Shown: positions 1 to 64,000 of the stretch, piece by piece
How the letters are laid out: the number at the start of each line of letters is the position of its first letter
Numbering within the stretch: the first letter of the stretch is position 1
Sequence record: OR699282.2
Direction: 5' to 3' (one strand)
DNA from: Escherichia phage BAU.Micro_ELP-22
Length of the DNA: 64,000 bases
Made by a program: the position numbers and the translations under genes
The notes under the pieces: model-generated
Told to the model about the DNA's origin: nothing
Databases searched by the model: none
What the model saw: the letters and a program-made list of their open reading frames with translations, nothing else

Positions 1-1
1 T

Positions 2-1792
2 GCAATTCTTACTGCTACACGTGAAATTATTGATAACAGCTTAGATGAATTTAAAAAAGCTGGAACCAAAGAACCTGTTTTGAAAGTTGATTTCAATGAA
101 GAAGAACTATCATTTGAAATTAGTGACAATGGACGTGGTATTCCAATTGATTATGTTCCAGAGTATCAGAAAAACTTGTGTACTATGGTAATGACTGAAA
201 CAAAAACAGGCCGTAACTTTGACGATTCAAAACGTGATGAAACGATTGGTCAGAATGGTTTAGGTGGTTCTGTTGCAATGATTGTCAGTTCTAAGGCAGA
301 GTTAGAAATTCATCGCCAAGGTCGTCCGTATAAAACACAAAGTAGTAATGATGGTTATGATGGGTTTTATAAGTTCAATCAGAAGTTTGAGGAAGGAACT
401 ATTATGTTCCCTGAGCTTCATGTACACGAACCTACTATTAGAAAGGTACAAACCGATAAAACTGGAACAACAATTCGTTTTACTTTGAGTAAAGAAGTTT
501 TTCCAAACAGAAAACTACCAACCGAATTACTTTATAGTATTCTTAAAGAAATGGCAGCAGCTAACCCAACTTATAAAATCTTTCTGAACGGGAAACGTAT
601 TGCTATTAAAGGAAACACTGAAAAAGCACTCTTCAATGCATCTAAATTAATGCAGTTGAATGTTAAAGATGATTCATTCAATTTTAACAGTACTTTTTAT
701 ATTGTTCCTAATGCAGTAGCTGGCATGAACACGAATTTCCATATGCATGGGTTGGTTAACAATGCTCCTGCATTTGATGGTGGTACACATCTTGATACAT
801 TCAAGAAATTCTTCTCACTCGGTGTAGGAACTGCACTAGAGAAAGAATCTAAGAAACGTAGGATGAAACCAAATCGTTCTGATATTGAAGAAGGTTTGTT
901 GATTTATAATGTCACAACTATGAAAGCACCTTCATTCAACTCACAGATTAAATCTAAACTAACTAATGAAAACGTAATCCGTCCAATTCAACAAGCTATG
1001 AGTACCGAATGGTTTGATGAATTAGTTAAGAAGAACAAAGAATGGGTTGATGAAATCTTCGAACGTTGTGCTGCCCGTACAAATAAGAAAGATGCAGAAG
1101 AAGATCGTCGCCTAGCAAAGAAACTTCTAAAAGGTAAAGTTGCAAAACTATTGGATAGTACTGGAACAGACCGTTCACAGTGTATTCTATTGATTGCAGA
1201 AGGTGACTCTGCAATTTCCAACATGGCTAGTGCTCGTATACCAAGTATTCATGGTATTCTACCATTGCGTGGGAAAATTATGAACGTCAGTGGTACTGAG
1301 AAAACCAAAGAATTAATGGATTCAATGGCTTTACATGATATAATGGCTAGTATCAACTTAGTTCCAGGTGTCAAAGCAGAACGTTCTGAACTAAACTATG
1401 GTAAGCTTTACATCTGTGCTGATGAAGATGAAGATGGGAAGAACATTGGTGCTCTAGTGTGTAACTTCTTATTTAAATTCTGGCCTGAATTGTTTCAAGA
1501 CCCAGAAAATCCATTTGTGTATGTATTCAAAACACCATTTATCATTCTTGAGAAAGGTAAAGAATCAAAATACTACTATGGTCATAATGTGCATGAATAT
1601 AACCCAGATGATTGGAAAGGCTGGAAAGCAACGCGTGCAAAAGGTTTAGGAACTTTAGAAAAAGCAAACTTCCGTGATGCATTCACTAATAGTGTTGCAG
1701 TAGCGATCACCGATGATGGCCGTCTTGGTGAAACTCTTGATTTGATTTTCAACAAGAAACGTGCAGATGATCGTAAGAACTGGATGGAATAA
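2..1792 (+). CDS. 39: DNA topoisomerase II large subunit, 5' partial (GyrB-like ATPase plus Toprim in one ORF)
   Basis: Frame open to window edge; GHKL N-box-like EIIDNSLDE at N-terminus, GQNGLGGS, Toprim ILLIAEGDSA and acidic ADEDEDG motif. Confidence 0.85.
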   Translation, partial: AILTATREIIDNSLDEFKKAGTKEPVLKVDFNEEELSFEISDNGRGIPIDYVPEYQKNLCTMVMTETKTGRNFDDSKRDETIGQNGLGGSVAMIVSSKAELEIHRQGRPYKTQSSNDGYDGFYKFNQKFEEGTIMFPELHVHEPTIRKVQTDKTGTTIRFTLSKEVFPNRKLPTELLYSILKEMAAANPTYKIFLNGKRIAIKGNTEKALFNASKLMQLNVKDDSFNFNSTFYIVPNAVAGMNTNFHMHGLVNNAPAFDGGTHLDTFKKFFSLGVGTALEKESKKRRMKPNRSDIEEGLLIYNVTTMKAPSFNSQIKSKLTNENVIRPIQQAMSTEWFDELVKKNKEWVDEIFERCAARTNKKDAEEDRRLAKKLLKGKVAKLLDSTGTDRSQCILLIAEGDSAISNMASARIPSIHGILPLRGKIMNVSGTEKTKELMDSMALHDIMASINLVPGVKAERSELNYGKLYICADEDEDGKNIGALVCNFLFKFWPELFQDPENPFVYVFKTPFIILEKGKESKYYYGHNVHEYNPDDWKGWKATRAKGLGTLEKANFRDAFTNSVAVAITDDGRLGETLDLIFNKKRADDRKNWME

Positions 1793-1842
1793 TATAGACT
1801 AATGGGGAACATGGTGTTCCCCTTTTACCAAGAGACAATGGA

Positions 1843-3255
1843 ATGGCTAAAAGTAAAAAAACAGAAAATCATAATATCGATAACCAAACACTAACTCTAC
1901 TAGATTATAACAGTTCTGATTATGTGAATACAACATCACTAGAATATTCGATGTATACACTAGACCGTGCTATTCCTGGAATTGATGGTCTAAAGAGTTC
2001 ACAACGTAAAGCAATCTTCACATTATCTAAAATTAGTGGGGAAATTAAAACAGTATCATGTGCTGGAAAAATGATTAGTGATGGTATCTATCTTCATGGG
2101 GACACGTCAGCATCAGGAACACTTCAAAATCTAGCATCTCCAGTAGCTAACAACTATCCTCTTATTGGAAAACGTGGTGGTTTTGGTACACAAGTAAACA
2201 GTACACCAGCATCTGCTCGTTACACTTATGTTAAAAAGAATAAGAGTACTGAGATGCTTGTTTTGCGTGATGCTGATATTATACCAATGAAAGAGAACTA
2301 TGACGGGACAACATATGAACCTGTTCATTTCTTGCCTATTATTCCATTATCATTGTTTGGTAATGATAGTATGTCAGTTGGTTATAAGAGTACAATTCTA
2401 CCACATAAAATTGAAGATATTATTGATAATTGTATTCGTGCTATTGATAAAAAACCACTAAAAGAAATGACCCCATATTATGTTTCATGTGGTGCAAGTG
2501 ATGTTGTGACTAAGCTTGATGAAAATAAGTATGAATTCTATGGTAAAGCTGAGGTTATTGATGCAAGCACTGTTAAAGTAACAGGCTTACCACCTAATTA
2601 CAGTATTGAGAAATTCATCGAAAAACTAATCAAAATGAGTGATGATGGTGAGATTCGTGATTATGACAATGATAGTACTGATGTAATTGATATTACCATT
2701 AAACTTCCACGTGGAACGTCAGCTAAATGGACAGAGATGGATGTTATTGAGTATTTTGGCATTAACAAAAAAATGACTCAACATTTAACTGTTCTAGGTG
2801 AAAATGGCAAAGTGAAAGTTTACGATACGACAATGGATTTGATTAAAGACTTCGTTGATTTCCGTTTCAAATATTACATCAAGCGTTATGAAAAGAAACT
2901 TGATGATTGTGCTGCTGAAGTTCGTTATAAAATTCTAATTAAAGAATGTTTCGATAATGATATGATTGCTAAGGTAAAAGGATTTGCAAACCGTGCTGAA
3001 ATGGTTGAATTCGTTAAATCGTTAAATACCGAAATTGAAGCAACGGAAGAGAATATTCAAAGCATTGTAAACTTCCCTTCATATCGCTGGACGCAAGATA
3101 ATTATCAATCAGTACTACAAGATATTCAAGATAATCTTGATTTGATGGATAAGTACAATGAACTGTTATCTAATCATGACTTAATTTGGGACATTTATAA
3201 ATCTGAACTAAAAGAACTAAGAAAGATTGACTTTACTCCTAAATCAGACAATTGA
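1843..3255 (+). CDS. 52: DNA topoisomerase II medium subunit (GyrA-like breakage-reunion domain)
   Basis: 470 aa; LDRAIPGIDGLKSSQRKAIF resembles GyrA/ParC N-terminal signature; immediately follows the large subunit. Confidence 0.8.
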   Translation: MAKSKKTENHNIDNQTLTLLDYNSSDYVNTTSLEYSMYTLDRAIPGIDGLKSSQRKAIFTLSKISGEIKTVSCAGKMISDGIYLHGDTSASGTLQNLASPVANNYPLIGKRGGFGTQVNSTPASARYTYVKKNKSTEMLVLRDADIIPMKENYDGTTYEPVHFLPIIPLSLFGNDSMSVGYKSTILPHKIEDIIDNCIRAIDKKPLKEMTPYYVSCGASDVVTKLDENKYEFYGKAEVIDASTVKVTGLPPNYSIEKFIEKLIKMSDDGEIRDYDNDSTDVIDITIKLPRGTSAKWTEMDVIEYFGINKKMTQHLTVLGENGKVKVYDTTMDLIKDFVDFRFKYYIKRYEKKLDDCAAEVRYKILIKECFDNDMIAKVKGFANRAEMVEFVKSLNTEIEATEENIQSIVNFPSYRWTQDNYQSVLQDIQDNLDLMDKYNELLSNHDLIWDIYKSELKELRKIDFTPKSDN

Positions 3256-3265
3256 TATATTTAAT

Positions 3266-3290
3266 GGAAGACCTTATGGGTCTTCCTTGT
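3266..3290 (+). terminator. Candidate hairpin terminator after topoisomerase genes
   Basis: ggaagacc-ttat-gggtcttcc stem-loop followed by T-rich tract. Confidence 0.45.
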
Positions 3291-3296
3291 CCTTTA

Positions 3297-3304
3297 TATA
3301 AATA
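3297..3304 (+). promoter_or_regulatory. T4-type late promoter box TATAAATA
   Basis: Exact TATAAATA about 40 nt upstream of the 3343 start. Confidence 0.5.
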
Positions 3305-3342
3305 ATCTATAGATAATGGCAGCTTGGCTATGGAGAATTATA

Positions 3343-5736
3343 ATGACAACTTTTACCCCACGATGGGATATAAAAGCCGATGCTCGATATATACAAGAAG
3401 GACAAGACATTCTTGTGCGTTTGAGTATCAATAAAGAAAGCACAACGGATGATAGCTATGTATTAAATGAAGATGAATACTTAGAAATGATTCTTAACAT
3501 ACAATGCTTGGATAGTTCAGGTGCTGTATTTGATCCAGAACCACATTATACTTTTTATGTTGGTAATGACGAAAATACTTTTGTTCCTATTTCAGATGGT
3601 ACAACTGGTAATAAATTAGTAAATGGTAAGCATAAGTGTAAAATCAGCAAAAATGAATTTAACTTATCTGCAAGTACTAATAGTGAAGATGTTTATTTTA
3701 TAAAAATTCATTGTAAAAATGATGGAACCTATAATAATACAGAAATTATAAATTTTTATTTACAAGCAGTAAATGTTATGTATTTTGGAAATATTTCACC
3801 AAGTGGTGTTCTAGGATTAACTGATACATCAATAACATATGATAGTCAAGAAGTTTGGGTTACACCCGGAGTTGAGATTGGTGATGACAAAAAGCTTTAT
3901 TGTATTGGTGATGTTGAGTATGGCTCCAACAGTACATTGTTCGTTCAAGGATTTGGAAGAAGACGACCTTTCATTTTGGGTACTGACATGACTACTGATA
4001 TTACACCTCGTGTCTTTTTTCCAGCATATCGTTTGATTGACATGGATATTTCTGAAGTTCCAGATAAACATATTACGAATGATTTCGCAGTATTCAAGCC
4101 AGCACAATCAACATGGCCTATTTCTGGTATAAACAAAGAAGTAAAAGTTAATATTCAAAATAGAAATGGTAATTTAATTGACACTGGAATGGTGTTCAAC
4201 CCAAATGGGCAATTATTGCAAACATTTTTATATGACTCAGATGCTTGTGATGCATATTTTAAAGTTGAGATTGTTGATATATTAAGTACATACACCGAAG
4301 AAAGTGAAAGGTTTGCTATCAATCAACGATATAAAGCATATCAAATGTGGGTTTGTCCTGAAGACATAGATACTATATATTCTATTTCAGAAAAACCACT
4401 ACCCAATCATTTATATCAATTAAAAGATAATGTTGTGTATCCATACGTAATTAGTGGTGAATACGATAATGGAACAATTAAGCCCGTTTATGATAGTAGT
4501 GATTGGATTGATTTAGGATATTATGACTCTACTCTTGGTGATAATATCATTGGTATGCAAAAAATGTTCAGGGTTTTGATAAACGCAGAAGAAGGTAATA
4601 ATATAAACTTTATTACTGATAGTGATTTAGGAACCATACATGTTGGTGAATATTTTGGAGACAGTATATATCCTAAAATTGAAACTGATAGCTCTAATCA
4701 AGTTTCGTATGTTTTAGATGGTGGTGATGACATTAGAAAGTATGGGATAGATTTGACACCAGATGGATATCTTGTAGGAACTGCATATGCCAAAAGTATT
4801 GATTTTAGTGAAAATGATGATATTAAATTATCGTTTTATGTTAAAGCATTTAGTACTGAAGGTGGTGAAGCAAGAAAAATATTTAACCTTAAGATTGTAA
4901 GAGGATTCGGACAGAATTATTTGAGTGCACATGTATTACCTTCGGTTGCATTTGAGAGAGAATGGTTTAAATGTATAAGTACTTCATCATTCACTAATCA
5001 ACTATTTTTCCGACAATCTGACAATAGATATGGTCTTCAGAAAATACCGAAGATGTTATTGAAAGAAAACTTCCTAAGTCAAACGTATCCATATACTAAC
5101 CTTTCTGATATCAAGAAAGTATTGAGAAATAGTATAATTAACCCAAATGGAACTACTATTCCAAATGGAAAATTTAAAATGGTAATGGGTAATTATAAAA
5201 TAATATCAGCACTTGACAATCAAGGTAACTTACAATATGATCTATTATATAGAGAGGTTTTACCTGAAGGTTCTTTAGTATCTGTATCCAAAAATCCACG
5301 TCAATATACTCAAATCGACAACGGTCAGCTTGGTGAATTATTTGGTTTACGACAAAATATTTTTCAGGCTATTGGTGAAGACACAACCAACTTAGTAAAA
5401 GACCCAACCGATTTACAAAATCGTGGTCTATACGTTGATGCGATACCAAGTATCAGTGATGAAATGCTTGATACGGTTCCAAGATTTATGAATCACCCAT
5501 ACATTGAAGATGGTATACAGAAAAAATTCATGCCTATCATTCCAGTTGCATATTGTCAACCAGGCAAAGGTGAAGCATTTTTCAACACTTTACTTCAGAA
5601 CAATGAACATGGTACAATGGTAGGTGTAGAGTTCGAAATCACATCGGTTGAATTCGGATACTTTTCGCATGAATCAGTGAATTATGTTTCAGATACATTT
5701 TTGATTACATTGCAAAACAATAACATAGGAGGTTAA
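3343..5736 (+). CDS. Large hypothetical protein (797 aa), possibly late/structural
   Basis: Long ORF; GGAG RBS before ATG 3343 (track start 3316 lacks RBS); late promoter box upstream; no motif recognised. Confidence 0.6.
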   Translation: MTTFTPRWDIKADARYIQEGQDILVRLSINKESTTDDSYVLNEDEYLEMILNIQCLDSSGAVFDPEPHYTFYVGNDENTFVPISDGTTGNKLVNGKHKCKISKNEFNLSASTNSEDVYFIKIHCKNDGTYNNTEIINFYLQAVNVMYFGNISPSGVLGLTDTSITYDSQEVWVTPGVEIGDDKKLYCIGDVEYGSNSTLFVQGFGRRRPFILGTDMTTDITPRVFFPAYRLIDMDISEVPDKHITNDFAVFKPAQSTWPISGINKEVKVNIQNRNGNLIDTGMVFNPNGQLLQTFLYDSDACDAYFKVEIVDILSTYTEESERFAINQRYKAYQMWVCPEDIDTIYSISEKPLPNHLYQLKDNVVYPYVISGEYDNGTIKPVYDSSDWIDLGYYDSTLGDNIIGMQKMFRVLINAEEGNNINFITDSDLGTIHVGEYFGDSIYPKIETDSSNQVSYVLDGGDDIRKYGIDLTPDGYLVGTAYAKSIDFSENDDIKLSFYVKAFSTEGGEARKIFNLKIVRGFGQNYLSAHVLPSVAFEREWFKCISTSSFTNQLFFRQSDNRYGLQKIPKMLLKENFLSQTYPYTNLSDIKKVLRNSIINPNGTTIPNGKFKMVMGNYKIISALDNQGNLQYDLLYREVLPEGSLVSVSKNPRQYTQIDNGQLGELFGLRQNIFQAIGEDTTNLVKDPTDLQNRGLYVDAIPSISDEMLDTVPRFMNHPYIEDGIQKKFMPIIPVAYCQPGKGEAFFNTLLQNNEHGTMVGVEFEITSVEFGYFSHESVNYVSDTFLITLQNNNIGG

Positions 5737-5737
5737 T

Positions 5738-6049
5738 ATGTTTAATCCGTTTTTTGACCCGTCTGGAATGACGGAAAAAGAACTACAGTTAAAAATTAAT
5801 GAACAGTCAATGCGTTTAACTTCTGCTCGTGCTGCTGGCCTAAGCGACATGATTATTGGTAATATGCAAACTGTCTTAAATCAATGTTATGCTGAACTAG
5901 AACTTCGCCAAGGACAAAAAGAAAAAACTGTTTATGACGAAGAAGACCCATGTATCTTCGATATGGATTCATATCTAACTGACAACGAAGAGGCCCAGAA
6001 GAAGAAAAATGAAAGTACAAGGAAACAGATTTATAAGTCCCAATGGTGA
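5738..6049 (+). CDS. Hypothetical protein
   Basis: 103 aa; GGAGG RBS directly upstream; start 1 nt after preceding stop. Confidence 0.6.
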   Translation: MFNPFFDPSGMTEKELQLKINEQSMRLTSARAAGLSDMIIGNMQTVLNQCYAELELRQGQKEKTVYDEEDPCIFDMDSYLTDNEEAQKKKNESTRKQIYKSQW

Positions 6050-6527
6050 TGTGAAATGTAATCTTAACGCAGTTGTTTATGCAATCAATTGCGGTGCAGA
6101 TATCCAGTACTTACAATTGCAGGAAATTGATGAACCTGAAAGGTTGAAATTCAATGATAACTGTAAAAAATTTGGCTTAGAACAACGTATGCTGGATTAT
6201 ACAATTGAGCATGATAAAAATCATGAACTGTGGCGATATGATCCAGTATACGACAATATAAATCTGCGTGACTTTTTCTTACAAAAATGCACATCCGATG
6301 AAGCACGAAAACGTGTTGAGTATGAACTTGATTTATATGAATATTATAATATGACAAAGCTACTAAGATGTATGATATGGCTTGTTGATTATATGGAAGA
6401 AAATGAGATCTTTTGGGGTCTAGGTCGTGGAAGCTCTGTTGCATCATACTGTTTGTTTTTGATTGGACTACATATGGTAGATTCATTGAAGTACGAACTT
6501 GATGTTAACGAATTTTTGAAATGGTAG
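6009..6527 (+). CDS. Hypothetical protein
   Basis: 172 aa ORF; overlaps previous gene by 41 nt; weak RBS. Confidence 0.45.
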   Translation: MKVQGNRFISPNGDVKCNLNAVVYAINCGADIQYLQLQEIDEPERLKFNDNCKKFGLEQRMLDYTIEHDKNHELWRYDPVYDNINLRDFFLQKCTSDEARKRVEYELDLYEYYNMTKLLRCMIWLVDYMEENEIFWGLGRGSSVASYCLFLIGLHMVDSLKYELDVNEFLKW

Positions 6528-6545
6528 AAAAACATGTGATATAAT
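6516..6545 (+). promoter_or_regulatory. Sigma70-type early promoter
   Basis: TTGAAA, 18 nt spacer, GATATAAT extended -10. Confidence 0.5.
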
Positions 6546-6590
6546 GTTTATTGTAGGCTTATATCACACATACAATAAAAGGATTTTGAT

Positions 6591-6935
6591 ATGTCTAAAC
6601 ATACAACTTATCGTGGTACAACAATTGACATGGATATGCTCAAGTACCAAAATCAACATCAGGTAGCATTAGGTAATGCTAATTTAAACGCACGTGGTGA
6701 TAAAATCGGTTCAGGTGGAACAATTATTAAAACTCGTGAAGAGTTGATTCAAGAAAAAGAACGAGAAATGCAAATTCCTGATTATATCCCTGAACATCAA
6801 CTTCATAGTACTGAACATGGTACGGATGAAGTATGGGATGATGAGAGTTTTGAAGTTAAGCCCGAAGAACAAGAAGCTGAGGTTTCTGAAGAGAAGAAAG
6901 CACCACGTCGAGCTAGAACCAAAGATCAGGAGTAA
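6591..6935 (+). CDS. Hypothetical acidic protein
   Basis: 114 aa; AAGGA RBS. Confidence 0.55.
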   Translation: MSKHTTYRGTTIDMDMLKYQNQHQVALGNANLNARGDKIGSGGTIIKTREELIQEKEREMQIPDYIPEHQLHSTEHGTDEVWDDESFEVKPEEQEAEVSEEKKAPRRARTKDQE

Positions 6936-6943
6936 TATATTAA

Positions 6944-7270
6944 ATGACTAATAAAGTAATGACTGCATGTAAAGGTAAAGTACTGGTAACTGAACTGGAA
7001 CATGGTGAACGCAAAACAGCAGGTGGTATCGTTTTAACAAACGATGACGGTAAAATTAGAGGTATTCGTTCTCGCTGGGCAAAAGTTTATTCTGTAGGCG
7101 AAGACATTACTGATATTAAAGAAGGTCAATGGATTTTAATTGATCATGGTCGATGGTCAAGAACTATTGAAGTTGATGGTATTGAATTAAACTTGGTTGA
7201 TTATCCAGCCGCAGTTAGTTTAGTTTCAGATGAAGATCCACGAACTAAAATGCTAACCTTTGGTCGTTAA
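6944..7270 (+). CDS. GroES-like cochaperonin (functional analogue of T4 gp31 / CocO-like)
   Basis: 108 aa; KTAGGIVLT matches GroES KSAGGIVLT; GGAG RBS. Confidence 0.55.
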   Translation: MTNKVMTACKGKVLVTELEHGERKTAGGIVLTNDDGKIRGIRSRWAKVYSVGEDITDIKEGQWILIDHGRWSRTIEVDGIELNLVDYPAAVSLVSDEDPRTKMLTFGR

Positions 7271-7323
7271 TAAAATATAATTAAAGCTCGGATGAATATC
7301 TGGGCTTTTTATTTGGACAGATT

Positions 7324-7596
7324 TTGATGATAACTGATGATGGAAAATTTAGTTTCAAGGATGTAACATTAGTATCTAAAAACGGAAGATTCATGTTTGA
7401 AGATAGAAAAAATACCAAATATGTATATGAAGTTTCACATGATATGTTTAAAGTTTTATTAGTTGCATCAGCCCAAGCTGAAAGTACTGGGATTAAAAAT
7501 AAGGCAAATTCTTTTAATTTTTTATTAAATCAATTGGAAATGACAGAAGAACTTTTCACGGCTTTATTATATAATTCAGCCGATTGGATTCTATAA
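7324..7596 (+). CDS. Hypothetical protein
   Basis: 90 aa ORF. Confidence 0.4.
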   Translation: MMITDDGKFSFKDVTLVSKNGRFMFEDRKNTKYVYEVSHDMFKVLLVASAQAESTGIKNKANSFNFLLNQLEMTEELFTALLYNSADWIL

Positions 7597-7619
7597 CACG
7601 TACACATAAGGAAATACAA

Positions 7620-8573
7620 ATGACCACACTATGGACTGAAAAATATCGCCCACAATCAATGGAAGATTATGTATCAAAAAACGATGCACTACGCCAGAAA
7701 ATGGAAGAATGGATTAAGACTGGTGACATTCCACATATTGGGTTTTTTGGCCCAGCAGGAACTGGTAAAACATCTGCGATCAAAGTACTAATTAATGGAC
7801 TAGTTCAAAATGGACACCTTGATCCAAGTGATGTGACCACGCTTAACATGTCCGATGAAGGCATTGATGCTGTTCGTGACAAAATCGATGCCGCAGCAAA
7901 GCTATCATGTTTTGGTAGATATCGTATTTTTGTTCTTGAAGAAATGGAGCAGATGAACCACAAAGCACAAGGTAGTTTGAAACGTGTAATGGAAGACTAT
8001 CATGAAAATGCTCGCTTTATTTTAACAAGTAACGAACCACATAAAATTCAAAAACCTATCATTTCTCGTGTTCAAGTTATTACAATCGAAAAGCATGATA
8101 TGGAACAATTCATGACTCGAATTTATAATATTCTTCTAGCAGAAGGTGTTGATTTGAGTAGTGATGATAGTGTTGAACAAGTTCAAAAGTACATCAATGC
8201 TTCCTATCCTGATTTCCGTAAAACACTAAACGTATTGCAAAGTTCAGTTGTTGATGGTAAGCTAGTAAAACTTGAAGATAGTATTGAAAATTCAGCAGGG
8301 TATCGTACTGCAATTGTTGAAGCATTAAAGGCAGGCAACATTCGCCAAATGCGTGAACAAATTGTACAAAATATCCCTGATGATGAGATGGATGCATTTT
8401 TCTCTTACTTGTACAGAAATGCTGAAATGTTCAGTACTGATGAAATCACACTGATGAAGATTAAAGTTAAAATTCGTGATGCAGTTGTTAAGCAAGCAAC
8501 CGTATCAGATCGTGAAATGAATCTTAGTGCTTTACTGTGTGAAATTGACCTAATTTGTTCGGGGAACATGTAA
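7620..8573 (+). CDS. 44: Clamp loader large subunit (RFC-like AAA+ ATPase)
   Basis: WTEKYRP motif, Walker A GPAGTGKTS, Walker B VLEEME; AGGA RBS at internal ATG 7620. Confidence 0.85.
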   Translation: MTTLWTEKYRPQSMEDYVSKNDALRQKMEEWIKTGDIPHIGFFGPAGTGKTSAIKVLINGLVQNGHLDPSDVTTLNMSDEGIDAVRDKIDAAAKLSCFGRYRIFVLEEMEQMNHKAQGSLKRVMEDYHENARFILTSNEPHKIQKPIISRVQVITIEKHDMEQFMTRIYNILLAEGVDLSSDDSVEQVQKYINASYPDFRKTLNVLQSSVVDGKLVKLEDSIENSAGYRTAIVEALKAGNIRQMREQIVQNIPDDEMDAFFSYLYRNAEMFSTDEITLMKIKVKIRDAVVKQATVSDREMNLSALLCEIDLICSGNM

Positions 8574-9199
8574 TGAAGCCACGTTGTATAGTTTTTGATT
8601 GTGATGAAGTTCTATTGGACCATATGGGTATGCTTTCTGAGTTTGTAAAACAAACTTATAATATCACACCATCAACACCATACCCATTAGAATATGATTT
8701 ATCAGACTGGTTGGGTGTTCCTCAACCTGAAGTTAAAAAGATTCTTGAACAGTTCAACCAACAATCATATTTGTTTGGGTTGTTAAAGCCAGTCGAACCA
8801 AATACAGTTGATATTGTACAAGAGCTACGTGATCGTTTTCATAAAGAAAAATTCGTAGTACTCACAAAATGTGGTAAAAAAGGCTATGGTGAAGTTTTAC
8901 GAAATGTAAATCTAATGCGTGAATTTGGTGAAAACTGCTTTGATGAGATTATTATCATAGAAATGAATGAATCAAAGAAAGAAGCATTAGAGGATTTACA
9001 AACACGATATGATGTAAAACTAATGATTGATGATTATATCAATAATATTGAAACTGCTATGGGTCTTGGTATTCCATCAGTTATGATGGGATGTTCTCAT
9101 AATACTATGTATAAGAATCATAGTGGTTTTGAATATATCGAAAACTGGACAGAACTTAGACTGAAAATTTATTCAGTACTAGGTAAATATTACAAATAA
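8573..9199 (+). CDS. Protein translationally coupled to clamp loader; HAD-like hydrolase motifs (or divergent clamp loader small subunit)
   Basis: TAATG overlap with gene 44; FDCDEVLLD resembles HAD motif I, KLMIDDY resembles motif IV. Confidence 0.5.
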   Translation: MKPRCIVFDCDEVLLDHMGMLSEFVKQTYNITPSTPYPLEYDLSDWLGVPQPEVKKILEQFNQQSYLFGLLKPVEPNTVDIVQELRDRFHKEKFVVLTKCGKKGYGEVLRNVNLMREFGENCFDEIIIIEMNESKKEALEDLQTRYDVKLMIDDYINNIETAMGLGIPSVMMGCSHNTMYKNHSGFEYIENWTELRLKIYSVLGKYYK

Positions 9200-9211
9200 A
9201 ACTTTTAAATT

Positions 9212-9238
9212 GGGGTTTGATTCAAACCCCTTTTGTTG
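9212..9238 (+). terminator. Rho-independent terminator
   Basis: ggggtttga/tcaaacccc hairpin followed by TTTT. Confidence 0.7.
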
Positions 9239-9295
9239 TATTTTAAAAGTAGTAAATAGTATTATATGTGCTAGTTTTTAAGGATAATATAAAAT

Positions 9296-9859
9296 ATGGA
9301 CGATTTAGATTATACAGATAATGCTATTCAGCAGTTGTATGATAACAGTGGTATGTTAGATATACTTCTTGCTGTAGAGAAATATTTCGATGATAATGAT
9401 TTATATGCGTATAAAGGAATTATTGAGGGTGAGTTGGTAGAGGGGCCAATTGTAAGTAAGTATTGGTGTACTGTTACATTTAAATACTATCGTGAAAATT
9501 TTCCCGATCCTACCGCATTCTCTATTTTAGAGAAACATGGAACTAAAGTATATGTTAAAGCTGATTATGAAATAACTCCTATTAAAGAACCAAATCGTCA
9601 AGCTGACATGAAAAGTGTAGCGACACAATCTGGCTCTGTACGTATACCAAAAAATGAAAGAATCCCAGTACTATTGGTTAGAGTGCAGATTCCACGAAAC
9701 TTGATTAATCCAGAAAGTTTTGATGAATATAAACTAATGGCAGCAGAATTCAATAGTAATCCAATGAATTCTCCTGAGAATATTGAAGAACCTGTAACTG
9801 GTGATGATGTGGATTTAGATGTAGAAGTAACGGATGAGACACAAGAAGGTGGAATGTAA
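9296..9859 (+). CDS. Hypothetical protein
   Basis: 187 aa ORF. Confidence 0.5.
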   Translation: MDDLDYTDNAIQQLYDNSGMLDILLAVEKYFDDNDLYAYKGIIEGELVEGPIVSKYWCTVTFKYYRENFPDPTAFSILEKHGTKVYVKADYEITPIKEPNRQADMKSVATQSGSVRIPKNERIPVLLVRVQIPRNLINPESFDEYKLMAAEFNSNPMNSPENIEEPVTGDDVDLDVEVTDETQEGGM

Positions 9860-10539
9860 TGAAAAAGAAATTAAATGAACAAGGCTTACGTCCGCAAGTT
9901 CTCAAAGATTTGATTCATCCTATCATTAGTGTTGATGAATATACTCCTAAAATTGAAGATAGTAATATTGTTATTATGTTTCAGGTACTTAACAATTTTG
10001 ATGCAGCATATGATTTATCTTCTTTTATTGAAAAATCACCTATTGATGTAGCTGATACAGAAGCAGCAGAAACACCAAATTTAGATGGTCGATATCAAGT
10101 TTATGTTGAAATGGAACGAAATGCTGAATTCCCTGAAAAACTTTTACGTTTAATTAAAACTATTGAAAATATTTGTCCAGACCCAGGTTGGAAAATACAA
10201 CTATATGGTGTTAATGACCCAATCGATGTTGATTTTGAAGAAATACAGCAGAGAATTGATTTGGGTATTCCTAGTTCAATTAGTGAGTTCCTTGATTATG
10301 CTGGTGTTTCAGTAATCAAAGAAGGAAACATGTTGACATTAAAAACAGCATATGGTAAATTACATTACAGTACTGGAAGCGGTTTTGTTTCAGAAACATA
10401 TGTGAAAAAGTTATTAAAGAATGATACACAATTAGACACTTCTCGTCTTAGTTCCATACTAGGGGAAAGCTATACAGTACTACGAAGTGGTGATCAATAT
10501 GTAATTGGAAGAAACGGGAAATATTTGGTGTTGCGATGA
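9859..10539 (+). CDS. Hypothetical protein
   Basis: 226 aa; TAATG start overlap. Confidence 0.55.
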   Translation: MKKKLNEQGLRPQVLKDLIHPIISVDEYTPKIEDSNIVIMFQVLNNFDAAYDLSSFIEKSPIDVADTEAAETPNLDGRYQVYVEMERNAEFPEKLLRLIKTIENICPDPGWKIQLYGVNDPIDVDFEEIQQRIDLGIPSSISEFLDYAGVSVIKEGNMLTLKTAYGKLHYSTGSGFVSETYVKKLLKNDTQLDTSRLSSILGESYTVLRSGDQYVIGRNGKYLVLR

Positions 10540-11354
10540 GAATTTTAAATATGCTTAAATCTCTTCACGAAACAACCAAATTACATCAGGATGAAAAGTA
10601 TCGTCGCAGCCTTACTAAAGATTTAGCATGTCGTATGTATATGCGTAGATTTGAAATTTCAAGAATTGGTAAAGGCTGGGATGATGTAAATCGTGAAGAC
10701 ATTGATCCAGATGCAATTTTTAAAGCATACATGGCTAGAAAAGTTTTCATAAATGAAAAAACTTTTTATATTGATAGTGATAGAGAATTAGAAAATAAAT
10801 TTACAAAAGGTTTATGGAAGATATGGTGTGTTGAAGTATTCGGTGAAGTATTACCTGAGCCACCTGTTCCAGAAACTTATAAAGATTTAAAAAGTATTTT
10901 TGATAATGAACATATACATTCAAATTTCTCATTATATGATACTGTGTCAGAAGCTGTATTTTATGGTGAGTTACATGGTCATAACAAATACTTTGATAGT
11001 ATGGTTAGTTTTGATTTGTTTTGTCACTTGCCTGGTGTATCAAGTTGGACATGTGATCAACACAGAGCAAGTAAGATTGATAAGCGAAAATTCTCGGCCC
11101 AAAGATTTATGCAAGTTGCTATGAGTATGTATAAACTTGATTATCTTGGTTGTCCAGAACCATATAAACATTTTTGGAAAGAAAGAGCACAAAAATGTTT
11201 AAACTATTGTATAATCCGTTTAATGGACACATACATTCTTAAGTTTAGAAATGCAACTGTATACGACATGCCTGAACCACCAAAGAATGAAAAATATCCA
11301 CCTGTCAAGACATTTGTATGGTACAAGGATAAAAGTAACAAAAGGATGCACTAA
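10536..11354 (+). CDS. Hypothetical protein
   Basis: 272 aa; ATGA overlap with upstream gene. Confidence 0.55.
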   Translation: MRILNMLKSLHETTKLHQDEKYRRSLTKDLACRMYMRRFEISRIGKGWDDVNREDIDPDAIFKAYMARKVFINEKTFYIDSDRELENKFTKGLWKIWCVEVFGEVLPEPPVPETYKDLKSIFDNEHIHSNFSLYDTVSEAVFYGELHGHNKYFDSMVSFDLFCHLPGVSSWTCDQHRASKIDKRKFSAQRFMQVAMSMYKLDYLGCPEPYKHFWKERAQKCLNYCIIRLMDTYILKFRNATVYDMPEPPKNEKYPPVKTFVWYKDKSNKRMH

Positions 11355-11370
11355 GGTGCGTCCTTTTTTC
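11343..11370 (+). terminator. Rho-independent terminator
   Basis: ggatgcac/gtgcgtcc hairpin plus TTTTTT, overlaps stop codon. Confidence 0.6.
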
Positions 11371-11379
11371 TTTTCAGGT

Positions 11380-11408
11380 GTTGACATGTGCAGTCGAAGT
11401 ATGTACAA
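11380..11408 (+). promoter_or_regulatory. Sigma70-type promoter
   Basis: TTGACA, 17 nt spacer, TACAAT. Confidence 0.55.
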
Positions 11409-11450
11409 TATCACCATCGCGTAAATTTTAATTGATTATGAGGTTTTATA

Positions 11451-12578
11451 ATGAAAGGTAAATATTTTTTCATTGAAAATGGCAAAGAAGTTGAGATTCA
11501 AGAATTTAACTATAATTATGTACTGAACTCTTTATTGAAACAATATGACCGTTCATCAAACAAAAAATACATTTATAATGTAATTGTTCGCCGCACCTAT
11601 GACTCATTGGGTAATCCGTTATTTGATGTAAAAACTCTGTCATTAGATGAAATCTATTTTGATAATAAACGTCTGAAAGTTCTTGATTTAATGAAGGATA
11701 AAATTCATTTTAGTAATATTAGAATTGATCCTAACATGCCAGTACCGCCATTAGAGTGTGAATATCGTGAATGGAAAGAAGGTCGTGCCAAACCACGTTT
11801 AGACTTGGTACAAACATCACCAGATGTACCTGCACCTATTGTTCTTAAGAAAAAACCTATCAACCCAGACGATAGCAGAATTGATGACATTGAAAGATGG
11901 GTTGAATTCCCTAGTACTATTGAAAAGAATTCAGTAAAAGTACTAGACTGGTTTGTAAACTTACCAGTTTGTGCACAAGAAATTGGAACTAAGATTCAAC
12001 AAATTTCAGAACGTCAATTGGATCTTAACTCAGCATTACAACAGCATAGTGATTATATTAGAATGCTTATGAATAACCTTACTGTTGCGTTGGAAACGTT
12101 GTTCCCATTGAAGCCGACCTTTACACAGAAATTGTTTGGTAAAACTGATATCAAAGTGCAACCATCAGATTTGCCAAAAGTGATGAAAGCACTAAATGAA
12201 GCAGTTAAGTATGACACTAATAAGTTTAGTGGTCTTAGTACGATGTTTTCAGAACTTAGAAACGAAGTTAATGAAATCAAAAATGAACTTGAATATGGTA
12301 AGTTGGGTTGTGAATACGCACTACGTTGTGTGGATGATGCGTTTGAATATGAATTAACATTAGAACGTATTATGAAAATGGGAATCACCACCTCCATGAC
12401 TGAAACGAGCATTATTGCAACAAGTAAGCAATATCAAGTTGATATGAATCGTATGGTAGATATTCAAACTATTACTATTCCTTTGATTATCAATCGTTTA
12501 CAATCACAGACAGGTAAAGCTGTGGATGAGAGTACTGTAGAAATTATTCGTAATCTGGCATATGGTAACAAAGAGTAA
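11451..12578 (+). CDS. Hypothetical protein
   Basis: 375 aa ORF. Confidence 0.55.
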   Translation: MKGKYFFIENGKEVEIQEFNYNYVLNSLLKQYDRSSNKKYIYNVIVRRTYDSLGNPLFDVKTLSLDEIYFDNKRLKVLDLMKDKIHFSNIRIDPNMPVPPLECEYREWKEGRAKPRLDLVQTSPDVPAPIVLKKKPINPDDSRIDDIERWVEFPSTIEKNSVKVLDWFVNLPVCAQEIGTKIQQISERQLDLNSALQQHSDYIRMLMNNLTVALETLFPLKPTFTQKLFGKTDIKVQPSDLPKVMKALNEAVKYDTNKFSGLSTMFSELRNEVNEIKNELEYGKLGCEYALRCVDDAFEYELTLERIMKMGITTSMTETSIIATSKQYQVDMNRMVDIQTITIPLIINRLQSQTGKAVDESTVEIIRNLAYGNKE

Positions 12579-12588
12579 AAAAAAATAC

Positions 12589-12617
12589 TTGACTATCATA
12601 CGTGCTGCCCGTATAAT
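12589..12617 (+). promoter_or_regulatory. Sigma70-type early promoter
   Basis: TTGACT, 17 nt spacer, TATAAT; inverted repeat gtgctgc/gcagcac flanks the -10. Confidence 0.65.
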
Positions 12618-12665
12618 GTTTATCACAGAGCAGCACATCATATTAAATTAAACGAGGAATACTAA

Positions 12666-13802
12666 ATGTCCGAGAAAGAAATCAATCCTAAAAAAGCATC
12701 CACCGCAGCTAAATCAGCAAAACGCACTACTAAAACTGCGTCTAAAGGTCATACAATTGATGCAAGTGATATTTTTAACCAAACTACAAAATCACTACCA
12801 GTACTGAAAGATGTTAAGGGAAATACTATGTCTCTAACAGTTCAAAACATCAATACTGTTGGTACAACTGCTGGTGCTGCTGTTGGGCGTTTGGCTGATG
12901 AAATTATGTCTAAAGTTAATGTAACGGATGACAATACCGAGTTTGGTAAATCAATCACCACAATTCTTACGTTGACTCGTGCAGTTGATATTGACAGTCT
13001 TCAAGAAGATAAATCAATTGTTGGTCGTATTAAGAAATTCTTTGTTAATGCTCAACAGAAAGTAGGTGATCAGTACAAAAACAGTAAAGAGCAAATTGAC
13101 GAAATTATGAAAACTCTTCAAACTGGTATTAATCGCCAGCACGGAGAATGTGAATGGCTTGATAAAGCATATAATGAAAACAAAGAATATTTGTTTGAAT
13201 TACGTGATACATTAGTTGGTTTAGAAGAAGTAACTAAAACACAAGATGCATTATTATTAGAAATGCAAGCAGACAAAAATGTAGACTCTTTTGCTATTCA
13301 AGAGCAAAAGATGATTTGTGAAGCACTTTCTAAACAAGAAGATAAGATTCGTCGTCTTATCATGATGTGCGAGCTAAGTGGTCCACGTTTGATGAGTATG
13401 AAAAAAGTAAACTTGAACACTGTTTCTAAGTTTGAAGATTTAAAATCTGTTGTTATTCCAGCATGGAAGTCTCAATTGGCTGAACAGTTAATTTCCGAGC
13501 GTCAACGTAAGGATAATGAACTAGGCAATCTAATTGATAATGAGACAAACCGTCTTTTGGAAACTAACTCTAAAATGGTTGCAGCAAATATGTTGGACGC
13601 AGCAAAGGCAAACAACCGTGGTATTGTGGATATTAAAACCTTGCGTAATGTACATAAAACGATGATTGACAGTATTGAAGCAGTTATTGAAGAAGAGAAA
13701 AAAGGTAAATTGGAACGTGAACGTGCTAAACAGGAAATTGCACAACTTTCCTATGAACTGGAAGACACTCTTCGTGAAATTGCCGAAAAAGCTAACAAGT
13801 AA
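12666..13802 (+). CDS. Hypothetical coiled-coil-rich protein (possibly TelA-like, unverified)
   Basis: 378 aa; lysine-rich N-terminus; family assignment is weak recall only. Confidence 0.55.
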   Translation: MSEKEINPKKASTAAKSAKRTTKTASKGHTIDASDIFNQTTKSLPVLKDVKGNTMSLTVQNINTVGTTAGAAVGRLADEIMSKVNVTDDNTEFGKSITTILTLTRAVDIDSLQEDKSIVGRIKKFFVNAQQKVGDQYKNSKEQIDEIMKTLQTGINRQHGECEWLDKAYNENKEYLFELRDTLVGLEEVTKTQDALLLEMQADKNVDSFAIQEQKMICEALSKQEDKIRRLIMMCELSGPRLMSMKKVNLNTVSKFEDLKSVVIPAWKSQLAEQLISERQRKDNELGNLIDNETNRLLETNSKMVAANMLDAAKANNRGIVDIKTLRNVHKTMIDSIEAVIEEEKKGKLERERAKQEIAQLSYELEDTLREIAEKANK

Positions 13803-13805
13803 TAG

Positions 13806-13834
13806 TTGACATATGAGTGCGTTTTTAATATAAT
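13806..13834 (+). promoter_or_regulatory. Sigma70-type early promoter
   Basis: TTGACA, 17 nt spacer, TATAAT. Confidence 0.6.
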
Positions 13835-13858
13835 CTTATTGAAAACGCACTCTTTTTA
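13815..13858 (+). terminator. Terminator hairpin whose loop contains the -10 of the next promoter
   Basis: gagtgcgtttt / aaaacgcactc 11-bp stem followed by TTTTT. Confidence 0.55.
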
Positions 13859-13881
13859 ATGTACAGATAAGGAACTAACTT

Positions 13882-14571
13882 ATGAAACGTCGTCATATTA
13901 GTGTTGATATTGAAGCTCTTGGAACACCTGAACTTTCCGGTTATGATATTATTATCCCAAATTACGCAGCAGTAGTAGTTCCAAGTAAACCTGAAAATGA
14001 CATTCGTCAGTTCTTATATATTAAATTACCATACCAGGATCAAGTTGCAACTGGTTTAAAATCAGACGCAGGTGCAATGGATTTTTGGATGAATACATGT
14101 CAGAAAGAATACCCTAATGCATATGCTGAAGTTGCCAGTACTATGAAACTCAAAGCACCTGAACTGTATGGACCTAATGGTCAATCACGACGTTTTTTTG
14201 CATACAGTAGTATTGTTGATTTCTGGAAAGAATTACGTTACAATGATTATGGTGAAGAAGTTCCTCATTCAGTCTGGGGCAACGGATGTAACTTCGATTG
14301 TAGTATTTTACAAGCAAACCATTTAAAACTAATGAACGCTGGTGAGTTGTGGAAGTATGATGCACCTGAAAATGCACGCACATTGAAACGTTTATTGAAT
14401 GAAGAAGCTCGTATTGAAATGGATGAAATCGTTTCGGTACAGTTGGATAAATTTATCAGATATGCAAATACGTGTGGGATTAATGGGTTGGAGTTACATC
14501 ACCCACTGTTTGATGCAGCACGTGAAGCAATCCAGATTTCATTCTGTCTAAACAAGCTTAAAATGGATTAA
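13882..14571 (+). CDS. dexA: DexA-like 3'-5' exonuclease (DEDDh family)
   Basis: 229 aa; Exo I motif SVDIEALG, Exo III-like HHPLFDAAREA; size and layout like T4 DexA. Confidence 0.65.
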   Translation: MKRRHISVDIEALGTPELSGYDIIIPNYAAVVVPSKPENDIRQFLYIKLPYQDQVATGLKSDAGAMDFWMNTCQKEYPNAYAEVASTMKLKAPELYGPNGQSRRFFAYSSIVDFWKELRYNDYGEEVPHSVWGNGCNFDCSILQANHLKLMNAGELWKYDAPENARTLKRLLNEEARIEMDEIVSVQLDKFIRYANTCGINGLELHHPLFDAAREAIQISFCLNKLKMD

Positions 14572-14574
14572 TAC

Positions 14575-15669
14575 ATGAATTTCATTATTCTGTTAATACC
14601 TGCTCTTATCGTTGTATTCGTTATGAAATACATGTACGATAAGCATATCAGTACTAAAGAACTATTGATTCATATTGGTTGTTGTCTGGTTGGTGCGGCT
14701 CTTGTTCTTGGTATTTCATACGCAATCAACTATAGCCAGCTTTATGATGTTGAGATTCTGAATGGTCAAGTAACTTCAAAATACAGCCACAAAGAATATT
14801 GCACACAATCTAGTTCATGTAAGCACTATACATGGCATGAGAAGTGCCATACGCGATATGATAGTAAAGGTAAATCACATCGTGAGTGTGAATCATATAA
14901 GGTTTTTGATTACTCATATGAAGTTGATTGGTATGTGAAAAGTACAGTAGGTGAGTTTGAGATTGAACGTGTGAACCGTCAAGGTACAATGACACCACCA
15001 CGTTGGCAGCAAGTTATGATTGGTGACTATGCCGCCGCAGAGAGTTCATATATCAACTATCTATTTGCTGATAAGAACTCATTGTTTAGTCCTGAAGAAC
15101 TACACAACATGTATGATGAAAAGTATCTTAGTACTATTCCAGAATACCCAAGTGTAGTTGATTATTACAAAATACATCACGTAATTAACACTACAAATTA
15201 CAACGTTGATGGTTACGATGAATACCTTCGTAATGAGCTAAAAACGATGGGTGCAAGAAAGCAGGTAAACATCCAAGTACTAGTTTATGATTACAAAGAT
15301 GTGGATTTTGTTGATGCTACCCTTGCATCGTGGCGTGGTGGTAAGAAGAATGATGTTATTATGTTCTTTGGTATTGACAATGATGGTAACGTTGTCAAAT
15401 TTTACAGTACATCATTTGCACAAGGAATGAAGAATGAAGAGTTACATGCAAAGATGCGTATTGATGCATTAAATGAAAAATTAACTCTTGACTTACTAGT
15501 TAAAGAAGTACATAATATTGACAAACATTTTGAGAGACTCTCTAATAAAGAGTTTGAGTACTTGTCAGTAAAAATGGAACCTAGAAAAGATGTTCTTATC
15601 GGTGCTTCCATTGTGTTGTTGATTCTGTCTATTTTCATTGGCCTTTATATGAGGGATAACGATTTATGA
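14575..15669 (+). CDS. Membrane protein, Cys/His-rich central region
   Basis: 364 aa; hydrophobic segments at both termini. Confidence 0.55.
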   Translation: MNFIILLIPALIVVFVMKYMYDKHISTKELLIHIGCCLVGAALVLGISYAINYSQLYDVEILNGQVTSKYSHKEYCTQSSSCKHYTWHEKCHTRYDSKGKSHRECESYKVFDYSYEVDWYVKSTVGEFEIERVNRQGTMTPPRWQQVMIGDYAAAESSYINYLFADKNSLFSPEELHNMYDEKYLSTIPEYPSVVDYYKIHHVINTTNYNVDGYDEYLRNELKTMGARKQVNIQVLVYDYKDVDFVDATLASWRGGKKNDVIMFFGIDNDGNVVKFYSTSFAQGMKNEELHAKMRIDALNEKLTLDLLVKEVHNIDKHFERLSNKEFEYLSVKMEPRKDVLIGASIVLLILSIFIGLYMRDNDL

Positions 15670-16220
15670 ATGGTAAACTCCTTGCGTTAATTGGTATTTT
15701 GGTAGTTATCGTACTAATGGTGTTTGGTTCTATTAGTATGTATGTTGGTGCACATGATCGTGCAGTTGAGTTTGAAGGAAACATTAAAAAGTACTATGAT
15801 GCATCAGAAAGTCAACTTAGCAATTATACTCTTACTATTCAAGATAAGGTTCAAGTAGCCGATAAGTATAAAGATGCGTTGAAAGAAACGATTGAATCAT
15901 ACTTTAAAGGGCGTGAAGGTGTTGACCAGAAGTTTGTAATGTCACAGATTCAACAACAGGTTCCAAATCTTGATCCTAAAATTTATCAGGAATTGATGGT
16001 GACAATTGAAACAGGACGTACAAAGTTCAACAATCTTCAGAAAATGAAAATTGACCAGTGTACTGATTATGCTAAGTTCCGCAAAGGCTTCTGGAATTCC
16101 AAAATTCTTGATTCGAATACGTTTCCAAGTGAAAATATTGAACACCTTTGTACAGTAGTATCTGATACGCGTACCAAGAAAGCAATGGATACTGGTATTC
16201 AAGAATCAATTAAACTATAA
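15666..16220 (+). CDS. Membrane-anchored hypothetical protein
   Basis: 184 aa; N-terminal TM helix; ATGA overlap. Confidence 0.55.
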   Translation: MNGKLLALIGILVVIVLMVFGSISMYVGAHDRAVEFEGNIKKYYDASESQLSNYTLTIQDKVQVADKYKDALKETIESYFKGREGVDQKFVMSQIQQQVPNLDPKIYQELMVTIETGRTKFNNLQKMKIDQCTDYAKFRKGFWNSKILDSNTFPSENIEHLCTVVSDTRTKKAMDTGIQESIKL

Positions 16221-16229
16221 TTAAATGTT

Positions 16230-16255
16230 GGGAGTACTTTGTACTCCCCTTTTCT
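16230..16255 (+). terminator. Rho-independent terminator
   Basis: gggagtac-ttt-gtactccc hairpin followed by CTTTTCT. Confidence 0.7.
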
Positions 16256-16267
16256 ATGGGGTGTACT

Positions 16268-16855
16268 ATGTTTTTAAAAAATACTTATGAATTAATTAAA
16301 ATGCTTCAAAATATGAATTCCGGTGGCTTGTTTCCCTATTACTCTGAGGATGAAACTCATCGTTTAGTCCTTAAATTGGATGAAACTGGACGTATTATAT
16401 CACTAAGAACAACAGTCCCCAGTGTAGAACCAGTAATTACCAAATCAACTCAAAATTCAGGAACTGCTGTTAAAACACCACAAACATACAACTCTAATTA
16501 CCAACAACCACAAATGTACACGATTAGCACTCCACCTATTAAACGAGTTGCTTGTATTGTGAATATAAAAGTATCTAAGGACTATCGCGACTTAATATCA
16601 GTTGAATGGTCAGAACTAACATCATCATTAGCAACAAATGGATTTGTAGTAACAAATACAGGTCTAGCACAAAATGTGAAAGAAGGACAACAGATCATGA
16701 GTGCATTGTATCTTAGTAATGGTTGTGTTATCATCAATGGTAAGTTGTATAGCGATGCCGACCCCACTGCATTCACTGAAGATTTGATTGGTGATAAAGA
16801 ATACAGCATTCTTGAAATTATGAATTTGAAAAAGGTATATGAAAACCATGACTAG
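16268..16855 (+). CDS. Hypothetical protein
   Basis: 195 aa from ATG 16268 with GGGGTG RBS. Confidence 0.5.
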   Translation: MFLKNTYELIKMLQNMNSGGLFPYYSEDETHRLVLKLDETGRIISLRTTVPSVEPVITKSTQNSGTAVKTPQTYNSNYQQPQMYTISTPPIKRVACIVNIKVSKDYRDLISVEWSELTSSLATNGFVVTNTGLAQNVKEGQQIMSALYLSNGCVIINGKLYSDADPTAFTEDLIGDKEYSILEIMNLKKVYENHD

Positions 16856-17420
16856 ATTTCATCAAGATGATTTGCCATTTATCCAAGAACTAGAAGAACT
16901 GGTGATAAGTATTATGGATGAAATTAGTACTTGGGATATAACAGTTTTTCGAAATGTATATGATAAAGTGGTGAATTTTAAAAATGTTAATATTGAAGTA
17001 AAACATAATAATTTTTACTTAACAAAACAATTCATTCTAACTCGACCAGGATCAAAGCCAGTTAAACGTAATTTATCATTCGGACACCTGATTGGTGCAG
17101 AAAATGTACATGATGAATGGGTTGATTCAATCTATTCGTATACAAAAGAACTTATTCCTGATATTGAGAAAAAATATTATCTTAGTATCACATTAGATGA
17201 AAACGGTAATCTTAATGCATATTCAATAAATTCTTCTTCAAATGTTCCATTACATTCACTGACGATTGGTGATAAAAAAATGCTAATAAATTCTGAAACA
17301 TGGTATAATAGAGAAAATTTCGCAGCAGAATCATTTCAGTACTCAGTATCTGAACCAAAGTCACCTTTTGATTTAGTGTTTGTTAATAATATTATTTTAC
17401 GTTTTGGTGTAGGAGTGTAA
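16839..17420 (+). CDS. Hypothetical protein
   Basis: 193 aa ORF. Confidence 0.5.
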   Translation: MKTMTRFHQDDLPFIQELEELVISIMDEISTWDITVFRNVYDKVVNFKNVNIEVKHNNFYLTKQFILTRPGSKPVKRNLSFGHLIGAENVHDEWVDSIYSYTKELIPDIEKKYYLSITLDENGNLNAYSINSSSNVPLHSLTIGDKKMLINSETWYNRENFAAESFQYSVSEPKSPFDLVFVNNIILRFGVGV

Positions 17421-17423
17421 TTT

Positions 17424-17777
17424 ATGCTAATTTATTTAAGTGTTATTGTAATTTCATTACTGGTATCATTCGCTGTTCTTAAAATTGTTGCTATTTGTAG
17501 AAGTAAGATTGATAGTTCTGAAACTAGTTCAGTACTTGACTTGATTATGGACCATCCTAAAATCTGTGGTATTATTGTATTATTCGTTGTACTGATTAAT
17601 ACATATATTGTCAGGGAACATTTATATAATATGTATGATTGTAGTGTTAGATCTATATCACAAGGTGTTGAAACAGACTATAGTTGGTACTATGAGAAAT
17701 GTCGATTTAAAAACCAGCATGGTATTTGGGTTGATTTTGATAAACTACGTGGAACACCTTCAGGAGAAGAAGAATAA
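17424..17777 (+). CDS. Small membrane protein
   Basis: 117 aa; two hydrophobic helices. Confidence 0.5.
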   Translation: MLIYLSVIVISLLVSFAVLKIVAICRSKIDSSETSSVLDLIMDHPKICGIIVLFVVLINTYIVREHLYNMYDCSVRSISQGVETDYSWYYEKCRFKNQHGIWVDFDKLRGTPSGEEE

Positions 17778-17779
17778 TT

Positions 17780-18271
17780 ATGTTTGAATTCCCAGAAGAG
17801 TCATTTAACTTCATTGACCCTACTGATGATGGATACCGACATATTAACATTTATAGTAAAGCCAGAACGAAGTTAGGTAGAGATCTATCTAACTTTTCTT
17901 CGCATAGCTTCACACTTGAACCATATGGTTGGTTCCCTTCAGTTGAAACATTTTACTTTTGGTTTTTAACTGGGCAAAAACATGATGACCTTAGAAAAGT
18001 ATCTGGTGCAGCAGCAAAAGCAGCCGCTAACAAATATATGCATGATCGAATTGAAATGACGGATGATTGTATTTCTATTATTCAAGATGCTATTTGTGCT
18101 AAGATAATTCAAAATCCAGAGTTAGCCGAAAGATTAAGAAAAAGCAAGTTGCCTTTTTACCATTACTATGTATATGGTGGTAAAGTTGTAGATGTATCCG
18201 ACGAACATGATTGGTTTGTTAAAACATTCGAATATATAAGAACGGTGTTAAAGGAAAACTATAATGGGTAA
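17780..18271 (+). CDS. YbiA/NADAR-like protein
   Basis: 163 aa; INIYS, LSNFS, FPSVETFYF and AKIIQNPELAERL segments parallel E. coli YbiA blocks as recalled. Confidence 0.5.
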   Translation: MFEFPEESFNFIDPTDDGYRHINIYSKARTKLGRDLSNFSSHSFTLEPYGWFPSVETFYFWFLTGQKHDDLRKVSGAAAKAAANKYMHDRIEMTDDCISIIQDAICAKIIQNPELAERLRKSKLPFYHYYVYGGKVVDVSDEHDWFVKTFEYIRTVLKENYNG

Positions 18272-18542
18272 ATGTTGGGTATGCTTCAAGGTGTTTGATG
18301 AAGAATATGAAATAATATTAGATGTATTGCCACAGCAGTACATGGTGTGTAATGAAAAATACAAATTGGACACCTACCCGACCCCCAAGTACATGGGAAT
18401 ATGTCCTTTGTGTGATGCAAATGGCGTGTCCAATAGTGAGATTTCATTCACTAACCAAGCCACAACTAACTGTGTATCTGGGTATATAAGAGAGAATCGA
18501 GAATATTTTATTAGGAGATTATATGAACGACAAAATCTTTGA
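18264..18542 (+). CDS. Zinc-ribbon protein
   Basis: 92 aa; CWVC and CPLC pairs. Confidence 0.45.
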   Translation: MGKCWVCFKVFDEEYEIILDVLPQQYMVCNEKYKLDTYPTPKYMGICPLCDANGVSNSEISFTNQATTNCVSGYIRENREYFIRRLYERQNL

Positions 18543-18753
18543 TACATATGACATCGATACTTTACTAACACCATCTGATAACAGTACTGTTAAAATGGAC
18601 ATGTACTGGATTGTCGTTGATAAAAAAGTATTTAGACATAAAATTACTAAAGTTTGGCAATGTAATAAAAACAAATCTATTGTTGAAGGATTGGCACAAT
18701 GCATTCCTAATGCAGAGGTTTTATTTTTACCATATGCATATACAAAGGAATAA
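18523..18753 (+). CDS. Hypothetical protein
   Basis: 76 aa ORF. Confidence 0.4.
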   Translation: MNDKIFDTYDIDTLLTPSDNSTVKMDMYWIVVDKKVFRHKITKVWQCNKNKSIVEGLAQCIPNAEVLFLPYAYTKE

Positions 18754-18754
18754 A

Positions 18755-18916
18755 ATGAAAAAAACTTGGAAAATATTCACAATACCTGCTATAATGTTGT
18801 TATTGGCACTTTTCACACCGCAGAGTCATGTATTGTCTCTTAATATTGTGGAAATAATTCTTCTTGTAATTCACTGTGTCGTGTGTTATAATTATGTAAA
18901 AGGTGATAAAGAATGA
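18755..18916 (+). CDS. Small membrane protein
   Basis: 53 aa from internal ATG with AAGGAA RBS; hydrophobic core. Confidence 0.4.
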   Translation: MKKTWKIFTIPAIMLLLALFTPQSHVLSLNIVEIILLVIHCVVCYNYVKGDKE

Positions 18917-19335
18917 AGTTCTTTAAAATTCGAATTGGTGTAAGTTCTGGTTTATCTCATTGGGTATTTTATGATTTACCTGATAGTTATACTATTGATG
19001 ATGTAATTGATTTATATACCGAAGATCAACAATGGGTGTTAGATACCGAAACACATAGAATTGATTGTCAAGAGATTAGTGAAGAAGATTACAAGCACGG
19101 AAAGCAAGCCATGAAGTATTTTGAAACAAATATCAAAATGCTGACTGAAAACGTATTTCCAGTAAAAGAATGGGCAATTTTACTTGCTAATCCTAAAAAA
19201 CCTGTTAGAATTGGTTATCCAAATTTTCATATGGTGTATCGTATGAATGATAAGCGAGAGCTTAACTATCAATACGATTACGATTCATCTAAGTTTGGAG
19301 TTCTTAAACAATTTTTAAAGGCTTATCCAGTATGA
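18913..19335 (+). CDS. Hypothetical protein
   Basis: 140 aa; ATGA overlap. Confidence 0.5.
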   Translation: MKFFKIRIGVSSGLSHWVFYDLPDSYTIDDVIDLYTEDQQWVLDTETHRIDCQEISEEDYKHGKQAMKYFETNIKMLTENVFPVKEWAILLANPKKPVRIGYPNFHMVYRMNDKRELNYQYDYDSSKFGVLKQFLKAYPV

Positions 19336-19667
19336 GTGAAGATAGTAAAGAGTATATTTTACGTTGTTCTTGTGGCGATAAAATGGAGCATTGCGTTCAC
19401 ATTGCACAATTTGACTTGACAGAGGAATATGGAGATGATAAACTTGGTCAATGTCTGATAAGTATGCGTTTAAATCCTTTTTTAAAATGGTATAACCGTG
19501 TATGGGTTGCAGTAAAGTATGTTTTTGGTGTAAACGACTATCAATATGTAGAAGCAACAATTGATGTTGACATTCTAAAAGAAGTTGTGTTACAATTAGA
19601 AGATACTAGAACTGATGAGGTTAAAAAAGAACAAAGAGAAAAACGTACTGATGTGAAGGTTTTATGA
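19332..19667 (+). CDS. Hypothetical protein
   Basis: 111 aa; ATGA overlap. Confidence 0.5.
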   Translation: MSEDSKEYILRCSCGDKMEHCVHIAQFDLTEEYGDDKLGQCLISMRLNPFLKWYNRVWVAVKYVFGVNDYQYVEATIDVDILKEVVLQLEDTRTDEVKKEQREKRTDVKVL

Positions 19668-19858
19668 GTACTGAACTTTATGAAAAAAAGTACTGTACAA
19701 ATTGCTCAACTGAGTATACAATACAAGGTATGTTGATTTGTACAATATGTCAGTCAAAGAAATCAGCAACTTTCATCGTTGATGATAGATTTGGTGATTT
19801 GAAACAGTTTAAAGCAAACCGCAATCTTCGTATTTTTAGCAATCTAAATAAGGAATAA
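19664..19858 (+). CDS. Zinc-ribbon protein
   Basis: 64 aa; CTNC and CTIC pairs. Confidence 0.45.
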   Translation: MSTELYEKKYCTNCSTEYTIQGMLICTICQSKKSATFIVDDRFGDLKQFKANRNLRIFSNLNKE

Positions 19859-19861
19859 TAT

Positions 19862-20290
19862 ATGAATATCGAACAAACTATCCGTGAACATTCTTTCTTC
19901 GCTCCAGAAACTGGTCGTGTTATTGAGAGCGTCAAAATTGAAGAACTAATGGTCAATGTTAAATACAAAGAACCAAATGATGAGATTAGCAGTACTTTTT
20001 GTGCTCTACGTGCACCATTCCGTAATGAAAAAGCTAAGAAACCAGCATATGTTCTTGCCATTGCACTGGGTTGTGTTGTAAAACTTGCAGTTGATGAAAA
20101 TCTTCTGAATATTAAAGTTGCACCAAGCAATGACGATGAAAACATTGATTTGAACTTTGATGGTTCTCTTGATGAAGATGTATTTTTCCAACAGTCACTT
20201 GTTTACGACTTCCGTACAGTGACACATTCTCACATCAAGTTCATTAATGAAATGGTTGGGATTGTTGCTGAATACGAAGAATCTCTCTAA
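19862..20290 (+). CDS. C-terminal FFQ-x-S motif family member
   Basis: 142 aa; C-terminal DEDVFFQQSLVYD. Confidence 0.55.
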   Translation: MNIEQTIREHSFFAPETGRVIESVKIEELMVNVKYKEPNDEISSTFCALRAPFRNEKAKKPAYVLAIALGCVVKLAVDENLLNIKVAPSNDDENIDLNFDGSLDEDVFFQQSLVYDFRTVTHSHIKFINEMVGIVAEYEESL

Positions 20291-20301
20291 GTAAATACAA
20301 A

Positions 20302-20324
20302 AGCCTCCATTATGGAGGCTTTTA
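20302..20324 (+). terminator. Rho-independent terminator
   Basis: agcctcca/tggaggct hairpin followed by TTTT. Confidence 0.7.
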
Positions 20325-20343
20325 TCACATAAGGAAATGAAAT

Positions 20344-20895
20344 ATGATAGACCAAATTAAAATCCTTACAAAGCAAATCACTGATTTTCTTTCTGATAAA
20401 GATGGATTTAATACAGAAGTAAAAATGCACGGTGTTAGTGTTGATGTAATTGCACCAAATGGTAATGTAACAAGTTACGACATGTATGAATTACTTCTTT
20501 ATACTCTAGCAGTACGTAAACTAGGTAGTGATATTGAACTCAATATCAATACTGATGAAAGTGGGAATAAAATTTTTGCAATCAACACCAGTGCTAAATT
20601 CGATATCAGTACTGAAATTAAAAAAATAAATGAAAGTTTTATTGGCTTTAAGCATGAATCAATTCAAAGTGTTTTTATTGGAAAGCAAACTTCTAATAGT
20701 GAATGCCCATATTGTGTAATGACTTTATATAAAGATGGAAACTGGATGCGTCAAGATTTAGTATTTGCTGAACTTCTGTATGCATTTACACATGAACTTA
20801 AAATCGAATTGGACGATAGTGTTTATTGCTTTAAGAAAATTCGAAATATAACTAAAGATATACAAACCCAACTTAAAGAATTAAATGATAAATAA
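20344..20895 (+). CDS. Hypothetical protein
   Basis: 183 aa; AGGAAA RBS. Confidence 0.55.
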   Translation: MIDQIKILTKQITDFLSDKDGFNTEVKMHGVSVDVIAPNGNVTSYDMYELLLYTLAVRKLGSDIELNINTDESGNKIFAINTSAKFDISTEIKKINESFIGFKHESIQSVFIGKQTSNSECPYCVMTLYKDGNWMRQDLVFAELLYAFTHELKIELDDSVYCFKKIRNITKDIQTQLKELNDK

Positions 20896-21010
20896 ATATA
20901 CCAGAAATGGTTAACATATCATGTTACTTTCCTCCCTTACATAATAATGATGCGTTATTATATTTTCATTTTGTTCTTATTCCCCTTTTGGTACAAAATC
21001 ATTTTAGTAC

Positions 21011-21036
21011 TGCCCCGATCTTCGGGGCATTTTTCT
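21011..21036 (+). terminator. Rho-independent terminator
   Basis: tgccccg-atctt-cggggca hairpin followed by TTTTT. Confidence 0.7.
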
Positions 21037-21055
21037 TATCTAAAATTGAGGATAT

Positions 21056-21451
21056 ATGAAGAACAATATTGGAACTTCAATAATTAAACCACTTTCTTAT
21101 TACCTTGAAAAATTTAGAAGCACAAATGGTAATAAATTTAATAATATATTTCAGTTCTCTCATAAAGAATATATTACAATTGATCATTTTTCAAAGAAAC
21201 TAATGTATGTAAATGATAATAGTCATATTATTAAATTATCATTCGATATTGAGTTAGATAAATTAACATTTACGGAATACATTAATCAAAAAACTTCTTT
21301 TTTATGTCAATACAATAGGAAAGTATATAGTAATATTTCTATGTATCTAAATGATGAATATCACTTTCAACAATCTACAATAGAAGAAGTATTGTTCAGT
21401 ACTGAAGAATTAAAAGAACTATATTACTGGTATAATTATTTCACATCTTGA
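21056..21451 (+). CDS. C-terminal FFQ-x-S motif family member
   Basis: 131 aa; NDEYHFQQSTIEE; GAGGA RBS. Confidence 0.55.
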   Translation: MKNNIGTSIIKPLSYYLEKFRSTNGNKFNNIFQFSHKEYITIDHFSKKLMYVNDNSHIIKLSFDIELDKLTFTEYINQKTSFLCQYNRKVYSNISMYLNDEYHFQQSTIEEVLFSTEELKELYYWYNYFTS

Positions 21452-21506
21452 CATTATTGTGGGTTTATCCTACAATACATGATGATGCTGCATTGAGGAT
21501 AAATTT

Positions 21507-21917
21507 ATGAGTTTAGATTTACACAATGAACTAAAATATTTTTTAGATTTGGACATATCAGAATTGAACCACCACGTCAATCATATGACTAGTACTGTAT
21601 GGTGGTCTAATGATCAAGACGACCCAATTATCCAACTAAGTGATGAATCGTCAATTATGCGATTTTATAAGATTAATTATAAAACGAACATCAAGATCAC
21701 ATATGTACCATACAAAAACATACTACTAGTCGAAACACTTAATCCAAGTTCTTTATTAAAAATCACCGATTTAGATACATTACAAACAAGTGAATCTTTA
21801 TTCCAACGTTCATTAGTTGATGATCTTGGTGGTATTACTTTTGAAGATATATTACAATTGAAGAATATGTATAGTGAATTGTTGGAGATTAAAAACACTT
21901 TAGTAATGGGGAATTGA
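21507..21917 (+). CDS. C-terminal FFQ-x-S motif family member
   Basis: 136 aa; TSESLFQRSLVDD. Confidence 0.55.
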   Translation: MSLDLHNELKYFLDLDISELNHHVNHMTSTVWWSNDQDDPIIQLSDESSIMRFYKINYKTNIKITYVPYKNILLVETLNPSSLLKITDLDTLQTSESLFQRSLVDDLGGITFEDILQLKNMYSELLEIKNTLVMGN

Positions 21918-21918
21918 T

Positions 21919-22323
21919 ATGGTAAGTTTACTAGATATTGATAATACCAGTTTAGTGCTGGTGAAAAAAGGTTTAATTCCAAATTCTAAAAAAATTGATT
22001 ATGCTGTTATTGAAACAAATATTGGAAATATCTGGTACGACTCTGAAAGGGATATTGTGTTTAGCTGTGTAGACAGTGATCGTTCTGAATGTTGTAGAGT
22101 CGGTCATGACGGACAATTTGTTTTTGAATTTCGTTATTGGAAGGACGCAAAATTTCACCAAGAACTGGTTGCTTTGTCAAATGAACTATATACAGAAGAA
22201 TCGTTCTTCATGGCTAGTACTATTAATGATTTTGGTTCAGTTACATTTGAGTACTATAAAAAAATATACGCACTATCCAGAGAAGTTATGAAAATTATCA
22301 GAACTGCTGAAGGTAAAGAATAA
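21919..22323 (+). CDS. C-terminal FFQ-x-S motif family member
   Basis: 134 aa; TEESFFMASTIND. Confidence 0.55.
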   Translation: MVSLLDIDNTSLVLVKKGLIPNSKKIDYAVIETNIGNIWYDSERDIVFSCVDSDRSECCRVGHDGQFVFEFRYWKDAKFHQELVALSNELYTEESFFMASTINDFGSVTFEYYKKIYALSREVMKIIRTAEGKE

Positions 22324-22324
22324 C

Positions 22325-22702
22325 ATGACTACTATATATGATATTTTGGGTGTTCTGAGTAGAAATATAGATGATGATTTTGTTATTGTTCAAGATACTA
22401 GAAATACATTTCAACTACCAATAGGTTCACCAGATAGGTTAATTTTTAATAGATACTCAAATGAACTAACTTACATCCATGATGGGATTGCAATTGTATC
22501 AGTTTCTATAAACGACTATACAATACGATATGTATATGACTTCAACGATTATTGTACAAGAATCCACAGTATTGATATTTCCGAAGAGGAACTATTCCAA
22601 TTGTCATTGATTGAGAAAAATGTAATAGGAATTACAGAAATTGGTATTATTAAAAAAGCATTAAACTATACAAATATAAGAATTAATGGTGGGTGCGGAT
22701 GA
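22325..22702 (+). CDS. C-terminal FFQ-x-S motif family member
   Basis: 125 aa; SEEELFQLSLIEK. Confidence 0.55.
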   Translation: MTTIYDILGVLSRNIDDDFVIVQDTRNTFQLPIGSPDRLIFNRYSNELTYIHDGIAIVSVSINDYTIRYVYDFNDYCTRIHSIDISEEELFQLSLIEKNVIGITEIGIIKKALNYTNIRINGGCG

Positions 22703-23154
22703 ATGTTGACGAAATAAAAAATCATTTTGAAATTGCAATGTCATGTGAATTTGACACACAACGTGTTCATGACCCGAAAGAACATATACGAATTTGTTGT
22801 GAATTGTCAGATGATTGTAATATTTTTATTGGAAAAACCTATGACATGATCGATCTTTCATGTATAGATCCATTGGAAAGAAAAACAAAATATTTATATC
22901 TGTACAACACAACATCAGATACGATTGCAATACAACTAATATCAACCACAACATCCCAAAGTTATTATAACATAACTGAGGTTAGTAGTTTAACGTTAAC
23001 CGAAGAAGGATTCTTTCAACAATCGCTTATTCGTGAAATTGGTGTTAGTTATGATGAGTTAAATGTATTAGTAGATTGTTTCGAAAAATTAAGTACTTTT
23101 GTATTATCCCTTTTTAATATACAGTCGCAAAATCCAATGGTGGTGAAATGCTAA
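22693..23154 (+). CDS. C-terminal FFQ-x-S motif family member
   Basis: 153 aa; TEEGFFQQSLIRE. Confidence 0.55.
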   Translation: MRMNVDEIKNHFEIAMSCEFDTQRVHDPKEHIRICCELSDDCNIFIGKTYDMIDLSCIDPLERKTKYLYLYNTTSDTIAIQLISTTTSQSYYNITEVSSLTLTEEGFFQQSLIREIGVSYDELNVLVDCFEKLSTFVLSLFNIQSQNPMVVKC

Positions 23155-23588
23155 ATCCAAGTAAATTTCTCCACTTACTTTCGATAACATCAATACCGGA
23201 TCTTACCAGTGAAACTAATGAATATCGTGAAGCTGGGGTGGTGTCTATGGAACTCGATACATTTGACCACAAATGCTATGTGACATATGACCCACCGCGT
23301 TATGGTAAAGAACATTCTTCTTTTATTTTTGTATTCGTATACACTGTATATGATAATACAACACTTGATGATGTTTGTATTGACACTTACGAAATTTGTG
23401 ATAATATCATAACTGATGACAACAATAACTCATTTGATATGTCACTATATAACACAGAAGAATCGTTGTTTCAACTTAGTACTGTTATTGATGCACCATC
23501 ATTAGAAGATATAAAACAATTTCAAGAACATCTTGACGCAGTTCGTGAGATGTTCTATAATCATTATCCAGAAGTAGAGTTCAATTAA
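23148..23588 (+). CDS. C-terminal FFQ-x-S motif family member
   Basis: 146 aa; TEESLFQLSTVID. Confidence 0.55.
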   Translation: MLNPSKFLHLLSITSIPDLTSETNEYREAGVVSMELDTFDHKCYVTYDPPRYGKEHSSFIFVFVYTVYDNTTLDDVCIDTYEICDNIITDDNNNSFDMSLYNTEESLFQLSTVIDAPSLEDIKQFQEHLDAVREMFYNHYPEVEFN

Positions 23589-23602
23589 CTAAAGGTAATA
23601 AG

Positions 23603-23863
23603 ATGACTAAAGTAGTTCGTAAACGCCACATGATGAACATGGATGAATTTCGCACATTTGACAAATATCGTACTATGTTTCGTATGCTTTCACAGGGCCG
23701 TCCAATCGTCATTGTAACAGAGAATTACATGTCACCTGAGATTATGTTTGGTAATTATGAAAAGGTCTTCATGTTGTACGTGAAGCGTGGATTACTTACA
23801 ATCAAGACATTAGCTGAAGCAACTGATGAAGATATGGATGGTGATAATACCTTTACCATGTGA
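23603..23863 (+). CDS. Hypothetical protein
   Basis: 86 aa; AAGG RBS. Confidence 0.5.
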   Translation: MTKVVRKRHMMNMDEFRTFDKYRTMFRMLSQGRPIVIVTENYMSPEIMFGNYEKVFMLYVKRGLLTIKTLAEATDEDMDGDNTFTM

Positions 23864-23938
23864 GGAAATATATGTCTGAAAAGCCAAAAGAACCATTAGA
23901 TCGTGATGATGATTTTTATGACGAACGATATGGAGATG

Positions 23939-24193
23939 ATGATGAGTGAACATAGTGCTGTGCTTAAAAAGATTTTAAAGGAACTTGATGGTGAATTTAA
24001 TGTCACAGAAGAAGAATATCAGCATTGGAAGAAAGGTTTTGAACAACTAACCGAGTATGATAAAGTGTTCAATATGATTGGCGTAATTAGCCAGTATTTA
24101 CTCGGTGGAGGACGTGCAAGTGCTTCAATTCTGGCATCTGCAATCATCTGTACATCACGATGGTGTGATGAAAAAAGTTTGGAAGATTTCTAA
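23939..24193 (+). CDS. Hypothetical protein
   Basis: about 84 aa; start ambiguous among a run of ATGs 23930-23942 after GGAG. Confidence 0.45.
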   Translation: MMSEHSAVLKKILKELDGEFNVTEEEYQHWKKGFEQLTEYDKVFNMIGVISQYLLGGGRASASILASAIICTSRWCDEKSLEDF

Positions 24194-24245
24194 ATAAGAT
24201 GCTATAATATATTATAGTACCTTAACAATATAAAAAGGATTTTAT

Positions 24246-25106
24246 ATGAAACCTATCCGAATACTTTCTCTTTTTAATGGAATGAGTGTGGGATATATGG
24301 CATTGCAAGATGCGGGTATCCCAGTTGAAAAATATTATTCATCCGAAATTGATAAGTACGCAATAGCTGAATCTCAATCTAACTTTCCTGATATTATCCA
24401 ATTGGGTGATATAACTAAGTGGAGAGAATGGGATATTGAGTGGGACAAAATAGATTTATTAATGGGTGGTTTCCCATGCCAAGCCTGGTCAGTTGCAGGT
24501 AAACAGGGTGGTTTAAATGATATACGTGGGCAGTTATTTTTAGTAATGGTTGAAATTTTTGATCATATCAAAAGTCTCAATCCTAACTTGAAATTTCTGT
24601 TTGAAAATGTTAAAATGAAGGAAGATTTCAAAGAATACATTAATAGTATTTTAGGAATCACGCCAGTACTGATAAACTCCCAGCATTATACGCCTCACTT
24701 CAGGCAGAGATATTACTGGTACAGTACTGATAAGCTTTTTATACCACCTGCATTATCCAATGCACCTAAACTTCAAGATATTATTGAAGATGGTTGGTAC
24801 ACTGACAGAACCGCTTCGTACTGTATAGATGCTAACTATTTTAAAGGTGGTGATTGTAACCAGTACTTTAATAAATCCAGACGACAATTGGTGTTTCGTG
24901 ACCCAGTGATCAGTCGTCAATATCTATTAGAGAATGGCAAAAGAAATATTGACTATAGACACTTAAGTGTAGTAGAATGTTGTAAATTACAGGGTGTTCC
25001 TGAAGATTTCTTTAAAGTGTCTAGTAAGACACAAGCATACAAAATGCTTGGGAATGGATGGACTATGCCAGTTATATCACATTTACTAAGAGAGATATTC
25101 TTTTGA
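24246..25106 (+). CDS. DNA cytosine-5 methyltransferase
   Basis: 286 aa; motif I LSLFNGMSVG, motif IV GFPCQAWS, motif VI LFENV, C-terminal LGNGWTMPV. Confidence 0.8.
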   Translation: MKPIRILSLFNGMSVGYMALQDAGIPVEKYYSSEIDKYAIAESQSNFPDIIQLGDITKWREWDIEWDKIDLLMGGFPCQAWSVAGKQGGLNDIRGQLFLVMVEIFDHIKSLNPNLKFLFENVKMKEDFKEYINSILGITPVLINSQHYTPHFRQRYYWYSTDKLFIPPALSNAPKLQDIIEDGWYTDRTASYCIDANYFKGGDCNQYFNKSRRQLVFRDPVISRQYLLENGKRNIDYRHLSVVECCKLQGVPEDFFKVSSKTQAYKMLGNGWTMPVISHLLREIFF

Positions 25107-25588
25107 ACATAAACAAATACCAAACTTATATAAAACGTACAGAAAGTTTCAAACGGCTGGCTGTAAAATCTGAATTAGAATTTAATTTGTATTATCCTAA
25201 TATTGGTGATGAGGTATTTTATTGCTCTCATTCAAAGAATGGAACTTTACTTAAATCGGGTAAAGGAACTATTGTTGATATGACCGCAAATTTCAGAGGT
25301 AAACTTAATGTAATGTACAAAGTACAAGATTCAAGTACTGAGTGTATTCATGAAGTGATGCATAACATACCTGCATATCCAAAAGATTTTGTTCAGCTAA
25401 TATCTCGAAGGGAGAAACCTATGTTTTATTGTGGTTACGACAAATTAACCAAACAAATTATTCCTAATACTATGGGAAAATTTAAAAGTGATGTGAAATC
25501 TGAACTTGAAAAGAAATTTGGCACGTCATGGGAAACTGAAAACGAGTTTATCGAAATTCGTTTAATTGAAATTACTATACTTGAATAA
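25058..25588 (+). CDS. Hypothetical protein
   Basis: 176 aa; overlaps MTase 3' end by 49 nt, start uncertain. Confidence 0.45.
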   Translation: MDYASYITFTKRDILLNINKYQTYIKRTESFKRLAVKSELEFNLYYPNIGDEVFYCSHSKNGTLLKSGKGTIVDMTANFRGKLNVMYKVQDSSTECIHEVMHNIPAYPKDFVQLISRREKPMFYCGYDKLTKQIIPNTMGKFKSDVKSELEKKFGTSWETENEFIEIRLIEITILE

Positions 25589-25593
25589 TTACA

Positions 25594-25618
25594 AATCCAC
25601 GCATTGCGTGGATTTTTC
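25594..25618 (+). terminator. Rho-independent terminator
   Basis: atccacgc/gcgtggat hairpin followed by TTTT. Confidence 0.65.
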
Positions 25619-25630
25619 ATAGGTGCATAT

Positions 25631-26146
25631 ATGCCAATTCCTTATGTTAAAATTATTAATAATATTCTCGATTCATGGGAAGATGTTATTACTGGTAAAA
25701 AGCAACCATCACCAGTACATGCTTTATCTGGGAAACTTCAATTCAGAATGTCAAACCAAACTGAAACATTTAATAATCATGATATTTGCATTACATTAAA
25801 AACACCTATTAGTATTGTAATTAAAAAAAATAAAGATGATGAATTGACATTATCTATTGGTCGTGATAAAATCATTTTAAGTAATTTGTCTGAAGAAGAA
25901 TTCTTTCAAAGAAGTACTATTATCGATATGAAAGATTTCACATATGAATCATTGGTTGAACTCAATACACGTTTTAACGATATTCAGGAACGATTGCGAC
26001 CAATTCTTCGTATCGAAGAAGAAGCCTGGATTGAAAGTATTAGGAAGATGCAAGAAATGTTGAAAGAAAATATTAACAATCTGGGTAAAGCTACAATGGA
26101 ATTTGGTAAAACTTTTAAACTGAACTTTTCAAAGGATCGTAAATGA
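25631..26146 (+). CDS. C-terminal FFQ-x-S motif family member
   Basis: 171 aa from ATG 25631 (track start 25604 lies in the terminator); SEEEFFQRSTIID. Confidence 0.55.
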   Translation: MPIPYVKIINNILDSWEDVITGKKQPSPVHALSGKLQFRMSNQTETFNNHDICITLKTPISIVIKKNKDDELTLSIGRDKIILSNLSEEEFFQRSTIIDMKDFTYESLVELNTRFNDIQERLRPILRIEEEAWIESIRKMQEMLKENINNLGKATMEFGKTFKLNFSKDRK

Positions 26147-26598
26147 AAATTGATAATTTGATTCATGTTTTAGGATCTTTACATAAAATATTATCACATC
26201 TACATGAGATAAAGAAACTGGGATTTAACATCTCAAATTCAATTGAAACTACATTTAAATATCAATCAATTACTGGTGATGGTTATTACATAATCGAATA
26301 TACTTATGAAACCGATCCAGACTTCTATCCTCTTACGTTGAGAATTTATCCAACAAATCCGAGAGGAATTCACGACATATCATCAATTTCACTTGATCCA
26401 GATGGTGAAACGAGTATTGAATACAATAATGATTCAAAACCAGAATTTTACATTGATGATATTAAAATGATGTTCAACGATGAATATGTGTTCCAGCAAA
26501 GTACAGTGCATGATGTTGGAAGTACTAATGGACAATTTTGGAATACATGTTATTATCATATGATTGAAATTTGTAAATTACTAAAAGGTGATGATTAA
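26143..26598 (+). CDS. C-terminal FFQ-x-S motif family member
   Basis: 151 aa; NDEYVFQQSTVHD; ATGA overlap. Confidence 0.55.
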   Translation: MKIDNLIHVLGSLHKILSHLHEIKKLGFNISNSIETTFKYQSITGDGYYIIEYTYETDPDFYPLTLRIYPTNPRGIHDISSISLDPDGETSIEYNNDSKPEFYIDDIKMMFNDEYVFQQSTVHDVGSTNGQFWNTCYYHMIEICKLLKGDD

Positions 26599-26981
26599 TG
26601 AAATACAGCATTGAAGTACATTACACTACAGGGGACACTGAAACTGAAGATTCAGTTACCAATACATTGGATGTTCAATGGGAATCAAAGGATGAGGCAG
26701 TTGTAGCATTACAGTCTTTGAAAGAGCATTGGGTATTCTTTAAGAAACTCGATGATGCATATAGTAACGAACGTGCGACAATAATCGATGAAGCCAAACA
26801 TAAAGAATGGTTTGATCCAATGTCATGTGAATTCTCTTTCTTTGTAAAAATTGGAGATAAAAAAATTCCAGTACGAACACCGTGGAACGGCTACTTTGAA
26901 ACTCTTCATAATGCACGAGTTGTCGCTGTTGATAATCCTGAGCAAATCGATTTCGATTCATTGGACTGGAAAAAACTATGA
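26598..26981 (+). CDS. Hypothetical protein
   Basis: 127 aa; TAATG overlap. Confidence 0.5.
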   Translation: MKYSIEVHYTTGDTETEDSVTNTLDVQWESKDEAVVALQSLKEHWVFFKKLDDAYSNERATIIDEAKHKEWFDPMSCEFSFFVKIGDKKIPVRTPWNGYFETLHNARVVAVDNPEQIDFDSLDWKKL

Positions 26982-27421
26982 CAGTACTGCACCAATTGAA
27001 GAAGGTTAAGCATCCAGTTGTATACGAGGATTGGAAACGACAGAAGTTGATGGGTGATTTTTATTTCCCAAAATCTAAAGTTCTTGCGAATTCAAGATGT
27101 ACATATTTCAAACATAATGATAAAGATACAGTATTTGTTGAAATGGGTTTCAATCCATCAAATACAATGTTCAGTACTAACCAAACATTTTACAAATTTC
27201 ATATCCAAAAAGATTCATTTTCTATCATGATTTTAAAACTTTTCGTTGAAGATCTGCTATACCGTGGTGAAAGTGTTCCTTTATCATTAGTGGATATTCC
27301 TTATAATAATTTAGAGGAAATGTACTTCCAACAGTTGACAGTGCAAGAAAACTTCGGTATGATAGGACTTCAAGAGTTAGAGATGATTAAACAAATTCGT
27401 GATATCTACTTTAAGGAGTAA
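26978..27421 (+). CDS. C-terminal FFQ-x-S motif family member
   Basis: 147 aa; NLEEMYFQQLTVQE. Confidence 0.55.
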   Translation: MTVLHQLKKVKHPVVYEDWKRQKLMGDFYFPKSKVLANSRCTYFKHNDKDTVFVEMGFNPSNTMFSTNQTFYKFHIQKDSFSIMILKLFVEDLLYRGESVPLSLVDIPYNNLEEMYFQQLTVQENFGMIGLQELEMIKQIRDIYFKE

Positions 27422-27423
27422 CT

Positions 27424-27567
27424 ATGCCAGTACGTAACAGTACTTCACGCTTTACGCTTCAACAGAAAGCAGATCTTTTGAATATGGCAAACAAAGATTC
27501 TAATTTTCACTATCTAGTGCTCGGTGGGTCAGTAGAAAAGATTGACCTACGTGAGTGTATGAAATAA
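27424..27567 (+). CDS. Small hypothetical protein
   Basis: 47 aa; GGAG RBS; below ORF-track threshold. Confidence 0.35.
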   Translation: MPVRNSTSRFTLQQKADLLNMANKDSNFHYLVLGGSVEKIDLRECMK

Positions 27568-27581
27568 CAAAAGGGGCTAAA

Positions 27582-27752
27582 ATGAGTTTACGTGAATCAT
27601 GGGAACAATTTAAAGAAGAGATTGGTTATCGTGGTGTTAAGATTGAACCAATCAATCGTACTGAAAGCATCAAAGCTAGTACTAATGGTACTACCTATGA
27701 TCGTTATGATGAAAAGTATGGTTTACATTCTAAACCAAAGGATACTGAGTAA
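27582..27752 (+). CDS. Small hypothetical protein
   Basis: 56 aa from ATG with AAGGGG RBS (track start 27555 is GTG). Confidence 0.4.
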   Translation: MSLRESWEQFKEEIGYRGVKIEPINRTESIKASTNGTTYDRYDEKYGLHSKPKDTE

Positions 27753-27895
27753 TGGTGTATACTAATATTTTTACTGGTATTATGCGTAAATTTATTAATG
27801 GTACTGGATACGTATCTAATGACAACGGTAGTACATGGGTAAAAAATAATACGTCTGAATCTTTAGTAAAAAGTCTTCCGTATTATAAAGCTTGA
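27752..27895 (+). CDS. Small hypothetical protein
   Basis: 47 aa; TAATG coupling; below ORF-track threshold. Confidence 0.3.
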   Translation: MVYTNIFTGIMRKFINGTGYVSNDNGSTWVKNNTSESLVKSLPYYKA

Positions 27896-27920
27896 CACAT
27901 GAAAATGGAGTATGTATAAT
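27892..27920 (+). promoter_or_regulatory. Sigma70-type early promoter
   Basis: TTGACA, 17 nt spacer, TATAAT. Confidence 0.65.
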
Positions 27921-27952
27921 ACTCCTATATTAATTAAACGAGGATATACGAA

Positions 27953-28525
27953 ATGGCTGGTGTTGATAAAATTTGTGAATTCAGTTCAGATTATGAAGGT
28001 TACGAAATGTACAAGTCCAAGCGTAATCACATCCAAGTACTGTCAAAGTACCGTAAAGAATTCAGAGGCCACAAAGCAACATTGTATGTTTTTGAGAATG
28101 GATATTCTGAAGTTTTCACAAGTGGTGGGTACAGTACAGCTAACATGGCACATATCAACCCAAACCCAACTGAAGATGATTGGAATAGTGGTAACGCTTT
28201 TCGTATTTCAATTTTGAATAAAATGAATCGTTACGACCGTTATTGTACATTCTTTGAAAATATTTCAGAATACAAGCAAGCATTAAAGAAATATAATCAA
28301 CGCTTACTAATGAATTATGATTACATTCTTCATGTGCCAACTGTTCCAGGTCAGGTTAATGGTCTGTATACGAATAGTACACATGATTTAACTGCGGTGA
28401 AGCGTCGCCTCAAACGTATGTTGGGTTGTCGTAATTTAACAATCAAGGTTGTGCGTAATGAATCAATGTATAACTTTTTAGATGTACTACACTACACATT
28501 GAAGGATAATAATGGAAACGATTAA
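27953..28525 (+). CDS. Hypothetical protein
   Basis: 190 aa; GAGGA RBS. Confidence 0.55.
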   Translation: MAGVDKICEFSSDYEGYEMYKSKRNHIQVLSKYRKEFRGHKATLYVFENGYSEVFTSGGYSTANMAHINPNPTEDDWNSGNAFRISILNKMNRYDRYCTFFENISEYKQALKKYNQRLLMNYDYILHVPTVPGQVNGLYTNSTHDLTAVKRRLKRMLGCRNLTIKVVRNESMYNFLDVLHYTLKDNNGND

Positions 28526-28709
28526 GTTTATGTTTGAGGTGTTTGTTGCATTCATCTTATGTGCTGTGTCTATTACTATTGCTTTAATCCCAGTAATCGT
28601 TTACCAAGTTAATGGTGGGACAGATCCAACAATTGATATTTTACTTCGTTGTTTCGGGTTTTTTATATGGTTGGCGATGTTTATGTACTACATGCATCTT
28701 GAGGATTGA
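28512..28709 (+). CDS. Small membrane protein
   Basis: 65 aa; two hydrophobic helices. Confidence 0.45.
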   Translation: METIKFMFEVFVAFILCAVSITIALIPVIVYQVNGGTDPTIDILLRCFGFFIWLAMFMYYMHLED

Positions 28710-29542
28710 TTATGTCATTAGAAAAAATAATCATTTCTGAATTCCGAAAGTATATCATGGATTGTGATAGAGATGTACAGCGTAAGTTCAATGAGTACCT
28801 TGACAAATATCCGTATTTGATGTTTAATCCGTTTGAAACTGATGATGATTTATATCTTGGTTTTTACATAGGATTTACTCAACGAATTCTTCATAAAGAT
28901 GAAATGAAACAATCTGAGATTTGGGTAGAAACTGACTCATCAGAGTCTAATGTTTTTTATCTTTATACATATTATGCCGAAATTGTTAGAGATACGACAC
29001 CTGATGGTTGTCTATTTGTACAATCTTCTGATATTGAAAGAATATATATCGAACCTGTATCTTTGGATATGGTGGCACAGCTTCCAACTATCCAAGAACT
29101 AGGTGCAGACGAATTAACTTATTCTGTATTTGAATATCTAAATAGAGATGATTTGACTCAAGAAATTGATAAAATGGTTTCTAGATATACTTCATCACTT
29201 ATTTCGAATGGTAAACTTAAATTAGAATTAATTTTTGAAGATACTAGTATTAATCCAGTAAGAGGGGTTACAATTGGAAAAGTTACCATACGTGTTGTTT
29301 ACGATAATGAAGTACTAGGATATATTTCAAAACGTGGACATGATTTATGTATAATTAGTACATTCGTTATTTCTCGTAAAAAATGGAATGATTTAATGCA
29401 AAAAATCGTGGACGGCAGTAAAATTCGTGATATAATATGTAATGACATGGTAATTATGAATCCTGATGTTGACTGTGATGTATATTTTCCAGTTCCTGGA
29501 TTTACACGAGAAAACTTTAGTAAATTGAAGGATACGAAATGA
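28706..29542 (+). CDS. Hypothetical protein
   Basis: 278 aa; ATGA overlap. Confidence 0.55.
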   Translation: MIMSLEKIIISEFRKYIMDCDRDVQRKFNEYLDKYPYLMFNPFETDDDLYLGFYIGFTQRILHKDEMKQSEIWVETDSSESNVFYLYTYYAEIVRDTTPDGCLFVQSSDIERIYIEPVSLDMVAQLPTIQELGADELTYSVFEYLNRDDLTQEIDKMVSRYTSSLISNGKLKLELIFEDTSINPVRGVTIGKVTIRVVYDNEVLGYISKRGHDLCIISTFVISRKKWNDLMQKIVDGSKIRDIICNDMVIMNPDVDCDVYFPVPGFTRENFSKLKDTK

Positions 29543-29829
29543 AAATTTTAGAAGTCTTGCTAGAAAAAGATGCATCTGGTACTCTTTATGTTGGTAATGA
29601 GTTTAGTCCAGATCCAATTGATATGTTACAGAGAATTCAAACACTGACTCAAAACATCTCGGTTAAAAAACCGTTTCAGAAAGAATTGGAAATCTTTTGT
29701 GATAAAGATATTGAACAGCATGATAATGTGATTTCAGATATTAAAAGTCTATTGACAAAAAATGGTTATGTAGAGTATAATCCTCCTATCGTAATCGTTA
29801 TTCCAGACTTCATGAAAGGAACAATCTAA
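29539..29829 (+). CDS. Hypothetical protein
   Basis: 96 aa; ATGA overlap. Confidence 0.5.
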   Translation: MKILEVLLEKDASGTLYVGNEFSPDPIDMLQRIQTLTQNISVKKPFQKELEIFCDKDIEQHDNVISDIKSLLTKNGYVEYNPPIVIVIPDFMKGTI

Positions 29830-30098
29830 TGACTAAAGACGAAATGAAATCTCGCTTAAGCGAACTGAAGAAAGAACGTAAACTAGTACGTTTAGACTGG
29901 GATATCCTTAACAGGAAAGATGAGCAATCATATGCTAACTGGAGTTCTGATAAAGTACGAAATGACCGTTCTAAAGAAGATGCAAAGCAATTCATGGCAT
30001 TATCGAAGCGACTATCATCTTTGAACAGTGAAATTACTGGCCTTCAGAAAGAGATCATTTCCATTCTTAAAGCGGAGATTGAATCACTCTATGAATAA
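29829..30098 (+). CDS. Hypothetical protein
   Basis: 89 aa; TAATG overlap. Confidence 0.5.
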   Translation: MTKDEMKSRLSELKKERKLVRLDWDILNRKDEQSYANWSSDKVRNDRSKEDAKQFMALSKRLSSLNSEITGLQKEIISILKAEIESLYE

Positions 30099-30387
30099 AC
30101 ATGAAGTAATTCATTTTGATGATAAGATCTATATTCCAAATATTGATAGTACTGAAACATATTACCTAATCAATAAGATTATGGCTGAAACAAATACGTG
30201 TTGTCGTCAACAGCCAGGAAAATATGAGTTCAGTCAGACTATTGGTTATTACCGATATGATATGTTAGAATCATTTACAATTGATAAGTCTAAAGTTATT
30301 GACATTCTTGTACAGAATGGATATAATGAACAACGTGTAAATGATACAGATTTACCAGTTTCAAAAATTGTTCTTTCTAATAATTAA
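30091..30387 (+). CDS. Hypothetical protein
   Basis: 98 aa from ATG 30091 (track start 30028 overlaps upstream gene by 70 nt). Confidence 0.45.
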   Translation: MNKHEVIHFDDKIYIPNIDSTETYYLINKIMAETNTCCRQQPGKYEFSQTIGYYRYDMLESFTIDKSKVIDILVQNGYNEQRVNDTDLPVSKIVLSNN

Positions 30388-30390
30388 AAA

Positions 30391-30419
30391 TTGGACAAGA
30401 ACAGATATTGTGATATAAT
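30391..30419 (+). promoter_or_regulatory. Sigma70-type early promoter
   Basis: TTGGAC, 17 nt spacer, GATATAAT. Confidence 0.55.
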
Positions 30420-30502
30420 GTTTGTTATCGGCAGATATTAAAATGCAAACCATTCCTCAATGATGAGGGTTTTTCATAAAAAAGAAATAAAAGGGTATTA
30501 AA

Positions 30503-30712
30503 ATGGCTAAAGAAACTAACGCACAAGTACTAGATATCACCGACTTCGACCGCACTGTGAACTACATTCAATTCCAGATTCATCAAGCAGAAGAAGCTCT
30601 AGCAGTATTCCACGGTACTGGTGCAAGGCCAATCCGTTTTGCTCACTTGATTGCATGGAAGAAAAGTCTTCAAGAAGAACTATCTGAACTGCGTAAAGCA
30701 AATCGTAAGTAA
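30503..30712 (+). CDS. Hypothetical protein
   Basis: 69 aa; AAGGG RBS. Confidence 0.5.
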   Translation: MAKETNAQVLDITDFDRTVNYIQFQIHQAEEALAVFHGTGARPIRFAHLIAWKKSLQEELSELRKANRK

Positions 30713-30723
30713 TTTATCTTACC

Positions 30724-30751
30724 GCCTCATCATTTTTGATGGGGCATTTTA
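30724..30751 (+). terminator. Rho-independent terminator
   Basis: gcctcatca/tgatggggc hairpin with one G-U pair, followed by TTTT. Confidence 0.55.
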
Positions 30752-30777
30752 ATCATATAAAGTAAGAGGATTTATAA

Positions 30778-31284
30778 ATGAGTGTTGAATATTGGTTTTT
30801 GTTTGTGTGTATTGGTACACTTGCATTAATCACCATTGGATTGATTTTCAATACCATGATTAGTGGAAGTAAGTACTTTAAGACATTCCAACTTTTAATG
30901 TCTGCTATGCCATATAGTGCTGATGCCGAAAAAACAATTTCTCTAATTTTAGATAAGTTCGATGCAAATCTTTTGGTGGCTAAAATTTCAGCATGTGATA
31001 CAAATATTTCATTCTACTCGGTTGACACGGATCTAGATGGAATTGATACACAATACTCAAATCCAGTAGTTGCTGAAATTTTCATTGGTTCAAAATATTA
31101 TGCCTATGGATATGTAAGAAAATATTATTCAGAAGCAAAAGCTGAGTTGACGAAGAAGCGACCATCAATAAAAACTTTAAAACGCATCATTGCGTTGGAA
31201 AAATCACTTCGTGGTCAAACAAGCGTTAATGAGCCACCATCAGTGATTAAATCCAAAAAAAGTAATGTTGTGGAGTTGGAGTAA
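30778..31284 (+). CDS. Membrane-anchored protein
   Basis: 168 aa; N-terminal TM helix; AGAGGA RBS. Confidence 0.55.
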   Translation: MSVEYWFLFVCIGTLALITIGLIFNTMISGSKYFKTFQLLMSAMPYSADAEKTISLILDKFDANLLVAKISACDTNISFYSVDTDLDGIDTQYSNPVVAEIFIGSKYYAYGYVRKYYSEAKAELTKKRPSIKTLKRIIALEKSLRGQTSVNEPPSVIKSKKSNVVELE

Positions 31285-31574
31285 TGGAACCAGAAAAATC
31301 AAGAAAAATTCTTATTGATGTCCAAACTAAATTACTAGATATTATGGAAATCATCAATGAGTTACCACAGGGTTATCAGTACAAAGTTCGTGAAATGTTA
31401 TCTTGTGCCGAAACCGTTGTTTCTATGTACGATGATATTCAACATGGTATTATCCCTGATATTCTCAAAGATGACGTAAATATTAACACTGAGGTAAAAG
31501 AAACTAAATTAGAATCAGAAACAGTATCTAATAAAAAAGTTCTAGACCTTAGTGGTATAAAAATTAATATCTAA
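31284..31574 (+). CDS. Hypothetical protein
   Basis: 96 aa; TAATG overlap. Confidence 0.5.
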   Translation: MEPEKSRKILIDVQTKLLDIMEIINELPQGYQYKVREMLSCAETVVSMYDDIQHGIIPDILKDDVNINTEVKETKLESETVSNKKVLDLSGIKINI

Positions 31575-31596
31575 AAAACATCCAATAGGAGAAGTA

Positions 31597-31746
31597 ATGA
31601 GTAATCAAAAAATCGACTTAGTAGTAAAACTTCAAGAGATTCAAGCACTAGCTAAAGACCTTGATAACACACGTGCATCAGTAGTTGATTCACTATGTGC
31701 AACAATCCTGACTGTTTTTACAGATTACGAAAAGAAATCTGATTAA
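31597..31746 (+). CDS. Small hypothetical protein
   Basis: 49 aa; strong AGGAGAAG RBS; below ORF-track threshold. Confidence 0.45.
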   Translation: MSNQKIDLVVKLQEIQALAKDLDNTRASVVDSLCATILTVFTDYEKKSD

Positions 31747-31761
31747 ACGTTACTTTGTAAA

Positions 31762-31789
31762 TACCCAGTACTTGACTGGGTATTTTTTT
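31762..31789 (+). terminator. Rho-independent terminator
   Basis: taccca/tgggta stem, 9-nt loop containing TTGAC, followed by TTTTTTT. Confidence 0.65.
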
Positions 31790-31800
31790 AAGGAAATAAA

Positions 31801-32193
31801 ATGACTGAATCAGAACTACACGAAATGATAGATTTCATTTATGAAATGGTACAAGATAAAAATAACATCAATACAATTGCATCAGGCCCAAGACAAATTG
31901 GTAACCAAATAACATATTCTTTGTCCTTATGGTTACACCCGTGCATTAAGGTTGATTGTTTGTATTTCCGTCCTGATATTGATGCTTATTATTTTGTCAA
32001 TCATGATGCATTAATGAAACCACATAATCGTCCATTTGATGATACCTTTGTGACACACCCATTTTACCTGGCTGATTCCGAAGAAGATGAGTTTCAAAAG
32101 AACACAACGTTAAGCCCAGGTGAAATTTGCATCCCTTACGTACTTAAAGATAAAATGAATCACATCACAGAAGTTATGAAAACATGCTGGTAG
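31801..32193 (+). CDS. Hypothetical protein, divergent FFQ-family-like C-terminus
   Basis: 130 aa; SEEDEFQKNTTL. Confidence 0.5.
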   Translation: MTESELHEMIDFIYEMVQDKNNINTIASGPRQIGNQITYSLSLWLHPCIKVDCLYFRPDIDAYYFVNHDALMKPHNRPFDDTFVTHPFYLADSEEDEFQKNTTLSPGEICIPYVLKDKMNHITEVMKTCW

Positions 32194-32241
32194 ATGCAAT
32201 GAAACTTTGATATAATACAAATAATGATAATAGGAGGATAT

Positions 32242-32460
32242 ATGAAATTTATTGATTTTGATATTTCTAAGGCCAAAGAATTATTTGTAAGAAATGAAGT
32301 TTATGATATCATGTTACATAACGGCACTGTACAAGAAGATGTTGTGTTGTTTTCGTTTGATGGTGAAAATCTCGAAACTATATATAAATTCAGCAACTTA
32401 GATGGTGACTTTTGGGAAACCAGTGCTGTTAAAATGTATAGAATTAAAAAGGAGCATTAA
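32242..32460 (+). CDS. Hypothetical protein
   Basis: 72 aa from ATG with AGGAGG RBS. Confidence 0.5.
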   Translation: MKFIDFDISKAKELFVRNEVYDIMLHNGTVQEDVVLFSFDGENLETIYKFSNLDGDFWETSAVKMYRIKKEH

Positions 32461-32461
32461 C

Positions 32462-32950
32462 ATGCCAATTCGTGGTGTACCAGAACCATTAATGGAAGTT
32501 ATTAAGCATGTTCGCATTGGAGATCGAGAAGTTAATCTTCGCCGTAATAACATTTATTACTTTAAAACTTCAGAAATGAGTTCTGTACAGATTGTCATTG
32601 GTACATCTATTAAGATCACTCGCGTACTTGATGGTAGTACTGACTTCGTTGAATATAATGTACTTACTAATAAAGTAACGCATATATATAAATGGAGTGG
32701 GTATAAAACTATTAAGTATGAATTTGACTTAGCTAGAACTGAAGAAGAACGATTTATGCTGAGTACTATCAATCCAGCAAACTATCCCGATCTTGATGCA
32801 TTTTTGCTAATTTTAAAATTGTATAATGAAGCAAATCAGAAAGCTAAAGAGTATGATAGAATCATGTATGAACGCCGAAAAGAACGTGCACAAAAAAGTT
32901 ATGATCTGTATGATAGCCCATACGTAAAATATAGTAAGGGATCGAAATGA
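32462..32950 (+). CDS. C-terminal FFQ-x-S motif family member (variant FM-x-S)
   Basis: 162 aa from ATG 32462 with AGGAG RBS; TEEERFMLSTINP. Confidence 0.5.
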   Translation: MPIRGVPEPLMEVIKHVRIGDREVNLRRNNIYYFKTSEMSSVQIVIGTSIKITRVLDGSTDFVEYNVLTNKVTHIYKWSGYKTIKYEFDLARTEEERFMLSTINPANYPDLDAFLLILKLYNEANQKAKEYDRIMYERRKERAQKSYDLYDSPYVKYSKGSK

Positions 32951-33351
32951 ATAAAGAAGTTCAAATTATCATAACTCCACCTATACAAAGTCTGGATGTA
33001 TCCATTAGTGATTTTTTGGAAAAATACTATGAATGGTTTAATGAAGATTCAGTAATTTATAACCATTCATTGCCTGATGGTTTCGTTGAGCTTATTGAAT
33101 TAAATGCCAAATCACTATACTTCTGTGTTGAATACAATGATTATATGACAGATGAAGCATATCGTTTTCGTTGTACATTGTATCCTAACCATTTTTCCAT
33201 TGGTTATAAAGATTACCAGTACTGTACCACTAACTATAGTGTTGAGGAAGAATTTCAGTACAATTTACTTTATCCTGATTTAGATTATACGATTGCAGTA
33301 CTGTTGACTAAAATCATGGATTTTTATAAAGATAAATATAATGCAGCCTAA
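32947..33351 (+). CDS. Hypothetical protein, divergent family-like C-terminus
   Basis: 134 aa; VEEEFQYNLLYPD. Confidence 0.45.
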   Translation: MNKEVQIIITPPIQSLDVSISDFLEKYYEWFNEDSVIYNHSLPDGFVELIELNAKSLYFCVEYNDYMTDEAYRFRCTLYPNHFSIGYKDYQYCTTNYSVEEEFQYNLLYPDLDYTIAVLLTKIMDFYKDKYNAA

Positions 33352-33526
33352 GACATTTGATGAGTGGTTTAATCTACACTATAATATAAATGCAGCAGAT
33401 ATATACTATTTTAAGCTTGAATTGTATATATCATTGCGTAACCCAATTGAGTACTATAACAACATTATCAATTGTGATGATTTTGGTACATATTTTAGTA
33501 TAGCCGTTATGGATATTAAGAGATGA
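33341..33526 (+). CDS. Hypothetical protein
   Basis: 61 aa ORF. Confidence 0.35.
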   Translation: MQPKTFDEWFNLHYNINAADIYYFKLELYISLRNPIEYYNNIINCDDFGTYFSIAVMDIKR

Positions 33527-33702
33527 CACATGAAGAATGGATGACAATGATGAAAAAACGTTATGACCAGTTTGGAAATGGATTTATTGATGGTCATTTC
33601 GATATTTTACGAGACAAATATAAGTTCGAATCATATGTACTAGATGAGAATGGAAATCGTTGGTTCATCTATGAGCTTGCGGTTAGAGACAAAAAAATAT
33701 AA
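33523..33702 (+). CDS. MTHEEW mini-protein family member 1
   Basis: 59 aa; MTHEEWM N-terminus, WFIYELAVRDKK C-terminus; ATGA overlap. Confidence 0.5.
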   Translation: MTHEEWMTMMKKRYDQFGNGFIDGHFDILRDKYKFESYVLDENGNRWFIYELAVRDKKI

Positions 33703-33755
33703 TAATCTTTTCCATTGTCCATTGCAATGCTTTCTTTACAGAAGAATAAATGAAA

Positions 33756-33800
33756 CACTTAATTGAACTGGATACATAAAATGACACATGAAGAATGGAT
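33756..33800 (+). repeat. 45-bp direct repeat, copy 1 (junction preceding an MTHEEW gene)
   Basis: cacttaattgaactggatacataaaatgacacatgaagaatggat; copy 2 at 34276-34319 with 2 mismatches; partial third copy near 35418. Confidence 0.7.
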
Positions 33801-33957
33801 AGAGTCACTAAAATATAAACATGATCATTTTGGATTTGGTATACGCCAAGGCCATTATGATGTTTTGAACGATAAAAAAACGTTCGAATCATTGGTTTTG
33901 AACGAAGATTCCAACCACTGGTTCATCTACGAGCTTGCTATTAGAGATAAAAAATAG
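33781..33957 (+). CDS. MTHEEW mini-protein family member 2
   Basis: 58 aa; MTHEEWI...WFIYELAIRDKK. Confidence 0.5.
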   Translation: MTHEEWIESLKYKHDHFGFGIRQGHYDVLNDKKTFESLVLNEDSNHWFIYELAIRDKK

Positions 33958-33962
33958 TAAGA

Positions 33963-34298
<336 letters not shown>

Positions 34299-34299
34299 A

Positions 34300-34482
34300 A
34301 TGACACACGAAGAATGGATGTCCAAACAGCATAAAGAACATGACTGCTTTGGGAATGGCATTCGTCAGGTACATTATGATATATTAAGAGATGAAAATCT
34401 TTTCAGGTCATATGTTTTGGATACCAGAAAACCCTGGTTTATATGCGAACTGGCATTTAGAAAGTCAAATAATCAAAACTAA
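34300..34482 (+). CDS. MTHEEW mini-protein family member 3
   Basis: 60 aa; MTHEEWM...WFICELAFRK. Confidence 0.5.
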   Translation: MTHEEWMSKQHKEHDCFGNGIRQVHYDILRDENLFRSYVLDTRKPWFICELAFRKSNNQN

Positions 34483-34498
34483 ACAAGGAATACAAAAA

Positions 34499-34717
34499 AT
34501 GGAAACAACTTTATTAGAAGTTATTCAATCATTAAAACCTGAAGATGAGGTTCAAGTACTACTACATGGTTATCGTGTAAAAGGTACTGTGGTTTTAGTC
34601 AATGATACAACATTGGTTATTACAGAAACAAACCCATATGATAGTAATCAACTTGCCAATATCCATATCGATATCACTGGAATTATTGGTGTCGGTGTAT
34701 CTAAAACACTTGCATAA
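34499..34717 (+). CDS. Hypothetical protein
   Basis: 72 aa from ATG with AGGAA RBS. Confidence 0.45.
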   Translation: METTLLEVIQSLKPEDEVQVLLHGYRVKGTVVLVNDTTLVITETNPYDSNQLANIHIDITGIIGVGVSKTLA

Positions 34718-34770
34718 ATCATTAATTCATTATATAATGATTATCACTGGTTCTAGATGAGGATAATATT

Positions 34771-35043
34771 ATGCATTTTGAAAAATTCAACGTAAATCGT
34801 AACACACGCATTGAAGTTCTTTATGAAACTCAAGACACCATTAGTATTCGTACAAGTAGTGGGGATGTATATCATGACTGTACGATTGGCTGGGAACAGG
34901 GAAGAACGCGTAGTGCAGTATTTGATAATTATCGCTTTTATCAAGGAGACACTACGATTTGGCCTGAATACGTAGAAGATATTGCGTTTGAAGATGAACA
35001 TAAAGATGAATTTATCAAATTTAATCCTCAAACTGAATCATAA
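34771..35043 (+). CDS. Hypothetical protein
   Basis: 90 aa; GAGGA RBS. Confidence 0.5.
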   Translation: MHFEKFNVNRNTRIEVLYETQDTISIRTSSGDVYHDCTIGWEQGRTRSAVFDNYRFYQGDTTIWPEYVEDIAFEDEHKDEFIKFNPQTES

Positions 35044-35048
35044 ATAAT

Positions 35049-35176
<128 letters not shown>

Positions 35177-35180
35177 AAAT

Positions 35181-35282
<102 letters not shown>

Positions 35283-35287
35283 AAACC

Positions 35288-35448
35288 ATGACGCATGAAG
35301 AATGGATGAATGACATTAATTTTAGATATTCGGGTATCGGTAAATGGCTAAAGTATCATTGGGAATTCATTTCAGAGCCACATATGTATGATAAACTTAT
35401 CAACGATCCAGCATATGAAATGTACTTAATTGAACTACTGGTACGAAT

Positions 35449-35452
<4 letters not shown>
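35288..35452 (+). CDS. MTHEEW mini-protein family member 4
   Basis: 54 aa; MTHEEWMNDINF...; below ORF-track threshold. Confidence 0.4.
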
Positions 35453-35614
<162 letters not shown>

Positions 35615-35624
35615 AAAAAAAAGA

Positions 35625-36033
<409 letters not shown>

Positions 36034-36037
<4 letters not shown>

Positions 36038-36061
36038 CTAAATAATTCAGTACTGTATAAT
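36034..36061 (+). promoter_or_regulatory. Early promoter, conserved-spacer family
   Basis: TTGACT-aaataattcagtactg-TATAAT; drives tRNA-Gly. Confidence 0.7.
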
Positions 36062-36063
36062 GC

Positions 36064-36147
<84 letters not shown>

Positions 36148-36167
36148 TTAATAATTCAAAGGTGAAT

Positions 36168-36344
36168 ATGATGCTATCACACAAAACAGCAACTGTTGAA
36201 AATATTGAATCATTATCTGCACAAGAATTGGTTGACAAAATTAAAGAAGTATGTGATAATAATGGCATTGATATGAATGATACATTTATTAGTGTAGGTT
36301 ATGGTGATTTAGAAATTCAATCTAAAACACTATATTATACTTGA
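36168..36344 (+). CDS. Small hypothetical protein
   Basis: 58 aa from ATG with AAGGTGA RBS. Confidence 0.45.
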   Translation: MMLSHKTATVENIESLSAQELVDKIKEVCDNNGIDMNDTFISVGYGDLEIQSKTLYYT

Positions 36345-36362
36345 CTAAATAGTTCAGTACCG
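36341..36362 (+). repeat. Degenerate copy of conserved-spacer promoter (has -35 and spacer, lacks -10)
   Basis: TTGACTaaatagttcagtacc followed by GAAGGAG rather than TATAAT. Confidence 0.5.
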
Positions 36363-36400
36363 AAGGAGATTAATATGTTTAAAGATGAACGTCCAGATTT

Positions 36401-36441
<41 letters not shown>

Positions 36442-36448
36442 GAATTCC

Positions 36449-36788
36449 ACAATCAGACGTATATGGTGTAAGTTACGTCGATGCAATCCAGAACAAGATC
36501 TCTGGTACTCTAGGAAGTGGTGAATGTTAACCTAGACGGGTTTGATAATTGGACGATAGGCAATTATTACTTGACTAGCAGGTTGAAACTAGAGGTGACA
36601 GTCCTTCACCAAACTGGAAAACCGGATGGACTTTTATTTAAAAGGGTAAGGCGTGGAAATATGTTTACAGAAGTTGCTTTTAGTAGCCTGTACGCCCCAC
36701 GTCAAGGTAGCCGAAAGGCAAGTTAAAACGGATGGTTATAAAGCTGAATTAACAGCGGCGTTTAAAAGCGTCACCATCCATTTTTTTT
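36449..36788 (+). ncRNA. Candidate structured non-coding RNA (about 340 nt) within the tRNA island
   Basis: Starts at predicted TSS of promoter 36413; GC-enriched versus flanks; ends in ggatggt...caccatcc stem plus T8; only internal ORF has GTG start. Confidence 0.35.
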
Positions 36789-36804
36789 AATTAAAGTTGG
36801 TGAT

Positions 36805-37194
<390 letters not shown>

Positions 37195-37210
37195 TATTAA
37201 GTATTGATAT

Positions 37211-37456
<246 letters not shown>

Positions 37457-37461
37457 CTAAA

Positions 37462-37626
<165 letters not shown>

Positions 37627-37650
37627 ACGAAATTACAATAGGAAATTAAA

Positions 37651-37836
37651 ATGCAACTTTTAATTCTTTCAATATTGTATATTATTATAATGGTTCCGAT
37701 ATCAATACGTTTAATTACAGTTGAACGATTTTTATCGAAACATGGAAATAGATCTATGATCTTTGTACCAATCGGGTTGATATTGTTTGGTATATTTTCA
37801 TTTATAATGGGAATTAACGCTACATTCATTTCATAG
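37651..37836 (+). CDS. Small membrane protein
   Basis: 61 aa; two hydrophobic helices; AGGAAA RBS. Confidence 0.45.
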   Translation: MQLLILSILYIIIMVPISIRLITVERFLSKHGNRSMIFVPIGLILFGIFSFIMGINATFIS

Positions 37837-37845
37837 GAAACAAAT

Positions 37846-38103
<258 letters not shown>

Positions 38104-38111
38104 GAATTTAA

Positions 38112-38513
38112 ATGAAAAAGAATGACTTGATCAAAATGCTTCAAGAGATTGACGGCAATCCAGAGATTGTTATTTGGAATGGATATGTCGATGATTATAT
38201 GAACATCGAAAAAGGCTTGACTAAAATCACTCTAGTCAAAGAAACTGAACAGTTCCTTCTGGAAGCATTAGTGCACGAATGGTGCAAACGTAACAATACA
38301 TTCGACATTCCAGAAGATCAACGAACTAAGATTGCAGAACGTGCTAAAGAACTGCATAAGAAACGCGAATACGATTTCCAGAACCCACATGTTACTGAAG
38401 ACGAATTCAATCACTGGTACGGTAAAAAGAAATTGACAAAGTATGTCCTTTCACCTAAACTACGTGGTAAGACTTCACTTGGTGTATTCAACGCCGCAGA
38501 CTTAAACTACTAG
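38112..38513 (+). CDS. Hypothetical protein (paralogue of next gene)
   Basis: 133 aa; N-terminus MKKNDLIKMLQEIDGNPEIV parallels next ORF. Confidence 0.55.
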   Translation: MKKNDLIKMLQEIDGNPEIVIWNGYVDDYMNIEKGLTKITLVKETEQFLLEALVHEWCKRNNTFDIPEDQRTKIAERAKELHKKREYDFQNPHVTEDEFNHWYGKKKLTKYVLSPKLRGKTSLGVFNAADLNY

Positions 38514-38522
38514 CGGGTATTA

Positions 38523-39071
<549 letters not shown>

Positions 39072-39073
39072 TA

Positions 39074-39130
<57 letters not shown>

Positions 39131-39143
39131 AGTAAGAGTAAAA

Positions 39144-39316
<173 letters not shown>

Positions 39317-39328
39317 TATCTTACTTCT

Positions 39329-39407
<79 letters not shown>

Positions 39408-39424
39408 CAAAATAAAGGTACACT

Positions 39425-39850
39425 ATGAAATACAACATTGTTAAAATGGTGAACTATGTATTAAAAAACAACGCATGGTCACTGCATGATGTACATATAG
39501 AAGATATTGGTGAAGTTAGAGTATTTTGCTATGATCCAGATTTGAATCAAACCACAGATTTGAGTAAATGTTTTAATATTTTTCTTGGTTATGAATTCAA
39601 TAATCATTTTTATTCATTTGATGTGTATTTTGAAAAAGTTATATTCAGAAGTTATGAATGTGATAATGAAGATTATGATTATGATGATGAATCAATTGAA
39701 TTGAATGTTAACGATATTGATACTGAAGAAAAATTCTTCCAGTACTGCCTCGTTAACAACACATTAGGATTAACATTTGATGACATTAGTGCTATCCTTA
39801 AAGTTCAAAAATTGATTCCAGAAGAGGTATTAAATCCGTTAAATGACTAG
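39425..39850 (+). CDS. C-terminal FFQ-x-S motif family member
   Basis: 141 aa; TEEKFFQYCLVNN. Confidence 0.55.
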   Translation: MKYNIVKMVNYVLKNNAWSLHDVHIEDIGEVRVFCYDPDLNQTTDLSKCFNIFLGYEFNNHFYSFDVYFEKVIFRSYECDNEDYDYDDESIELNVNDIDTEEKFFQYCLVNNTLGLTFDDISAILKVQKLIPEEVLNPLND

Positions 39851-40058
39851 AACAGTTTACAAGCACAATGGTGTGGTGTATCTAGCAGATAATACTGGAA
39901 CTTGGATTGTTAATCAAGGTAATCCACCAAATCCATATTCAGTTGGAAGTGAGTTTTCACTTAAAAGAACATGGCTATCAACTGATAATATGTGTAAGTA
40001 TGGGGATTTTGATACATATGAAGATGCTATGAATCGTGTTCGTTCTATAATTGATTAA
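39843..40058 (+). CDS. Hypothetical protein
   Basis: 71 aa ORF. Confidence 0.45.
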   Translation: MTRTVYKHNGVVYLADNTGTWIVNQGNPPNPYSVGSEFSLKRTWLSTDNMCKYGDFDTYEDAMNRVRSIID

Positions 40059-40428
40059 AAGGTACTTGATGGATAGTCTAATAGTACGTATAATGCAAGA
40101 TGTTCGTAAGAATCTTTATACTGGTAATTTTGATGATCATAACATAAAAATATTATGTTATGATGGTTTCACACTGACACATCCATCAGAATCTAATAAT
40201 ATATACATAGCATATACTTCTCCTAATATTTTGTATCAATTTGATTTATATAGTACAATGGCTAAGATAACCTTAGATGTTTCTAATGAGCCGATTTTTA
40301 TAGCAGTACGTGATGTTGAGTACACAGAAGAGTCATTATTCCAGTACTCAATGATAAATGACATTGGTGACTTGACATTAGAAGAAATAAATGTTATAGT
40401 TGGTATGTGTCGTTTGATTAATCCATAA
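40051..40428 (+). CDS. C-terminal FFQ-x-S motif family member
   Basis: 125 aa; TEESLFQYSMIND. Confidence 0.55.
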   Translation: MIKRYLMDSLIVRIMQDVRKNLYTGNFDDHNIKILCYDGFTLTHPSESNNIYIAYTSPNILYQFDLYSTMAKITLDVSNEPIFIAVRDVEYTEESLFQYSMINDIGDLTLEEINVIVGMCRLINP

Positions 40429-40441
40429 CTCGGAGCTTAAT

Positions 40442-40633
40442 ATGTTTTGGAATTTGTTATGCTTATTTGGTCGTACATTGGTTCTTGCTATTATTCATAC
40501 ACCTGGTATTCGTAATTATGTTTCTTATGAATTTAAGAAAAATTATCATAACAATACTGAAGTTCGTACAACTAAGATGTGCAAAGACTTCAAGGTAGAT
40601 GTTCCACCATTCAAGAAGTACGAGGATGAATAA
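40442..40633 (+). CDS. Small membrane protein
   Basis: 63 aa; hydrophobic N-terminus. Confidence 0.45.
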   Translation: MFWNLLCLFGRTLVLAIIHTPGIRNYVSYEFKKNYHNNTEVRTTKMCKDFKVDVPPFKKYEDE

Positions 40634-40917
40634 TGGAATTCATTGTTGCACCTGATGAACTTAAAACATTTACGTTCAGAGATAATAACAATTATCCTTA
40701 TACAAATCATTCATTGAATTCATTGCATGTTATTTCAATCATTGCATCTGAATACAGAGATAATCCATGTATTGATTTTAAAACCACTGATGGTGAATAT
40801 ACATGGGTGTTCCCAAAAGATAAATATAGTTATCAAGGGGCAGTAGAAATTCGTGACTCGATTCTAAAACAAATCGAAGATGGAAATACTCATCCTAAAC
40901 TAAACACTCAGTACTGA
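40633..40917 (+). CDS. Hypothetical protein
   Basis: 94 aa; TAATG overlap. Confidence 0.5.
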   Translation: MEFIVAPDELKTFTFRDNNNYPYTNHSLNSLHVISIIASEYRDNPCIDFKTTDGEYTWVFPKDKYSYQGAVEIRDSILKQIEDGNTHPKLNTQY

Positions 40918-40931
40918 AATCGTTTAACCCG

Positions 40932-41135
40932 ATAGCTTCTAGTCAGTACTGATTCCTCCTTATGTATAGAAGCTATCACTTTTTTACGTATAATGATATT
41001 ACCCTCAAATTCATTATATTCGTTACCCTCTAACAGTATCTTTTTATTCCTCTTGGATGCTGTAATTTAGAAGTTGACTTTTTAACTTCTACTGTGTTAT
41101 ACTTAAGGCTGATTCGATGAATCGGCCTTTTTTCT
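40932..41135 (+). terminator. Cluster of three hairpins, the last a probable terminator
   Basis: gatagcttcta...tagaagctatc (11-bp stem) plus T6; tagaagtt/aacttcta; ggctgattc/gaatcggcc plus T6. Confidence 0.5.
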
Positions 41136-41151
41136 TATATAGGTGAATGCA

Positions 41152-41571
41152 ATGAGTTATTTGTTTACTTTAATTGATAAGTATGTTGACATTGTATACC
41201 GTCAAGTTTGTAGTGATACGTTTGAAACAAAAAACCCAATTAGAGATGGCATTTTTGATGTTGTCGTTGGATCATTTTTGAATGGATACACCGAGACATT
41301 ATACAACAGTAATAATATTTTTATTTCAGTTCAATCCAGACATACATCAGACTATGCTGTTAGCATTGATATTTGGGAAAATAATATAGAAATAGATATA
41401 ACGGAACATACTAACATTCATGTTGATGATACATTTAATCAATTAACTGAAGAAATGTACTTGCAGTTGAATTTTGTACATGATCTTACAAATATCAGTT
41501 ATGATACATTAAGGAAAATATGTTTTCTTAGTGGGGTGATCCGTAGTAATATGAGTAAGGATGGGAAGTGA
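41152..41571 (+). CDS. C-terminal FFQ-x-S motif family member (variant)
   Basis: 139 aa from ATG with GGTGA RBS; TEEMYLQLNFVHD. Confidence 0.5.
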   Translation: MSYLFTLIDKYVDIVYRQVCSDTFETKNPIRDGIFDVVVGSFLNGYTETLYNSNNIFISVQSRHTSDYAVSIDIWENNIEIDITEHTNIHVDDTFNQLTEEMYLQLNFVHDLTNISYDTLRKICFLSGVIRSNMSKDGK

Positions 41572-41572
41572 A

Positions 41573-41989
41573 ATGTTAAAAATTCCACCTAAGTCGTTAA
41601 CACATCTTATTGAATGTGGTGTAATATTTTCCGAAGGTGATACCTCATCATACACATCGGTCGATGAACCTTATAATTTTTCATACCAATCTTATAAAAA
41701 TAATTCTAAAATTTCTTGTAGATATGCTGAAAACATATTAATAGATGTTTCGTTACATAATGTTCCGAAATTTTACATTGATATCTTTGGTGATTCTTTG
41801 ACAATTCGAACATATGATTATTTTATTAATAACGACCTCTTGAGTCTTCCAATTGAACATGATACTATAGATTCAGAGATGTTCTTTCAACTATCAACAG
41901 TTTACGATTTACAGGGTTTAACTGTTGAGCAGTTGAATGGAATATTTGAGATTTCACGAAACATACGAAGCAGGAATAAAAATGTCTAA
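41573..41989 (+). CDS. C-terminal FFQ-x-S motif family member
   Basis: 138 aa; DSEMFFQLSTVYD. Confidence 0.55.
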   Translation: MLKIPPKSLTHLIECGVIFSEGDTSSYTSVDEPYNFSYQSYKNNSKISCRYAENILIDVSLHNVPKFYIDIFGDSLTIRTYDYFINNDLLSLPIEHDTIDSEMFFQLSTVYDLQGLTVEQLNGIFEISRNIRSRNKNV

Positions 41990-42392
41990 TATTTTAAATG
42001 AAAAAACAGTTGATGTTGTTATTGGTGTTCTTAACACCGCAACTTCATTTCAGAAGAAACACAGTGTTGTATACTTCGGTGAAGATTGTTGGCTGAACTA
42101 TACTAATAATTCGTTTATAATTCGTGTAGAGGCTGATGATATTGGATTAACCGTTCAGGTAGGATGTGCCAAAACTGACAAACAAATCACTGTCATTGTT
42201 GATAAACTTACGTCTTCTTTTTATGATAGTATAGATGATTGTGAACACTATAGTTCAACATTTTATGATACAGAAGAAGAACATTTTATGGAAAGTACTG
42301 TTCAAGAGTTAGCTATTCCATATAAGCTAATGAAAGCAGTGAGTGATTTAATTTTAAAATATAAAAAAATAGGAGTTACTAATGCAATTTAA
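41982..42392 (+). CDS. C-terminal FFQ-x-S motif family member (variant FM-x-S)
   Basis: 136 aa from ATG with AGGAA RBS; TEEEHFMESTVQE. Confidence 0.5.
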   Translation: MSNILNEKTVDVVIGVLNTATSFQKKHSVVYFGEDCWLNYTNNSFIIRVEADDIGLTVQVGCAKTDKQITVIVDKLTSSFYDSIDDCEHYSSTFYDTEEEHFMESTVQELAIPYKLMKAVSDLILKYKKIGVTNAI

Positions 42393-42828
42393 TGGTAAAG
42401 TTTCCAAAGTAGGTTTGGTTTTTGAAAACTGTGAATTTGTTGATATTGATGTAAAGAATGTTTTATGGATGCATATTGCTGATGAGAAGACTCTTTGTAG
42501 CCGTTTTTCAAACGGACTGACAATTAGTACTGTTATCGGTGAGTTCGGTATTGCATTACGCAGCAATACACCATCGGATTTCATGGACAACTCTACACTG
42601 TTAGACCGTTTAAAAATGCGTGACGTTACACACGTTTATCTATATGATACTAACGGTGTTGAACAGCGTTATGTAGTTGAATGGGCTAATTATAACCTTA
42701 GTGATCAATATTCAGTAAACCAGCGTGTTCAAATCACCCCTGGTGGTAATATTGTGTTTGTTAGTTCAACTGGTAAATTAATCAGTGTAGATGATAAAAA
42801 CATTGACCTATTCACAGCATATAACTAA
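42382..42828 (+). CDS. Hypothetical protein
   Basis: 148 aa ORF. Confidence 0.5.
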   Translation: MQFNGKVSKVGLVFENCEFVDIDVKNVLWMHIADEKTLCSRFSNGLTISTVIGEFGIALRSNTPSDFMDNSTLLDRLKMRDVTHVYLYDTNGVEQRYVVEWANYNLSDQYSVNQRVQITPGGNIVFVSSTGKLISVDDKNIDLFTAYN

Positions 42829-42839
42829 TACGAGCTTCC

Positions 42840-43259
42840 ATGAAAACAATCAAAATTCATTTCAAAGACACTTGGACAGAAGTAAGTACTGGTAATATTC
42901 AGGATATTTTATATAGTACTGAAACTATTCATGTTTATGATGAAGAGACTGCTTCCGAGCAGTTAAAAGTTTTGCATCGTAGTGTTGGTGTGCACACTGA
43001 ATATGGCATTAAACATACTCGTGAATTACTTAATACTAATCACATTGAAACCCGTAAAGCAAACTTATCAAAAGAAGAAATGTTCGATTTCATCCTGAAC
43101 CATAAAGTTCATATTGAGCCTGATGGGTCTATATGGGAGAACACTGCTGGACAAAAAGTGCTGAAAAAATATCATGTTTCAATTGATAATGTAAAAATGT
43201 CAGGGTATGATTTGGAAGATGCAATTAATGAATATGTATCTAGGCAGAGGGCAAATTGA
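42840..43259 (+). CDS. Hypothetical protein
   Basis: 139 aa ORF. Confidence 0.5.
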   Translation: MKTIKIHFKDTWTEVSTGNIQDILYSTETIHVYDEETASEQLKVLHRSVGVHTEYGIKHTRELLNTNHIETRKANLSKEEMFDFILNHKVHIEPDGSIWENTAGQKVLKKYHVSIDNVKMSGYDLEDAINEYVSRQRAN

Positions 43260-43630
43260 TGAGCTTGATAACATTTACAATTATTTGTTGCATTACTATT
43301 GTACTTTGTCGCCTGATTCATGTATACTCATATCATAAAGCGTTGCGAATCGAACAAGAGATTTACAACGAAAACCGAGAACCAGAACCAGTCAAGAAGC
43401 CACCATCACCTTATGGGTTGAAACGTGAGATGCATTCTCAAAGTAAAAAGTGGGGTTATGCAATTACTAAAAATGGCTACATCTATACTGCAAGTAATGG
43501 TTATTTTCAAATTCACCACGAATTAGAAGTGGCAGTTCAAATTTTGTGGGAGATGGAGGACATTGGTGGTTATGAGCGTACTAAGTTTGAATTCATATCA
43601 AATGATCCAGGAACTTCACGAGAAACATGA
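43256..43630 (+). CDS. Membrane-anchored protein
   Basis: 124 aa; N-terminal TM; ATGA overlap. Confidence 0.5.
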   Translation: MMSLITFTIICCITIVLCRLIHVYSYHKALRIEQEIYNENREPEPVKKPPSPYGLKREMHSQSKKWGYAITKNGYIYTASNGYFQIHHELEVAVQILWEMEDIGGYERTKFEFISNDPGTSRET

Positions 43631-43775
43631 TATAATTGTTGATGTGGAGAAGAAGGAAGTCGTTATGAAAAAGCAAGCATATAGAATTTTAGAAGACTTC
43701 CATCTAAAAGCATTTATAATGAAGTTCTGTACAGATGAACATCTTACCGGACGAGTAATACGTAAGGAGTTGTAA
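43602..43775 (+). CDS. Small hypothetical protein
   Basis: 57 aa; start uncertain (alternatives 43563 or 43665). Confidence 0.3.
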   Translation: MIQELHEKHDIIVDVEKKEVVMKKQAYRILEDFHLKAFIMKFCTDEHLTGRVIRKEL

Positions 43776-44117
43776 ATGAACTTAAGTTCAACAATTCAGT
43801 ACTTGAGCAGTAACTTCGAGAAAATTATTTCTCGCGGTGGGATGATTGTACACCCAGAAACAGAGGAAATGTACATCATTGGATTTGATAAAAATTCTTA
43901 TGATCAAGTACTTGTAATTTCCAAGTTAGAAAGTTATAATGAAGTTGTTCAGTTTTGCTGTACCGAATTTGGTATCTATATTAAAGACGCTGAAACTAAT
44001 ACAATTTCGCATTATTTTTACCACACACTGATGGGTACTAAAGACTTCGGCTTGAAGTTCGATGATTTAGTACAATGTCACTATATGTTTAAAACCTTCC
44101 CAGCTAGTGGGCATTAA
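43776..44117 (+). CDS. Hypothetical protein
   Basis: 113 aa ORF. Confidence 0.5.
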   Translation: MNLSSTIQYLSSNFEKIISRGGMIVHPETEEMYIIGFDKNSYDQVLVISKLESYNEVVQFCCTEFGIYIKDAETNTISHYFYHTLMGTKDFGLKFDDLVQCHYMFKTFPASGH

Positions 44118-44130
44118 GGAGTATATCAAT

Positions 44131-44919
44131 ATGAGCAACATTTTCTTCAAAACTATTTCTTTCAAAAAAGCATCTTACTCCTACGCCTACGTTGATGGTA
44201 AAGTGCTTAATATTGTACTGGATGGTGTTGACGTACCAGTTGAATTTAAAACACATGAAGAAGCAGTTGAAGGTGCTAAAGAATTGAATTCAATTCTTAA
44301 TGGTGAAGTAAGTCAAAAACAACATGTAAAATCTGATTTAGATGTACTTTTGGAAAAAATCAAAACTGGTGAAGTATTAGAAATTTTAGACAACTGTAAT
44401 GAAAAACTTCGTAATGTAGTTAATAATGTTCGTGACCAGATTCAAGAAAAAGCACTAGAGCAAGCATTCAAACATGTATCCAAGAATGCTGAATCTCGTA
44501 TTGACGGTATGGTTAAAAATCTTGATGATGTACTATCCCATCTCTTTACTAAAGAATACGAACAAGAAGTTGAAGAAGAACCAGTAAAAGAAACTAAAAA
44601 AGAAAAACGTAGCTTTGGCTCAGGTGATGATGTGTTTGGTTTTACGAATGTCAGAACAAGTGCAGATGAACCAAAAGAAATTAGTGAGATGCTCATTGGT
44701 GACATGACAACTAAGCAGCTTCGTAATGAAATTGACAAGTTTGTAACTAGTTGTATCAAATCAGAACGTGCACAAAGTATGTTTAAAAGCATTAGTGAGA
44801 ACTTTGGTCCAGAAGCAACTGAGCAGGCACTAACTGCATTTAAAGAATTGATTTATAATGTAGCCATTAGCAATCCAGATAAAACACTTGAAGAAGTTCT
44901 ACGTGACAATTTCAAATAA
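44131..44919 (+). CDS. Hypothetical acidic protein
   Basis: 262 aa from ATG with GGAG RBS. Confidence 0.55.
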   Translation: MSNIFFKTISFKKASYSYAYVDGKVLNIVLDGVDVPVEFKTHEEAVEGAKELNSILNGEVSQKQHVKSDLDVLLEKIKTGEVLEILDNCNEKLRNVVNNVRDQIQEKALEQAFKHVSKNAESRIDGMVKNLDDVLSHLFTKEYEQEVEEEPVKETKKEKRSFGSGDDVFGFTNVRTSADEPKEISEMLIGDMTTKQLRNEIDKFVTSCIKSERAQSMFKSISENFGPEATEQALTAFKELIYNVAISNPDKTLEEVLRDNFK

Positions 44920-44931
44920 TTAGATAAAATT

Positions 44932-44961
44932 AAAGCCACTACAATGTAGTGGCTTTTTTTA
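44932..44961. terminator. Bidirectional terminator between convergent genes
   Basis: agccactac/gtagtggct hairpin flanked by A-run upstream and T7 downstream. Confidence 0.7.
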
Positions 44962-46116
44962 TTATGCGTTGTAACCAACTATTACGACTGAGCAGTCAAG
45001 CGGTTCTACTACTTTAAGAATTACATTATCATCTTCATCCACTTGTATTTCACTATGAACTACATGATTGTCTGAAGAATATAATTGAACTTGTGGTAGT
45101 GCTTTACCATGTTCAGTTACTGGAACTGAGATAGAGTACATAGAGTCTTCACCGAGAACCCACTCACTTAAAGTATATTCTTTATGGAAAGGAGTAGTAT
45201 GCAGTGTTTTTCCGATTATACTCAAAGAAACAGGTAAATTATCAGTTTGATACACAGTAATATTACCTTCTGCGTCTACAGAAAGATCTACACCAACTTG
45301 ATATAAGTCACCACTGTATGCTTGAAGTGCTAAGTACTGTCCACGATCATGAACATCAAATGGAACAACCGCAGAAAATACACCTTCCGAAACAGGTTCA
45401 AATTGGGATAGAAGAACTGATGTAACAAAATCAATATCCTCACCACTTTCAAGAACATCAAATTCCACCACTTTAGTGTTATAATATGGAGAAGTGAGTG
45501 TAGCAGTACCTTTCCCTGATTGTGTGATAACATCAACTGGAATTGTAAATGCATCATTAACAAATTGGGTAGTAAAGTATTCTGTCCCGTCTGGTAATAC
45601 GATTGTTATTACCATACCGTTAGTATCAATTTCTGAACCAGTGTTGAATAATTTACCACTAATTGAGTCATTACCAACAAATACTGGTGAAATGAGAATA
45701 TTATCTATATCACGATCTATAATACCACATTCAGGTGTATACATATGATACAAGGTTTGTGAACTACCTAAAATTGTTTTATGTAGCATGAATTTATATA
45801 CAAATCCAGTATCAGTTTCTTGTGGCTCTTCAGAATATCCACGAACAAAGAAACAATTTTTATTAATTTCACTTAATAGTTGGTCATTAGTTTTATTGTA
45901 ATTTAATAGATAACCTTTATTATCTTTAGTTGTTATTTGTACTTTACGATATATTATATTAGTTCTTGGATCAACTAAATCATATAATCTATGGCTTCTT
46001 TGGCGATAGATTCTAATATTTTTTAGTCTAGTTCCATCATTGAGGATTGCACCATCAACAACATAACCACATTCACCAAACTTATAGCGTCCAGCCGCAG
46101 CAATTGACCTTGACAT
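44962..46116 (-). CDS. Hypothetical protein (only minus-strand gene in window)
   Basis: 384 aa; GGAGGG RBS on minus strand upstream of start; no motif recognised. Confidence 0.6.
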   Translation of the reverse strand: MSRSIAAAGRYKFGECGYVVDGAILNDGTRLKNIRIYRQRSHRLYDLVDPRTNIIYRKVQITTKDNKGYLLNYNKTNDQLLSEINKNCFFVRGYSEEPQETDTGFVYKFMLHKTILGSSQTLYHMYTPECGIIDRDIDNILISPVFVGNDSISGKLFNTGSEIDTNGMVITIVLPDGTEYFTTQFVNDAFTIPVDVITQSGKGTATLTSPYYNTKVVEFDVLESGEDIDFVTSVLLSQFEPVSEGVFSAVVPFDVHDRGQYLALQAYSGDLYQVGVDLSVDAEGNITVYQTDNLPVSLSIIGKTLHTTPFHKEYTLSEWVLGEDSMYSISVPVTEHGKALPQVQLYSSDNHVVHSEIQVDEDDNVILKVVEPLDCSVVIVGYNA

Positions 46117-46232
46117 TTATCCCTCCATTGGTATAATTATTATAACGTATTTATTATGCATATCCAAAAAATGAGCTTGACTGGTGTATGATTTGGTGTT
46201 ATCATGTAGTGAATGAATAATGAGGTGTTTTT

Positions 46233-46817
46233 ATGAATGTTATTGATAATAGATTAGTACTGAAAAATGGAAAAATGACTGTTAAGTTATATAAAGATGA
46301 AGCTGATTCCTTTATGGCAAAAGCGATTGAAAAATCAGAAAGATATAAACTTTTGGCTCCAGCAAGTAAATCGCCATATGGTTTTAATCATGCACATAGT
46401 CATTTTGTTGGTATGGTGTGTGAGCACGCATCTTTAGTACTTTTTAATGAAATTGAAAACAATACTGGTATTAAACTTAATATCGATCCAGCATTCCAAA
46501 ATGAAGCACGTGACGGTGAATGTGATATTAAGGTAAACAACCTTCGTATTGAAGTAAAAGGTATCAAGTATAAATCATGGACTGACTTTGGACCATGTGT
46601 TAGTACTCGACAGTTAAAAAATATCCAGAAAAAAGCTGACGTAATACTATGGGTATTGTATAATGAGAAAAAACAAGAGTTCACGTTTGAGGGATTCAAC
46701 TATGTAAAAGATATTAGTTCTATCCCAGTTGTCCTCACTGGTGTACCAGGGCGACCAATGATTGAAAATCACCCAGTACTCGGTATTATGAAACCACTAC
46801 AGGAGTTACCATTGTGA
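46233..46817 (+). CDS. Hypothetical protein; weak PD-(D/E)xK-like D...EVK motif
   Basis: 194 aa; GAGG RBS; RDGECDIKVNNLRIEVKG segment. Confidence 0.5.
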   Translation: MNVIDNRLVLKNGKMTVKLYKDEADSFMAKAIEKSERYKLLAPASKSPYGFNHAHSHFVGMVCEHASLVLFNEIENNTGIKLNIDPAFQNEARDGECDIKVNNLRIEVKGIKYKSWTDFGPCVSTRQLKNIQKKADVILWVLYNEKKQEFTFEGFNYVKDISSIPVVLTGVPGRPMIENHPVLGIMKPLQELPL

Positions 46818-47041
46818 TTACTGCAACTGTATATCAAGATATCAATGAAGAATTTCATTCTAAAATTGCGTTCTTATCATTTCCTGTACTCCCAGTAGTT
46901 GGGTCAACGTTGAATCTTACCATTTGTGGGTTTGAGAAATATTATAAAGTTCTAGATATTGAGTACTGTGCTGATGTGTATTCATGTAATAGTGAAATTG
47001 CAATTCCAGTATCAATCGATATTATTGTAAAAGAGGTTTGA
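46814..47041 (+). CDS. Hypothetical protein
   Basis: 75 aa; overlap coupling. Confidence 0.45.
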   Translation: MITATVYQDINEEFHSKIAFLSFPVLPVVGSTLNLTICGFEKYYKVLDIEYCADVYSCNSEIAIPVSIDIIVKEV

Positions 47042-47499
47042 TTATGTTTAAGAATTTTATGGTTATCGTAGCAGTACTGTTTGGCACATCATGTTTTATT
47101 TCCCCAGTACACGCAGAAGAACAACGTCAAACTATTAAAACTATTGGGACTGGTAAAACTCCCCCTAAACGTACTGCTGACGAATACATGCCTGAAATGC
47201 GTGAACGTTATCGTCAGACATACAGGGAAAAACATGCTAATGATAAACCCATCAAGAAGCATAAATGGGAAGTTGTTAAATCTCCTTCATTTTGTGCTGG
47301 ATATGCTAAAGTAAAGATTGAGCAGCACAAAAACCAGTACTATAAAGATATGTATTCCTTCTATGACTCCAGAATTTCTGACACAGATATGATGGCAGGG
47401 AAGGTTGATAAAGAAGAATTTCTACAAGGCTATGATATGATGGACGATGACAAAATCATGGAATGCGTTGAAGTGTATGAAAAATACAGAGGCTTCTGA
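47038..47499 (+). CDS. Secreted protein
   Basis: 153 aa; N-terminal signal peptide ending VHA-EE. Confidence 0.55.
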   Translation: MIMFKNFMVIVAVLFGTSCFISPVHAEEQRQTIKTIGTGKTPPKRTADEYMPEMRERYRQTYREKHANDKPIKKHKWEVVKSPSFCAGYAKVKIEQHKNQYYKDMYSFYDSRISDTDMMAGKVDKEEFLQGYDMMDDDKIMECVEVYEKYRGF

Positions 47500-47975
47500 T
47501 GTTAACAATAGTGTTGTTGGTAAGTCCATTTGTGTATTTTGTGCTGTATAATATTTTTAGTAATGCTAATCATTTTAAATATGCACAAACAATTGCAAAA
47601 CATGAAGGATTTTGGAATTTTTTCCCAGCGTTACTATGCTCATATCTATACCATGAACGCTATTTCATTTTTCCTGAATATAAAAATTATGGTTATGATT
47701 CTAAAGTAAATGGTATAATTGAGTACTGTATAAGAAATTATCTTAATAATAATGATAACGTCCAAGTAAGAATAGGAAATGGTAATATATCAAGAATAGT
47801 TTTCATACCTGATATACAAGACCCAATATACTTATATCCATATGATTATAGTATTAGTGTAGGTTGTTCGATACATGGTAGTAAATCTATGTACGATTAC
47901 TTTATCTTACCACCAACACAAATTAAATTAATAGAAAAATATTTGAGGGAAAAGTTTGACAACAAAGATTCTTAG
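47499..47975 (+). CDS. Membrane-anchored protein
   Basis: 158 aa; N-terminal TM. Confidence 0.5.
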   Translation: MLTIVLLVSPFVYFVLYNIFSNANHFKYAQTIAKHEGFWNFFPALLCSYLYHERYFIFPEYKNYGYDSKVNGIIEYCIRNYLNNNDNVQVRIGNGNISRIVFIPDIQDPIYLYPYDYSISVGCSIHGSKSMYDYFILPPTQIKLIEKYLREKFDNKDS

Positions 47976-48016
47976 TATTATAATTAACACACCAAGTAAC
48001 CCAAGGGGGATGGAAA

Positions 48017-48475
48017 ATGGATGTATTAGCTACAAATTTCAAACGTAATGTTGAAGAGCGTGAAGGTTATTTTAGTATTAGTGAAGTTGTCGATGACAAT
48101 TTTAAACAATACATTTTTAATAGTGCAATTAAATTAAAATGCACAAAAGATTCACCTGATCGTAGCTTTACTAAATGGATTGCGTATTGGGAAGATTCAC
48201 CAGTTGCAATTGAAATGACTGTGATTACAACAGTACTTGAAACTGGTTACATCAAAGCCATTATAGTTGATAAGAAAGTCCGTACTCTTGATGAAATTAA
48301 TCCATATCCAGCCCGAAATTCTAAAGTTTTTGGTGTGTTGGTTGATGGTAAATTTATGATAGAAAAAGATGCAAAGGAATATGTAATTAATAAACTTCAA
48401 ACTACATCAGAAAAAAAGGAAGTAGTGGACCAAAACTCTGTTGATGCAATCAAAAAAGCATGGGGACTAAAGTAA
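48017..48475 (+). CDS. Hypothetical protein
   Basis: 152 aa; AAGGGGGA RBS. Confidence 0.55.
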   Translation: MDVLATNFKRNVEEREGYFSISEVVDDNFKQYIFNSAIKLKCTKDSPDRSFTKWIAYWEDSPVAIEMTVITTVLETGYIKAIIVDKKVRTLDEINPYPARNSKVFGVLVDGKFMIEKDAKEYVINKLQTTSEKKEVVDQNSVDAIKKAWGLK

Positions 48476-48476
48476 T

Positions 48477-48899
48477 ATGTTCACACTAAGTAATGCAAAA
48501 TATCTTTTTCTTATTAGTATTATTGGTTGGGTTATGGCTCCAGTGCTAAATGCACTGGGGTTTTCCGATGAACATAAACTTTTAAATGTTTCAGGTTTAA
48601 TTCAGGGTATTTCATGGTATACATTAATTACATTTTCAGTGTGCATCAATACATTTGCCCGTGATTATCGACGTTTGTTATATCTGAAAGTATTTGGAAC
48701 TACACGATATAGTTTTGTTTACACTTTCATTTTAGTACCGTGTATGTTATATGCATTTGTATTTGATTACTATACATATCTATGGGTATGTGGAACTATG
48801 TTTGTTATGTTGGAATACATCAGAACTGTTCAAAACTCATATGCCGATGAGTTTCATGATCTAGAAGTTAAACGAAAATTAACGGAGCTAAACAAATGA
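48477..48899 (+). CDS. Polytopic membrane protein
   Basis: 140 aa; about 4 hydrophobic helices. Confidence 0.5.
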   Translation: MFTLSNAKYLFLISIIGWVMAPVLNALGFSDEHKLLNVSGLIQGISWYTLITFSVCINTFARDYRRLLYLKVFGTTRYSFVYTFILVPCMLYAFVFDYYTYLWVCGTMFVMLEYIRTVQNSYADEFHDLEVKRKLTELNK

Positions 48900-49321
48900 G
48901 AGGCTATAATAAGATTTGTATTTTTGTATTTTTAGTTTGTGCATTCAATTCGTTTGGTTACTACTGTACAGAAAATAATATTTCATATGGTTTAAATCCT
49001 TTGTGGTTTACAATTTCCAATGTAGCACAAATTGGTATTGCTCTTATGTCTGCACTTATGTTCTGTCCAATTGTCACTATGGATACTGATCATGAAAGGC
49101 TTGGATTTCTCCGTGATACTGGAGACGAACCTTACAGTAGATTGATTGTGTTGTATCCATTTATTGTTATTTTAGGTACTAACATCCAACTTGGGTCATT
49201 ATCTAATAGTGTTACATCAGCAGCTATTGCTATATTTGCATTCACATTTTTTATGGTACACAAATCAGTACTTAATTGGTATATCACAAAAATGGCAGAA
49301 GAAGGTACTAAAAATACTTGA
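48896..49321 (+). CDS. Polytopic membrane protein
   Basis: 141 aa; several hydrophobic helices; ATGA overlap. Confidence 0.5.
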   Translation: MRGYNKICIFVFLVCAFNSFGYYCTENNISYGLNPLWFTISNVAQIGIALMSALMFCPIVTMDTDHERLGFLRDTGDEPYSRLIVLYPFIVILGTNIQLGSLSNSVTSAAIAIFAFTFFMVHKSVLNWYITKMAEEGTKNT

Positions 49322-49346
49322 CATAATTTAGTATGTTATATATAAT
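49318..49346 (+). promoter_or_regulatory. Sigma70-type early promoter
   Basis: TTGACA, 17 nt spacer, TATAAT. Confidence 0.6.
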
Positions 49347-49380
49347 TATTTTGTTAAAAACAAATTAGAGTAAGGAACTT

Positions 49381-49632
49381 ATGAACATCGATAAGGTCAA
49401 AGAACTTAGTGCTGCACTAATTAAGAATGAAGAAGTTTGTGAAGAACTTCGCAGTACTATCAAAGTTGAGTACGCACGACTCCAAGGTATGCTTCAAGAA
49501 TCAGAATGGGTAGTAACTAAATCTATCGAAGCAATCTATAAGGATATCGAATCCCTTTTCAACAAGAAAAGTAAGATTGAATCTGATTCATATAACAAAC
49601 GTAAAGAGTTATCTACTGCACTTGGTATCTAA
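49381..49632 (+). CDS. Hypothetical protein
   Basis: 83 aa; AAGGAA RBS. Confidence 0.5.
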   Translation: MNIDKVKELSAALIKNEEVCEELRSTIKVEYARLQGMLQESEWVVTKSIEAIYKDIESLFNKKSKIESDSYNKRKELSTALGI

Positions 49633-49706
49633 AAGTATTTGAGATAACAAATAATATGGAGTACAATGTGCTCCTAATTTAATTATCAGCTAAAAAGGAA
49701 AACATT

Positions 49707-49967
49707 ATGAAATCTATTCTCGTTGCAGTTAACCTGGTTGCTTCCCCATCTTTCAACTTCAAACAAGTTGTTGCTGATAATCTGAAGAAGATCTGTCCAA
49801 ACGCTGAATTAACTTTCTGTGTGTTTGATTCAGAAAAAGTAACTAAAGTTGATCTAAACTATCTTTTGAACGAAGTAAAAAGCGTTTCTGGTGAAAGTAA
49901 CTTAAAAGTTCTTCATGATATTGCAGAAGATTATGATGACACTCTAGTAATTTCGGAGAAATTCTAA
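49707..49967 (+). CDS. Hypothetical protein
   Basis: 86 aa; AAGGAAA RBS. Confidence 0.5.
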   Translation: MKSILVAVNLVASPSFNFKQVVADNLKKICPNAELTFCVFDSEKVTKVDLNYLLNEVKSVSGESNLKVLHDIAEDYDDTLVISEKF

Positions 49968-49972
49968 ATCAA

Positions 49973-50392
49973 ATGATTACATTCATTCAGTACTTAATCA
50001 TTAAATTTTTTGGCTATCATACGATTGAAGGCAAAGCTACACTCGCACATAAAATCTTTGTAGCATTATGTACGGGTGATTATGACGTATTGAATAAGTA
50101 CTGTAAATCTAAAGCATGTATTGATATAATGGCACTTCGTATCTATGAGTGCCGTTCCAATAGATACAATTTTTACCAATACAGATTTGATGAAAAAGAA
50201 TTTGATAGCATCAAAATGCTTAAGAATTTATGTAACAATAAAAAGAATATGCATATATCAGAATTTGTTGCTTTGTATTTTTATTTAAAAAGTTCATTGT
50301 ATATGAACACAATGCAAAGATTCGATACTAGAATTAATGTATTCACCGATAAAGAATTTTATATATACGATAAATTCTTAGATAAGGTTTAA
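49973..50392 (+). CDS. Hypothetical protein
   Basis: 139 aa ORF. Confidence 0.5.
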   Translation: MITFIQYLIIKFFGYHTIEGKATLAHKIFVALCTGDYDVLNKYCKSKACIDIMALRIYECRSNRYNFYQYRFDEKEFDSIKMLKNLCNNKKNMHISEFVALYFYLKSSLYMNTMQRFDTRINVFTDKEFYIYDKFLDKV

Positions 50393-50393
50393 T

Positions 50394-50891
50394 ATGACAA
50401 CTGTTTATATTGATAAACGATTAAATTTATTGATTACCGATTCTAGAGTTACGTCAACTATACCACGAAACTTATTTGGTTTTTTCCCACTAAGACCAAA
50501 ATATCAATATGGAGTTGTTAATCAAAAAACTTTATATGTACATGACCGTTTATTCAGTGCTAGTGGGGTAGTAAGTGAAATTGATAAAGTACTGGATTGG
50601 TTAATTAATAAAGTACCAGTTATACCTGACAGAAAGTTAAGTTGCCATTGTGTGCTTCTTTCTAAAGATTATGTTATTCATATGATTTTAACTAAAGGAA
50701 AGTTTATTAAAAAACTTGAATATCTACATGAAGACTACACTTTCTTTATGGGAAGTGGTGGAGAATACATGCTAGATGCTGCTATTCATGAAGAACATAC
50801 AACTTTATATGATAAAGTGTTTAGTACTTTCATGGATGTGCACAACCATGATTGTTTCACAGATGATAATATTAATGTATATCGATTTTGA
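50394..50891 (+). CDS. HslV-like N-terminal-nucleophile peptidase (proteasome beta-type)
   Basis: 165 aa; starts MTT (Thr nucleophile position as in HslV MTTIVSV); FMGSGGEYMLDAA parallels HslV IGSGGPYAQAA. Confidence 0.55.
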   Translation: MTTVYIDKRLNLLITDSRVTSTIPRNLFGFFPLRPKYQYGVVNQKTLYVHDRLFSASGVVSEIDKVLDWLINKVPVIPDRKLSCHCVLLSKDYVIHMILTKGKFIKKLEYLHEDYTFFMGSGGEYMLDAAIHEEHTTLYDKVFSTFMDVHNHDCFTDDNINVYRF

Positions 50892-50912
50892 TTTCGTCAT
50901 TAGGAGATGTAA

Positions 50913-51878
50913 GTGAAAAAGCTTGATTTAAATACAATTGCCGAAGAAGTTCTGGATGAATGTTTTGCTAATGAAGAAGTCAACACACTAGAAGCCTTAG
51001 ATTTCGTTGAAGATAAAGATGAAAATGAAGGTAAAGTACAAAGCAGTTTCAAATATAATATTACACTTAAGCGACCACCAAATGTTTCCAATGAAGATCT
51101 AATTCGTGATATTCAAGCTGGTATCAATGTAAAGAAAAACACTGAACTGTTAGTTCGTTACAATTATGGACTGATTATTGATGTAGCAAGTAAATGTACT
51201 TGTTATATCCCATTTGAAGATAAGATTTCATATGGTGTTGAGGGGTTCATGAGAGCACTAAAAACCTTTGATCTTAATAAGAATGTTAAGTTCATTACCT
51301 ATGCTTCTTCTAGTATTTACATGACAGTCTATAACGAAAGTTCTGACGCTAACTATATGGTACACTTCCCACGTTATATGAGTGTTCATAAGATCAAAGT
51401 AAAAAGATTCTGTCAGGAATATATGCGTAAACATGGTGTTCGCCCAACTCCTGAAATAATCTCAGAGGGTACTGGGATTGAGATTCAGCATGTTAATAAT
51501 TGTTTGTTATTTCAAAGCGAATACACTTCGCTGGATGCACCATTAGACGGTGTTACAGATGGTACATTAGGTGACATTATTCATTCACCTGCTTCTGATT
51601 TTAACCTCAATGTTGATAGTATCCGTGCACCTTTACGTTATGCTATCAATGAACTGACTAACGAATTGAGTACTAAAGAACGTGAGATTATCCAGCGTGT
51701 TCATGGTCTAGGTGAATATGAACCTGAAACGCTTCGTGAGATTGCTGATAATGGTTTTGTTGATGATAATGGAAAATATGTTAAATCCCGTTCATCAATA
51801 CACCGAAAGTACAGTGAAGCTATGCAAAAGCTTAAGAAGTTAGTACTTGCAAAAGGGTACGAATACGAAGATTTCTAA
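50913..51878 (+). CDS. Sigma-70 family RNA polymerase sigma factor
   Basis: 321 aa, GTG start after AGGAG; region 2-like GVEGFMRALKTFDLNKNVKFITYASSSI and HFPRYM; region 4-like TLREIAD... Confidence 0.65.
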   Translation: MKKLDLNTIAEEVLDECFANEEVNTLEALDFVEDKDENEGKVQSSFKYNITLKRPPNVSNEDLIRDIQAGINVKKNTELLVRYNYGLIIDVASKCTCYIPFEDKISYGVEGFMRALKTFDLNKNVKFITYASSSIYMTVYNESSDANYMVHFPRYMSVHKIKVKRFCQEYMRKHGVRPTPEIISEGTGIEIQHVNNCLLFQSEYTSLDAPLDGVTDGTLGDIIHSPASDFNLNVDSIRAPLRYAINELTNELSTKEREIIQRVHGLGEYEPETLREIADNGFVDDNGKYVKSRSSIHRKYSEAMQKLKKLVLAKGYEYEDF

Positions 51879-51885
51879 AGAACAA

Positions 51886-51911
51886 GGGTTGGCTTATGCC
51901 AACCTTTTTTT
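51886..51911 (+). terminator. Rho-independent terminator
   Basis: ggttggc-ttat-gccaacc hairpin followed by T7. Confidence 0.75.
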
Positions 51912-51914
51912 ATG

Positions 51915-51941
51915 GGATGAAGTAAAAGTTTGTGATATAAT
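51915..51941 (+). promoter_or_regulatory. Probable early promoter (strong extended -10, weak -35)
   Basis: TGTGATATAAT. Confidence 0.4.
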
Positions 51942-51944
51942 TAT

Positions 51945-52430
51945 CTTGTACAATTCTGTTGGCATGATATTCATGTACCTGATCCACTCGAAAACGTAGA
52001 GGGCAGTTGAGCAGTCCGACAGTGCGAACAGCAAAAGAAACCCGTTAGATGTGGGCATAGTTTGAACCCCTCACGGCAATGCGGCTGTATAAAGAACCAC
52101 GTTAGGATAGCTGGTGGTTCCTTGATAGACATATAAGGATAACACCTTACGAATTATCTAAGGGAGAGTTATCGAATTTTGTACAGGAAAGTTGCGTCCA
52201 AAATTTGAGTACTCACATTAAGTATTTGATTGCATAGATACTTAATGAAGATACACTATGTTTAAAAGTGTAGACCGTCATATGAAACTGAAGTAGAGAG
52301 AAACAGGATGACCCGCTTTCGCACTCGTTATGAGTAATCTTCAATGCAATAGCTCTGATACCATCAGCGTCAAATTTCCCTCCTTGTGGGGGGAAGAAAA
52401 ATCCCTTCCTCAAATCCCGTCAATATTAAA
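51945..52430 (+). ncRNA. ORF-free, partly GC-enriched block; candidate structured RNA
   Basis: No + strand ORF of 60 aa or more; first ~150 nt markedly more GC-rich than genome; ends with 8-bp hairpin ttccctcc/ggggggaa. Confidence 0.3.
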
Positions 52431-52435
52431 AGTCC

Positions 52436-52464
52436 TTGACAGTTATTAATCATTCGCGTAGAAT
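52436..52464 (+). promoter_or_regulatory. Sigma70-type promoter
   Basis: TTGACA, 17 nt spacer, TAGAAT. Confidence 0.55.
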
Positions 52465-52528
52465 ACGTAGTATTAGAAGCGAACAGACATCTCGAAGAGA
52501 TGGATGATTAACCATTAAGGAATATCCA

Positions 52529-52738
52529 ATGAATTCAGTAATCTTTTTAGTAGTCGCTTTTTCTGTTAATTCCGGTGTACAAATAACCCCAATGAATTCC
52601 ATGAATCAATGTATAGCAGTACGTGATAGTACATACGAACAAGTAAACAAAGATATTTGGATTACAGTTAATAAAGAACAAATGTGGTGTTACAATAGTA
52701 ATACTAACACAAAGCTTATTGTAGGACAAACTCAATGA
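52529..52738 (+). CDS. Small secreted protein
   Basis: 69 aa; hydrophobic N-terminus; AAGGAA RBS. Confidence 0.5.
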   Translation: MNSVIFLVVAFSVNSGVQITPMNSMNQCIAVRDSTYEQVNKDIWITVNKEQMWCYNSNTNTKLIVGQTQ

Positions 52739-52965
52739 GTTATGGTGTTCGTTTTGAGATTCGTTCTATTGTCATCGATGCAGAGAAACAAGTATCGTTA
52801 GATGGTGATATACGTGAAATTTATCTATCATGTATACGTGCGAAATCTGAAGCAGATGCCTTAGTACAAATGTATAGTTTTAACTTTTCAAATGGATTCT
52901 ATTTGGTACGAGTTATTGAAGTGAAAAAAGTACTTATTGGTTGTAGCATAGAAGGATTAATGTAA
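52735..52965 (+). CDS. Hypothetical protein
   Basis: 76 aa; ATGA overlap. Confidence 0.45.
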   Translation: MSYGVRFEIRSIVIDAEKQVSLDGDIREIYLSCIRAKSEADALVQMYSFNFSNGFYLVRVIEVKKVLIGCSIEGLM

Positions 52966-52966
52966 A

Positions 52967-53755
52967 ATGAGCACTATAGATGAACTGATTCGACGGAATT
53001 CAAAATATTACCAACCATCAGAAATTGTAGGTAACATTACCAAATCAGAGTTTGGTCCAAATACTCGAAAACTCATTCATGTAATGTCACGTGATGGCTT
53101 TAAATGTGATTGTTGTGGTGAATCAAATGTAGTATTCACTTTACACAAGCACAGTACTAAAGAACGTTATAAATTCAGACCTTATGTACTTAAAGGGAAA
53201 CGCCTTGTACGCATGACGTTAGACCATAATGTACTGGACTGTCTTCAGGGCGGTAATGATAAAGAGAACATGACTGCACTGTGTGAAGATTGTAACGCAT
53301 TACGCCAGCATAAGTTTGCTGAATACAGTGAGTTTAAACACTGGTATCATAACGCGGATCGTTCAATCGAGCCTGACGTTAACTACTGCTTCATTGAGTA
53401 CATTAAGAATGCCAAAGATACATACATTCTTAAATCAATGTCACCTATTACCGTGTTTCCTGAGAACCTATTCACTACATTAAAGAATAGTTTTATTGTA
53501 GGTGATATTGATGCATTCAAGTATTTTGACAAAGGTGCAAAACATTTTGAAATTCAATGTCTTAGTACTGCACTATGTGAACTCATTAAAATTTACATAA
53601 AAGAGTATTTGGGTATTGACAATGTACGTGTACCAGAGTATACTTTTTCTATTGAATTCGATTGTGAATCAATCAAAGAGTTTGGAATTCTTTTCAATAA
53701 ACAAATAGAACTTGCAATTCAAAACGAAATCAAGTACTATACTACTAACATTTAA
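52967..53755 (+). CDS. HNH endonuclease (probable free-standing homing endonuclease)
   Basis: 262 aa; Cys cluster FKCDCCGE; HNH core TLDHNVLDCLQGGNDKENMTALCEDCNALRQH. Confidence 0.7.
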   Translation: MSTIDELIRRNSKYYQPSEIVGNITKSEFGPNTRKLIHVMSRDGFKCDCCGESNVVFTLHKHSTKERYKFRPYVLKGKRLVRMTLDHNVLDCLQGGNDKENMTALCEDCNALRQHKFAEYSEFKHWYHNADRSIEPDVNYCFIEYIKNAKDTYILKSMSPITVFPENLFTTLKNSFIVGDIDAFKYFDKGAKHFEIQCLSTALCELIKIYIKEYLGIDNVRVPEYTFSIEFDCESIKEFGILFNKQIELAIQNEIKYYTTNI

Positions 53756-53770
53756 TCAGAGGAAATTATC

Positions 53771-53953
53771 ATGCAAATTATCATTCTTATCGTTGGCATC
53801 ATGCTGGGTGTTTACGGTCACTCCTGGATGAACGAGAAGTTTCCTAATACGCGTCCTGAGTATTGCAGTACTAATGTATTCCAGAATGGTGAGAAACCAA
53901 AGGAAAGCATTGGTAAAAAGCTGGATAAAGTACTTGATGTGATCAATGAATAA
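53771..53953 (+). CDS. Small membrane protein
   Basis: 60 aa; hydrophobic N-terminus; GAGGAAA RBS. Confidence 0.45.
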   Translation: MQIIILIVGIMLGVYGHSWMNEKFPNTRPEYCSTNVFQNGEKPKESIGKKLDKVLDVINE

Positions 53954-53963
53954 GGGCCATAAA

Positions 53964-54164
53964 ATGTTTAAACCGAATTCCAATGTTGGTAAGAAAGTTC
54001 AATTACTTGAAGATGTATCCACCATGAGTGGAATTTTCCCAAGAGGTCACATCATGACTATTATTGCCGAAACATCCCGTGGGTGGGATTTGGAAGATGC
54101 TGATGGTAATCGCATCCTTGAGGCTGGATTCTATGGTCATCGTGAATATAAAATCATTGATTAA
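53964..54164 (+). CDS. Hypothetical protein
   Basis: 66 aa from ATG with AAGGG RBS. Confidence 0.45.
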   Translation: MFKPNSNVGKKVQLLEDVSTMSGIFPRGHIMTIIAETSRGWDLEDADGNRILEAGFYGHREYKIID

Positions 54165-54173
54165 GGATACAAC

Positions 54174-54257
54174 ATGACTTTAGAGATTGTCTTTGGTATT
54201 GTTAGCTTAGTCGTCTGTGTGGGTTGGTTTGGGTATCTGATGATTTTTGGTGATTAA
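54174..54257 (+). CDS. Possible hydrophobic micro-protein
   Basis: 27 aa; AAGGA RBS; almost entirely hydrophobic. Confidence 0.25.
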   Translation: MTLEIVFGIVSLVVCVGWFGYLMIFGD

Positions 54258-54260
54258 TAC

Positions 54261-54288
54261 TTGACATAAGATATCAGTACTGTATAAT
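54261..54288 (+). promoter_or_regulatory. Early promoter, conserved-spacer family
   Basis: TTGACA-taagatatcagtactg-TATAAT. Confidence 0.7.
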
Positions 54289-54301
54289 GTTTATATCAAA
54301 G

Positions 54302-54351
54302 GGAATGCAGTGAAAGGAAAGACAGCATAATCGTACTCGTCACTGCGTTCC
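54302..54351 (+). promoter_or_regulatory. 5' leader hairpin, possible regulatory structure
   Basis: gggaatgcagtga ... tcactgcgttccc 13-bp stem (one G-U), 24-nt loop, 30 nt upstream of the 54382 start. Confidence 0.45.
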
Positions 54352-54381
54352 CGCCCTTTTAAATTAAATGAGGAATTAACT

Positions 54382-54690
54382 ATGTTTCAAACTAACACTC
54401 AAGGTTTTGTAATCATCGATTTGAATCAAAACAGCGGTTATTGGATGAAACCTACTGACGCATGTATGCAGTTTGATTTTTTAGGTTACAGGATTAGTGT
54501 AAGTACTGGTGCTTCTGTACTGCGTGGTGGTTGTATCGTTGAACATCTGGTAACTGATCCAGAAGGTCGTGAGTATGAAATCGCAGGTTCGGTACAAGAT
54601 GCCATTATGTTTGTATGTCAGCGTGAAATGAATAGTTCGAATTCAAATGCACTGACTCATGCTCTTTCTCAAGAAGTGGAGGTTCGTTAA
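54382..54690 (+). CDS. Hypothetical protein
   Basis: 102 aa; GAGGAA RBS. Confidence 0.55.
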   Translation: MFQTNTQGFVIIDLNQNSGYWMKPTDACMQFDFLGYRISVSTGASVLRGGCIVEHLVTDPEGREYEIAGSVQDAIMFVCQREMNSSNSNALTHALSQEVEVR

Positions 54691-54941
54691 TGAAATATAT
54701 CGTAGCAGTACTCGTTGCATTTTTACTCACTGCATGTGACGCTTCAACAAAAGAACGCACAAGTGATTTTATTCTCCCTATTGAATTACAAGAAGCAGGA
54801 TGTAAGATTTATCGTATGCAAAAGGACGGTGCTGGCGTAACCTTGTATACAGTTTATTGCCCTAATGCAAATACCAGTACTGGATACAGCAGCGGTAAAA
54901 CACGAATCAATACTTCAGTGATTAATGGAGTACAACAATGA
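54690..54941 (+). CDS. Small lipoprotein
   Basis: 83 aa; signal peptide with lipobox LTAC. Confidence 0.55.
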   Translation: MKYIVAVLVAFLLTACDASTKERTSDFILPIELQEAGCKIYRMQKDGAGVTLYTVYCPNANTSTGYSSGKTRINTSVINGVQQ

Positions 54942-55306
54942 GCCTTGATACAACCCGTGCAACAGATTTATTAACTCGTATGAATAATGAAGAATTTCTT
55001 GCTGAAATAAAGTACAAGCTTGAAAAACTGGCACGAAGTGCTGAAGTAATTGAAGTTGAAGGTCACTTACCAATGGACCAATTCAATACGTTCAACGAAG
55101 ATATGGTTTATTATCCAAATGAAATTTGGATTGAGTGGGAGTCATGGACTAACAAAACTCTACGCATTGAAGGTTATTGTGTGAATTATGAATCTGAACC
55201 TGGTGATGTTACAAAAACTCTCTCCATTTGGTGTACAAAAACACATGAACTCGTTGAGGTGAATTTGAATTATATGAAAGGTTTCCGTTGGGGTGATGTT
55301 CAATGA
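54938..55306 (+). CDS. Hypothetical protein
   Basis: 122 aa; ATGA overlap. Confidence 0.5.
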   Translation: MSLDTTRATDLLTRMNNEEFLAEIKYKLEKLARSAEVIEVEGHLPMDQFNTFNEDMVYYPNEIWIEWESWTNKTLRIEGYCVNYESEPGDVTKTLSIWCTKTHELVEVNLNYMKGFRWGDVQ

Positions 55307-55578
55307 TTAAAAAACTATTGACAGTTGTCTTTGTATTCTGTACAATGTTTCTTACAGCATGTAATGATGACGGCAGGTTTAGTGCAAAAGACTTAGTTCG
55401 TCAGGATTGTACATTCACAGGTAAGTCTTTTATTAACGAGTATGAGGTATGTACACAATCAGGCCGTATCTGTGGTGGTTGGGAAAAACGACAGGAGCGA
55501 TTGTATGTATATGAATGCCCTGGACATCACAACAAAGTACTAAGCACACACAAACTTGTTTATGATAAGGTTGAATAA
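55303..55578 (+). CDS. Small lipoprotein
   Basis: 91 aa; signal peptide with lipobox LTAC; 4 further Cys. Confidence 0.55.
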   Translation: MIKKLLTVVFVFCTMFLTACNDDGRFSAKDLVRQDCTFTGKSFINEYEVCTQSGRICGGWEKRQERLYVYECPGHHNKVLSTHKLVYDKVE

Positions 55579-55793
55579 TGACTACCAATGAAATGATGCA
55601 GGTTATTTGGGATAAAGGTTGTGATATTAAAATCACTAGTACTGATGTTCGTGTATTCAAAACTGAATATATGGAGTACTTGGACCTTGATACTTATAAT
55701 AATATTGTATCAATTGAACACAAAGGTGCAGTACTGGAAACCATTGACGTAGTACTCAAGAAAGCTACCGACCTATTAGGAGTGGCAGTGTGA
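55578..55793 (+). CDS. Hypothetical protein
   Basis: 71 aa; TAATG overlap. Confidence 0.5.
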   Translation: MTTNEMMQVIWDKGCDIKITSTDVRVFKTEYMEYLDLDTYNNIVSIEHKGAVLETIDVVLKKATDLLGVAV

Positions 55794-55936
55794 ATAACAA
55801 AGAGTGGGAAGATTACCGCAAGAAGTGCAGGGAGTTTGATAAAGAACTTACTGGTACAGTGAATGCAGTAATGTGGGTATCTGTAATTATTGCAGTTCTT
55901 GCGTTGGGTGCTATTATTATTAATAAATTATTCTAA
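55790..55936 (+). CDS. Small C-terminally anchored membrane protein
   Basis: 48 aa, GTG start overlapping upstream stop, AGGAG RBS. Confidence 0.35.
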   Translation: MNNKEWEDYRKKCREFDKELTGTVNAVMWVSVIIAVLALGAIIINKLF

Positions 55937-55944
55937 GGACTAAT

Positions 55945-56145
55945 ATGTTTACTTTATATCTTGCAGTAGTACTAACTAATGGTGAAATCACTCGCACCGT
56001 TGGTGAAGGTGTATATAAAACACCTGATCAGTGTTACTCTGCAACTCATTGGCCTCGTGATGCTGGTGATGAATCTCGCACTGAATACAAATGTATGAAG
56101 GTTAAAGGTGACTTTGTAAATCTAAAGGTTATTGAGACTAAGTAA
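55945..56145 (+). CDS. Small secreted or membrane protein
   Basis: 66 aa; hydrophobic N-terminus. Confidence 0.45.
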   Translation: MFTLYLAVVLTNGEITRTVGEGVYKTPDQCYSATHWPRDAGDESRTEYKCMKVKGDFVNLKVIETK

Positions 56146-56663
56146 TGGATATTAATGAGTTGTTGAAATTAGTGTTTAATCGTGAACGCCGCGATACAAG
56201 ACCAATTGAATATCAAGATGTGATACGCATTGAAACTGATTTCTGTTATGGTAAAACAACTCATGACCTTTTGAATCTCTCTGGAAAACGCTATGCTGAT
56301 GTTTGTTTTTCAGAGAGAAGTGATGGTTCAGAAATAACGAGTACTGATATTGTTTGTTACGCACGCAGTGCTGATAAATCTTATGAAATAGAACTTATAT
56401 ATTCCCCTAGTTCTAAAACAAATCATCACCGCCATATTTTATATGATGTTTACACACCACCTGGTATTGCTGAATATTTTGTTATTGATTATAGTACTGA
56501 AGAAAATGTGTTTCAACAAAGTTTGATTCATAACTTTGAGGTTAATGATCCATTAGTGCCAAAGTTATTCAAACTACTTGACACCATCGATGTTGATTTT
56601 GAATTTGTTATGTGTATTAGAACTTCTTTATTCAATGAATTCATGGAACTTTTTAATATATGA
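56145..56663 (+). CDS. C-terminal FFQ-x-S motif family member
   Basis: 172 aa; TEENVFQQSLIHN. Confidence 0.55.
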   Translation: MDINELLKLVFNRERRDTRPIEYQDVIRIETDFCYGKTTHDLLNLSGKRYADVCFSERSDGSEITSTDIVCYARSADKSYEIELIYSPSSKTNHHRHILYDVYTPPGIAEYFVIDYSTEENVFQQSLIHNFEVNDPLVPKLFKLLDTIDVDFEFVMCIRTSLFNEFMELFNI

Positions 56664-56881
56664 ATAGATACTATGTTGTGTATGAACACGTCTCTGAATT
56701 TAATAACATACGAGGTTATTCCAGAGTTGTCACAAAGATGGATGTATTCATTCGTGCTCTTAGTGAAGTGGATGCACTGTTTAAATTGTTTGATGAAATT
56801 ACAAAGTATAACACACCCAAAACACACCGCTATGTGGAAACTGTACATAGCATTATACTAACTGAAAGTGATGAGGAATGA
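56660..56881 (+). CDS. Hypothetical protein
   Basis: 73 aa; ATGA overlap. Confidence 0.45.
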   Translation: MNRYYVVYEHVSEFNNIRGYSRVVTKMDVFIRALSEVDALFKLFDEITKYNTPKTHRYVETVHSIILTESDEE

Positions 56882-56884
56882 TAA

Positions 56885-57103
56885 ATGAATTTATATCTAG
56901 TTGAAGGTTTAGTACAAGTCTATAAACCAGAAGGTGAAGGTCAACGTTTTTCACACGTAGAAGAATTTAAGTACGTTGTACAGGCTGATGGTCAGTACGA
57001 TGCGGAAATTCAAGTAGATGAATCATTCCGTAAGAAAAATGAAATTGGTAAATTTCAATACCAGAACTTACAATATAAAGTATGGCCTAGTATAAATGAC
57101 TAA
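56885..57103 (+). CDS. Hypothetical protein
   Basis: 72 aa ORF. Confidence 0.45.
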   Translation: MNLYLVEGLVQVYKPEGEGQRFSHVEEFKYVVQADGQYDAEIQVDESFRKKNEIGKFQYQNLQYKVWPSIND

Positions 57104-57311
57104 GATGTGGTGGTGTCATGGTGTATATAACGTGTATGTAAATGGTAGATATAAAATGTCTAGTACCTATGCAAGACGTGTTAATGCGAACAACCAAGTT
57201 GATGCTGCTTGTGAGATCATTGAGTGGTATGCTGAGTTCAATGCACCTGACTATATGTACGAAATAGTTACAATAAATGTTGTACAAATCGATACATCTT
57301 TGATACAATAA
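57096..57311 (+). CDS. Hypothetical protein
   Basis: 71 aa ORF. Confidence 0.45.
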   Translation: MTKMWWCHGVYNVYVNGRYKMSSTYARRVNANNQVDAACEIIEWYAEFNAPDYMYEIVTINVVQIDTSLIQ

Positions 57312-57343
57312 CCACATCAAAAAAATTGCATCTGAGGATACTT

Positions 57344-58006
57344 ATGTTAGTTAATCTTAATTTCATCACTTCACCTGACTGGGCATTACGTGGAGTTTCT
57401 TTAAACTTCAAGGAAACTATGTTTGACTACATTGGTGAGTGTACATTGGTAAATGCAACTTTTGATCCAAATCATCCGTTTTGGGCTGAAATTCATGATC
57501 CAAATGTAAACAACAATACATCTGTTATGACTATTGTCCAGACTAAACATGCAGGTATCCTTGCAGGTTATCGACCTGCACATGCAATTGAACACTTCAC
57601 TGATTACGATGTCGTGGATGAATACCCAATGATCCATGAAGATGGAAGTCTATACACATCTGAAGACTTCCGTGCTATCTTTAATAGTACTGATGATATT
57701 CTACCAAGTGGACGTCCACGTCCTGAGTCTTATCTTATGCATCCATCTTATGGTGTAGCAGATACGCTTGAACAGATTATGAATAAGTACAAGAACCTAA
57801 TTGAAGGTCCAGAAGAAATTGTCCTGTGCTATCACCCAGTACTGAAGTCTGAACAACCAAAGGATGGTGGATGGCGTTGGCATAAGAATGGTGAGTATAT
57901 CGGTACTAAACGAAGTAAAGAACGTTTTGAGTACTTGTATGATGAGCCAGATGTTGATGTGGTTTTGTGTTATAATTTTATTAAGGTGAAAAAGAAATGT
58001 ATCTAG
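57344..58006 (+). CDS. Hypothetical protein
   Basis: 220 aa from ATG with GAGGA RBS (track start 57326 is TTG). Confidence 0.55.
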   Translation: MLVNLNFITSPDWALRGVSLNFKETMFDYIGECTLVNATFDPNHPFWAEIHDPNVNNNTSVMTIVQTKHAGILAGYRPAHAIEHFTDYDVVDEYPMIHEDGSLYTSEDFRAIFNSTDDILPSGRPRPESYLMHPSYGVADTLEQIMNKYKNLIEGPEEIVLCYHPVLKSEQPKDGGWRWHKNGEYIGTKRSKERFEYLYDEPDVDVVLCYNFIKVKKKCI

Positions 58007-58239
58007 TACTAAGTTTTGTTGTTGCACTATTGTTTATGTTCTATCCTACACTAGTGGCATTAGCCACTAGGCGAACGATGGTAGATCTCACTACTGTATT
58101 CTTGCTAAACGTGGCATTAGTACTGGTGTCTATTATCATTCCAGTGAGCTTTACAGTTATTGATATTATTTCGGTATTACTCTTCGTGTTAAGTTATCTT
58201 ATGCTTATTGAAGAAACAAATGTTGACAAACGTTCGTAG
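57997..58239 (+). CDS. Small membrane protein
   Basis: 80 aa; two or three hydrophobic helices. Confidence 0.5.
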   Translation: MYLVLSFVVALLFMFYPTLVALATRRTMVDLTTVFLLNVALVLVSIIIPVSFTVIDIISVLLFVLSYLMLIEETNVDKRS

Positions 58240-58250
58240 TACTGTATAAT
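58223..58250 (+). promoter_or_regulatory. Early promoter, conserved-spacer family
   Basis: TTGACA-aacgttcgtagtactg-TATAAT, overlaps 3' end of previous gene. Confidence 0.65.
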
Positions 58251-58297
58251 GGTTCCTGTAGTCTGAAACTTAACACTTAAACTTGAGGTAAAAAAAT

Positions 58298-58624
58298 ATG
58301 CTATCAGTACTAATTTCAATTCCGTCTTTAATTCTGATTTGGCTTCTGGTTTACGAATGCTTTATTACTGATGATAATGATAAAAAAGAGTTCTCTGAGT
58401 TGTTTATGCTTGATTCACCGATTGTGCGTATTTTCTATACAGTCGTTGTGGTTTCAGTAATTGTATGGATTTTGAGTTTTATCTTCCCACTCGGTGCAGT
58501 AGTTAAAACTTTGGATTTAGTTGAGAACTTTGTTGCAATTATGTGGCTAATCAAAGCACTATTTGCAGGAAATGTTAAAATTTGGATTGATATTATCAAA
58601 TTCAAGTTCACGAATAAGATGTAA
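58298..58624 (+). CDS. Polytopic membrane protein
   Basis: 108 aa; three hydrophobic helices. Confidence 0.5.
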   Translation: MLSVLISIPSLILIWLLVYECFITDDNDKKEFSELFMLDSPIVRIFYTVVVVSVIVWILSFIFPLGAVVKTLDLVENFVAIMWLIKALFAGNVKIWIDIIKFKFTNKM

Positions 58625-58650
58625 CAGTGAAAATATCTCTATAGTATTAA

Positions 58651-58683
58651 ATACTTCTGTACATATATATAGTACAGAAGTAT
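58651..58683 (+). terminator. Long perfect hairpin, probable terminator
   Basis: atacttctgtac - atatatata - gtacagaagtat (12-bp stem) followed by TTCT. Confidence 0.5.
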
Positions 58684-58702
58684 TTCTCGTTAGAGGTTTG
58701 TT

Positions 58703-59062
58703 ATGAAGAGTTATATAAAATTAATAGCACTTGTGTGTGCATTATTTTCATGTTTTAGTTATGGTGCAGCAGCAGAAACATATTGTCGTAGTACTAAGGG
58801 AACGTGGCATGTATTGACTAACGACCCTAGAAATGGTAAAAATATAGTTGTTGATGGTGTGATTTATCGTTTTAAAGTAGAAAGTATTATCGGTAATAAA
58901 AAAATCTCGACTTATAGAGATGATTCTGGTACATTAGCAAACGTAATATTAATTGTAGACCCAAGAACTGGTAATGGTGATATCTATATAGTAATTTACT
59001 TGGACTCATCGGTACGCCGTGACCTAGATATAGATAAATTGAACTTACACTGTGAAATATAG
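58703..59062 (+). CDS. Secreted protein (paralogue of 59453 gene)
   Basis: 119 aa; signal peptide; shares C..G..H, IVVDGVIYRF pattern with 59453 ORF. Confidence 0.55.
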   Translation: MKSYIKLIALVCALFSCFSYGAAAETYCRSTKGTWHVLTNDPRNGKNIVVDGVIYRFKVESIIGNKKISTYRDDSGTLANVILIVDPRTGNGDIYIVIYLDSSVRRDLDIDKLNLHCEI

Positions 59063-59072
59063 GACTTAAAAA

Positions 59073-59450
59073 ATGGTAAACACTATTTTACTTTTGTTGT
59101 TGAATATTCCAATTATTCTGTCTTTTTTAATTTCTATTTTTATGGCAGGATATTGTTTAGTTGCAGTAATTCATTTCATTTTAACAAACAAATATGTCCT
59201 AATTTCTAAGCTTGATTCTATTTTTGCTTGCGATTCGATTGCTTATAACTTGTGGTTAATTTGTTCTTGCATTATGGGAGTAACTTTCCTTCTGTATGTA
59301 TTTGATGTCCTTGACCAAAAGTTCGTATACATCAGTACTGGATTGGCTCTTTATCCTGCTACGTGGTACTTGATTTACGTTGGTGATATATGGTATAGTA
59401 CTTATAAAGAATATCAGTACAAGAAATCACTTAACGTTGGAGGAAAATAA
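59073..59450 (+). CDS. Polytopic membrane protein
   Basis: 125 aa; about 4 hydrophobic helices. Confidence 0.5.
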   Translation: MVNTILLLLLNIPIILSFLISIFMAGYCLVAVIHFILTNKYVLISKLDSIFACDSIAYNLWLICSCIMGVTFLLYVFDVLDQKFVYISTGLALYPATWYLIYVGDIWYSTYKEYQYKKSLNVGGK

Positions 59451-59452
59451 TC

Positions 59453-59803
59453 ATGAAAATTATTTTATTTTTTGTATGTATGTTAATGTGTGGATTGTCA
59501 TATGCTGAACCATTGGAAGGTTTAGTTTGTACAGATGGTAATATTAAACATATCTATCAAGGTGATAGTGACAATCGAGATATTGTATATATTGATGGAC
59601 AATCATATACGTTTGTTAAAGAGCATACAGTAGGCGACATTAGCTTCACTGAGTTTTCTAACGACACAGACCCTAACTTCTTAGCGTTTATTGAAGTAGA
59701 TGTATATGAAGATAGTAATGGCACACAATATGCTAAATTAGTTATGATGCGTCGTGGTGCTAAAGAAACTAGTTTTGGTGGCTTGTGTAAATATAAGGAT
59801 TGA
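59453..59803 (+). CDS. Secreted protein (paralogue of 58703 gene)
   Basis: 116 aa; signal peptide SYA-EP; IVYIDGQSYTF. Confidence 0.55.
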   Translation: MKIILFFVCMLMCGLSYAEPLEGLVCTDGNIKHIYQGDSDNRDIVYIDGQSYTFVKEHTVGDISFTEFSNDTDPNFLAFIEVDVYEDSNGTQYAKLVMMRRGAKETSFGGLCKYKD

Positions 59804-59807
59804 TATT

Positions 59808-59999
59808 ATGTTGATTTATCAAAGTGATAATATTCGTGTTATGCAGCATCCCTACTTACAAATCTTTGATGTGCAGCAGTATATGGAAGGTGATGACCCA
59901 AGAACCTATGGTCGTAAGTATGATTACTTCACTGTAAAGCAGTGTAAAAATATTAACGAAGTACGACAATTAGTTCAAGAACTTCAAAACAAAGGTTGA
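59808..59999 (+). CDS. Hypothetical protein
   Basis: 63 aa from ATG with AAGGA RBS. Confidence 0.45.
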   Translation: MLIYQSDNIRVMQHPYLQIFDVQQYMEGDDPRTYGRKYDYFTVKQCKNINEVRQLVQELQNKG

Positions 60000-60025
60000 C
60001 TTCGGTCAGCCTTTTTTGTTATAAT
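59994..60025 (+). terminator. Composite terminator-promoter element, copy 1
   Basis: ggttgac-ttcg-gtcagcc hairpin plus T6; the hairpin contains TTGACT and is followed 18 nt later by TATAAT. Confidence 0.65.
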
Positions 60026-60053
60026 TCTCTTAATAAATTAGAGGATTTTAATT

Positions 60054-60494
60054 ATGTATGTATATCGTTTTGAACTTAAATTTAGTTACATTGAACCTAA
60101 CTTAGATCCTGCACGAACTGTAGGTCCGTTTGCACGGTATTCAACTAGATACAGTACTAAAAATGGATTTGACCGTTTGTGCATGACCACACCTTCGCAA
60201 TTCCAACCAGAACCAACTGAAGATGGAATCTATTCAATCAAACGTGGCTGGGTATTTGGCTGTCAAAGTTTGAAAGATTTGTTCAGATTCTTCACTATGG
60301 ACTTGGGTAAATTGCATCGTGCTGGGTTTGCTATATCTGTATATGAAGTTCCAGACCACCATGTAGACATTGGTCGTAATCAGGTTCAGTACTATTGCGG
60401 TAGTGCTAAATTAGTTCGTATCATGTCAGTTAAGGAAGCAAAGGATGAGTTCCGACAAAGTAAAAGAGAAACACATGAGGTAATATATGGATAA
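60054..60494 (+). CDS. Hypothetical protein
   Basis: 146 aa; GAGGA RBS. Confidence 0.55.
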   Translation: MYVYRFELKFSYIEPNLDPARTVGPFARYSTRYSTKNGFDRLCMTTPSQFQPEPTEDGIYSIKRGWVFGCQSLKDLFRFFTMDLGKLHRAGFAISVYEVPDHHVDIGRNQVQYYCGSAKLVRIMSVKEAKDEFRQSKRETHEVIYG

Positions 60495-60831
60495 AACTCA
60501 AATAGAATTAAAGAAATTTGTTTCATTCTATTTTCCTGATGACCCACGTAATTCACAAAAAGATATTGAATATTATAATATCCTATCTAAACAGTTAATG
60601 AGAAAGTTTCAACAGTGTTTAACTATATTCAATACAGATGGAAGACGTAGATACCGAATCGTTTCAATGAATGATGAAAACGCAAATTTCTTTGATTACG
60701 ATGTAGTTTTTAGAGCATATAATGATGATCGTATAAAATTAAATTATGATCAAATTATACTTGACCTGAATGTTATATGTGTTATAATCACTCACGTAGC
60801 CGAACTTAATGGTTTTAAAGAATGGTATTGA
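60487..60831 (+). CDS. Hypothetical protein
   Basis: 114 aa; overlap coupling. Confidence 0.5.
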   Translation: MDKTQIELKKFVSFYFPDDPRNSQKDIEYYNILSKQLMRKFQQCLTIFNTDGRRRYRIVSMNDENANFFDYDVVFRAYNDDRIKLNYDQIILDLNVICVIITHVAELNGFKEWY

Positions 60832-60845
60832 ATAGAGGATAACAT

Positions 60846-61112
60846 ATGAAGCTTAAATTACAATATAATGGATTTACTTTACGTAATGATACTGAATTTA
60901 TTAATCGTTCTCCTGGTGCTGAACTGTTTTTACGAGAGATGAACATTCCTTTCATCATTACTACAGTGGGCGACCGTGAAGTTCTACAATATGCAGAGCA
61001 TCCGATTATTGATGTTCCTTGGTACTCTGAGCATATGTACATGGATATGGCACGTCGCTACAACTGTAAGTTCGTAGTTGAAGGTGATAAAATTACAGTC
61101 GAATTTAAATAA
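60846..61112 (+). CDS. Hypothetical protein
   Basis: 88 aa; GAGGA RBS. Confidence 0.5.
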   Translation: MKLKLQYNGFTLRNDTEFINRSPGAELFLREMNIPFIITTVGDREVLQYAEHPIIDVPWYSEHMYMDMARRYNCKFVVEGDKITVEFK

Positions 61113-61124
61113 GGTAAATTAAAA

Positions 61125-61418
61125 ATGATCAGTACTTCAGTTAATGAAAGCATCGTCGCTGACGTAGAAATGGTTAAAGAATGTGCAGATGAAACTCTTC
61201 GTGATATGTACATTAATGATTTAATTACTGAATACGGTAGTCGTGGTGTACACGAATTTATTCGTTTAAGTGGAGAGTTGATGAAAAATCGAATTCGTAT
61301 GAAGCTTAACGTACATCCAAAAGCATGGGCATTTACATTAAAATACGCAGAAGATATTGTGAATTTGCGTCGAACTGAAGTATATGAACGTTTGCACAAT
61401 GGTATGTTAGATAAATGA
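61125..61418 (+). CDS. Hypothetical protein
   Basis: 97 aa ORF. Confidence 0.5.
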   Translation: MISTSVNESIVADVEMVKECADETLRDMYINDLITEYGSRGVHEFIRLSGELMKNRIRMKLNVHPKAWAFTLKYAEDIVNLRRTEVYERLHNGMLDK

Positions 61419-61427
61419 TTGTAAAAA

Positions 61428-61457
61428 AGGAATTCTTAAATGAATTCCTTTTTGTTT
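61428..61457 (+). terminator. Rho-independent terminator
   Basis: aggaattc/gaattcct hairpin followed by TTTTT. Confidence 0.7.
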
Positions 61458-61470
61458 ATAAGGTATAGTA

Positions 61471-61692
61471 ATGAAATATATAGTACTTGTACTGATATTA
61501 TTCAGTACTGTTGTAAGTGCTAAACAAAAAGAATATGTTAAATGTATAAATTATGAAGAGAAATATGTTGAAACATATAAAAAAAGTATAATTAAAAACG
61601 TTTCGATTACTAACAGAGCAACAATCATTGTACTTAAAAATGGGTTAATTATGCTATATAAACCACACGTTAAATGTGAAATTATTAATTGA
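61471..61692 (+). CDS. Small secreted protein
   Basis: 73 aa; signal peptide ending VVSA-KQ. Confidence 0.5.
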   Translation: MKYIVLVLILFSTVVSAKQKEYVKCINYEEKYVETYKKSIIKNVSITNRATIIVLKNGLIMLYKPHVKCEIIN

Positions 61693-61699
61693 GGAAATT

Positions 61700-62272
61700 A
61701 TGAATCGTAAAGGTCGTTTTAAAGTATCAAAAAAGAACAAAAGTTCTAGGTTTAAACCTATTGTTTTAACAGTTAAATCTAACAAAGATTTAACTGCACT
61801 TAGTAAAAAGATAATTTCATCTAAGATTGAAGTATCATACGTAAATTCATTAAAATATATGAATGTCAAACCACTGGACCAACTCATTTCACTTATATTT
61901 GAACGTAATGATTTTGAGATATCAGTAGATGATTATAGAGCCTATAATGCTGGTTTCATTAATGTTACTTGTAATAAAAAACTAACTGAGTTGGAAAATT
62001 TGTCATGTATAATAAATCTAGATAAAGGTGTTGTGAAGTACCATTTTGTACATTTCACTAATATCAATAATGGAATGGGTGTACAATCCAGACCTATAGT
62101 GCCTACGTGTGATGTTACTAAATTAGCAAAGCTCAATGATGAAGAATATTTTCAAGAAAGCATTGTAACTGAGCATTTAGATGATATAATAGCTACTTAC
62201 AAAGAATGCATATGGGTGTTGAATGCTATAAAACCTAAATTGTGTTTAATGAATATTGTTCGTGATTTATGA
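61700..62272 (+). CDS. C-terminal FFQ-x-S motif family member (variant)
   Basis: 190 aa from ATG with GAGGAAA RBS; DEEYFQESIVTEH. Confidence 0.5.
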   Translation: MNRKGRFKVSKKNKSSRFKPIVLTVKSNKDLTALSKKIISSKIEVSYVNSLKYMNVKPLDQLISLIFERNDFEISVDDYRAYNAGFINVTCNKKLTELENLSCIINLDKGVVKYHFVHFTNINNGMGVQSRPIVPTCDVTKLAKLNDEEYFQESIVTEHLDDIIATYKECIWVLNAIKPKLCLMNIVRDL

Positions 62273-62285
62273 ATGGGGAATCGTA

Positions 62286-62729
62286 ATGAGTTGGGTAAAT
62301 GTTAATAGTATTGAACTTAACGAACAAGATATTTTTGCATTTGTAAATTTAACTAATAACACAGTACTAAAAGGGCGTTTGTTCAGTGCTAGTGATGGGT
62401 ACAAATGGATCTCTTTGATGGATGATAGTGGTGTGATTTATAATGTAATGCAATTACCCCAATGGGTATATAGTAACACTGCTGACGATGTTCTTACCGC
62501 AGTTATGCGTGAGTTTGAAAAACTCCCAGGTGGTGATATCAAAAACAAAGTTTTTAATGCAGAACGTAAAAATTATACAGCACAGCAATTGGAATCCCTT
62601 GCCATTGCTGCTTATCAAGCTGCTATTAAGAAGCCAGAGTGCGTTATTCTTAAGTATGTACCAGACTTAAAACTTACGTTGGAAGACATGGATGCATTCA
62701 TTTTTACATCTGAACTTGATCAGTACTAA
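62286..62729 (+). CDS. Hypothetical protein
   Basis: 147 aa from ATG with GGGGAA RBS. Confidence 0.5.
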   Translation: MSWVNVNSIELNEQDIFAFVNLTNNTVLKGRLFSASDGYKWISLMDDSGVIYNVMQLPQWVYSNTADDVLTAVMREFEKLPGGDIKNKVFNAERKNYTAQQLESLAIAAYQAAIKKPECVILKYVPDLKLTLEDMDAFIFTSELDQY

Positions 62730-62738
62730 TTTAACTTT

Positions 62739-62766
62739 GGGACAACCATTCTTATTATGATATAAT
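62739..62766 (+). promoter_or_regulatory. Early-type promoter
   Basis: GGGACA -35-like, 16 nt spacer, GATATAAT. Confidence 0.5.
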
Positions 62767-62800
62767 GTTTTATGTCATTCGATATAAATGACAACGGAAC

Positions 62801-62808
62801 TATAAATA
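62801..62808 (+). promoter_or_regulatory. T4-type late promoter box TATAAATA
   Basis: Exact TATAAATA 37 nt upstream of the 62845 start. Confidence 0.5.
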
Positions 62809-62844
62809 TTATAGTAAAATTTATCTCTTATAGGAGTTATAAAA

Positions 62845-63228
62845 ATGGTTGATAAATGGAATAAGAAAGATCCATCACATGATGTTGATATTTCTGGTCT
62901 AGACAATGCACATAAGCACAAGTATCTAGATTCACTAGGTCTTCTAAAACCAGACCAAAGTCTTGCACATGATCGTCCATCCCGTGAAAAAGCATTTAGC
63001 CTAGAATCACTAGGTCATGAGCTTAATCGTGTGTTTGAGGATCACCCAATCTATGTACGTGATATTATCGAGAAACTTAAAGTAACTCCTAAAGAGCACT
63101 TTAAAGCAACTGTACACTCTGCATTCCGTGCATTACATGAATCTCTAAAGAAAACTCACAATCTTCGTAAAATTCATGATGAAATCGTGAATGCTATCGA
63201 AAGTGAAAAACATAAGTTCAAGAAGTAA
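62845..63228 (+). CDS. Hypothetical protein, probably late-expressed
   Basis: 127 aa; TAGGAG RBS; contains KYLDSLGLLKPDQ motif shared with the 63475 ORF. Confidence 0.55.
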   Translation: MVDKWNKKDPSHDVDISGLDNAHKHKYLDSLGLLKPDQSLAHDRPSREKAFSLESLGHELNRVFEDHPIYVRDIIEKLKVTPKEHFKATVHSAFRALHESLKKTHNLRKIHDEIVNAIESEKHKFKK

Positions 63229-63234
63229 TAAAAA

Positions 63235-63260
63235 GGGTTGACTAAGGTCAGCCCTTTGTT
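63235..63260 (+). terminator. Composite terminator-promoter element, copy 2
   Basis: gggttgac-taag-gtcagccc hairpin plus T-rich tail; contains TTGACT. Confidence 0.6.
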
Positions 63261-63296
63261 GTATCATAACTTCTCAATATAACTGAGGTATCATAT

Positions 63297-63410
63297 ATGC
63301 AAGGTTTAAAATTTGTAGTTGCTGCACTCATCGCCGCAGTACTGGTTGGTGGTGTATTCTATGTAGTGGATCAAAAAGTAAATCCACCTGCACAAGAACA
63401 ATCTACGTAA
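63297..63410 (+). CDS. Small membrane peptide
   Basis: 37 aa; GAGG RBS; hydrophobic core VVAALIAAVLVGGVFYVV. Confidence 0.4.
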   Translation: MQGLKFVVAALIAAVLVGGVFYVVDQKVNPPAQEQST

Positions 63411-63418
63411 CAAAATAA

Positions 63419-63440
63419 GGTTGACTTCGGTCAGCCTTTT
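63419..63440 (+). terminator. Composite terminator-promoter element, copy 3
   Basis: ggttgac-ttcg-gtcagcc hairpin plus TTTT; near-identical to copy 1. Confidence 0.65.
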
Positions 63441-63448
63441 CTTTATAC

Positions 63449-63456
63449 TATAAATA
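63449..63456 (+). promoter_or_regulatory. T4-type late promoter box TATAAATA
   Basis: Exact TATAAATA 19 nt upstream of the 63475 start. Confidence 0.5.
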
Positions 63457-63474
63457 TAGACATAGAGAAAAAAA

Positions 63475-64000
63475 ATGAAATCTATGGAGAGAAATCAAAT
63501 GCCAAGTAATTTTACTGATAAAAATGGTGGTAACATGGCTGGTCACTCTGATAAATGGAGTGAACGCAACCGCCGTCCAAATAGTTATCAAGCAGGTCAA
63601 GGTTCACGTGGGTCACGTAATCAAGGAACTGGTCTAGCTGGTAAAGCAAACGCAGAAGCAGGTGAAGTTAAGAGTACTGAGAACATGACTGAGCTAGAAA
63701 AGCTACGTTATGTTAATTCATTGGGACTTCTTAATGCTACACAAAAACAACGTCTAGCTGATATGGAACGTGAAGAAAAAGAAAAATCTGCTCCTGCTAA
63801 AGAAGAACCAAAACAAGAAGCACCAAAGGCGGTTAACCCTGTCAAAGAACTGTCGGATAAGTTAGGTAAGATTTTTGCTAATAAACCACAACTTATCCAA
63901 GGTATTGTGAAAGAATTGCAATCTGTACCTAAAGAAGAATTAAAAGTCAAAGCACAAGCTGTACTTGATGCAATGAGTGGAAATACCAGTACTGAACCAA
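63475..64000 (+). CDS. Hypothetical protein, 3' partial, probably late-expressed
   Basis: Open frame from ATG 63475 to window end (175+ codons, no stop); absent from ORF track because no stop in window; RYVNSLGLLNATQ motif. Confidence 0.55.
   Translation, partial: MKSMERNQMPSNFTDKNGGNMAGHSDKWSERNRRPNSYQAGQGSRGSRNQGTGLAGKANAEAGEVKSTENMTELEKLRYVNSLGLLNATQKQRLADMEREEKEKSAPAKEEPKQEAPKAVNPVKELSDKLGKIFANKPQLIQGIVKELQSVPKEELKVKAQAVLDAMSGNTSTEP

What the first reader, a model, noticed from the sequence alone, without database searches (positions are those of the whole stretch)
50394..50891. HslV-like Ntn peptidase without an HslU partner nearby
The ORF begins MTT (Thr nucleophile position as in HslV) and contains GSGGEYMLDAA, matching the HslV/proteasome beta GSGG block. 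No AAA+ unfoldase gene is adjacent. A phage proteasome-type peptidase could process phage proteins or target host factors.
Basis: partly seen in the sequence, partly recalled or inferred. Interest (0 to 1): 0.65.

Follow-up and report, generated by a model that had tools for sequence, protein, structure and literature searches.

The report
Orphan proteasome-like peptidase of jumbo phage
This early gene of a 350-kb E. coli jumbo phage encodes a small, very diverged relative of the proteasome/HslV threonine peptidases that keeps the conserved catalytic residues I could map by alignment but has no unfoldase partner; such orphan phage proteasome homologues are already catalogued but none has a known function.

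Summary
ORF 50394..50891 (+, 165 aa) starts MTT and contains GSGGEYMLDAA. The window is an Asteriusvirus-type (121Q/PBECO4) jumbo phage, and the gene is 121Q gp166.

Across 28 homologues (19-84% identity) Met1-Thr2-Thr3, Asp16, Thr20, Gly58, Gly120-Ser121-Gly122 and Asp153 are invariant, and Lys45 is at least 90% conserved. This matches the Thr1/Asp17/Lys33/Ser129/Asp166 set.

It is not HslV proper. Pfam and the NCBIfam HslV models give no hit, helix H2 is missing, and the S3/S4 hairpin is about 13 residues longer. There is no HslU/ClpX-like gene in the window, and by indirect record counts the phage clade lacks one.

It forms a small phage family (phrog_24804) distantly linked to phrog_1040, which is probably the 'PPH' of Fuchs et al. 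2021.

It sits in a host-sigma70 (early) operon with the phage sigma factor, is absent from the virion proteome, and is under purifying selection. This makes it a new variant of a known kind, of moderate interest.

Side finding: about 1 kb downstream (51979-52395) lies a covariation-supported, roughly 420-nt structured RNA with no Rfam family. It is multi-copy in jumbo phages and also present in enterobacterial prophages.

The parts
50394..50891 (+). CDS of the 165-aa proteasome-family (T1, Ntn) threonine peptidase homologue (121Q gp166 / phAPEC6 gp067c orthologue; PHROG 24804)
50397..50399 (+). Codon of Thr2, the predicted N-terminal nucleophile (Thr1 after Met removal). There is no propeptide.
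   Evidence: Invariant M1-T2-T3 in 28/28 family members and in 11 of the 12 phrog_1040-group sequences aligned (the twelfth, P0154, is called with a 5-residue leader before MTT); aligns with HslV Thr1
50439..50441 (+). Codon of Asp16, equivalent to Asp17 of HslV/20S beta
   Evidence: Invariant; aligned to HslV Asp17
50445..50516 (+). Residues 18-41: elongated S3/S4 beta-hairpin, about 13 residues longer than in HslV/20S. It carries the clade-conserved R25 and F31-P32-L33.
   Evidence: AF2 strands E18-27 and E31-41; 11-residue gap in HslV in hhalign; Asp-to-Lys spacing of 29 versus 16; this is the insertion site named in PMC8665760
50526..50528 (+). Codon of Lys45, the only conserved Lys and the inferred equivalent of catalytic Lys33
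   Evidence: At least 90% conserved. hhalign places it 2 residues off HslV Lys33, so the strand register is ambiguous.
50751..50759 (+).
   Evidence: Invariant; aligned to HslV GSGG
50850..50861 (+). Codons of Asp153-x-x-Thr156, with 20S-like Asp166/Ser169 spacing, inside the conserved C-terminal motif D-x-[YF]-[TS]-D-D-N
   Evidence: D153 invariant, T/S156 conserved; aligns with the D-x-x-T of phrog_1040
49318..49346 (+). Perfect sigma70 consensus promoter (TTGACA-17-TATAAT) heading the operon 49381..51878
   Evidence: 5 perfect sites in the window, all on the + strand, 0.11 expected
50913..51878 (+). Co-transcribed phage sigma-70-family factor (regions 2, 3 and 4). It starts 21 nt after the peptidase stop codon.
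   Evidence: synteny
51884..51907 (+). Intrinsic terminator closing the operon
   Evidence: annotated as a terminator in the UE-S1 orthologous locus

Best explanation
The gene encodes a catalytically competent N-terminal-threonine hydrolase of the proteasome (MEROPS T1 / Ntn) superfamily. It belongs to a small, phage-restricted lineage (PHROG 24804).

Shown: the alpha-beta-beta-alpha Ntn fold; conservation of the catalytic set Thr1, Asp17, Lys33, Gly-Ser129-Gly and Asp166/Ser169 across the family; strong purifying selection; position in an operon headed by a perfect host sigma70 promoter and shared with the phage sigma factor; absence from the virion proteome of an orthologous phage.

Shown for the window, inferred from record counts for the clade: absence of an HslU/ClpX-type gene.

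Inferred: host methionine aminopeptidase removes Met1 and exposes Thr2 as the nucleophile, since there is no propeptide. The enzyme acts inside the infected cell early in infection as a peptidase on host or phage proteins. Helix H2 is absent; in my recollection it is part of the HslU/alpha-ring-facing surface. The S3/S4 hairpin next to the active site is elongated, at the site where connectase carries its specificity lid. For both reasons the enzyme most likely does not dock HslU in the canonical way. It more likely works as an unfoldase-independent, substrate-selective peptidase, like the other orphan proteasome homologues (PPH, BPH, Anbu). Its substrate is unknown.

For: Catalytic residues: invariant M1-T2-T3, D16, T20, G58, G120-S121-G122 and D153, with K45 at least 90% conserved, across 28 sequences at 19-84% identity. 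They map onto HslV in an end-to-end hhalign (Prob 90%, E 1.7e-7).

Selection: dN/dS about 0.08 against a 75%-identical orthologue.

Family: only 15-18 clusters in databases of 5.8 and 1.8 billion proteins, all aligned from residue 1. The family links to phrog_1040 'peptidase HslV family'.

No unfoldase; none is adjacent in any related contig examined.

Early operon.

Non-structural: phAPEC6 gp067c is not among the 62 virion proteins, and a separate prohead protease gp227c exists.

H2 loss and the S3/S4 site.
Against: There is no biochemical evidence for any member. Pfam Proteasome and the NCBIfam HslV models do not detect the protein. The Lys33 and Gly47 equivalences have a 1-2 residue register ambiguity, and I could not inspect active-site geometry in the model. 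The oligomeric state is unknown, and isolated proteasome-type subunits are usually inactive outside an assembled ring (PMC8665760). Independence from host HslU is argued only from missing or remodelled surface elements. AAA+ families other than HslU/ClpX were not searched for across the whole phage genome.
Confidence: 0.7

Rival explanations
1. Hybrid protease: the phage protein assembles into HslV-like rings and uses the host's HslU ATPase. It either replaces host HslV or competes with it, and so redirects ATP-dependent degradation in the infected cell.
For: HslV is the top structural match. The phage clade lacks its own HslU/ClpX-like gene, inferred from record counts. From my own knowledge, the known hosts (Escherichia, Klebsiella, Salmonella, Erwinia) all encode HslU. 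Two GenBank records annotate the gene as an HslV subunit.
Against: Identity to E. coli HslV is only about 16-19%, and the curated HslV models give no hit. Helix H2 is absent and the S3/S4 hairpin is remodelled; by my recollection of the HslVU structures, this hairpin includes the region of HslV Lys28 that receives the HslU C-terminus. The family scores slightly closer to the orphan phage family phrog_1040 than to HslV.
Confidence: 0.15
2. Connectase-like enzyme: a sequence-specific transpeptidase/ligase or single-site processing enzyme rather than a degradative protease. The elongated S3/S4 hairpin would act as the specificity element, and the protein may work as a monomer or small oligomer.
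Against: The insertion is a beta-hairpin extension, not the two-helix lid. H1 is retained, whereas connectase lacks both H1 and H2. There is no C-terminal domain. No candidate substrate motif was identified.
Confidence: 0.1
3. Catalytically inert scaffold or decoy: for example a protein that titrates host HslU or another partner, or a purely structural phage component that only retains the fold.
For: Many proteasome-fold proteins (alpha subunits, some beta subunits) are inactive. No activity has been shown for any phage homologue.
Against: The whole catalytic set, including the N-terminal Thr, is conserved at 19% overall identity. The protein is absent from virions. dN/dS is about 0.08.
Confidence: 0.04

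Closest known systems
HslV (ClpQ), the peptidase subunit of bacterial HslVU (MEROPS T01.006; NCBIfam TIGR03692 / NF003964)
   Same: Same Ntn alpha-beta-beta-alpha fold. It is the best solved-structure match. The mature N-terminus is made by Met removal (MTT...). Asp17, Thr21 and the GSGG block align. Similar size (165 vs 176 aa).
   Different: No hit to the curated HslV models or Pfam PF00227. About 16-19% identity. Helix H2 is missing. The S3/S4 hairpin has a 13-residue insertion. Asp166/Ser169-type spacing is 20S-like. There is no hslU neighbour and, by indirect record counts, no HslU-like gene in the phage clade.
[quoted passage not shown]
   Same: Phage-encoded, compact, no propeptide (MTT start). 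Lacks helix H2. Orphan, with no unfoldase partner. HMM link at E 9e-6 and hhalign Prob 65-91%. Bridged by the Salicola SCTP-2 gp54 / P0031 group at 98% and 78%.
   Different: A separate PHROG (24804, 'unknown function'). The insertion lies between Asp17 and Lys33, whereas phrog_1040 has the canonical 16-residue spacing there and extra residues between Lys33 and Gly47. The C-terminal motif is D-x-Y-T-D-D-N versus D-x-x-T-G-G. The family is confined to RaK2-like jumbo phages and a few metagenomic relatives. Identity of phrog_1040 with PPH, or of this family with the paper's RPC or DPH clusters, could not be verified.
Connectase (MJ0548; proteasome-like protein ligase)
   Same: Proteasome-like fold with Thr1 directly after Met. 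No unfoldase. A family-specific element at the S3/S4 site next to the active site.
   Different: Connectase lacks both H1 and H2, has a two-helix lid and often a C-terminal beta-barrel, and is found in archaeal methanogens. Here H1 is present, the insertion is a beta-hairpin, and there is no extra domain.
BPH and Anbu (bacterial orphan proteasome homologues)
   Different: They retain H1-H4 (Anbu also has H5) and form defined ring or helical assemblies. They are cellular, not viral, and show no sequence-level link.

Membership tests
Proteasome-type Ntn hydrolases (MEROPS family T1 / Pfam PF00227 superfamily) | Four-layer alpha-beta-beta-alpha Ntn fold | tested here: met
Proteasome-type Ntn hydrolases (MEROPS family T1 / Pfam PF00227 superfamily) | N-terminal Thr nucleophile exposed at residue 1 of the mature chain | tested here: met
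   M1-T2-T3 is invariant in 28/28 members, all aligned from residue 1. An in-frame stop 4 codons upstream fixes the start. Actual Met removal was not tested.
Proteasome-type Ntn hydrolases (MEROPS family T1 / Pfam PF00227 superfamily) | Asp17, Lys33, Gly47, Ser129 and Asp166/Ser169 equivalents | tested here: met
   D16, G58, G120-S121-G122 and D153 are invariant, K45 is at least 90% conserved and T/S156 is conserved. D16 and GSG align directly to HslV. K45 and G58 carry a 1-2 residue register ambiguity.
Proteasome-type Ntn hydrolases (MEROPS family T1 / Pfam PF00227 superfamily) | Score above the Pfam PF00227 gathering threshold | tested here: not met
   No hit for the window protein even at E up to 10. 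Only 3 of 28 members hit, with best E 0.0013. The E. coli HslV control scores 89.9 bits.
HslV proper (HslVU peptidase subunit) | Match to the curated equivalog models TIGR03692 / NF003964 | tested here: not met
   No hit at E up to 10. The E. coli HslV control scores 288 and 304 bits against cut-offs of 158 and 137.
HslV proper (HslVU peptidase subunit) | Cognate hslU gene adjacent or in the same genome | tested here: not met
   Nothing in the window. HslU-like hits occur in 4 'Escherichia' and 5 'Klebsiella' phage records, against 32 and 10 records that carry this gene. No unfoldase is adjacent in 10 related loci.
HslV proper (HslVU peptidase subunit) | Helices H1 and H2 forming the HslU-facing surface; short S3/S4 hairpin | tested here: not met
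   In the AF2 model H1 (residues 60-72) is followed by a loop (73-83), so there is no H2. The hairpin (18-41) is elongated. hhalign shows the matching gaps.
HslV proper (HslVU peptidase subunit) | Dodecameric double hexameric ring activated by HslU-ATP | not testable with these tools
   No multimer prediction or biochemistry was available.
PPH (Fuchs et al. 2021) / PHROG 1040 | Compact phage-encoded proteasome homologue lacking H2, without propeptide | tested here: met
   The length is 165 aa rather than about 140 because of the hairpin insertion.
PPH (Fuchs et al. 2021) / PHROG 1040 | Sequence clustering with PPH representatives | tested here: inconclusive
   The reference WP_042125023.1 could not be retrieved. 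With phrog_1040 as a proxy: hmmscan E 9e-6; hhalign Prob 65% for the core and 86-91% for the full alignment. The best PHROG is the separate family 24804. Cluster accessions do not match the paper's PPH, RPC or DPH representatives.
Connectase | Loss of both H1 and H2, two-helix lid in S3/S4, ligase activity on a specific motif | tested here: not met
   H1 is present and the insertion is a beta-hairpin. Activity is not testable.

The most novel reading that the evidence does not exclude
The elongated S3/S4 hairpin makes this a self-sufficient, sequence-specific processing enzyme: a proteasome-fold 'scalpel' rather than a degradation chamber. A lytic jumbo phage would express it from an early host-sigma70 promoter, together with its own sigma factor. 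It would cleave or ligate one defined regulator, for example maturing the phage sigma factor's acidic N-terminal extension, or inactivating a host sigma factor or a defence protein. Proteolysis by a proteasome homologue would then be part of the phage's transcriptional take-over switch.
Probability: 0.12. Interest if true: 0.75.

Novelty: new variant of a known kind. Interest (0 to 1): 0.42.

Why it matters
Proteasome homologues encoded by phages were catalogued bioinformatically in 2021, but none has an assigned substrate, oligomeric state or role in infection. This family is a conserved early gene of the RaK2/121Q-like jumbo phages. It is only 165 aa, keeps an intact catalytic set, and combines two structural departures (no H2, extended S3/S4 hairpin). 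It also belongs to cultivable E. coli phages with a genetically tractable host in which hslU can be deleted. That makes it a practical system for asking whether a proteasome-fold enzyme can work without an unfoldase, and what a lytic phage uses it for. If it does hijack host HslU, that would be a new type of host-protease capture. Practically, the finding corrects the annotation: the label 'ATP-dependent protease subunit HslV' in some records overstates what is known, and 'hypothetical protein' understates it.

Tried and rejected
Searches that gave nothing or little:
- Pfam on the protein and on all 28 members: essentially negative.
- PDB sequence searches with the single sequence and with the profile: only spurious hits.
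- hhalign against a single HslV sequence: too weak (Prob 11%). It needed a real HslV profile, which I built from E. coli-like sequences plus Gram-positive hslV found on contaminating 'phage' records.
- The search for related loci with the family alignment: failed because no stretch was conserved enough.
- The third big protein search, with bridge protein P0031: only 2 hits.
- AFDB50 fold search: unavailable.

Ideas tested and rejected:
- Matching cluster accessions to the PPH, RPC and DPH representatives of Fuchs et al.: no match, so the named cluster stays unassigned.
- 'Functionally coupled to the sigma factor through conserved synteny'. The adjacency holds in 121Q-like, RaK2, Munch, Hallingskeid and one metagenomic contig. 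It is lost for P0022, P0026, P0029, P0031, P0033 and Salicola SCTP-2, and the whole block is collinear within the clade. It is therefore weak evidence.
- 'The upstream, translationally abutting ORF 49973..50392 is a partner'. It has no detectable homologue next to the gene in other phages.
- 'It is the head-maturation protease'. It is absent from the virion proteome, and a separate T4-type prohead protease exists.
- 'A second copy or paralogue lies in the window'. None was found.

I did not try to get round the restriction on structure-prediction inputs, so no oligomer model was made.

Full report
**1. Observation**

The window carries an ORF at 50394..50891 on the + strand. It encodes 165 aa, begins MTTVYIDKRLNLLITDSRVTS and contains GSGGEYMLDAA at residues 120-130. 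An in-frame TAG lies four codons upstream with no possible start in between, and an AAGG Shine-Dalgarno element precedes the ATG. The N-terminus Met-Thr-Thr is therefore firm.

The window is 99% identical to Asteriusvirus-type E. coli jumbo phages of about 350 kb (121Q, PBECO4, JP4, phAPEC6). The gene is 121Q gp166 / phAPEC6 gp067c. Most records call it hypothetical. Two (fEgEco12, Turkey3) call it 'ATP-dependent protease (subunit HslV)'.

**2. What it is**

*Sequence libraries are nearly silent.*
- Pfam gives nothing.
- The NCBIfam HslV equivalogs give nothing, while E. coli HslV scores 288 and 304 bits.
- PDB sequence searches give nothing meaningful.
- PHROGs places the protein in phrog_24804 (unknown function, E 2e-103). 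It has a weak second hit to phrog_1040 'peptidase HslV family' (E 9e-6).

*The family is tiny.* There are 15 clusters in 5.8 billion proteins. A profile search finds 18 among 1.84 billion representatives, all aligned from residue 1.

*The structure prediction is confident.* pLDDT is 86.7 and pTM 0.78. The fold is unambiguous:
- Foldseek agrees, with HslV best at TM 0.53-0.59.

*The catalytic residues are conserved.* In a 28-sequence alignment spanning 19-84% identity, the invariant columns are M1, T2, T3, D16, T20, G58, G120, S121, G122 and D153. T15 and K45 are at least 90% conserved.

I compared this alignment with a genuine HslV profile. I built that profile from E. coli-like HslVs and from Staphylococcus, Listeria, Enterococcus and gut-bacterial HslVs. 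The match is end-to-end (1-165 to 1-172, Prob 90%, E 1.7e-7). It aligns T2 with Thr1, D16 with Asp17, T20 with Thr21, and GSGG with the HslV GSGG (Ser124 in HslV, Ser129 in 20S).

K45 is the only conserved lysine and must be the Lys33 equivalent. hhalign places it two residues out of register, so I mark this equivalence as inferred. D153-x-x-T/S156 has the Asp166/Ser169 spacing of 20S beta subunits.

The gene is under strong purifying selection: dN/dS is about 0.08 against the 75%-identical fEgEco12 orthologue, though dS is saturated. It is single-copy in the window.

**3. How it differs from HslV**

The model has helix H1 (60-72) followed by a loop (73-83), so H2 is missing. Strands 18-27 and 31-41 form a long hairpin. 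In the HslV alignment these appear as an 11-residue insertion between Asp17 and Lys33 and a deletion of about 20 residues after H1. The Asp-to-Lys spacing is 29 residues, against 16 in HslV, 20S and phrog_1040.

Fuchs, Alva and Lupas (2021, PMC8665760) surveyed proteasome homologues. They report that only PPH and RPC lack H2, and that S3/S4 is a recurrent insertion site, the one where connectase carries its substrate-specificity lid. [quoted passage not shown]

PHROG 1040 fits that description, and I infer but could not verify that it is PPH. Its members include SPN3US gp1, Machina-like ORF1, and phages of Klebsiella, Proteus and E. coli. They are 153-169 aa and start MTT (VTT in one record).

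Profile-profile comparisons give a chain of similarity:
- this family to the Salicola SCTP-2 gp54 / P0031 group: 98%
- that group to phrog_1040: 78%
- phrog_1040 to HslV: 97%
- this family directly to phrog_1040: 65% (E 6e-5)
- this family directly to HslV: 53% (E 1.3e-4)

The protein is therefore a separate, more diverged branch of the HslV-derived 'group I' proteasome homologues. It is nearest to the phage PPH-like proteins, and its insertion sits at a different place. Accessions in its clusters do not match the paper's PPH, RPC or DPH representatives. Assignment to one of those named clusters remains open. BFVD shows that proteasome-fold proteins are common in large phages.

**4. Context**

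*No unfoldase.* There is no HslU-like sequence in the window. In the phage collection, HslU/ClpX-like genes occur in only 4 'Escherichia' and 5 'Klebsiella' records, whereas this gene occurs in 32 and 10. I infer from these counts that the clade lacks such a partner; I did not check which records those hits are. None of ten related loci has an adjacent unfoldase.

*Early operon.* The gene lies in an operon that starts at a perfect sigma70 consensus promoter (49318-49346). It runs through three small ORFs, the peptidase and the phage sigma factor (50913..51878; Sigma70 r2/r3/r4). It ends at a strong terminator (51884-51907). Five such perfect promoters occur in the window, all on the + strand, against 0.11 expected. 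This argues for early transcription by host RNA polymerase.

*Synteny with the sigma factor is weak evidence.* Adjacency is kept in 121Q-like phages, RaK2, Munch, Hallingskeid and one metagenomic contig at 30% identity. It is lost in six more distant relatives, and the whole block is collinear in the clade. I therefore treat it as weak evidence for functional coupling. The abutting upstream ORF is not conserved.

*Not a virion or head-maturation protein.* In phAPEC6 the orthologue is not among the 62 virion proteins, and a separate T4-type prohead protease exists.

**5. Mechanism**

The best-supported reading (confidence about 0.7) has three steps.
- Met1 is removed, and Thr2 acts as the N-terminal nucleophile with Asp16 and Lys45. 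Ser121 and Asp153 would then play the supporting roles of Ser129 and Asp166.
- The enzyme works in the cytoplasm early in infection.
- Because H2 is missing and the S3/S4 hairpin is remodelled, it probably does not form a canonical HslVU complex. It more likely acts as an unfoldase-independent, selective peptidase.

The fold, residue conservation, selection, promoter and terminator, and absence from virions are shown. The lack of an unfoldase is shown for the window and inferred from record counts for the clade. Met removal, catalytic activity, oligomeric state, HslU independence and the substrate are all inferred.

Rivals:
- a hybrid with host HslU (0.15)
- a connectase-like ligase or processing enzyme (0.10)
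- an inactive decoy (0.04)

**6. Novelty and score**

Orphan HslV-like genes in jumbo phages have been noted before (PMC7823757), and phage proteasome homologues have been catalogued (PMC8665760). I found no experimental study of any of them.

This family is an uncharacterised and structurally distinct branch. It combines H2 loss with an S3/S4 extension, and PHROGs lists it as of unknown function. I rate it a new variant of a known kind, with interest about 0.4.

**7. Side finding**

Just downstream of the operon's terminator lies an ORF-poor, GC-richer stretch.

*Distribution.* It is conserved at the nucleotide level even where the flanking proteins are only 30-35% identical. It occurs in 61 jumbo-phage records at 3-5 copies per genome, almost always unannotated.

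*No known family.* Rfam gives no hit.

*Covariation.*
- RNAalifold predicts 80 pairs, of which 47 show double-sided compensatory changes.
- 96% of cells are paired, against 36-46% when partners are slid, and 0 of 500 shuffles reach the observed values.
- With 32 non-redundant copies the picture holds: 96.8% paired against 39-47%, and 41 pairs with double changes against 17-26.
- The structured core in the window is 51979-52395.

*Beyond jumbo phages.* A motif scan plus nhmmer found full-length homologues in nine bacterial assemblies, including a complete Serratia fonticola chromosome. In most of those examined the element lies in a low-GC island next to a large serine or tyrosine integrase, and in five of them next to a CI-type repressor; the S. 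fonticola copy instead sits beside ParB/RepB-like genes and tilS. These are prophage or mobile-element-like islands.

This looks like an undescribed class of phage-associated structured RNA and deserves its own investigation.

Noticed in passing
window 51979-52395 (+); conserved extended -10 TGTGATATAAT at about 51936-51946; terminal hairpin at about 52378-52395: A structured RNA of about 420 nt with no Rfam family. It is better conserved than the flanking proteins. It occurs 3-5 times per genome in 61 RaK2-like jumbo-phage records across 9 host genera. Full-length homologues occur in nine bacterial assemblies, in most of those examined next to an integrase and in five next to a CI-type repressor (prophage or mobile-element-like islands). 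Covariation is strong: 96-97% of cells paired against about 40% in slid controls, 41-47 pairs with compensatory double changes, and 0 of 500 shuffles reaching the observed values. The related phage PA5oct has a highly expressed 451-nt ncRNA002 (PMC7318152); homology to it was not tested.
   Followed up: partly
window 13806-13834, 27892-27920, 30299-30327, 47956-47984, 49318-49346 (all +): Five perfect sigma70 consensus promoters (TTGACA-17-TATAAT), all on the + strand, against 0.11 expected by chance. They are probably strong early promoters read by host RNA polymerase. Similar perfect sites occur in related loci.
   Followed up: partly
window 50913-51878 (+): The phage sigma-70-family factor has regions 2, 3 and 4 starting only at about residue 80. 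A strongly acidic N-terminal stretch of about 75 residues precedes them, reminiscent of region 1.1 or a pro-sequence. Its gene follows the peptidase gene by 21 nt.
   Followed up: no
window 33985-39408 (+): A tRNA cluster. ARAGORN finds 7: Gly-tcc twice, Ser-tga, Ser-gct, Met, Asn and Thr. Rfam also finds 7, but the sets differ. Rfam misses the tRNA-Gly at 33985-34057 and adds a borderline tRNA-like hit at 35181-35259 (29.3 bits against a cut-off of 29) right after tRNA-Ser.
   Followed up: no
window 50394-50891, residues C84/C86 and H50-D51-R52: Within the closer clade (15 sequences) a C-x-C pair (C84 invariant, C86 at least 90%) at the start of the strand after the H1 loop is conserved. So is an H-D-R turn after Lys45. 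Both are lost in more distant members. The function is unknown; it could be a redox or metal site, or an interface.
   Followed up: no
L017 (Erwinia phage Gungnir39) 61-522; L011, L018 (pSal-SNUABM-04, SPN3US) gene 1: Members of the sister family phrog_1040 sit in very different contexts. In the 48-kb phage Gungnir39 the gene lies between the head-tail adaptor and head-closure genes. In SPN3US- and Machina-like jumbo phages it is the first gene of the genome, next to tRNAs. This suggests different roles for different phage proteasome homologues.
   Followed up: no
phage collection records OR845448.1, OR851086.1, OR844988.1, OR849164.1, OR846616.1 and others: Several records labelled as phages (UNVERIFIED_ORG) carry bona fide bacterial hslV/hslU at 97% identity to the host, or Gram-positive hslV. 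They are probably host-DNA contigs, so 'phage HslV/HslU' counts from such collections are inflated.
   Followed up: partly
window 52967-53755 (+): An HNH endonuclease gene (so annotated in JP4 and fEgEco12) lies about 570 nt downstream of the structured RNA, after two small ORFs. In CBB a 267-aa ORF follows that phage's copy of the RNA. Whether the RNA copies are associated with homing-endonuclease-like genes was not examined.
   Followed up: no

What the first reader, a model, noticed from the sequence alone, without database searches (positions are those of the whole stretch)
50913..51878. Phage-encoded sigma-70 family protein in a genome that also uses T4-type late promoters
The 321-aa protein has recognisable region 2 (KFITYASSSI, HFPRYM) and a region-4-like helix-turn-helix near the C-terminus, which is longer and more complete than T4 gp55 as I recall it. 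The window also contains exact TATAAATA late boxes (3297, 62801, 63449). Either this is a gp55 orthologue with an unusual extension, or an additional sigma factor for a separate promoter class.
Basis: partly seen in the sequence, partly recalled or inferred. Interest (0 to 1): 0.6.

Follow-up and report, generated by a model that had tools for sequence, protein, structure and literature searches.

The report
Jumbo phage's own sigma-70-type factor
This gene in a 121Q/PBECO4-type giant E. coli phage encodes a full-length sigma-70-family factor that is already annotated in public records, is separate from the phage's T4 gp55-like late sigma, and probably switches host RNA polymerase to the phage's middle (DNA-replication) promoters.

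Summary
The ORF (50913-51878, +, 321 aa, GTG start with an AGGAG ribosome-binding site) is real. It encodes a sigma-70-family protein with regions 1.2/2, 3 and 4, supported by Pfam, NCBIfam, PHROG 351, an AlphaFold model and Foldseek hits to sigmaS/sigmaA. The window is an Asteriusvirus (E. coli jumbo phage of the 121Q/PBECO4/JP4 type). The gene is 121Q gp167, already annotated as an RNA polymerase sigma factor and conserved across Rak2-like jumbo phages. It is not a gp55 orthologue: a separate gp55-like gene lies about 110 kb away in a 98%-identical genome. The three + strand TATAAATA boxes are genuine late-type signals; the motif is about 5-fold depleted genome-wide, mostly intergenic, and in the window precedes virion genes. 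The sigma gene ends a five-gene operon with a perfect host-type promoter and a terminator, so it is predicted to be early. A third promoter class, TG(G/A)GACA-N16-TGnTATAAT, heads the replication genes and the gp55-like gene. I infer a cascade of host sigma70, then phage sigma, then gp55. The assignment of that class to this sigma is inference and has not been tested experimentally. Verdict: already known kind and gene; modest interest.

The parts
49318..49346 (+). Perfect-consensus host sigma70-type promoter (TTGACA-17-TATAAT, 12/12) heading the operon that ends with the sigma gene
   Evidence: also listed
49639..49667 (+). Second, weaker sigma70-type promoter (TTGAGA-17-TACAAT, 10/12) inside the operon
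49381..50891 (+). Four small co-oriented genes upstream of sigma (83, 86, 139 and 165 aa), all of unknown function (PHROGs 14825, 26969, 37211, 24804; the last has a weak HslV-peptidase-like hit)
50902..50906 (+). Shine-Dalgarno AGGAG, 6 nt upstream of the GTG start
50913..51878 (+). Sigma-70-family gene (321 aa), equal to 121Q gp167 and annotated 'RNA polymerase sigma factor'
50913..51065 (+). Acidic N-terminal segment (aa 1-51), predicted disordered apart from a short helix. The MKKLDLNxIxxEVLDECF motif is conserved across all Rak2-like clades
51090..51341 (+). Regions 1.2/2 (aa ~60-143). The -11A pocket residues are kept (F119, K123, Y130), but sigma70 W433/W434 are S133/S134, Q437 is M, T440 is Y and R441 is N
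51372..51590 (+). Region 3 including the 3.2 linker (aa ~154-226). Sigma70 H455 and E458, which read the extended -10, are Y155 and V158
51612..51851 (+). Region 4 (aa ~234-313), with a clade-specific 7-8 residue insertion in the HTH turn (FVDDNGKY, nt 51756-51779). The recognition helix is SRSSIHRK (nt 51786-51809), against TRERIRQI in sigma70
51884..51907 (+). Intrinsic terminator (10-bp stem plus T-run) starting 6 nt after the sigma stop codon
3297..3304 (+). TATAAATA late-type box, 19 nt upstream of an 806-aa virion structural protein gene
62801..62808 (+). TATAAATA late-type box, 44 nt upstream of a 127-aa virion structural protein gene
63449..63456 (+). TATAAATA late-type box, about 25 nt upstream of a 503-aa virion structural protein gene that runs off the window
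62739..62766 (+). Candidate phage-sigma ('middle') promoter: GGGACA-N16-(TGA)TATAAT
35049..35076 (+). Candidate phage-sigma ('middle') promoter, GGGACA-N16-(TGA)TATAAT, directly upstream of a tRNA cluster (tRNAs from 35087)
30392..30419 (+). Variant of the same class: TGGACA-N16-(TGA)TATAAT

Best explanation
The gene encodes a phage sigma-70-family initiation factor with regions 1.2/2, 3 and 4. It is made early, from a consensus host-sigma70 promoter. It then binds host core RNA polymerase and redirects it to a phage-specific promoter class. The most likely target is the middle class TG(G/A)GACA-N16-(R)TG(A/C)TATAAT, which heads the replication and recombination genes and the separate gp55-like late sigma gene. 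This gives a three-step cascade: host sigma70 (TTGAC[AT]-N17-TATAAT early promoters), then this sigma (middle promoters), then gp55-like sigma (TATAAATA late promoters). Shown: the domain architecture, the non-identity with gp55, the early-type operon, and the existence, distribution and gene content of the three promoter classes. Inferred: that the protein binds E. coli core polymerase, and that it, and not sigma70 plus a helper, reads the TG(G/A)GACA class.
For: Architecture: HMM hits to regions 2, 3 and 4 and PHROG 351. phmmer against the PDB aligns aa 74-279 with E. coli sigma70 residues 373-578. The AF2 model has three confident helical domains. The Foldseek top 50 are all sigmaS or sigmaA, E down to 2e-10.

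Early expression: the operon has a 12/12 TTGACA-17-TATAAT promoter and a terminator right after the stop codon. The window holds 31 such promoters, all on the + strand.

Separate late sigma.

Promoter class 2 in the 98%-identical genome: 19 sites against 5.5 expected, all on the coding strand. Positions outside the search pattern are also conserved: T before the hexamer in 13/16, A after it in 13/16, and TG at -15/-14 in 16/16, against 24/92 for the TTGAC class. Downstream genes are DNA polymerase, SSB with UvsX, primase with helicase, exonuclease, topoisomerase II, and SbcD with the gp55-like gene.

Same geometry in CBB: 'Promoter 1' is TG(A/G)AAC(G/A)-N16-TGnTATAAT and includes the promoter of its gp55-like gene (PMC5259590 text and Table S6). 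GAP32 and a RaK2-like phage have related elements.

Specificity residues: the -35-reading residues differ from sigma70 (E585S, R586S, R588H, Q589R, plus an insertion in the HTH turn), which fits a non-TTGACA -35 element. The recognition helix and the TGGGACA element are both unchanged in a sub-clade whose sigma is only 59% identical.

Phyletic pattern: PA5oct-like Pseudomonas phages have a gp55-like gene but gave no hit to this sigma. One of them, Ettore, has an ordinary TTGACT-N17-TAAAAT upstream of its gp55-like gene.

Rate of change: the sigma diverges much faster across clades (35-44% identity) than gp55 does (69-74%), and the -35-like element also differs between clades.
Against: No experiment on this protein or any orthologue was found. 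Papers up to 2026 only say it 'likely' associates with host RNAP.

Class 2 promoters carry a perfect extended -10 (TGnTATAAT) and 4 of 6 matches to TTGACA, so host sigma70 could plausibly use them unaided.

The phage sigma lacks the sigma70 residues that read TG (H455, E458) and -12T (Q437, T440), and also W433/W434. It is therefore not obvious that it reads the same -10 that class 2 carries.

A one-residue code does not hold across three clades. The R588-equivalent is His with -33G in Asteriusvirus and Ser with -33A in CBB, but His with -33A in RaK2-like phages.

The genome-wide promoter analysis used a 98%-identical relative, because the window covers only 64 kb.
Confidence: 0.55

Rival explanations
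1. The protein is a general sigma70 substitute. It reads all TATAAT-type phage promoters, including the TTGAC class, and keeps phage transcription going after host sigma70 is inactivated or outcompeted. It has no dedicated promoter class.
For: All three sigma70-like promoter groups share the same TATAAT -10. The -11A pocket residues F419, R423(K) and Y430 are conserved. RpoD-type models are the best HMM matches.
Against: The region 4.2 recognition residues and the region 2.4/3.0 readers differ from sigma70. No AsiA-like anti-sigma was detected, although that test was weak. The distinct, strand-consistent TG(G/A)GACA class with an obligatory TG would remain unexplained.
Confidence: 0.18
2. The TG(G/A)GACA class is read by host sigma70 with a phage activator or appropriator, as T4 does with MotA/AsiA. 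The phage sigma then serves another promoter set that I did not recognise, for example the array of about 25 GTACTTGCA-N17-TATAAT-GTTTTACATC modules.
For: Class 2 is a good extended -10 promoter for sigma70. The CTTGCA array is also strongly enriched (25 sites against 3.9 expected) and has conserved features beyond the sigma70 consensus.
Against: phmmer found no MotA or AsiA homologue (best E>0.5); the test was low-sensitivity. The CTTGCA array looks like a typical immediate-early host-takeover region, with an UP-like A-tract and near-consensus hexamers. A clade that lacks this sigma uses a plain TTGACT promoter for gp55.
Confidence: 0.17
3. The protein is a competitor or decoy that sequesters host core RNAP or host factors to shut off host transcription, without initiating transcription itself.
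For: The melting residues W433/W434 are lost. A conserved acidic N-terminal motif of unknown role is present.
Against: Regions 2, 3, 3.2 and 4 are all retained and conserved across a clade that spans 35-100% identity. Many functional group 3 and group 4 sigmas also lack these Trp residues (established knowledge).
Confidence: 0.06
4. The protein is a T4 gp55 orthologue with a C-terminal extension.
For: Only a 22-residue local similarity in region 2.2 (BLASTP E=0.12).
Against: It matches no gp55-family profile. It has regions 3 and 4. A true gp55 orthologue exists elsewhere in the genome.
Confidence: 0.01

Closest known systems
Orthologous sigma factors of Rak2-like jumbo phages (121Q gp167, PBECO4, phAPEC6, Sharanji RpoD, RaK2 ORF244, GAP32, CBB_513)
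   Same: It is the same gene: 99.4-99.7% identical protein in 121Q/PBECO4-type phages, 44% in RaK2 and 35% in GAP32/CBB. The public records carry the same annotation. The CBB paper places the gene among RpoD-type early promoters.
   Different: Nothing substantive. No orthologue has been studied experimentally, and the Asteriusvirus-specific -35-like element TG(G/A)GACA had not been described in the papers I could read.
Bacterial group 1/2 sigma factors (E. coli sigma70 and sigmaS)
   Same: Same domain order (1.2, 2, 3, 3.2, 4). Best sequence and fold matches. The core-binding region 2.2 and the -11A pocket residues are conserved.
   Different: About 20-25% identity, and far below every curated subfamily cutoff (for example RpoD_Cterm 88 bits against 354). 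There is no region 1.1 domain or non-conserved region. W433/W434, Q437, T440, R441, H455, E458, E585, R586, R588 and Q589 are all substituted, and the region 4.2 HTH turn carries an insertion.
T4 gp55 (late sigma) with gp33 and gp45
   Same: Both are phage-encoded sigma-family proteins that redirect host core RNAP. The genome also uses TATAAATA-type late boxes.
   Different: gp55 is a minimal, region-2-only sigma. This protein is full length and belongs to a different family. The phage carries its own gp55 orthologue elsewhere.
T4 MotA/AsiA sigma appropriation at middle promoters
   Same: The proposed role is the same: switching on replication-gene (middle) promoters that keep a sigma70-type -10 but carry a different upstream element.
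   Different: T4 remodels host sigma70 and does not replace it. No MotA or AsiA homologue was detected here (weak test). The upstream element here sits at the canonical -35 position with a 16-bp spacer, not at -30.
Bacillus phage SPO1 gp28 followed by gp33/34 sigma cascade
   Same: A cascade in which an early phage-encoded sigma replaces the host sigma for middle genes, one of which encodes the late sigma (from my own knowledge, and the abstract of PMC13401047 listed).
   Different: No homology test was run. The host and phage lineage differ, and here the late step is T4 gp55-like.

Membership tests
Sigma-70 family (superfamily level) | Region 2 domain (core binding, -10 recognition) | tested here: met
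   Pfam Sigma70_r2 E=7e-5 (23.0 bits, just under the 24.0 cutoff). TIGR02937 scores 44.7 against a 42.9 cutoff. phmmer aligns the region to sigma70 residues 373-456. The AF2 helices are confident.
Sigma-70 family (superfamily level) | Region 3 domain | tested here: met
   Pfam Sigma70_r3 scores 37.8 bits against a 25.3 cutoff, E=2e-9.
Sigma-70 family (superfamily level) | Region 4 helix-turn-helix | tested here: met
   Pfam Sigma70_r4 E=3e-5 (23.8 against 24.1), matching only the first half because of the insertion in the HTH turn. In the AF2 model, residues ~251-310 have pLDDT 83-89. Foldseek aligns about 250-270 columns to full-length sigmas.
Sigma-70 family (superfamily level) | Binds core RNAP and confers promoter-specific initiation | not testable with these tools
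   Requires biochemistry. No experimental report was found.
Primary/RpoS-type sigma (groups 1-2) | Reaches the curated RpoD/RpoS model cutoffs | tested here: not met
   RpoD_Cterm scores 88 bits against 354, and rpoS_proteo 70.5 against 378.7.
Primary/RpoS-type sigma (groups 1-2) | Conserved region 2.3/2.4 residues (W433, W434, Q437, T440) and region 4.2 residues (E585, R588) | tested here: not met
   They are S133, S134, M137, Y140 and S, H respectively. The substitutions are conserved across the Asteriusvirus-type family, while distant sigmas P0013 and P0014 keep W/WW-IRQ.
T4 gp55 late sigma family | Profile or sequence similarity to gp55 | tested here: not met
   No hit to PHROG 234 or 12791. 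BLASTP against T4 gp55 gives E=0.12.
T4 gp55 late sigma family | Is the genome's gp55 counterpart | tested here: not met
   A different 279-aa protein fills that role in the relative genome (PHROG 12791 E=2.7e-154; PHROG 234 E=8e-18). It is annotated in 121Q (gene 591), PBECO4 and GAP32.
PHROG 351 (phage RNA polymerase sigma factors) | Profile match over the full length | tested here: met
   E=2.6e-60, covering residues 1-317.
Phage 'middle' sigma factors (functional class, e.g. SPO1 gp28) | Early expression, with a regulon of replication genes plus the late regulator | tested here: inconclusive
   An early-type promoter and terminator flank the operon. The candidate regulon fits. The link between this sigma and that promoter class is inferred only.

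The most novel reading that the evidence does not exclude
Rak2-like jumbo phages run middle transcription by outright sigma replacement, where T4 uses MotA/AsiA appropriation. The sigma lacks the W433/W434 melting wedge and the known TG and -12 readers, and has a hairpin inserted in the region 4.2 HTH turn. This sigma and its -35-like element (G[GA]GACA in Asteriusvirus, G[AG]AACG in Mimasvirus, TGAAC[AG] in Alcyoneusvirus) co-evolve as lineage-specific pairs, while the -10 box and the gp55/TATAAATA late system stay fixed.
Probability: 0.4. Interest if true: 0.5.

Novelty: already known. Interest (0 to 1): 0.28.

Why it matters
The gene marks how RNAP-less jumbo phages program a 350-kb genome using only the host polymerase. 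If the cascade holds, this would be a natural set of orthogonal sigma/-35 pairs that work with E. coli core RNAP. That is useful for synthetic biology, and for understanding how a sigma without the canonical Trp wedge opens DNA. As a discovery it is minor. The protein is annotated in dozens of public genomes, and the coexistence of an RpoD-like sigma and a gp55-like sigma in this clade is already published.

Tried and rejected
1. Finding gp55 by sequence. tblastn and phmmer with T4 gp55 against the relative genome gave nothing significant (best E=0.1). The orthologue was found through the NP[FH][AS]Y signature and confirmed with PHROGs.
2. The CBB/GAP32 motif. TGAAAC-N-TATAAT is not enriched in this genus (18 against 16.2 expected). 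The local equivalent is TG(G/A)GACA.
3. A one-residue recognition code. His goes with -33G and Ser with -33A for Asteriusvirus versus CBB, but this fails for RaK2-like phages. I report it as inconclusive.
4. Dispensability. A paper's statement that phage Ecwhy_1 lacks this sigma would have implied the gene is dispensable. It is wrong at the DNA level: the gene is 99.2% identical and full length.
5. MotA and AsiA. phmmer found no homologues (E>0.5). This test is insensitive, given that gp55 itself scored only 0.1.
6. Virion packaging. The main text of the phAPEC6 structural paper mentions the sigma only as a genome-encoded function. I did not read its virion-protein table, so this is not a test.
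7. The ORF-poor 520 nt after the terminator. There is no Rfam hit and no significant fold (z -1.4 and -1.7).
8. Homologue collection. The search for homologous proteins returned only 14 homologues because of its word filter, so the AF2 alignment was shallow (mean pLDDT 67).

Full report
**Observation.** The ORF at 50913-51878 (+) exists exactly as described: 321 aa with a GTG start. AGGAG lies 6 nt upstream of the start, and the upstream gene's stop codon is at 50889-50891.

Pfam finds Sigma70_r3 above its cutoff (37.8 against 25.3 bits). Sigma70_r2 and Sigma70_r4 fall just below theirs (E=7e-5 and 3e-5). NCBIfam gives RpoD_Cterm E=6e-25 and rpoS E=1.6e-19, and the superfamily model TIGR02937 scores above its cutoff. 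PHROGs gives family 351, 'RNA polymerase sigma factor', at E=2.6e-60 over residues 1-317.

**Identity of the window.** Megablast places the window in Asteriusvirus, the E. coli jumbo phages of the 121Q/PBECO4/JP4 type. It is 99.5% identical to JP4 over 5 kb. The gene is 121Q gp167, annotated 'RNA polymerase sigma factor'.

tblastn finds full-length homologues throughout the Rak2-like clade. Identities are 99.4-99.7% in 121Q/PBECO4-type phages, 59% in a second Asteriusvirus sub-clade, 44% in RaK2, 35-37% in GAP32, CBB and Salmonella phage 7t3, and 31% in Xanthomonas XbC2.

The literature already records this gene. The CBB paper describes an RpoD-like sigma (CBB_513) with regions 2-4 in a putative early region, together with a separate gp55-like protein and three predicted promoter classes (PMC5259590). 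A comparative study states that 'group 2' jumbo phages carry both a minimal sigma and an RpoD-like sigma (PMC7824862). Papers on Sharanji, phAPEC6 and fEgEco12, and a 2026 review, mention it only as a predicted factor. I found no experiment on it.

**Not gp55.** BLASTP against T4 gp55 gives E=0.12. The window maps to positions 283120-344684 of the 98%-identical, unannotated genome EC22.5-2. Elsewhere in that genome, at 217492-218331, is a 279-aa protein with the gp55 N-terminal and NPFSY signatures. It matches PHROG 12791, 'sigma factor for late transcription', at E=2.7e-154, and the T4 gp55 family PHROG 234 at E=8e-18. The same protein is annotated in 121Q (gene 591), PBECO4 and GAP32. The phage therefore has two sigma-family genes, and the one in the finding is the full-length one.

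**Protein anatomy.** phmmer against the PDB aligns aa 74-279 with E. coli sigma70 residues 373-578. Through region 2, the sigma70 number equals the query number plus 300.
- The -11A pocket is largely kept: F419 is F, R423 is K, and Y430 is Y.
- The Trp pair W433/W434 is replaced by S133/S134. The -12 readers change (Q437 to M, T440 to Y, R441 to N), as do the extended -10 readers (H455 to Y, E458 to V).
- In region 4.2 the recognition helix reads SRSSIHRK, against TRERIRQI in sigma70. R584 is kept, while E585 becomes S, R586 S, R588 H and Q589 R.
- Seven to eight extra residues (FVDDNGKY) sit in the HTH turn.

These features are conserved among the 12 family members at 47-85% identity, whereas two distant sigmas keep W/WW-IRQ and lack the insertion. 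The N-terminal MKKLDLNxIxxEVLDECF motif is conserved even in the 35%-identical clades.

The AlphaFold model has mean pLDDT 67 because the alignment was shallow. It shows three confident helical domains (about 60-143, 154-199 and 234-313), a disordered acidic N-terminus, and a small beta-bridge at the insertion. The 50 best Foldseek PDB matches are all sigmaS or sigmaA chains aligned over about 250-270 columns, with E down to 2e-10. TM-scores are low because a free model does not adopt the extended conformation seen in holoenzyme.

**Transcription context.** The sigma gene is the last of five co-oriented genes. The operon starts with a 12/12 TTGACA-17-TATAAT promoter at 49318-49346 and has a second 10/12 promoter at 49639-49667. 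It ends in a 10-bp-stem terminator at 51884-51907. The four upstream genes have no known function. The window as a whole is an early-type region: it holds 31 TTGAC[AT]-N16-18-TATAAT sites, all on the + strand.

**Late boxes.** TATAAATA occurs four times in the window, against 12.3 expected. In the whole relative genome it occurs 14 times against about 67 expected. Ten of the 14 copies are intergenic, although only 7% of the genome is intergenic, and most of those lie 19-55 nt upstream of a start codon on the gene's strand. In the window, the three + strand copies precede genes that match virion-structural PHROGs 13911, 16530 and 20398. This is the signature of a functional signal that is avoided elsewhere, and it fits T4-type late promoters read by the gp55-like sigma.

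**A third promoter class.** Dyad and -10-anchored analysis of intergenic regions of the relative genome separated three groups.
- TTGAC[AT]-N16-18-TATAAT: 92 sites against 16.5 expected, 88 of them on the + strand.
- An array of about 25 near-identical AAAAAGTACTTGCA-N17-TATAAT-GTTTTACATC-hairpin modules at 31-50 kb.
- G[GA]GACA-N16-18-TATAAT: 19 sites against 5.5 expected, all on the coding strand.

In the 16 sites of the third group that have a 16-bp spacer, positions outside the search pattern are also conserved. There is a T before the hexamer in 13/16, an A after it in 13/16, and R-T-G-M just before TATAAT. TG is present in 16/16, against 24/92 in the TTGAC class.

The genes downstream of this class are a small gene followed by the family B DNA polymerase, SSB with UvsX, primase with DnaB-like helicase, an exonuclease, topoisomerase II, a NUDIX hydrolase, and the gp55-like sigma with SbcD. 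The TTGAC class concentrates in the small-gene regions at 25-75 kb and 300-350 kb. The new class is spread over 75-350 kb, and intergenic ATAAATA boxes concentrate at 175-250 kb. Two strict members lie in the window, at 35049-35076 (in front of a tRNA cluster) and at 62739-62766.

**Comparison across clades.** CBB's published 'Promoter 1' is TG(A/G)AAC(G/A)-N16-TGnTATAAT and includes Porf_244, the promoter of its gp55-like gene. The geometry is identical to the class found here.

Upstream of the gp55-like gene, the sequences are as follows:
- Asteriusvirus (EC22.5-2 and WPEC5): TGGGACA.
- GAP32: TGGAACG.
- A RaK2-like phage: a TGAAT/TGAAC-type element.
- The PA5oct-like phage Ettore: an ordinary TTGACT-N17-TAAAAT.

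A 109-kb RaK2-like record gives (c/t)TGAAC(A/G) in front of its SSB and other orthologues. Pseudomonas phages appear among the gp55 hits (11 records) but not among the 90 records that match this sigma. RNA-seq-guided promoters of PA5oct were reported only as TTGAC/TATAATA (PMC7318152). So clades with this sigma have a non-TTGACA element at -35 of their middle genes, and the one clade without it does not.

The sigma diverges far faster across clades (35-44% identity) than gp55 does (69-74%). Within Asteriusvirus, a sub-clade whose sigma is only 59% identical keeps both the recognition-helix residues and TGGGACA. A simple one-residue code fails for RaK2, so I treat the covariation as suggestive only.

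**Mechanism.** The best-supported model is a sigma cascade.
1. Host sigma70 transcribes the early regions, including this gene.
2. The new sigma takes over core RNAP and activates the TG(G/A)GACA middle promoters, which drive replication genes and the gp55-like gene.
3. The gp55-like sigma then reads the TATAAATA late promoters.

Step 1 and the promoter classes are shown by sequence analysis. The binding of the protein to core RNAP and its assignment to the middle class are inferred. The main rivals are a general sigma70 substitute and a model in which host sigma70 plus an unidentified helper reads the middle class. The second cannot be excluded, because class 2 promoters would be good extended -10 promoters for sigma70, and because the phage sigma lacks the sigma70 residues known to read TG.

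**Novelty and score.** The gene, its family assignment and its coexistence with a gp55-like sigma and ATAAATA late motifs are all already in public annotation and in the literature for this clade. My additions are incremental. They are the Asteriusvirus form of the middle-promoter element, the operon structure, the specificity-residue analysis, and the correction of one published claim of absence: Ecwhy_1 carries the gene at 99.2% identity. Interest is therefore low to moderate.

Noticed in passing
whole window (152 AGTACT, 29 CAGTACTG), e.g. 35639-35646, 54275-54282; genome-wide in L003-L010: The palindrome AGTACT is about 9-fold over-represented in the 98%-identical genome (919 copies against about 100 expected). 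CAGTACTG is about 50-fold over-represented (204 against 3.9). Copies occur in all three reading frames and on both gene orientations, with a median spacing of about 1 kb, and 15% are intergenic. The motif is also abundant in a RaK2-like phage (54 CAGTACTG in 109 kb). This looks like a DNA-level signal of unknown function. I found no paper on it. It often abuts the -10 box of early promoters (CAGTACTGTATAAT).
   Followed up: partly
genome-wide in L003-L010 (relative of the window): Several 6-bp palindromes are completely absent from the 352-kb genome despite sizeable expectations: CCATGG (0 against 48), AGGCCT (0 against 24), CGTACG (0 against 18) and AGCGCT (0 against 15). This suggests strong restriction-site avoidance.
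   Followed up: no
window 51910-52430: A stretch of about 520 nt after the sigma terminator has no credible ORF and is unannotated in 121Q. It is somewhat GC-richer than its surroundings and is preceded by an extended -10 box (TGTGATATAAT, at about 51930-51940). There is no Rfam match, and predicted folding is not significantly better than shuffles (z -1.4 and -1.7).
   Followed up: partly
L003:31000-50000 (EC22.5-2, outside the window): An array of about 25 near-identical modules sits in front of consecutive small genes. Each has an A-tract, GTACTTGCA, N17, TATAAT, the leader GTTTTACATC, a GGGGAA..TTCCCC hairpin and a Shine-Dalgarno. It is probably an immediate-early host-takeover region with a conserved 5' leader structure.
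   Followed up: partly
window 59996-60025, 63238-63267, 63421-63449: Terminator-like hairpins (GGTTGACTtcGGTCAGCC plus a T-run) double as the -35 and spacer of TTGACT-N18-TAT(A/C)(A/C)T promoters. These are compact terminator-promoter junctions between genes.
   Followed up: no
L007:41335-42063 (EC22.5-2, outside the window): A 243-aa protein of unknown function (PHROG 12062) sits behind a middle-class promoter next to the DNA polymerase gene. Its size and position make it a candidate sliding clamp (gp45 analogue), which the CBB paper reported as undetected. Not tested.
   Followed up: no
window 35049-35260 and 37185-37620: The phage tRNA clusters are preceded by GGGACA or TGGACA-N16-TGATATAAT promoters and not by TTGACA-type ones. 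This suggests the tRNAs belong to the middle class.
   Followed up: partly
literature (PMC13070987) versus MH791411.1 positions 1665-2630: The fEgEco12 paper lists the sigma factor as completely absent from phage Ecwhy_1. The Ecwhy_1 genome contains a full-length copy at 99.2% identity, annotated 'similar to RNA polymerase sigma factor'. The reported absence is an annotation artefact.
   Followed up: yes

What the first reader, a model, noticed from the sequence alone, without database searches (positions are those of the whole stretch)
51945..52430. ORF-free ~480-bp block, partly GC-rich, between a sigma-factor gene and an HNH endonuclease locus
After the sigma-like gene terminator, a ~480-bp stretch has no + strand ORF of 60 aa or more, and its first ~150 nt are far more GC-rich (gggcagttgagcagtccgacagtgcgaacagc...) than anything nearby. 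It could be a structured RNA, a remnant of a horizontally acquired gene, or the homing site of the nearby HNH endonuclease. A few short segments superficially recall RNase P RNA conserved blocks, but order and pairing do not fit, so I do not call that.
Basis: seen in the sequence. Interest (0 to 1): 0.6.

Follow-up and report, generated by a model that had tools for sequence, protein, structure and literature searches.

The report
New large structured RNA in jumbo phages
The ORF-free block is a gene for a roughly 475-nt, heavily pseudoknotted non-coding RNA from a family that matches no Rfam 15 model, is kept in 3-5 diverged copies in every Rak2-like jumbo phage, and also occurs in small integrative islands of enterobacterial chromosomes; its function is unknown.

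Summary
Window 51945-52430 has no + strand ORF of 60 aa or more and is GC-rich (46-51% against about 33% nearby).

It is a structured-RNA gene on the + strand, about 51948-52423. It has a sigma-70-like promoter with an extended -10 (51913-51941).

BLAST and nhmmer find 3-5 paralogous copies (60-70% identical) per genome in 61 Rak2-like jumbo phage records. Copies also occur in metagenomes and in integrative islands of Serratia, Enterobacter, Silvania, Buttiauxella and 2 of 5426 E. coli genomes.

On 55 non-redundant members, a 15-helix model with three pseudoknots is 95.6% paired. Column shuffles give 76% and slid controls about 40%. Compensatory changes occur in 57 of 78 pairs. G-U outnumbers A-C by 316 to 57, which fixes the strand.

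No ORF is conserved. No Rfam 15 family, tRNA or tmRNA matches. RNase P, hammerhead, pseudogene and HNH homing-site readings are rejected.

Copies that converge on the next gene rule out a simple leader role. I read it as a stand-alone RNA with a compact tertiary fold. What it does is unknown. Two 10-11-nt direct repeats near the 3' end co-vary and remain unexplained.

The parts
51913..51918 (+). -35-like hexamer TGGGAT (family consensus TGGGACA/TGGAACG), 17 nt upstream of the -10
   Evidence: Read from the sequence. Conserved position in alignment A1. Resembles the 'divergent RpoD-like' promoter (-35 TGAAACG) reported for phage CBB (PMC5259590).
51933..51941 (+). Extended -10 element TGaTATAAT
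   Evidence: Sequence. A -10-like hexamer lies upstream of 40 of 55 family members, 34 of them with the TG extension.
51948..52423 (+). Predicted RNA gene, about 476 nt, from the inferred start about 7 nt after the -10 to the end of the conserved tail
   Evidence: nhmmer profile match at 51978-52423. PK1 and P0 lie upstream of that match. The two ends are inferred, not mapped.
51956..52022 (+). Pseudoknot PK1: CUGUUGG (51956-62) pairs with CCGACAG (52016-22), which is the loop of P2
   Evidence: 8 aligned pairs, 7 with changes on both sides.
51963..51975 (+). P0 hairpin CAUGA-UAU-UCAUG (variable hairpin, often GNRA-capped in other members)
   Evidence: Sequence; alignment A1 columns 86-125.
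51987..52001 (+). P1 hairpin, CUC/GAG, with conserved loop GAAAAYGUA
   Evidence: 3 of 3 pairs covary, 96% paired.
52011..52025 (+). P2, GCA/UGC, whose 10-nt loop forms PK1
   Evidence: 100% paired; UA 29, AU 15, CG 11 at the middle pair.
52028..52088 (+). P3, ACAGC (52028-32) with GCUGU (52084-88), enclosing P4
   Evidence: 100% paired, 3 of 5 pairs compensatory. Also compensatory between the window and its 92%-identical orthologue in phage UE-S1.
52042..52076 (+). P4, CCGU (52042-45) with ACGG (52073-76), carrying a variable apical extension
   Evidence: 99.5% paired. The extension is replaced by a UUCG tetraloop in some members.
52094..52120 (+). P5 hairpin, GAACCAC/GUGGUUC
   Evidence: 5 of 5 aligned pairs compensatory.
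52124..52166 (+). Conserved joiners GAUAGACAUAUAAGG and CUAAGGGAG flanking P6 (UAAGG 52134-38 / CCUUA 52145-49)
   Evidence: Nearly invariant columns in A1. P6 is the weakest helix, 76% paired as aligned.
52166..52214 (+). P7, a long variable hairpin. The window copy carries a truncated 'UACA..AGUUGCGUC' module; other members carry the full module or a GNRA tetraloop
   Evidence: Alignments. The same module recurs at the tip of P11 in other members.
52216..52247 (+). P8, a 12-bp hairpin (52216-27 / 52236-47)
   Evidence: 12 of 12 pairs compensatory.
52229..52350 (+). Pseudoknot PK2: P8 loop AUUGCAU (52229-35) pairs with AUGCAAU (52344-50)
   Evidence: 7 of 7 pairs compensatory, 99.5% paired. 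Each paralogue in one genome has its own sequence.
52252..52272 (+). P9 hairpin, UACACU/AGUGUA
   Evidence: 4 of 5 aligned pairs compensatory.
52277..52312 (+). Pseudoknot PK3: GUCAU (52277-81) pairs with AUGAC (52308-12) inside the P11a loop
   Evidence: 100% paired, 3 of 5 pairs compensatory.
52289..52343 (+). P10 (UGAAG 52289-93 / CUUCA 52339-43) enclosing P11a (GAGAG 52296-300 / CUUUC 52316-20) and P11 (ACUC 52323-26 / GAGU 52332-35). Contains the invariant AGAAAC...ACCCGCUU
   Evidence: P10 5 of 5 and P11 3 of 3 pairs compensatory. P11a is 100% paired with AU/GC/CG/UA at one pair.
52355..52373 (+). P12 (CUGAU/AUCAG in this copy) and direct repeat R1, AUCAGCGUCAA (52363-73)
   Evidence: The P12 register differs between subfamilies. 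It covaries between subfamilies: GACGA/UCGUC, UUUCG/CGAAG, UCGAU/AUCGA.
52376..52395 (+). P14, a GC-rich hairpin UUCCCUCC-UUGU-GGGGGGAA
   Evidence: 98.9% paired, with one-sided C/U changes only. The CCCC-N3-4-GGGGGGA form occurs only in the other three copies in the EC22.5-2 genome; this copy carries the variant CCUCC...GGGGGG.
52412..52423 (+). Conserved 3' tail AAAUCCCGUCAA, containing direct repeat R2
   Evidence: Invariant AAA.C.CG.CA. It occurs only at the 4 elements in the genome. It co-varies in identity with R1.

Best explanation
Window 51948-52423 (+) encodes a stand-alone non-coding RNA of about 475 nt that belongs to a family matching no Rfam 15 model. Shown: the family exists, is under selection for a specific fold, and is read from the + strand. 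The fold has at least 15 helices: P0-P12 and P14, plus three pseudoknots (PK1, PK2, PK3). There are long invariant single-stranded joiners, and peripheral hairpins are capped either by GNRA tetraloops or by a recurrent module. This is the signature of a compact tertiary structure like that of large ribozymes or RNP scaffolds. Inferred: it is transcribed from its own sigma-70-like promoter (TGGGAT-17-TGaTATAAT), of the class previously linked to DNA-metabolism (middle) genes in the related phage CBB. Also inferred: it acts in trans as an RNA, alone or with host factors, and not as a leader for the next gene. The basis is that several copies, and the island copies, converge on the neighbouring gene, and that the window copy is followed by an independent strong promoter. 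Each jumbo phage keeps 3-5 diverged paralogues at dispersed sites. The same cassette has moved between phages and small integrative islands, so it works as a self-contained module useful to different mobile elements. Its biochemical role is not known.
For: Distribution: 61 phage records with 254 places, 3-5 per genome. There are 4 same-strand copies in EC22.5-2, at about 90.0, 143.4, 223.2 and 333.3 kb. There are 96 full-length hits, 79 of them unique, in IMG/VR, metagenomes and bacterial genomes. Structure: 78 pairs are 95.6% paired, against 76.1% in shuffles (0 of 500 reach it) and 38-43% when partners are slid. Of these pairs, 57 carry compensatory changes, in 815 cells against 221 expected. 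The covariation score is 0.558 against 0.188. An independent RNAalifold run on 18 sequences predicted P1, P3-P6, P8-P11 and P14. Strand: G-U/U-G 316 against A-C/C-A 57. Non-coding: the longest ORFs have medians of 36 aa (+) and 50 aa (-), and core lengths of 423-611 nt fall evenly across mod 3. Promoter: -10 in 40 of 55 members, extended in 34. Stand-alone: copy c223 and the island copies converge on the next gene, and a TTGACA-17-TAGAAT promoter lies at 52436-64. Transfer: the E. coli island copy is 83% identical to certain phage paralogues, while paralogues within one phage are 60-70% identical. No known family matches.
Against: No expression data exist for this phage group, so the transcript, its ends and its abundance are all inferred. 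The minimum-free-energy z-score of the single sequence is unremarkable: -1.75 on the + strand and -1.41 on the - strand. The alignment is MAFFT-based and the structure was derived from the same sequences, so the paired percentage is somewhat optimistic. P6 and P12 are poorly resolved. The window copy is the most divergent paralogue: it has the lowest profile score, lacks the terminator-like hairpin, and has a truncated P7 module. No protein partner or target has been identified.
Confidence: 0.85

Rival explanations
1. It is a cis-acting leader (a riboswitch-like or attenuator element). A large sensor domain (P1-P12) would control read-through of an embedded intrinsic terminator (P13) into downstream genes. 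The P12 5' strand would switch between the two co-varying repeats R1 and R2.
For: 23 of 55 members carry a hairpin plus U-run between P12 and P14. R1 and R2 are identical-type repeats, and the strand that pairs with R1 could pair equally well with R2 in many members, about -7 kcal/mol each. Most phage copies lie in the same orientation as the downstream genes.
Against: The window copy and about half of the family lack the terminator. Here the downstream genes have their own near-consensus promoter. Copy c223 and four of the eight bacterial island copies (L276, L277, L278, L283) are followed by a gene on the opposite strand. Downstream genes are unrelated between copies. The repeats do not overlap the terminator stem.
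Confidence: 0.1
2. It is an origin-of-replication transcript. A structured primer RNA, as with ColE1 RNA II or the T4 oriF/oriG R-loops, would mark several origins in the 350-kb genome and the origin of the islands.
For: There are 3-5 dispersed, same-strand copies per genome. The promoter resembles the class that precedes DNA-synthesis genes in CBB. The element occurs in integrative elements that may need to replicate after excision. A G-run/C-run hairpin lies at the 3' end.
Against: There is no direct evidence. Three covarying pseudoknots and dozens of invariant unpaired bases exceed what known primer RNAs need. I did not look for iterons, a DnaA box or an AT-rich unwinding element next to the copies. 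The islands lack recognisable replication genes in the 8-24 kb that I could see.
Confidence: 0.07
3. It is a DNA-level element: a recombination or att site, a protein-binding array, or the homing target of the nearby HNH endonuclease.
For: In bacteria the element lies next to tyrosine or large serine recombinase genes, or at island/host junctions. It contains co-varying direct repeats. Homing-endonuclease-like genes lie near two of the four phage copies.
Against: The strong G-U over A-C asymmetry (316 to 57) and compensatory changes in long-range pairs point to selection on a single transcribed strand. The HNH cassette is an indel that is absent from a close relative which keeps the RNA. The virulent jumbo phages have no integration step.
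Confidence: 0.04
4. It is a decayed protein-coding gene or a remnant of horizontally acquired DNA.
For: It is GC-richer than its surroundings. Several GenBank records annotate 3-5 short 'hypothetical proteins' across it.
Against: No ORF is conserved on either strand. Indels are not in multiples of three. Substitutions are pairwise compensatory. The sequence is conserved at about 70% across genera where it would be free to decay.
Confidence: 0.01

Closest known systems
GOLLD and ROOL RNAs (large 'ornate' RNAs of phages and prophages; Rfam RF01998, RF03087)
   Same: Hundreds of nucleotides long, with many covarying helices and pseudoknots. They are carried by phages and prophages, have their own transcription signals, and have no known function. 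GOLLD and ROOL form RNA-only homo-oligomers (PMC12286853, listed).
   Different: There is no sequence or structure match: no Rfam hit at E<=10. The hosts are Enterobacterales jumbo phages, not Lactobacillales or rumen phages. The RNA is not next to the tRNA cluster, which sits 12 kb away in the window. It is present as 3-5 diverged paralogues per genome. Its oligomeric state is untested.
Abundant orphan long ncRNAs seen by RNA-seq in lytic phages: PA5oct ncRNA002 (451 nt) and the roughly 800-nt ICP1 transcript
   Same: Similar size, ORF-free intergenic location, and phage origin. PA5oct has been described as related to the 121Q/PBECO4/RaK2 group. Those RNAs are among the most abundant phage transcripts (PMC7318152; PMC7567579).
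   Different: An nhmmer search of the PA5oct ncRNA002 locus with the family profile finds nothing, and the conserved blocks are absent from its sequence. No structure has been reported for those RNAs. No expression has been reported for this one.
Bacterial RNase P RNA
   Same: Comparable length and a long-range pseudoknotted core. There is a local resemblance between ACAGAGCAACCCGCUUUCG here and the RNase P CR-V block ACAGAACCCGGCUUA (my recollection of the consensus).
   Different: No RNase P covariance model matches. There is no GAGGAAAGUCC-type CR-I/P4 partner. The helix order is different. Copies are multiple and divergent.
phi29 pRNA (packaging RNA)
   Same: A phage-encoded structural RNA whose loop-loop pairs covary and could in principle be made in trans. 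PK2 here has a different, self-matched sequence in every paralogue.
   Different: pRNA is about 120-174 nt, single-copy, and confined to phi29-like phages. Nothing here links the RNA to the portal or terminase. PK2 stacks directly on P10 and is sterically plausible in cis.
ColE1 RNA II / T4 origin transcripts
   Same: Several hundred nucleotides, a dedicated promoter, and (in T4) several dispersed origins.
   Different: See the rival explanation above. The structural conservation here is far more elaborate, and no origin features were found.

Membership tests
Any Rfam 15 family (4227 models, including RNase P, group I/II introns, tmRNA, 6S, GOLLD, ROOL, HEARO, OLE, raiA, hammerhead, T-box) | Covariance-model score at or near the family's gathering threshold | tested here: not met
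   The gathering scan of the whole window finds only 7 tRNAs. E<=10 scans of the window copy, a typical phage copy (L029) and a bacterial copy (L283) give only sub-threshold chance hits: snoRNAs, terminator-containing sRNAs, and a microRNA, CRISPR-repeat and thermometer model.
RNase P RNA | P4 pseudoknot between the CR-I (GAGGAAAGUCC) and CR-V blocks, with the P1-P18 helix order | tested here: not met
   No RNase P model hit. No CR-I-like block appears among the invariant columns of A1.
tRNA / tmRNA | tRNA-like domain and tag reading frame detectable by ARAGORN | tested here: not met
   ARAGORN finds 7 tRNAs at 33985-39408 and nothing at 51945-52430.
Hammerhead ribozyme | Invariant CUGANGA and GAAA core around three helices, with an NUH cleavage site | tested here: not met
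   The local string CA-GAUGAG-[P2]-CGAA-[P3]-UA resembles the core. But U4 is A. A6 is U in the window and in several other members. The 'GAA' varies (GAU, GCA, GUU). No stem I exists. No Rfam hammerhead hit.
Group I / group II self-splicing introns | Interrupted host gene with flanking exons; P7 G-binding site, or domain V | tested here: not met
   All copies are intergenic and have their own promoter. No intron model hit.
Riboswitch / transcription attenuator | Sensor domain followed by a mutually exclusive terminator/antiterminator, upstream of a regulated gene on the same strand | tested here: not met
   A terminator-like hairpin occurs in only 23 of 55 members. The next gene is on the opposite strand for copy c223 and for four of the eight bacterial island copies. 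An independent promoter precedes the downstream genes in the window.
Riboswitch / transcription attenuator | Alternative pairings that could act as a switch | tested here: inconclusive
   The P12 5' strand can pair with R1 or R2 at similar energy in many members, and all three co-vary. Neither repeat overlaps the terminator stem.
Large oligomerising phage RNAs (GOLLD/ROOL kind) | Homology to the GOLLD or ROOL consensus | tested here: not met
   No hit.
Large oligomerising phage RNAs (GOLLD/ROOL kind) | RNA-only homo-oligomer formation | not testable with these tools
   Needs native gels, mass photometry or cryo-EM.
Protein-coding gene / pseudogene | Conserved reading frame | tested here: not met
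   The longest ORFs vary from 31 to 101 aa on the - strand, with a median of 36 aa on the + strand. Lengths are spread across mod 3.
PA5oct ncRNA002 family | Sequence homology to the RNA-seq-defined 451-nt lncRNA | tested here: not met
   nhmmer with --max and E<=10 gives no hit in L030.

The most novel reading that the evidence does not exclude
This is a new class of large functional RNA used by mobile elements of Enterobacterales: either a ribozyme or a self-assembling RNA. The 3-5 paralogues per jumbo phage would have distinct PK2 'addresses', forming separate or mixed oligomers. The co-varying S/R1/R2 triplet would be a strand-exchange switch, pairing in cis with R1 and in trans or alternately with R2. 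The cassette would be exchanged between jumbo phages and integrative islands, one of which carries a candidate defence system, because it acts directly in phage-host or phage-island conflict.
Probability: 0.2. Interest if true: 0.9.

Novelty: categorically new. Interest (0 to 1): 0.78.

Why it matters
RNAs of 400-600 nt with several covarying pseudoknots are rare. Almost every class characterised so far has turned out to be a ribozyme, an RNP core or an unexpected RNA-only assembly.

This family is large and well defined, with about 80 distinct sequences already. It sits in cultured, genetically tractable coliphages (phAPEC6, 121Q, PBECO4, G17) that infect E. coli K-12 (phage Sharanji), so its function can be tested directly.

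Three features suggest a role in mobile-element biology: multiple ancient paralogues per genome, a promoter of the putative middle class, and exchange with integrative islands, one of which carries a candidate defence system.

There is also a practical consequence. Several GenBank records annotate spurious 'hypothetical proteins' across this gene.

Tried and rejected
**Database scans.** The Rfam gathering and E<=10 scans were negative, and so was ARAGORN.

**Single-sequence folding.** The z-scores were uninformative: -1.75 on the + strand and -1.41 on the - strand.

**Hammerhead-like string around P2/P3.** Rejected because core positions vary.

**RNAalifold's closing helix GAUGAG/CUCGUC.** Rejected: the A is invariant while its partner is U, C, A or G.

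**One consensus register for P12.** Failed: the subfamilies use different registers.

**PA5oct ncRNA002 as a homologue.** No.

**Loose DNA patterns on IMG/VR.** The stricter 23-base pattern worked.

**Search for a protein shared by islands and phage (a possible partner).** Only DUF4326 in one island, plus spurious ORFs inside the RNA itself.

**Plasmids.** No match.

**Literature.** No description of this element was found. The supplementary tables of the 10,006-candidate viral RNA survey are not held, so overlap with an unnamed candidate there cannot be excluded.

Full report
**What is there.** The window matches the Asteriusvirus jumbo coliphages. The stretch 51880-52530 is 100% identical to phAPEC6 and 99-100% identical to G17, 121Q, PBECO4 and others.

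The flagged block follows a sigma-factor gene (50913-51878), which ends in a terminator-like hairpin at 51884-51907. The block has no + strand ORF of 60 aa or more. It is GC-rich, 0.46-0.51 at 51950-52100 and 0.46 at 52300-52400, in a genome of about 33% GC.

**It is a repeated, conserved element.**
- blastn against 50,697 phage records finds the core (window about 51978-52429) in 61 records of Rak2-like jumbo phages. Their hosts are Escherichia, Salmonella, Erwinia, Serratia, Yersinia, Pectobacterium, Cronobacter, Klebsiella and Xanthomonas.
- Identity is about 70% between genera, with 254 places in all, 3-5 per genome.
- I assembled the unannotated genome of EC22.5-2 (99.4% identical here). 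It has four copies, all on the same strand, at about 90.0, 143.4, 223.2 and 333.3 kb. The last is the window's copy. They are only 60-72% identical to each other.
- The window holds just one copy.

**It is an RNA structure.** The first alignment of the four paralogues already showed compensatory changes, for example GAACCAC/GUGGUUC against GAACUC/GAGUUC.

I collected members in four ways:
- conserved DNA patterns searched in IMG/VR, metagenomes and GTDB genomes;
- an nhmmer profile;
- de-replication to 55 sequences below 96% identity;
- alignment of those 55 sequences as A1.

I then wrote down a model of 15 helices (78 pairs) found by a covariation scan. Counted on A1, it gives:

| Measure | Model | Column shuffles | Partners slid 1-3 columns |
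|---|---|---|---|
| Cells paired | 95.6% | 76.1% (0 of 500 reach the model) | 38-43% |
| Cells with compensatory change | 815 | 221 | 89-126 |
| Covariation score | 0.558 | 0.188 | 0.073-0.103 |

57 of the 78 pairs show changes on both sides.

Three of the helices are pseudoknots:
- PK1: a 5' strand pairs with the whole loop of P2.
- PK2: the P8 loop pairs with the strand following P10. All 7 pairs are compensatory and 99.5% of cells are paired.
- PK3: a strand before P10 pairs with the P11a loop.

An RNAalifold run on an earlier 18-sequence set independently predicted most of the nested helices.

G-U/U-G pairs outnumber A-C/C-A by 316 to 57, so the + strand is the selected, folded strand. No reading frame is conserved, and core lengths (423-611 nt) are spread evenly across mod 3.

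Compensatory changes occur even between the window copy and its 92%-identical orthologue in phage UE-S1, in P1, P3 and P5. This particular copy is therefore under structural selection too, although it is the most divergent paralogue.

The single-sequence folding energy is not unusual. The case rests on covariation, not on thermodynamics.

**Anatomy in the window.**

| Element | Window coordinates |
|---|---|
| Promoter -35 TGGGAT | 51913-18 |
| Extended -10 TGaTATAAT | 51933-41 |
| Inferred start | about 51948 |
| PK1 | 51956-62 with 52016-22 |
| P0 | 51963-75 |
| P1 | 51987-89 / 51999-52001 |
| P2 | 52011-13 / 52023-25 |
| P3 | 52028-32 / 52084-88 |
| P4 | 52042-45 / 52073-76 |
| P5 | 52094-100 / 52114-20 |
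| Joiner GAUAGACAUAUAAGG and P6 | 52124-49 |
| CUAAGGGAG | 52158-66 |
| P7 | 52166-214 |
| P8 | 52216-27 / 52236-47 |
| PK2 | 52229-35 with 52344-50 |
| P9 | 52252-57 / 52267-72 |
| PK3 | 52277-81 with 52308-12 |
| P10 | 52289-93 / 52339-43 |
| P11a | 52296-300 / 52316-20 |
| P11 | 52323-26 / 52332-35 |
| P12 | 52355-59 / 52363-67 |
| P14 | 52376-83 / 52388-95 |
| Tail AAAUCCCGUCAA | 52412-23 |

About 85 columns are invariant in all 55 sequences, many of them unpaired.

P7 and P11 are capped in different members either by GNRA tetraloops or by a recurrent 'UACAAUAUAGAUCCGUC' module. This is the kind of peripheral swapping seen in RNAs with tertiary contacts.

**Transcription signals (inferred).**
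- A -10-like hexamer lies upstream of 40 of 55 members, 34 of them with a TG extension. Many also have a TGGGACA/TGGAACG box 17 nt further up.
- This resembles the 'divergent RpoD-like' promoter (-35 TGAAACG) reported upstream of DNA-synthesis genes in the related phage CBB (PMC5259590).
- 23 of 55 members carry a terminator-like hairpin plus U-run between P12 and P14. The window copy does not.
- P14 and the tail lie downstream of that hairpin, yet they are conserved. In the EC22.5-2 genome the tail motif occurs only at the four elements. They are therefore part of the element and not a general promoter motif.

**Not a leader.** The window copy is followed by an independent TTGACA-17-TAGAAT promoter at 52436-64. 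Copy c223 and four of the eight bacterial island copies are followed by a gene on the opposite strand. The neighbouring genes of the four phage copies are unrelated.

**Beyond phages.** The same RNA, at full length, occurs in several bacterial assemblies:
- the complete chromosome of Serratia fonticola;
- contigs of Enterobacter chinensis, Silvania, Serratia sp. and an Enterobacteriaceae isolate, and MAGs;
- 2 of 5426 complete E. coli genomes.

No plasmid carries it.

In these bacteria it sits in AT-rich islands. It lies next to a tyrosine integrase or a large serine recombinase. In four of the eight bacterial loci it faces a cI-like S24 repressor, and two of those also carry an HTH_35 gene.

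In E. coli LR-29-1 the island lies beside ffs and carries the candidate defence system PDC-M45. The RNA occupies a 1.4-kb gap with no annotated feature.

The island copy is 83% identical to some phage paralogues. That is closer than paralogues within one phage are to each other, so the cassette has moved between phages and islands.

Islands and phage share no protein that could be a dedicated partner.

A more divergent subfamily was also seen. Its 3' domain is clearly homologous and its 5' domain only loosely so. One member lies beside a sigma-like gene and another beside tail-fibre genes.

**Unexplained feature.** Two direct repeats co-vary in identity. R1 (A-Y-C-A-N-CGUCA-R) lies at or after P12. 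R2 (A-Y-C-N-CGUCA-R) lies in the tail.
- The Y position agrees in 55 of 55 sequences. It is the highest mutual-information partner of that tail column in the whole alignment.
- The R position agrees in 51 of 55.
- Rare variants appear in both repeats at once: CGAAG in the divergent subfamily and CGACA in one Serratia copy.
- The strand that pairs with R1 changes in step.

In many members that strand could pair with R2 about as well as with R1. This could be a conformational switch, a cis/trans strand exchange, or paired sites for one factor. I could not decide between these.

**Comparison with known families.**
- No Rfam 15 family matches the window copy, a typical phage copy or a bacterial copy at E<=10. 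ARAGORN finds nothing here.
- Local resemblances to the RNase P CR-V block and to the hammerhead core do not survive inspection of the alignment.
- PA5oct's RNA-seq-defined 451-nt lncRNA is not homologous.
- The nearest kind is the set of large, phage-borne 'ornate' RNAs of unknown function (GOLLD, ROOL). This RNA shares their size, complexity and carriers but no homology.
- Full-text searches found no description of it. An unnamed fragment in a large automated survey cannot be excluded.

**Verdict.** This is a real, strongly supported structured-RNA gene, and I found no prior description of its family. The fold, the strand, the distribution and the stand-alone character are shown. The transcription start and end, trans action and any biochemical role are inferred or unknown.

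Noticed in passing
window 52708-53746 (HNH ORF 52967-53755): The 76-aa ORF and the HNH endonuclease ORF form a cassette of about 1.04 kb. In the close relative EC22.5-2 it is replaced by about 86 bp. This behaves like a free-standing homing endonuclease insertion and is independent of the RNA gene.
   Followed up: partly
window 52363-52373 and 52414-52423 (A1 columns 731-741 and 823-832): Two direct repeats inside the RNA (R1 and R2) co-vary in identity across the family, and the strand pairing with R1 changes in step. This may be a switch or strand-exchange element.
   Followed up: partly
window 52180-52199; A1 columns about 480-520 and 665-695: A recurrent module, 'UACAAUAUAGAUCCGUC' flanked by AAUUUU/AAAAUU, appears at the tip of P7 in some members and at the tip of P11 in others. 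It alternates with GNRA tetraloops. The window copy has a truncated version.
   Followed up: no
window 52436-52464: A near-consensus sigma-70 promoter (TTGACA-17-TAGAAT, 11 of 12 matches) lies immediately after the RNA and drives the small downstream ORFs.
   Followed up: no
window 33985-39408: A cluster of 7 tRNA genes (Gly x2, Ser x2, Met, Asn, Thr) lies about 12 kb upstream of the RNA. One further weak Rfam tRNA hit at 35181-35259 is not called by ARAGORN.
   Followed up: no
L352 (E. coli LR-29-1, NZ_AP027515.1) 7750-18644: An island of about 10.8 kb lies between ffs and ybaA. It carries an IS3-disrupted tyrosine integrase, the RNA in a 1.4-kb gap with no annotated feature, and the candidate defence system PDC-M45 (DuOB, DUF488, mSLOG-DUF4326).
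   Followed up: partly
L281 (Serratia fonticola NZ_CP183218.1) 61-5490: Here the RNA lies between two tandem, near-identical copies of an 87-aa ORF that I take to be rof (next to a 442-aa ORF that I take to be tilS) and a block of two ParB/RepB-like genes plus a large serine recombinase. Identification of rof and tilS is from memory and was not tested. The arrangement suggests an integration junction.
   Followed up: no
L350, L330, L304, L339, L332, L310 (metagenome contigs): A divergent subfamily in which only the 3' domain scores with the profile. In L350 a sigma-like gene lies directly upstream, echoing the sigma-RNA adjacency in the window. In L310 the RNA lies between what looks like a truncated transporter gene (identified by eye, not tested) and large tail-fibre-like genes.
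   Followed up: partly
GenBank records SHEFM2K, E9.1, JP4, SD-15_S21, WPEC3 and others at the orthologous locus: These records annotate 3-5 short 'hypothetical proteins' across the RNA gene. UE-S1 annotates part of it as a repeat_region. These are probably over-annotations.
   Followed up: no
EC22.5-2 (OR845138.1) 221524-223032, upstream of copy c223: Two ORFs next to copy c223 (163 aa and 323 aa) looked to me like homing or endonuclease VII-type nucleases. So nuclease genes lie near two of the four RNA copies. This identification is by eye and was not tested.
   Followed up: no
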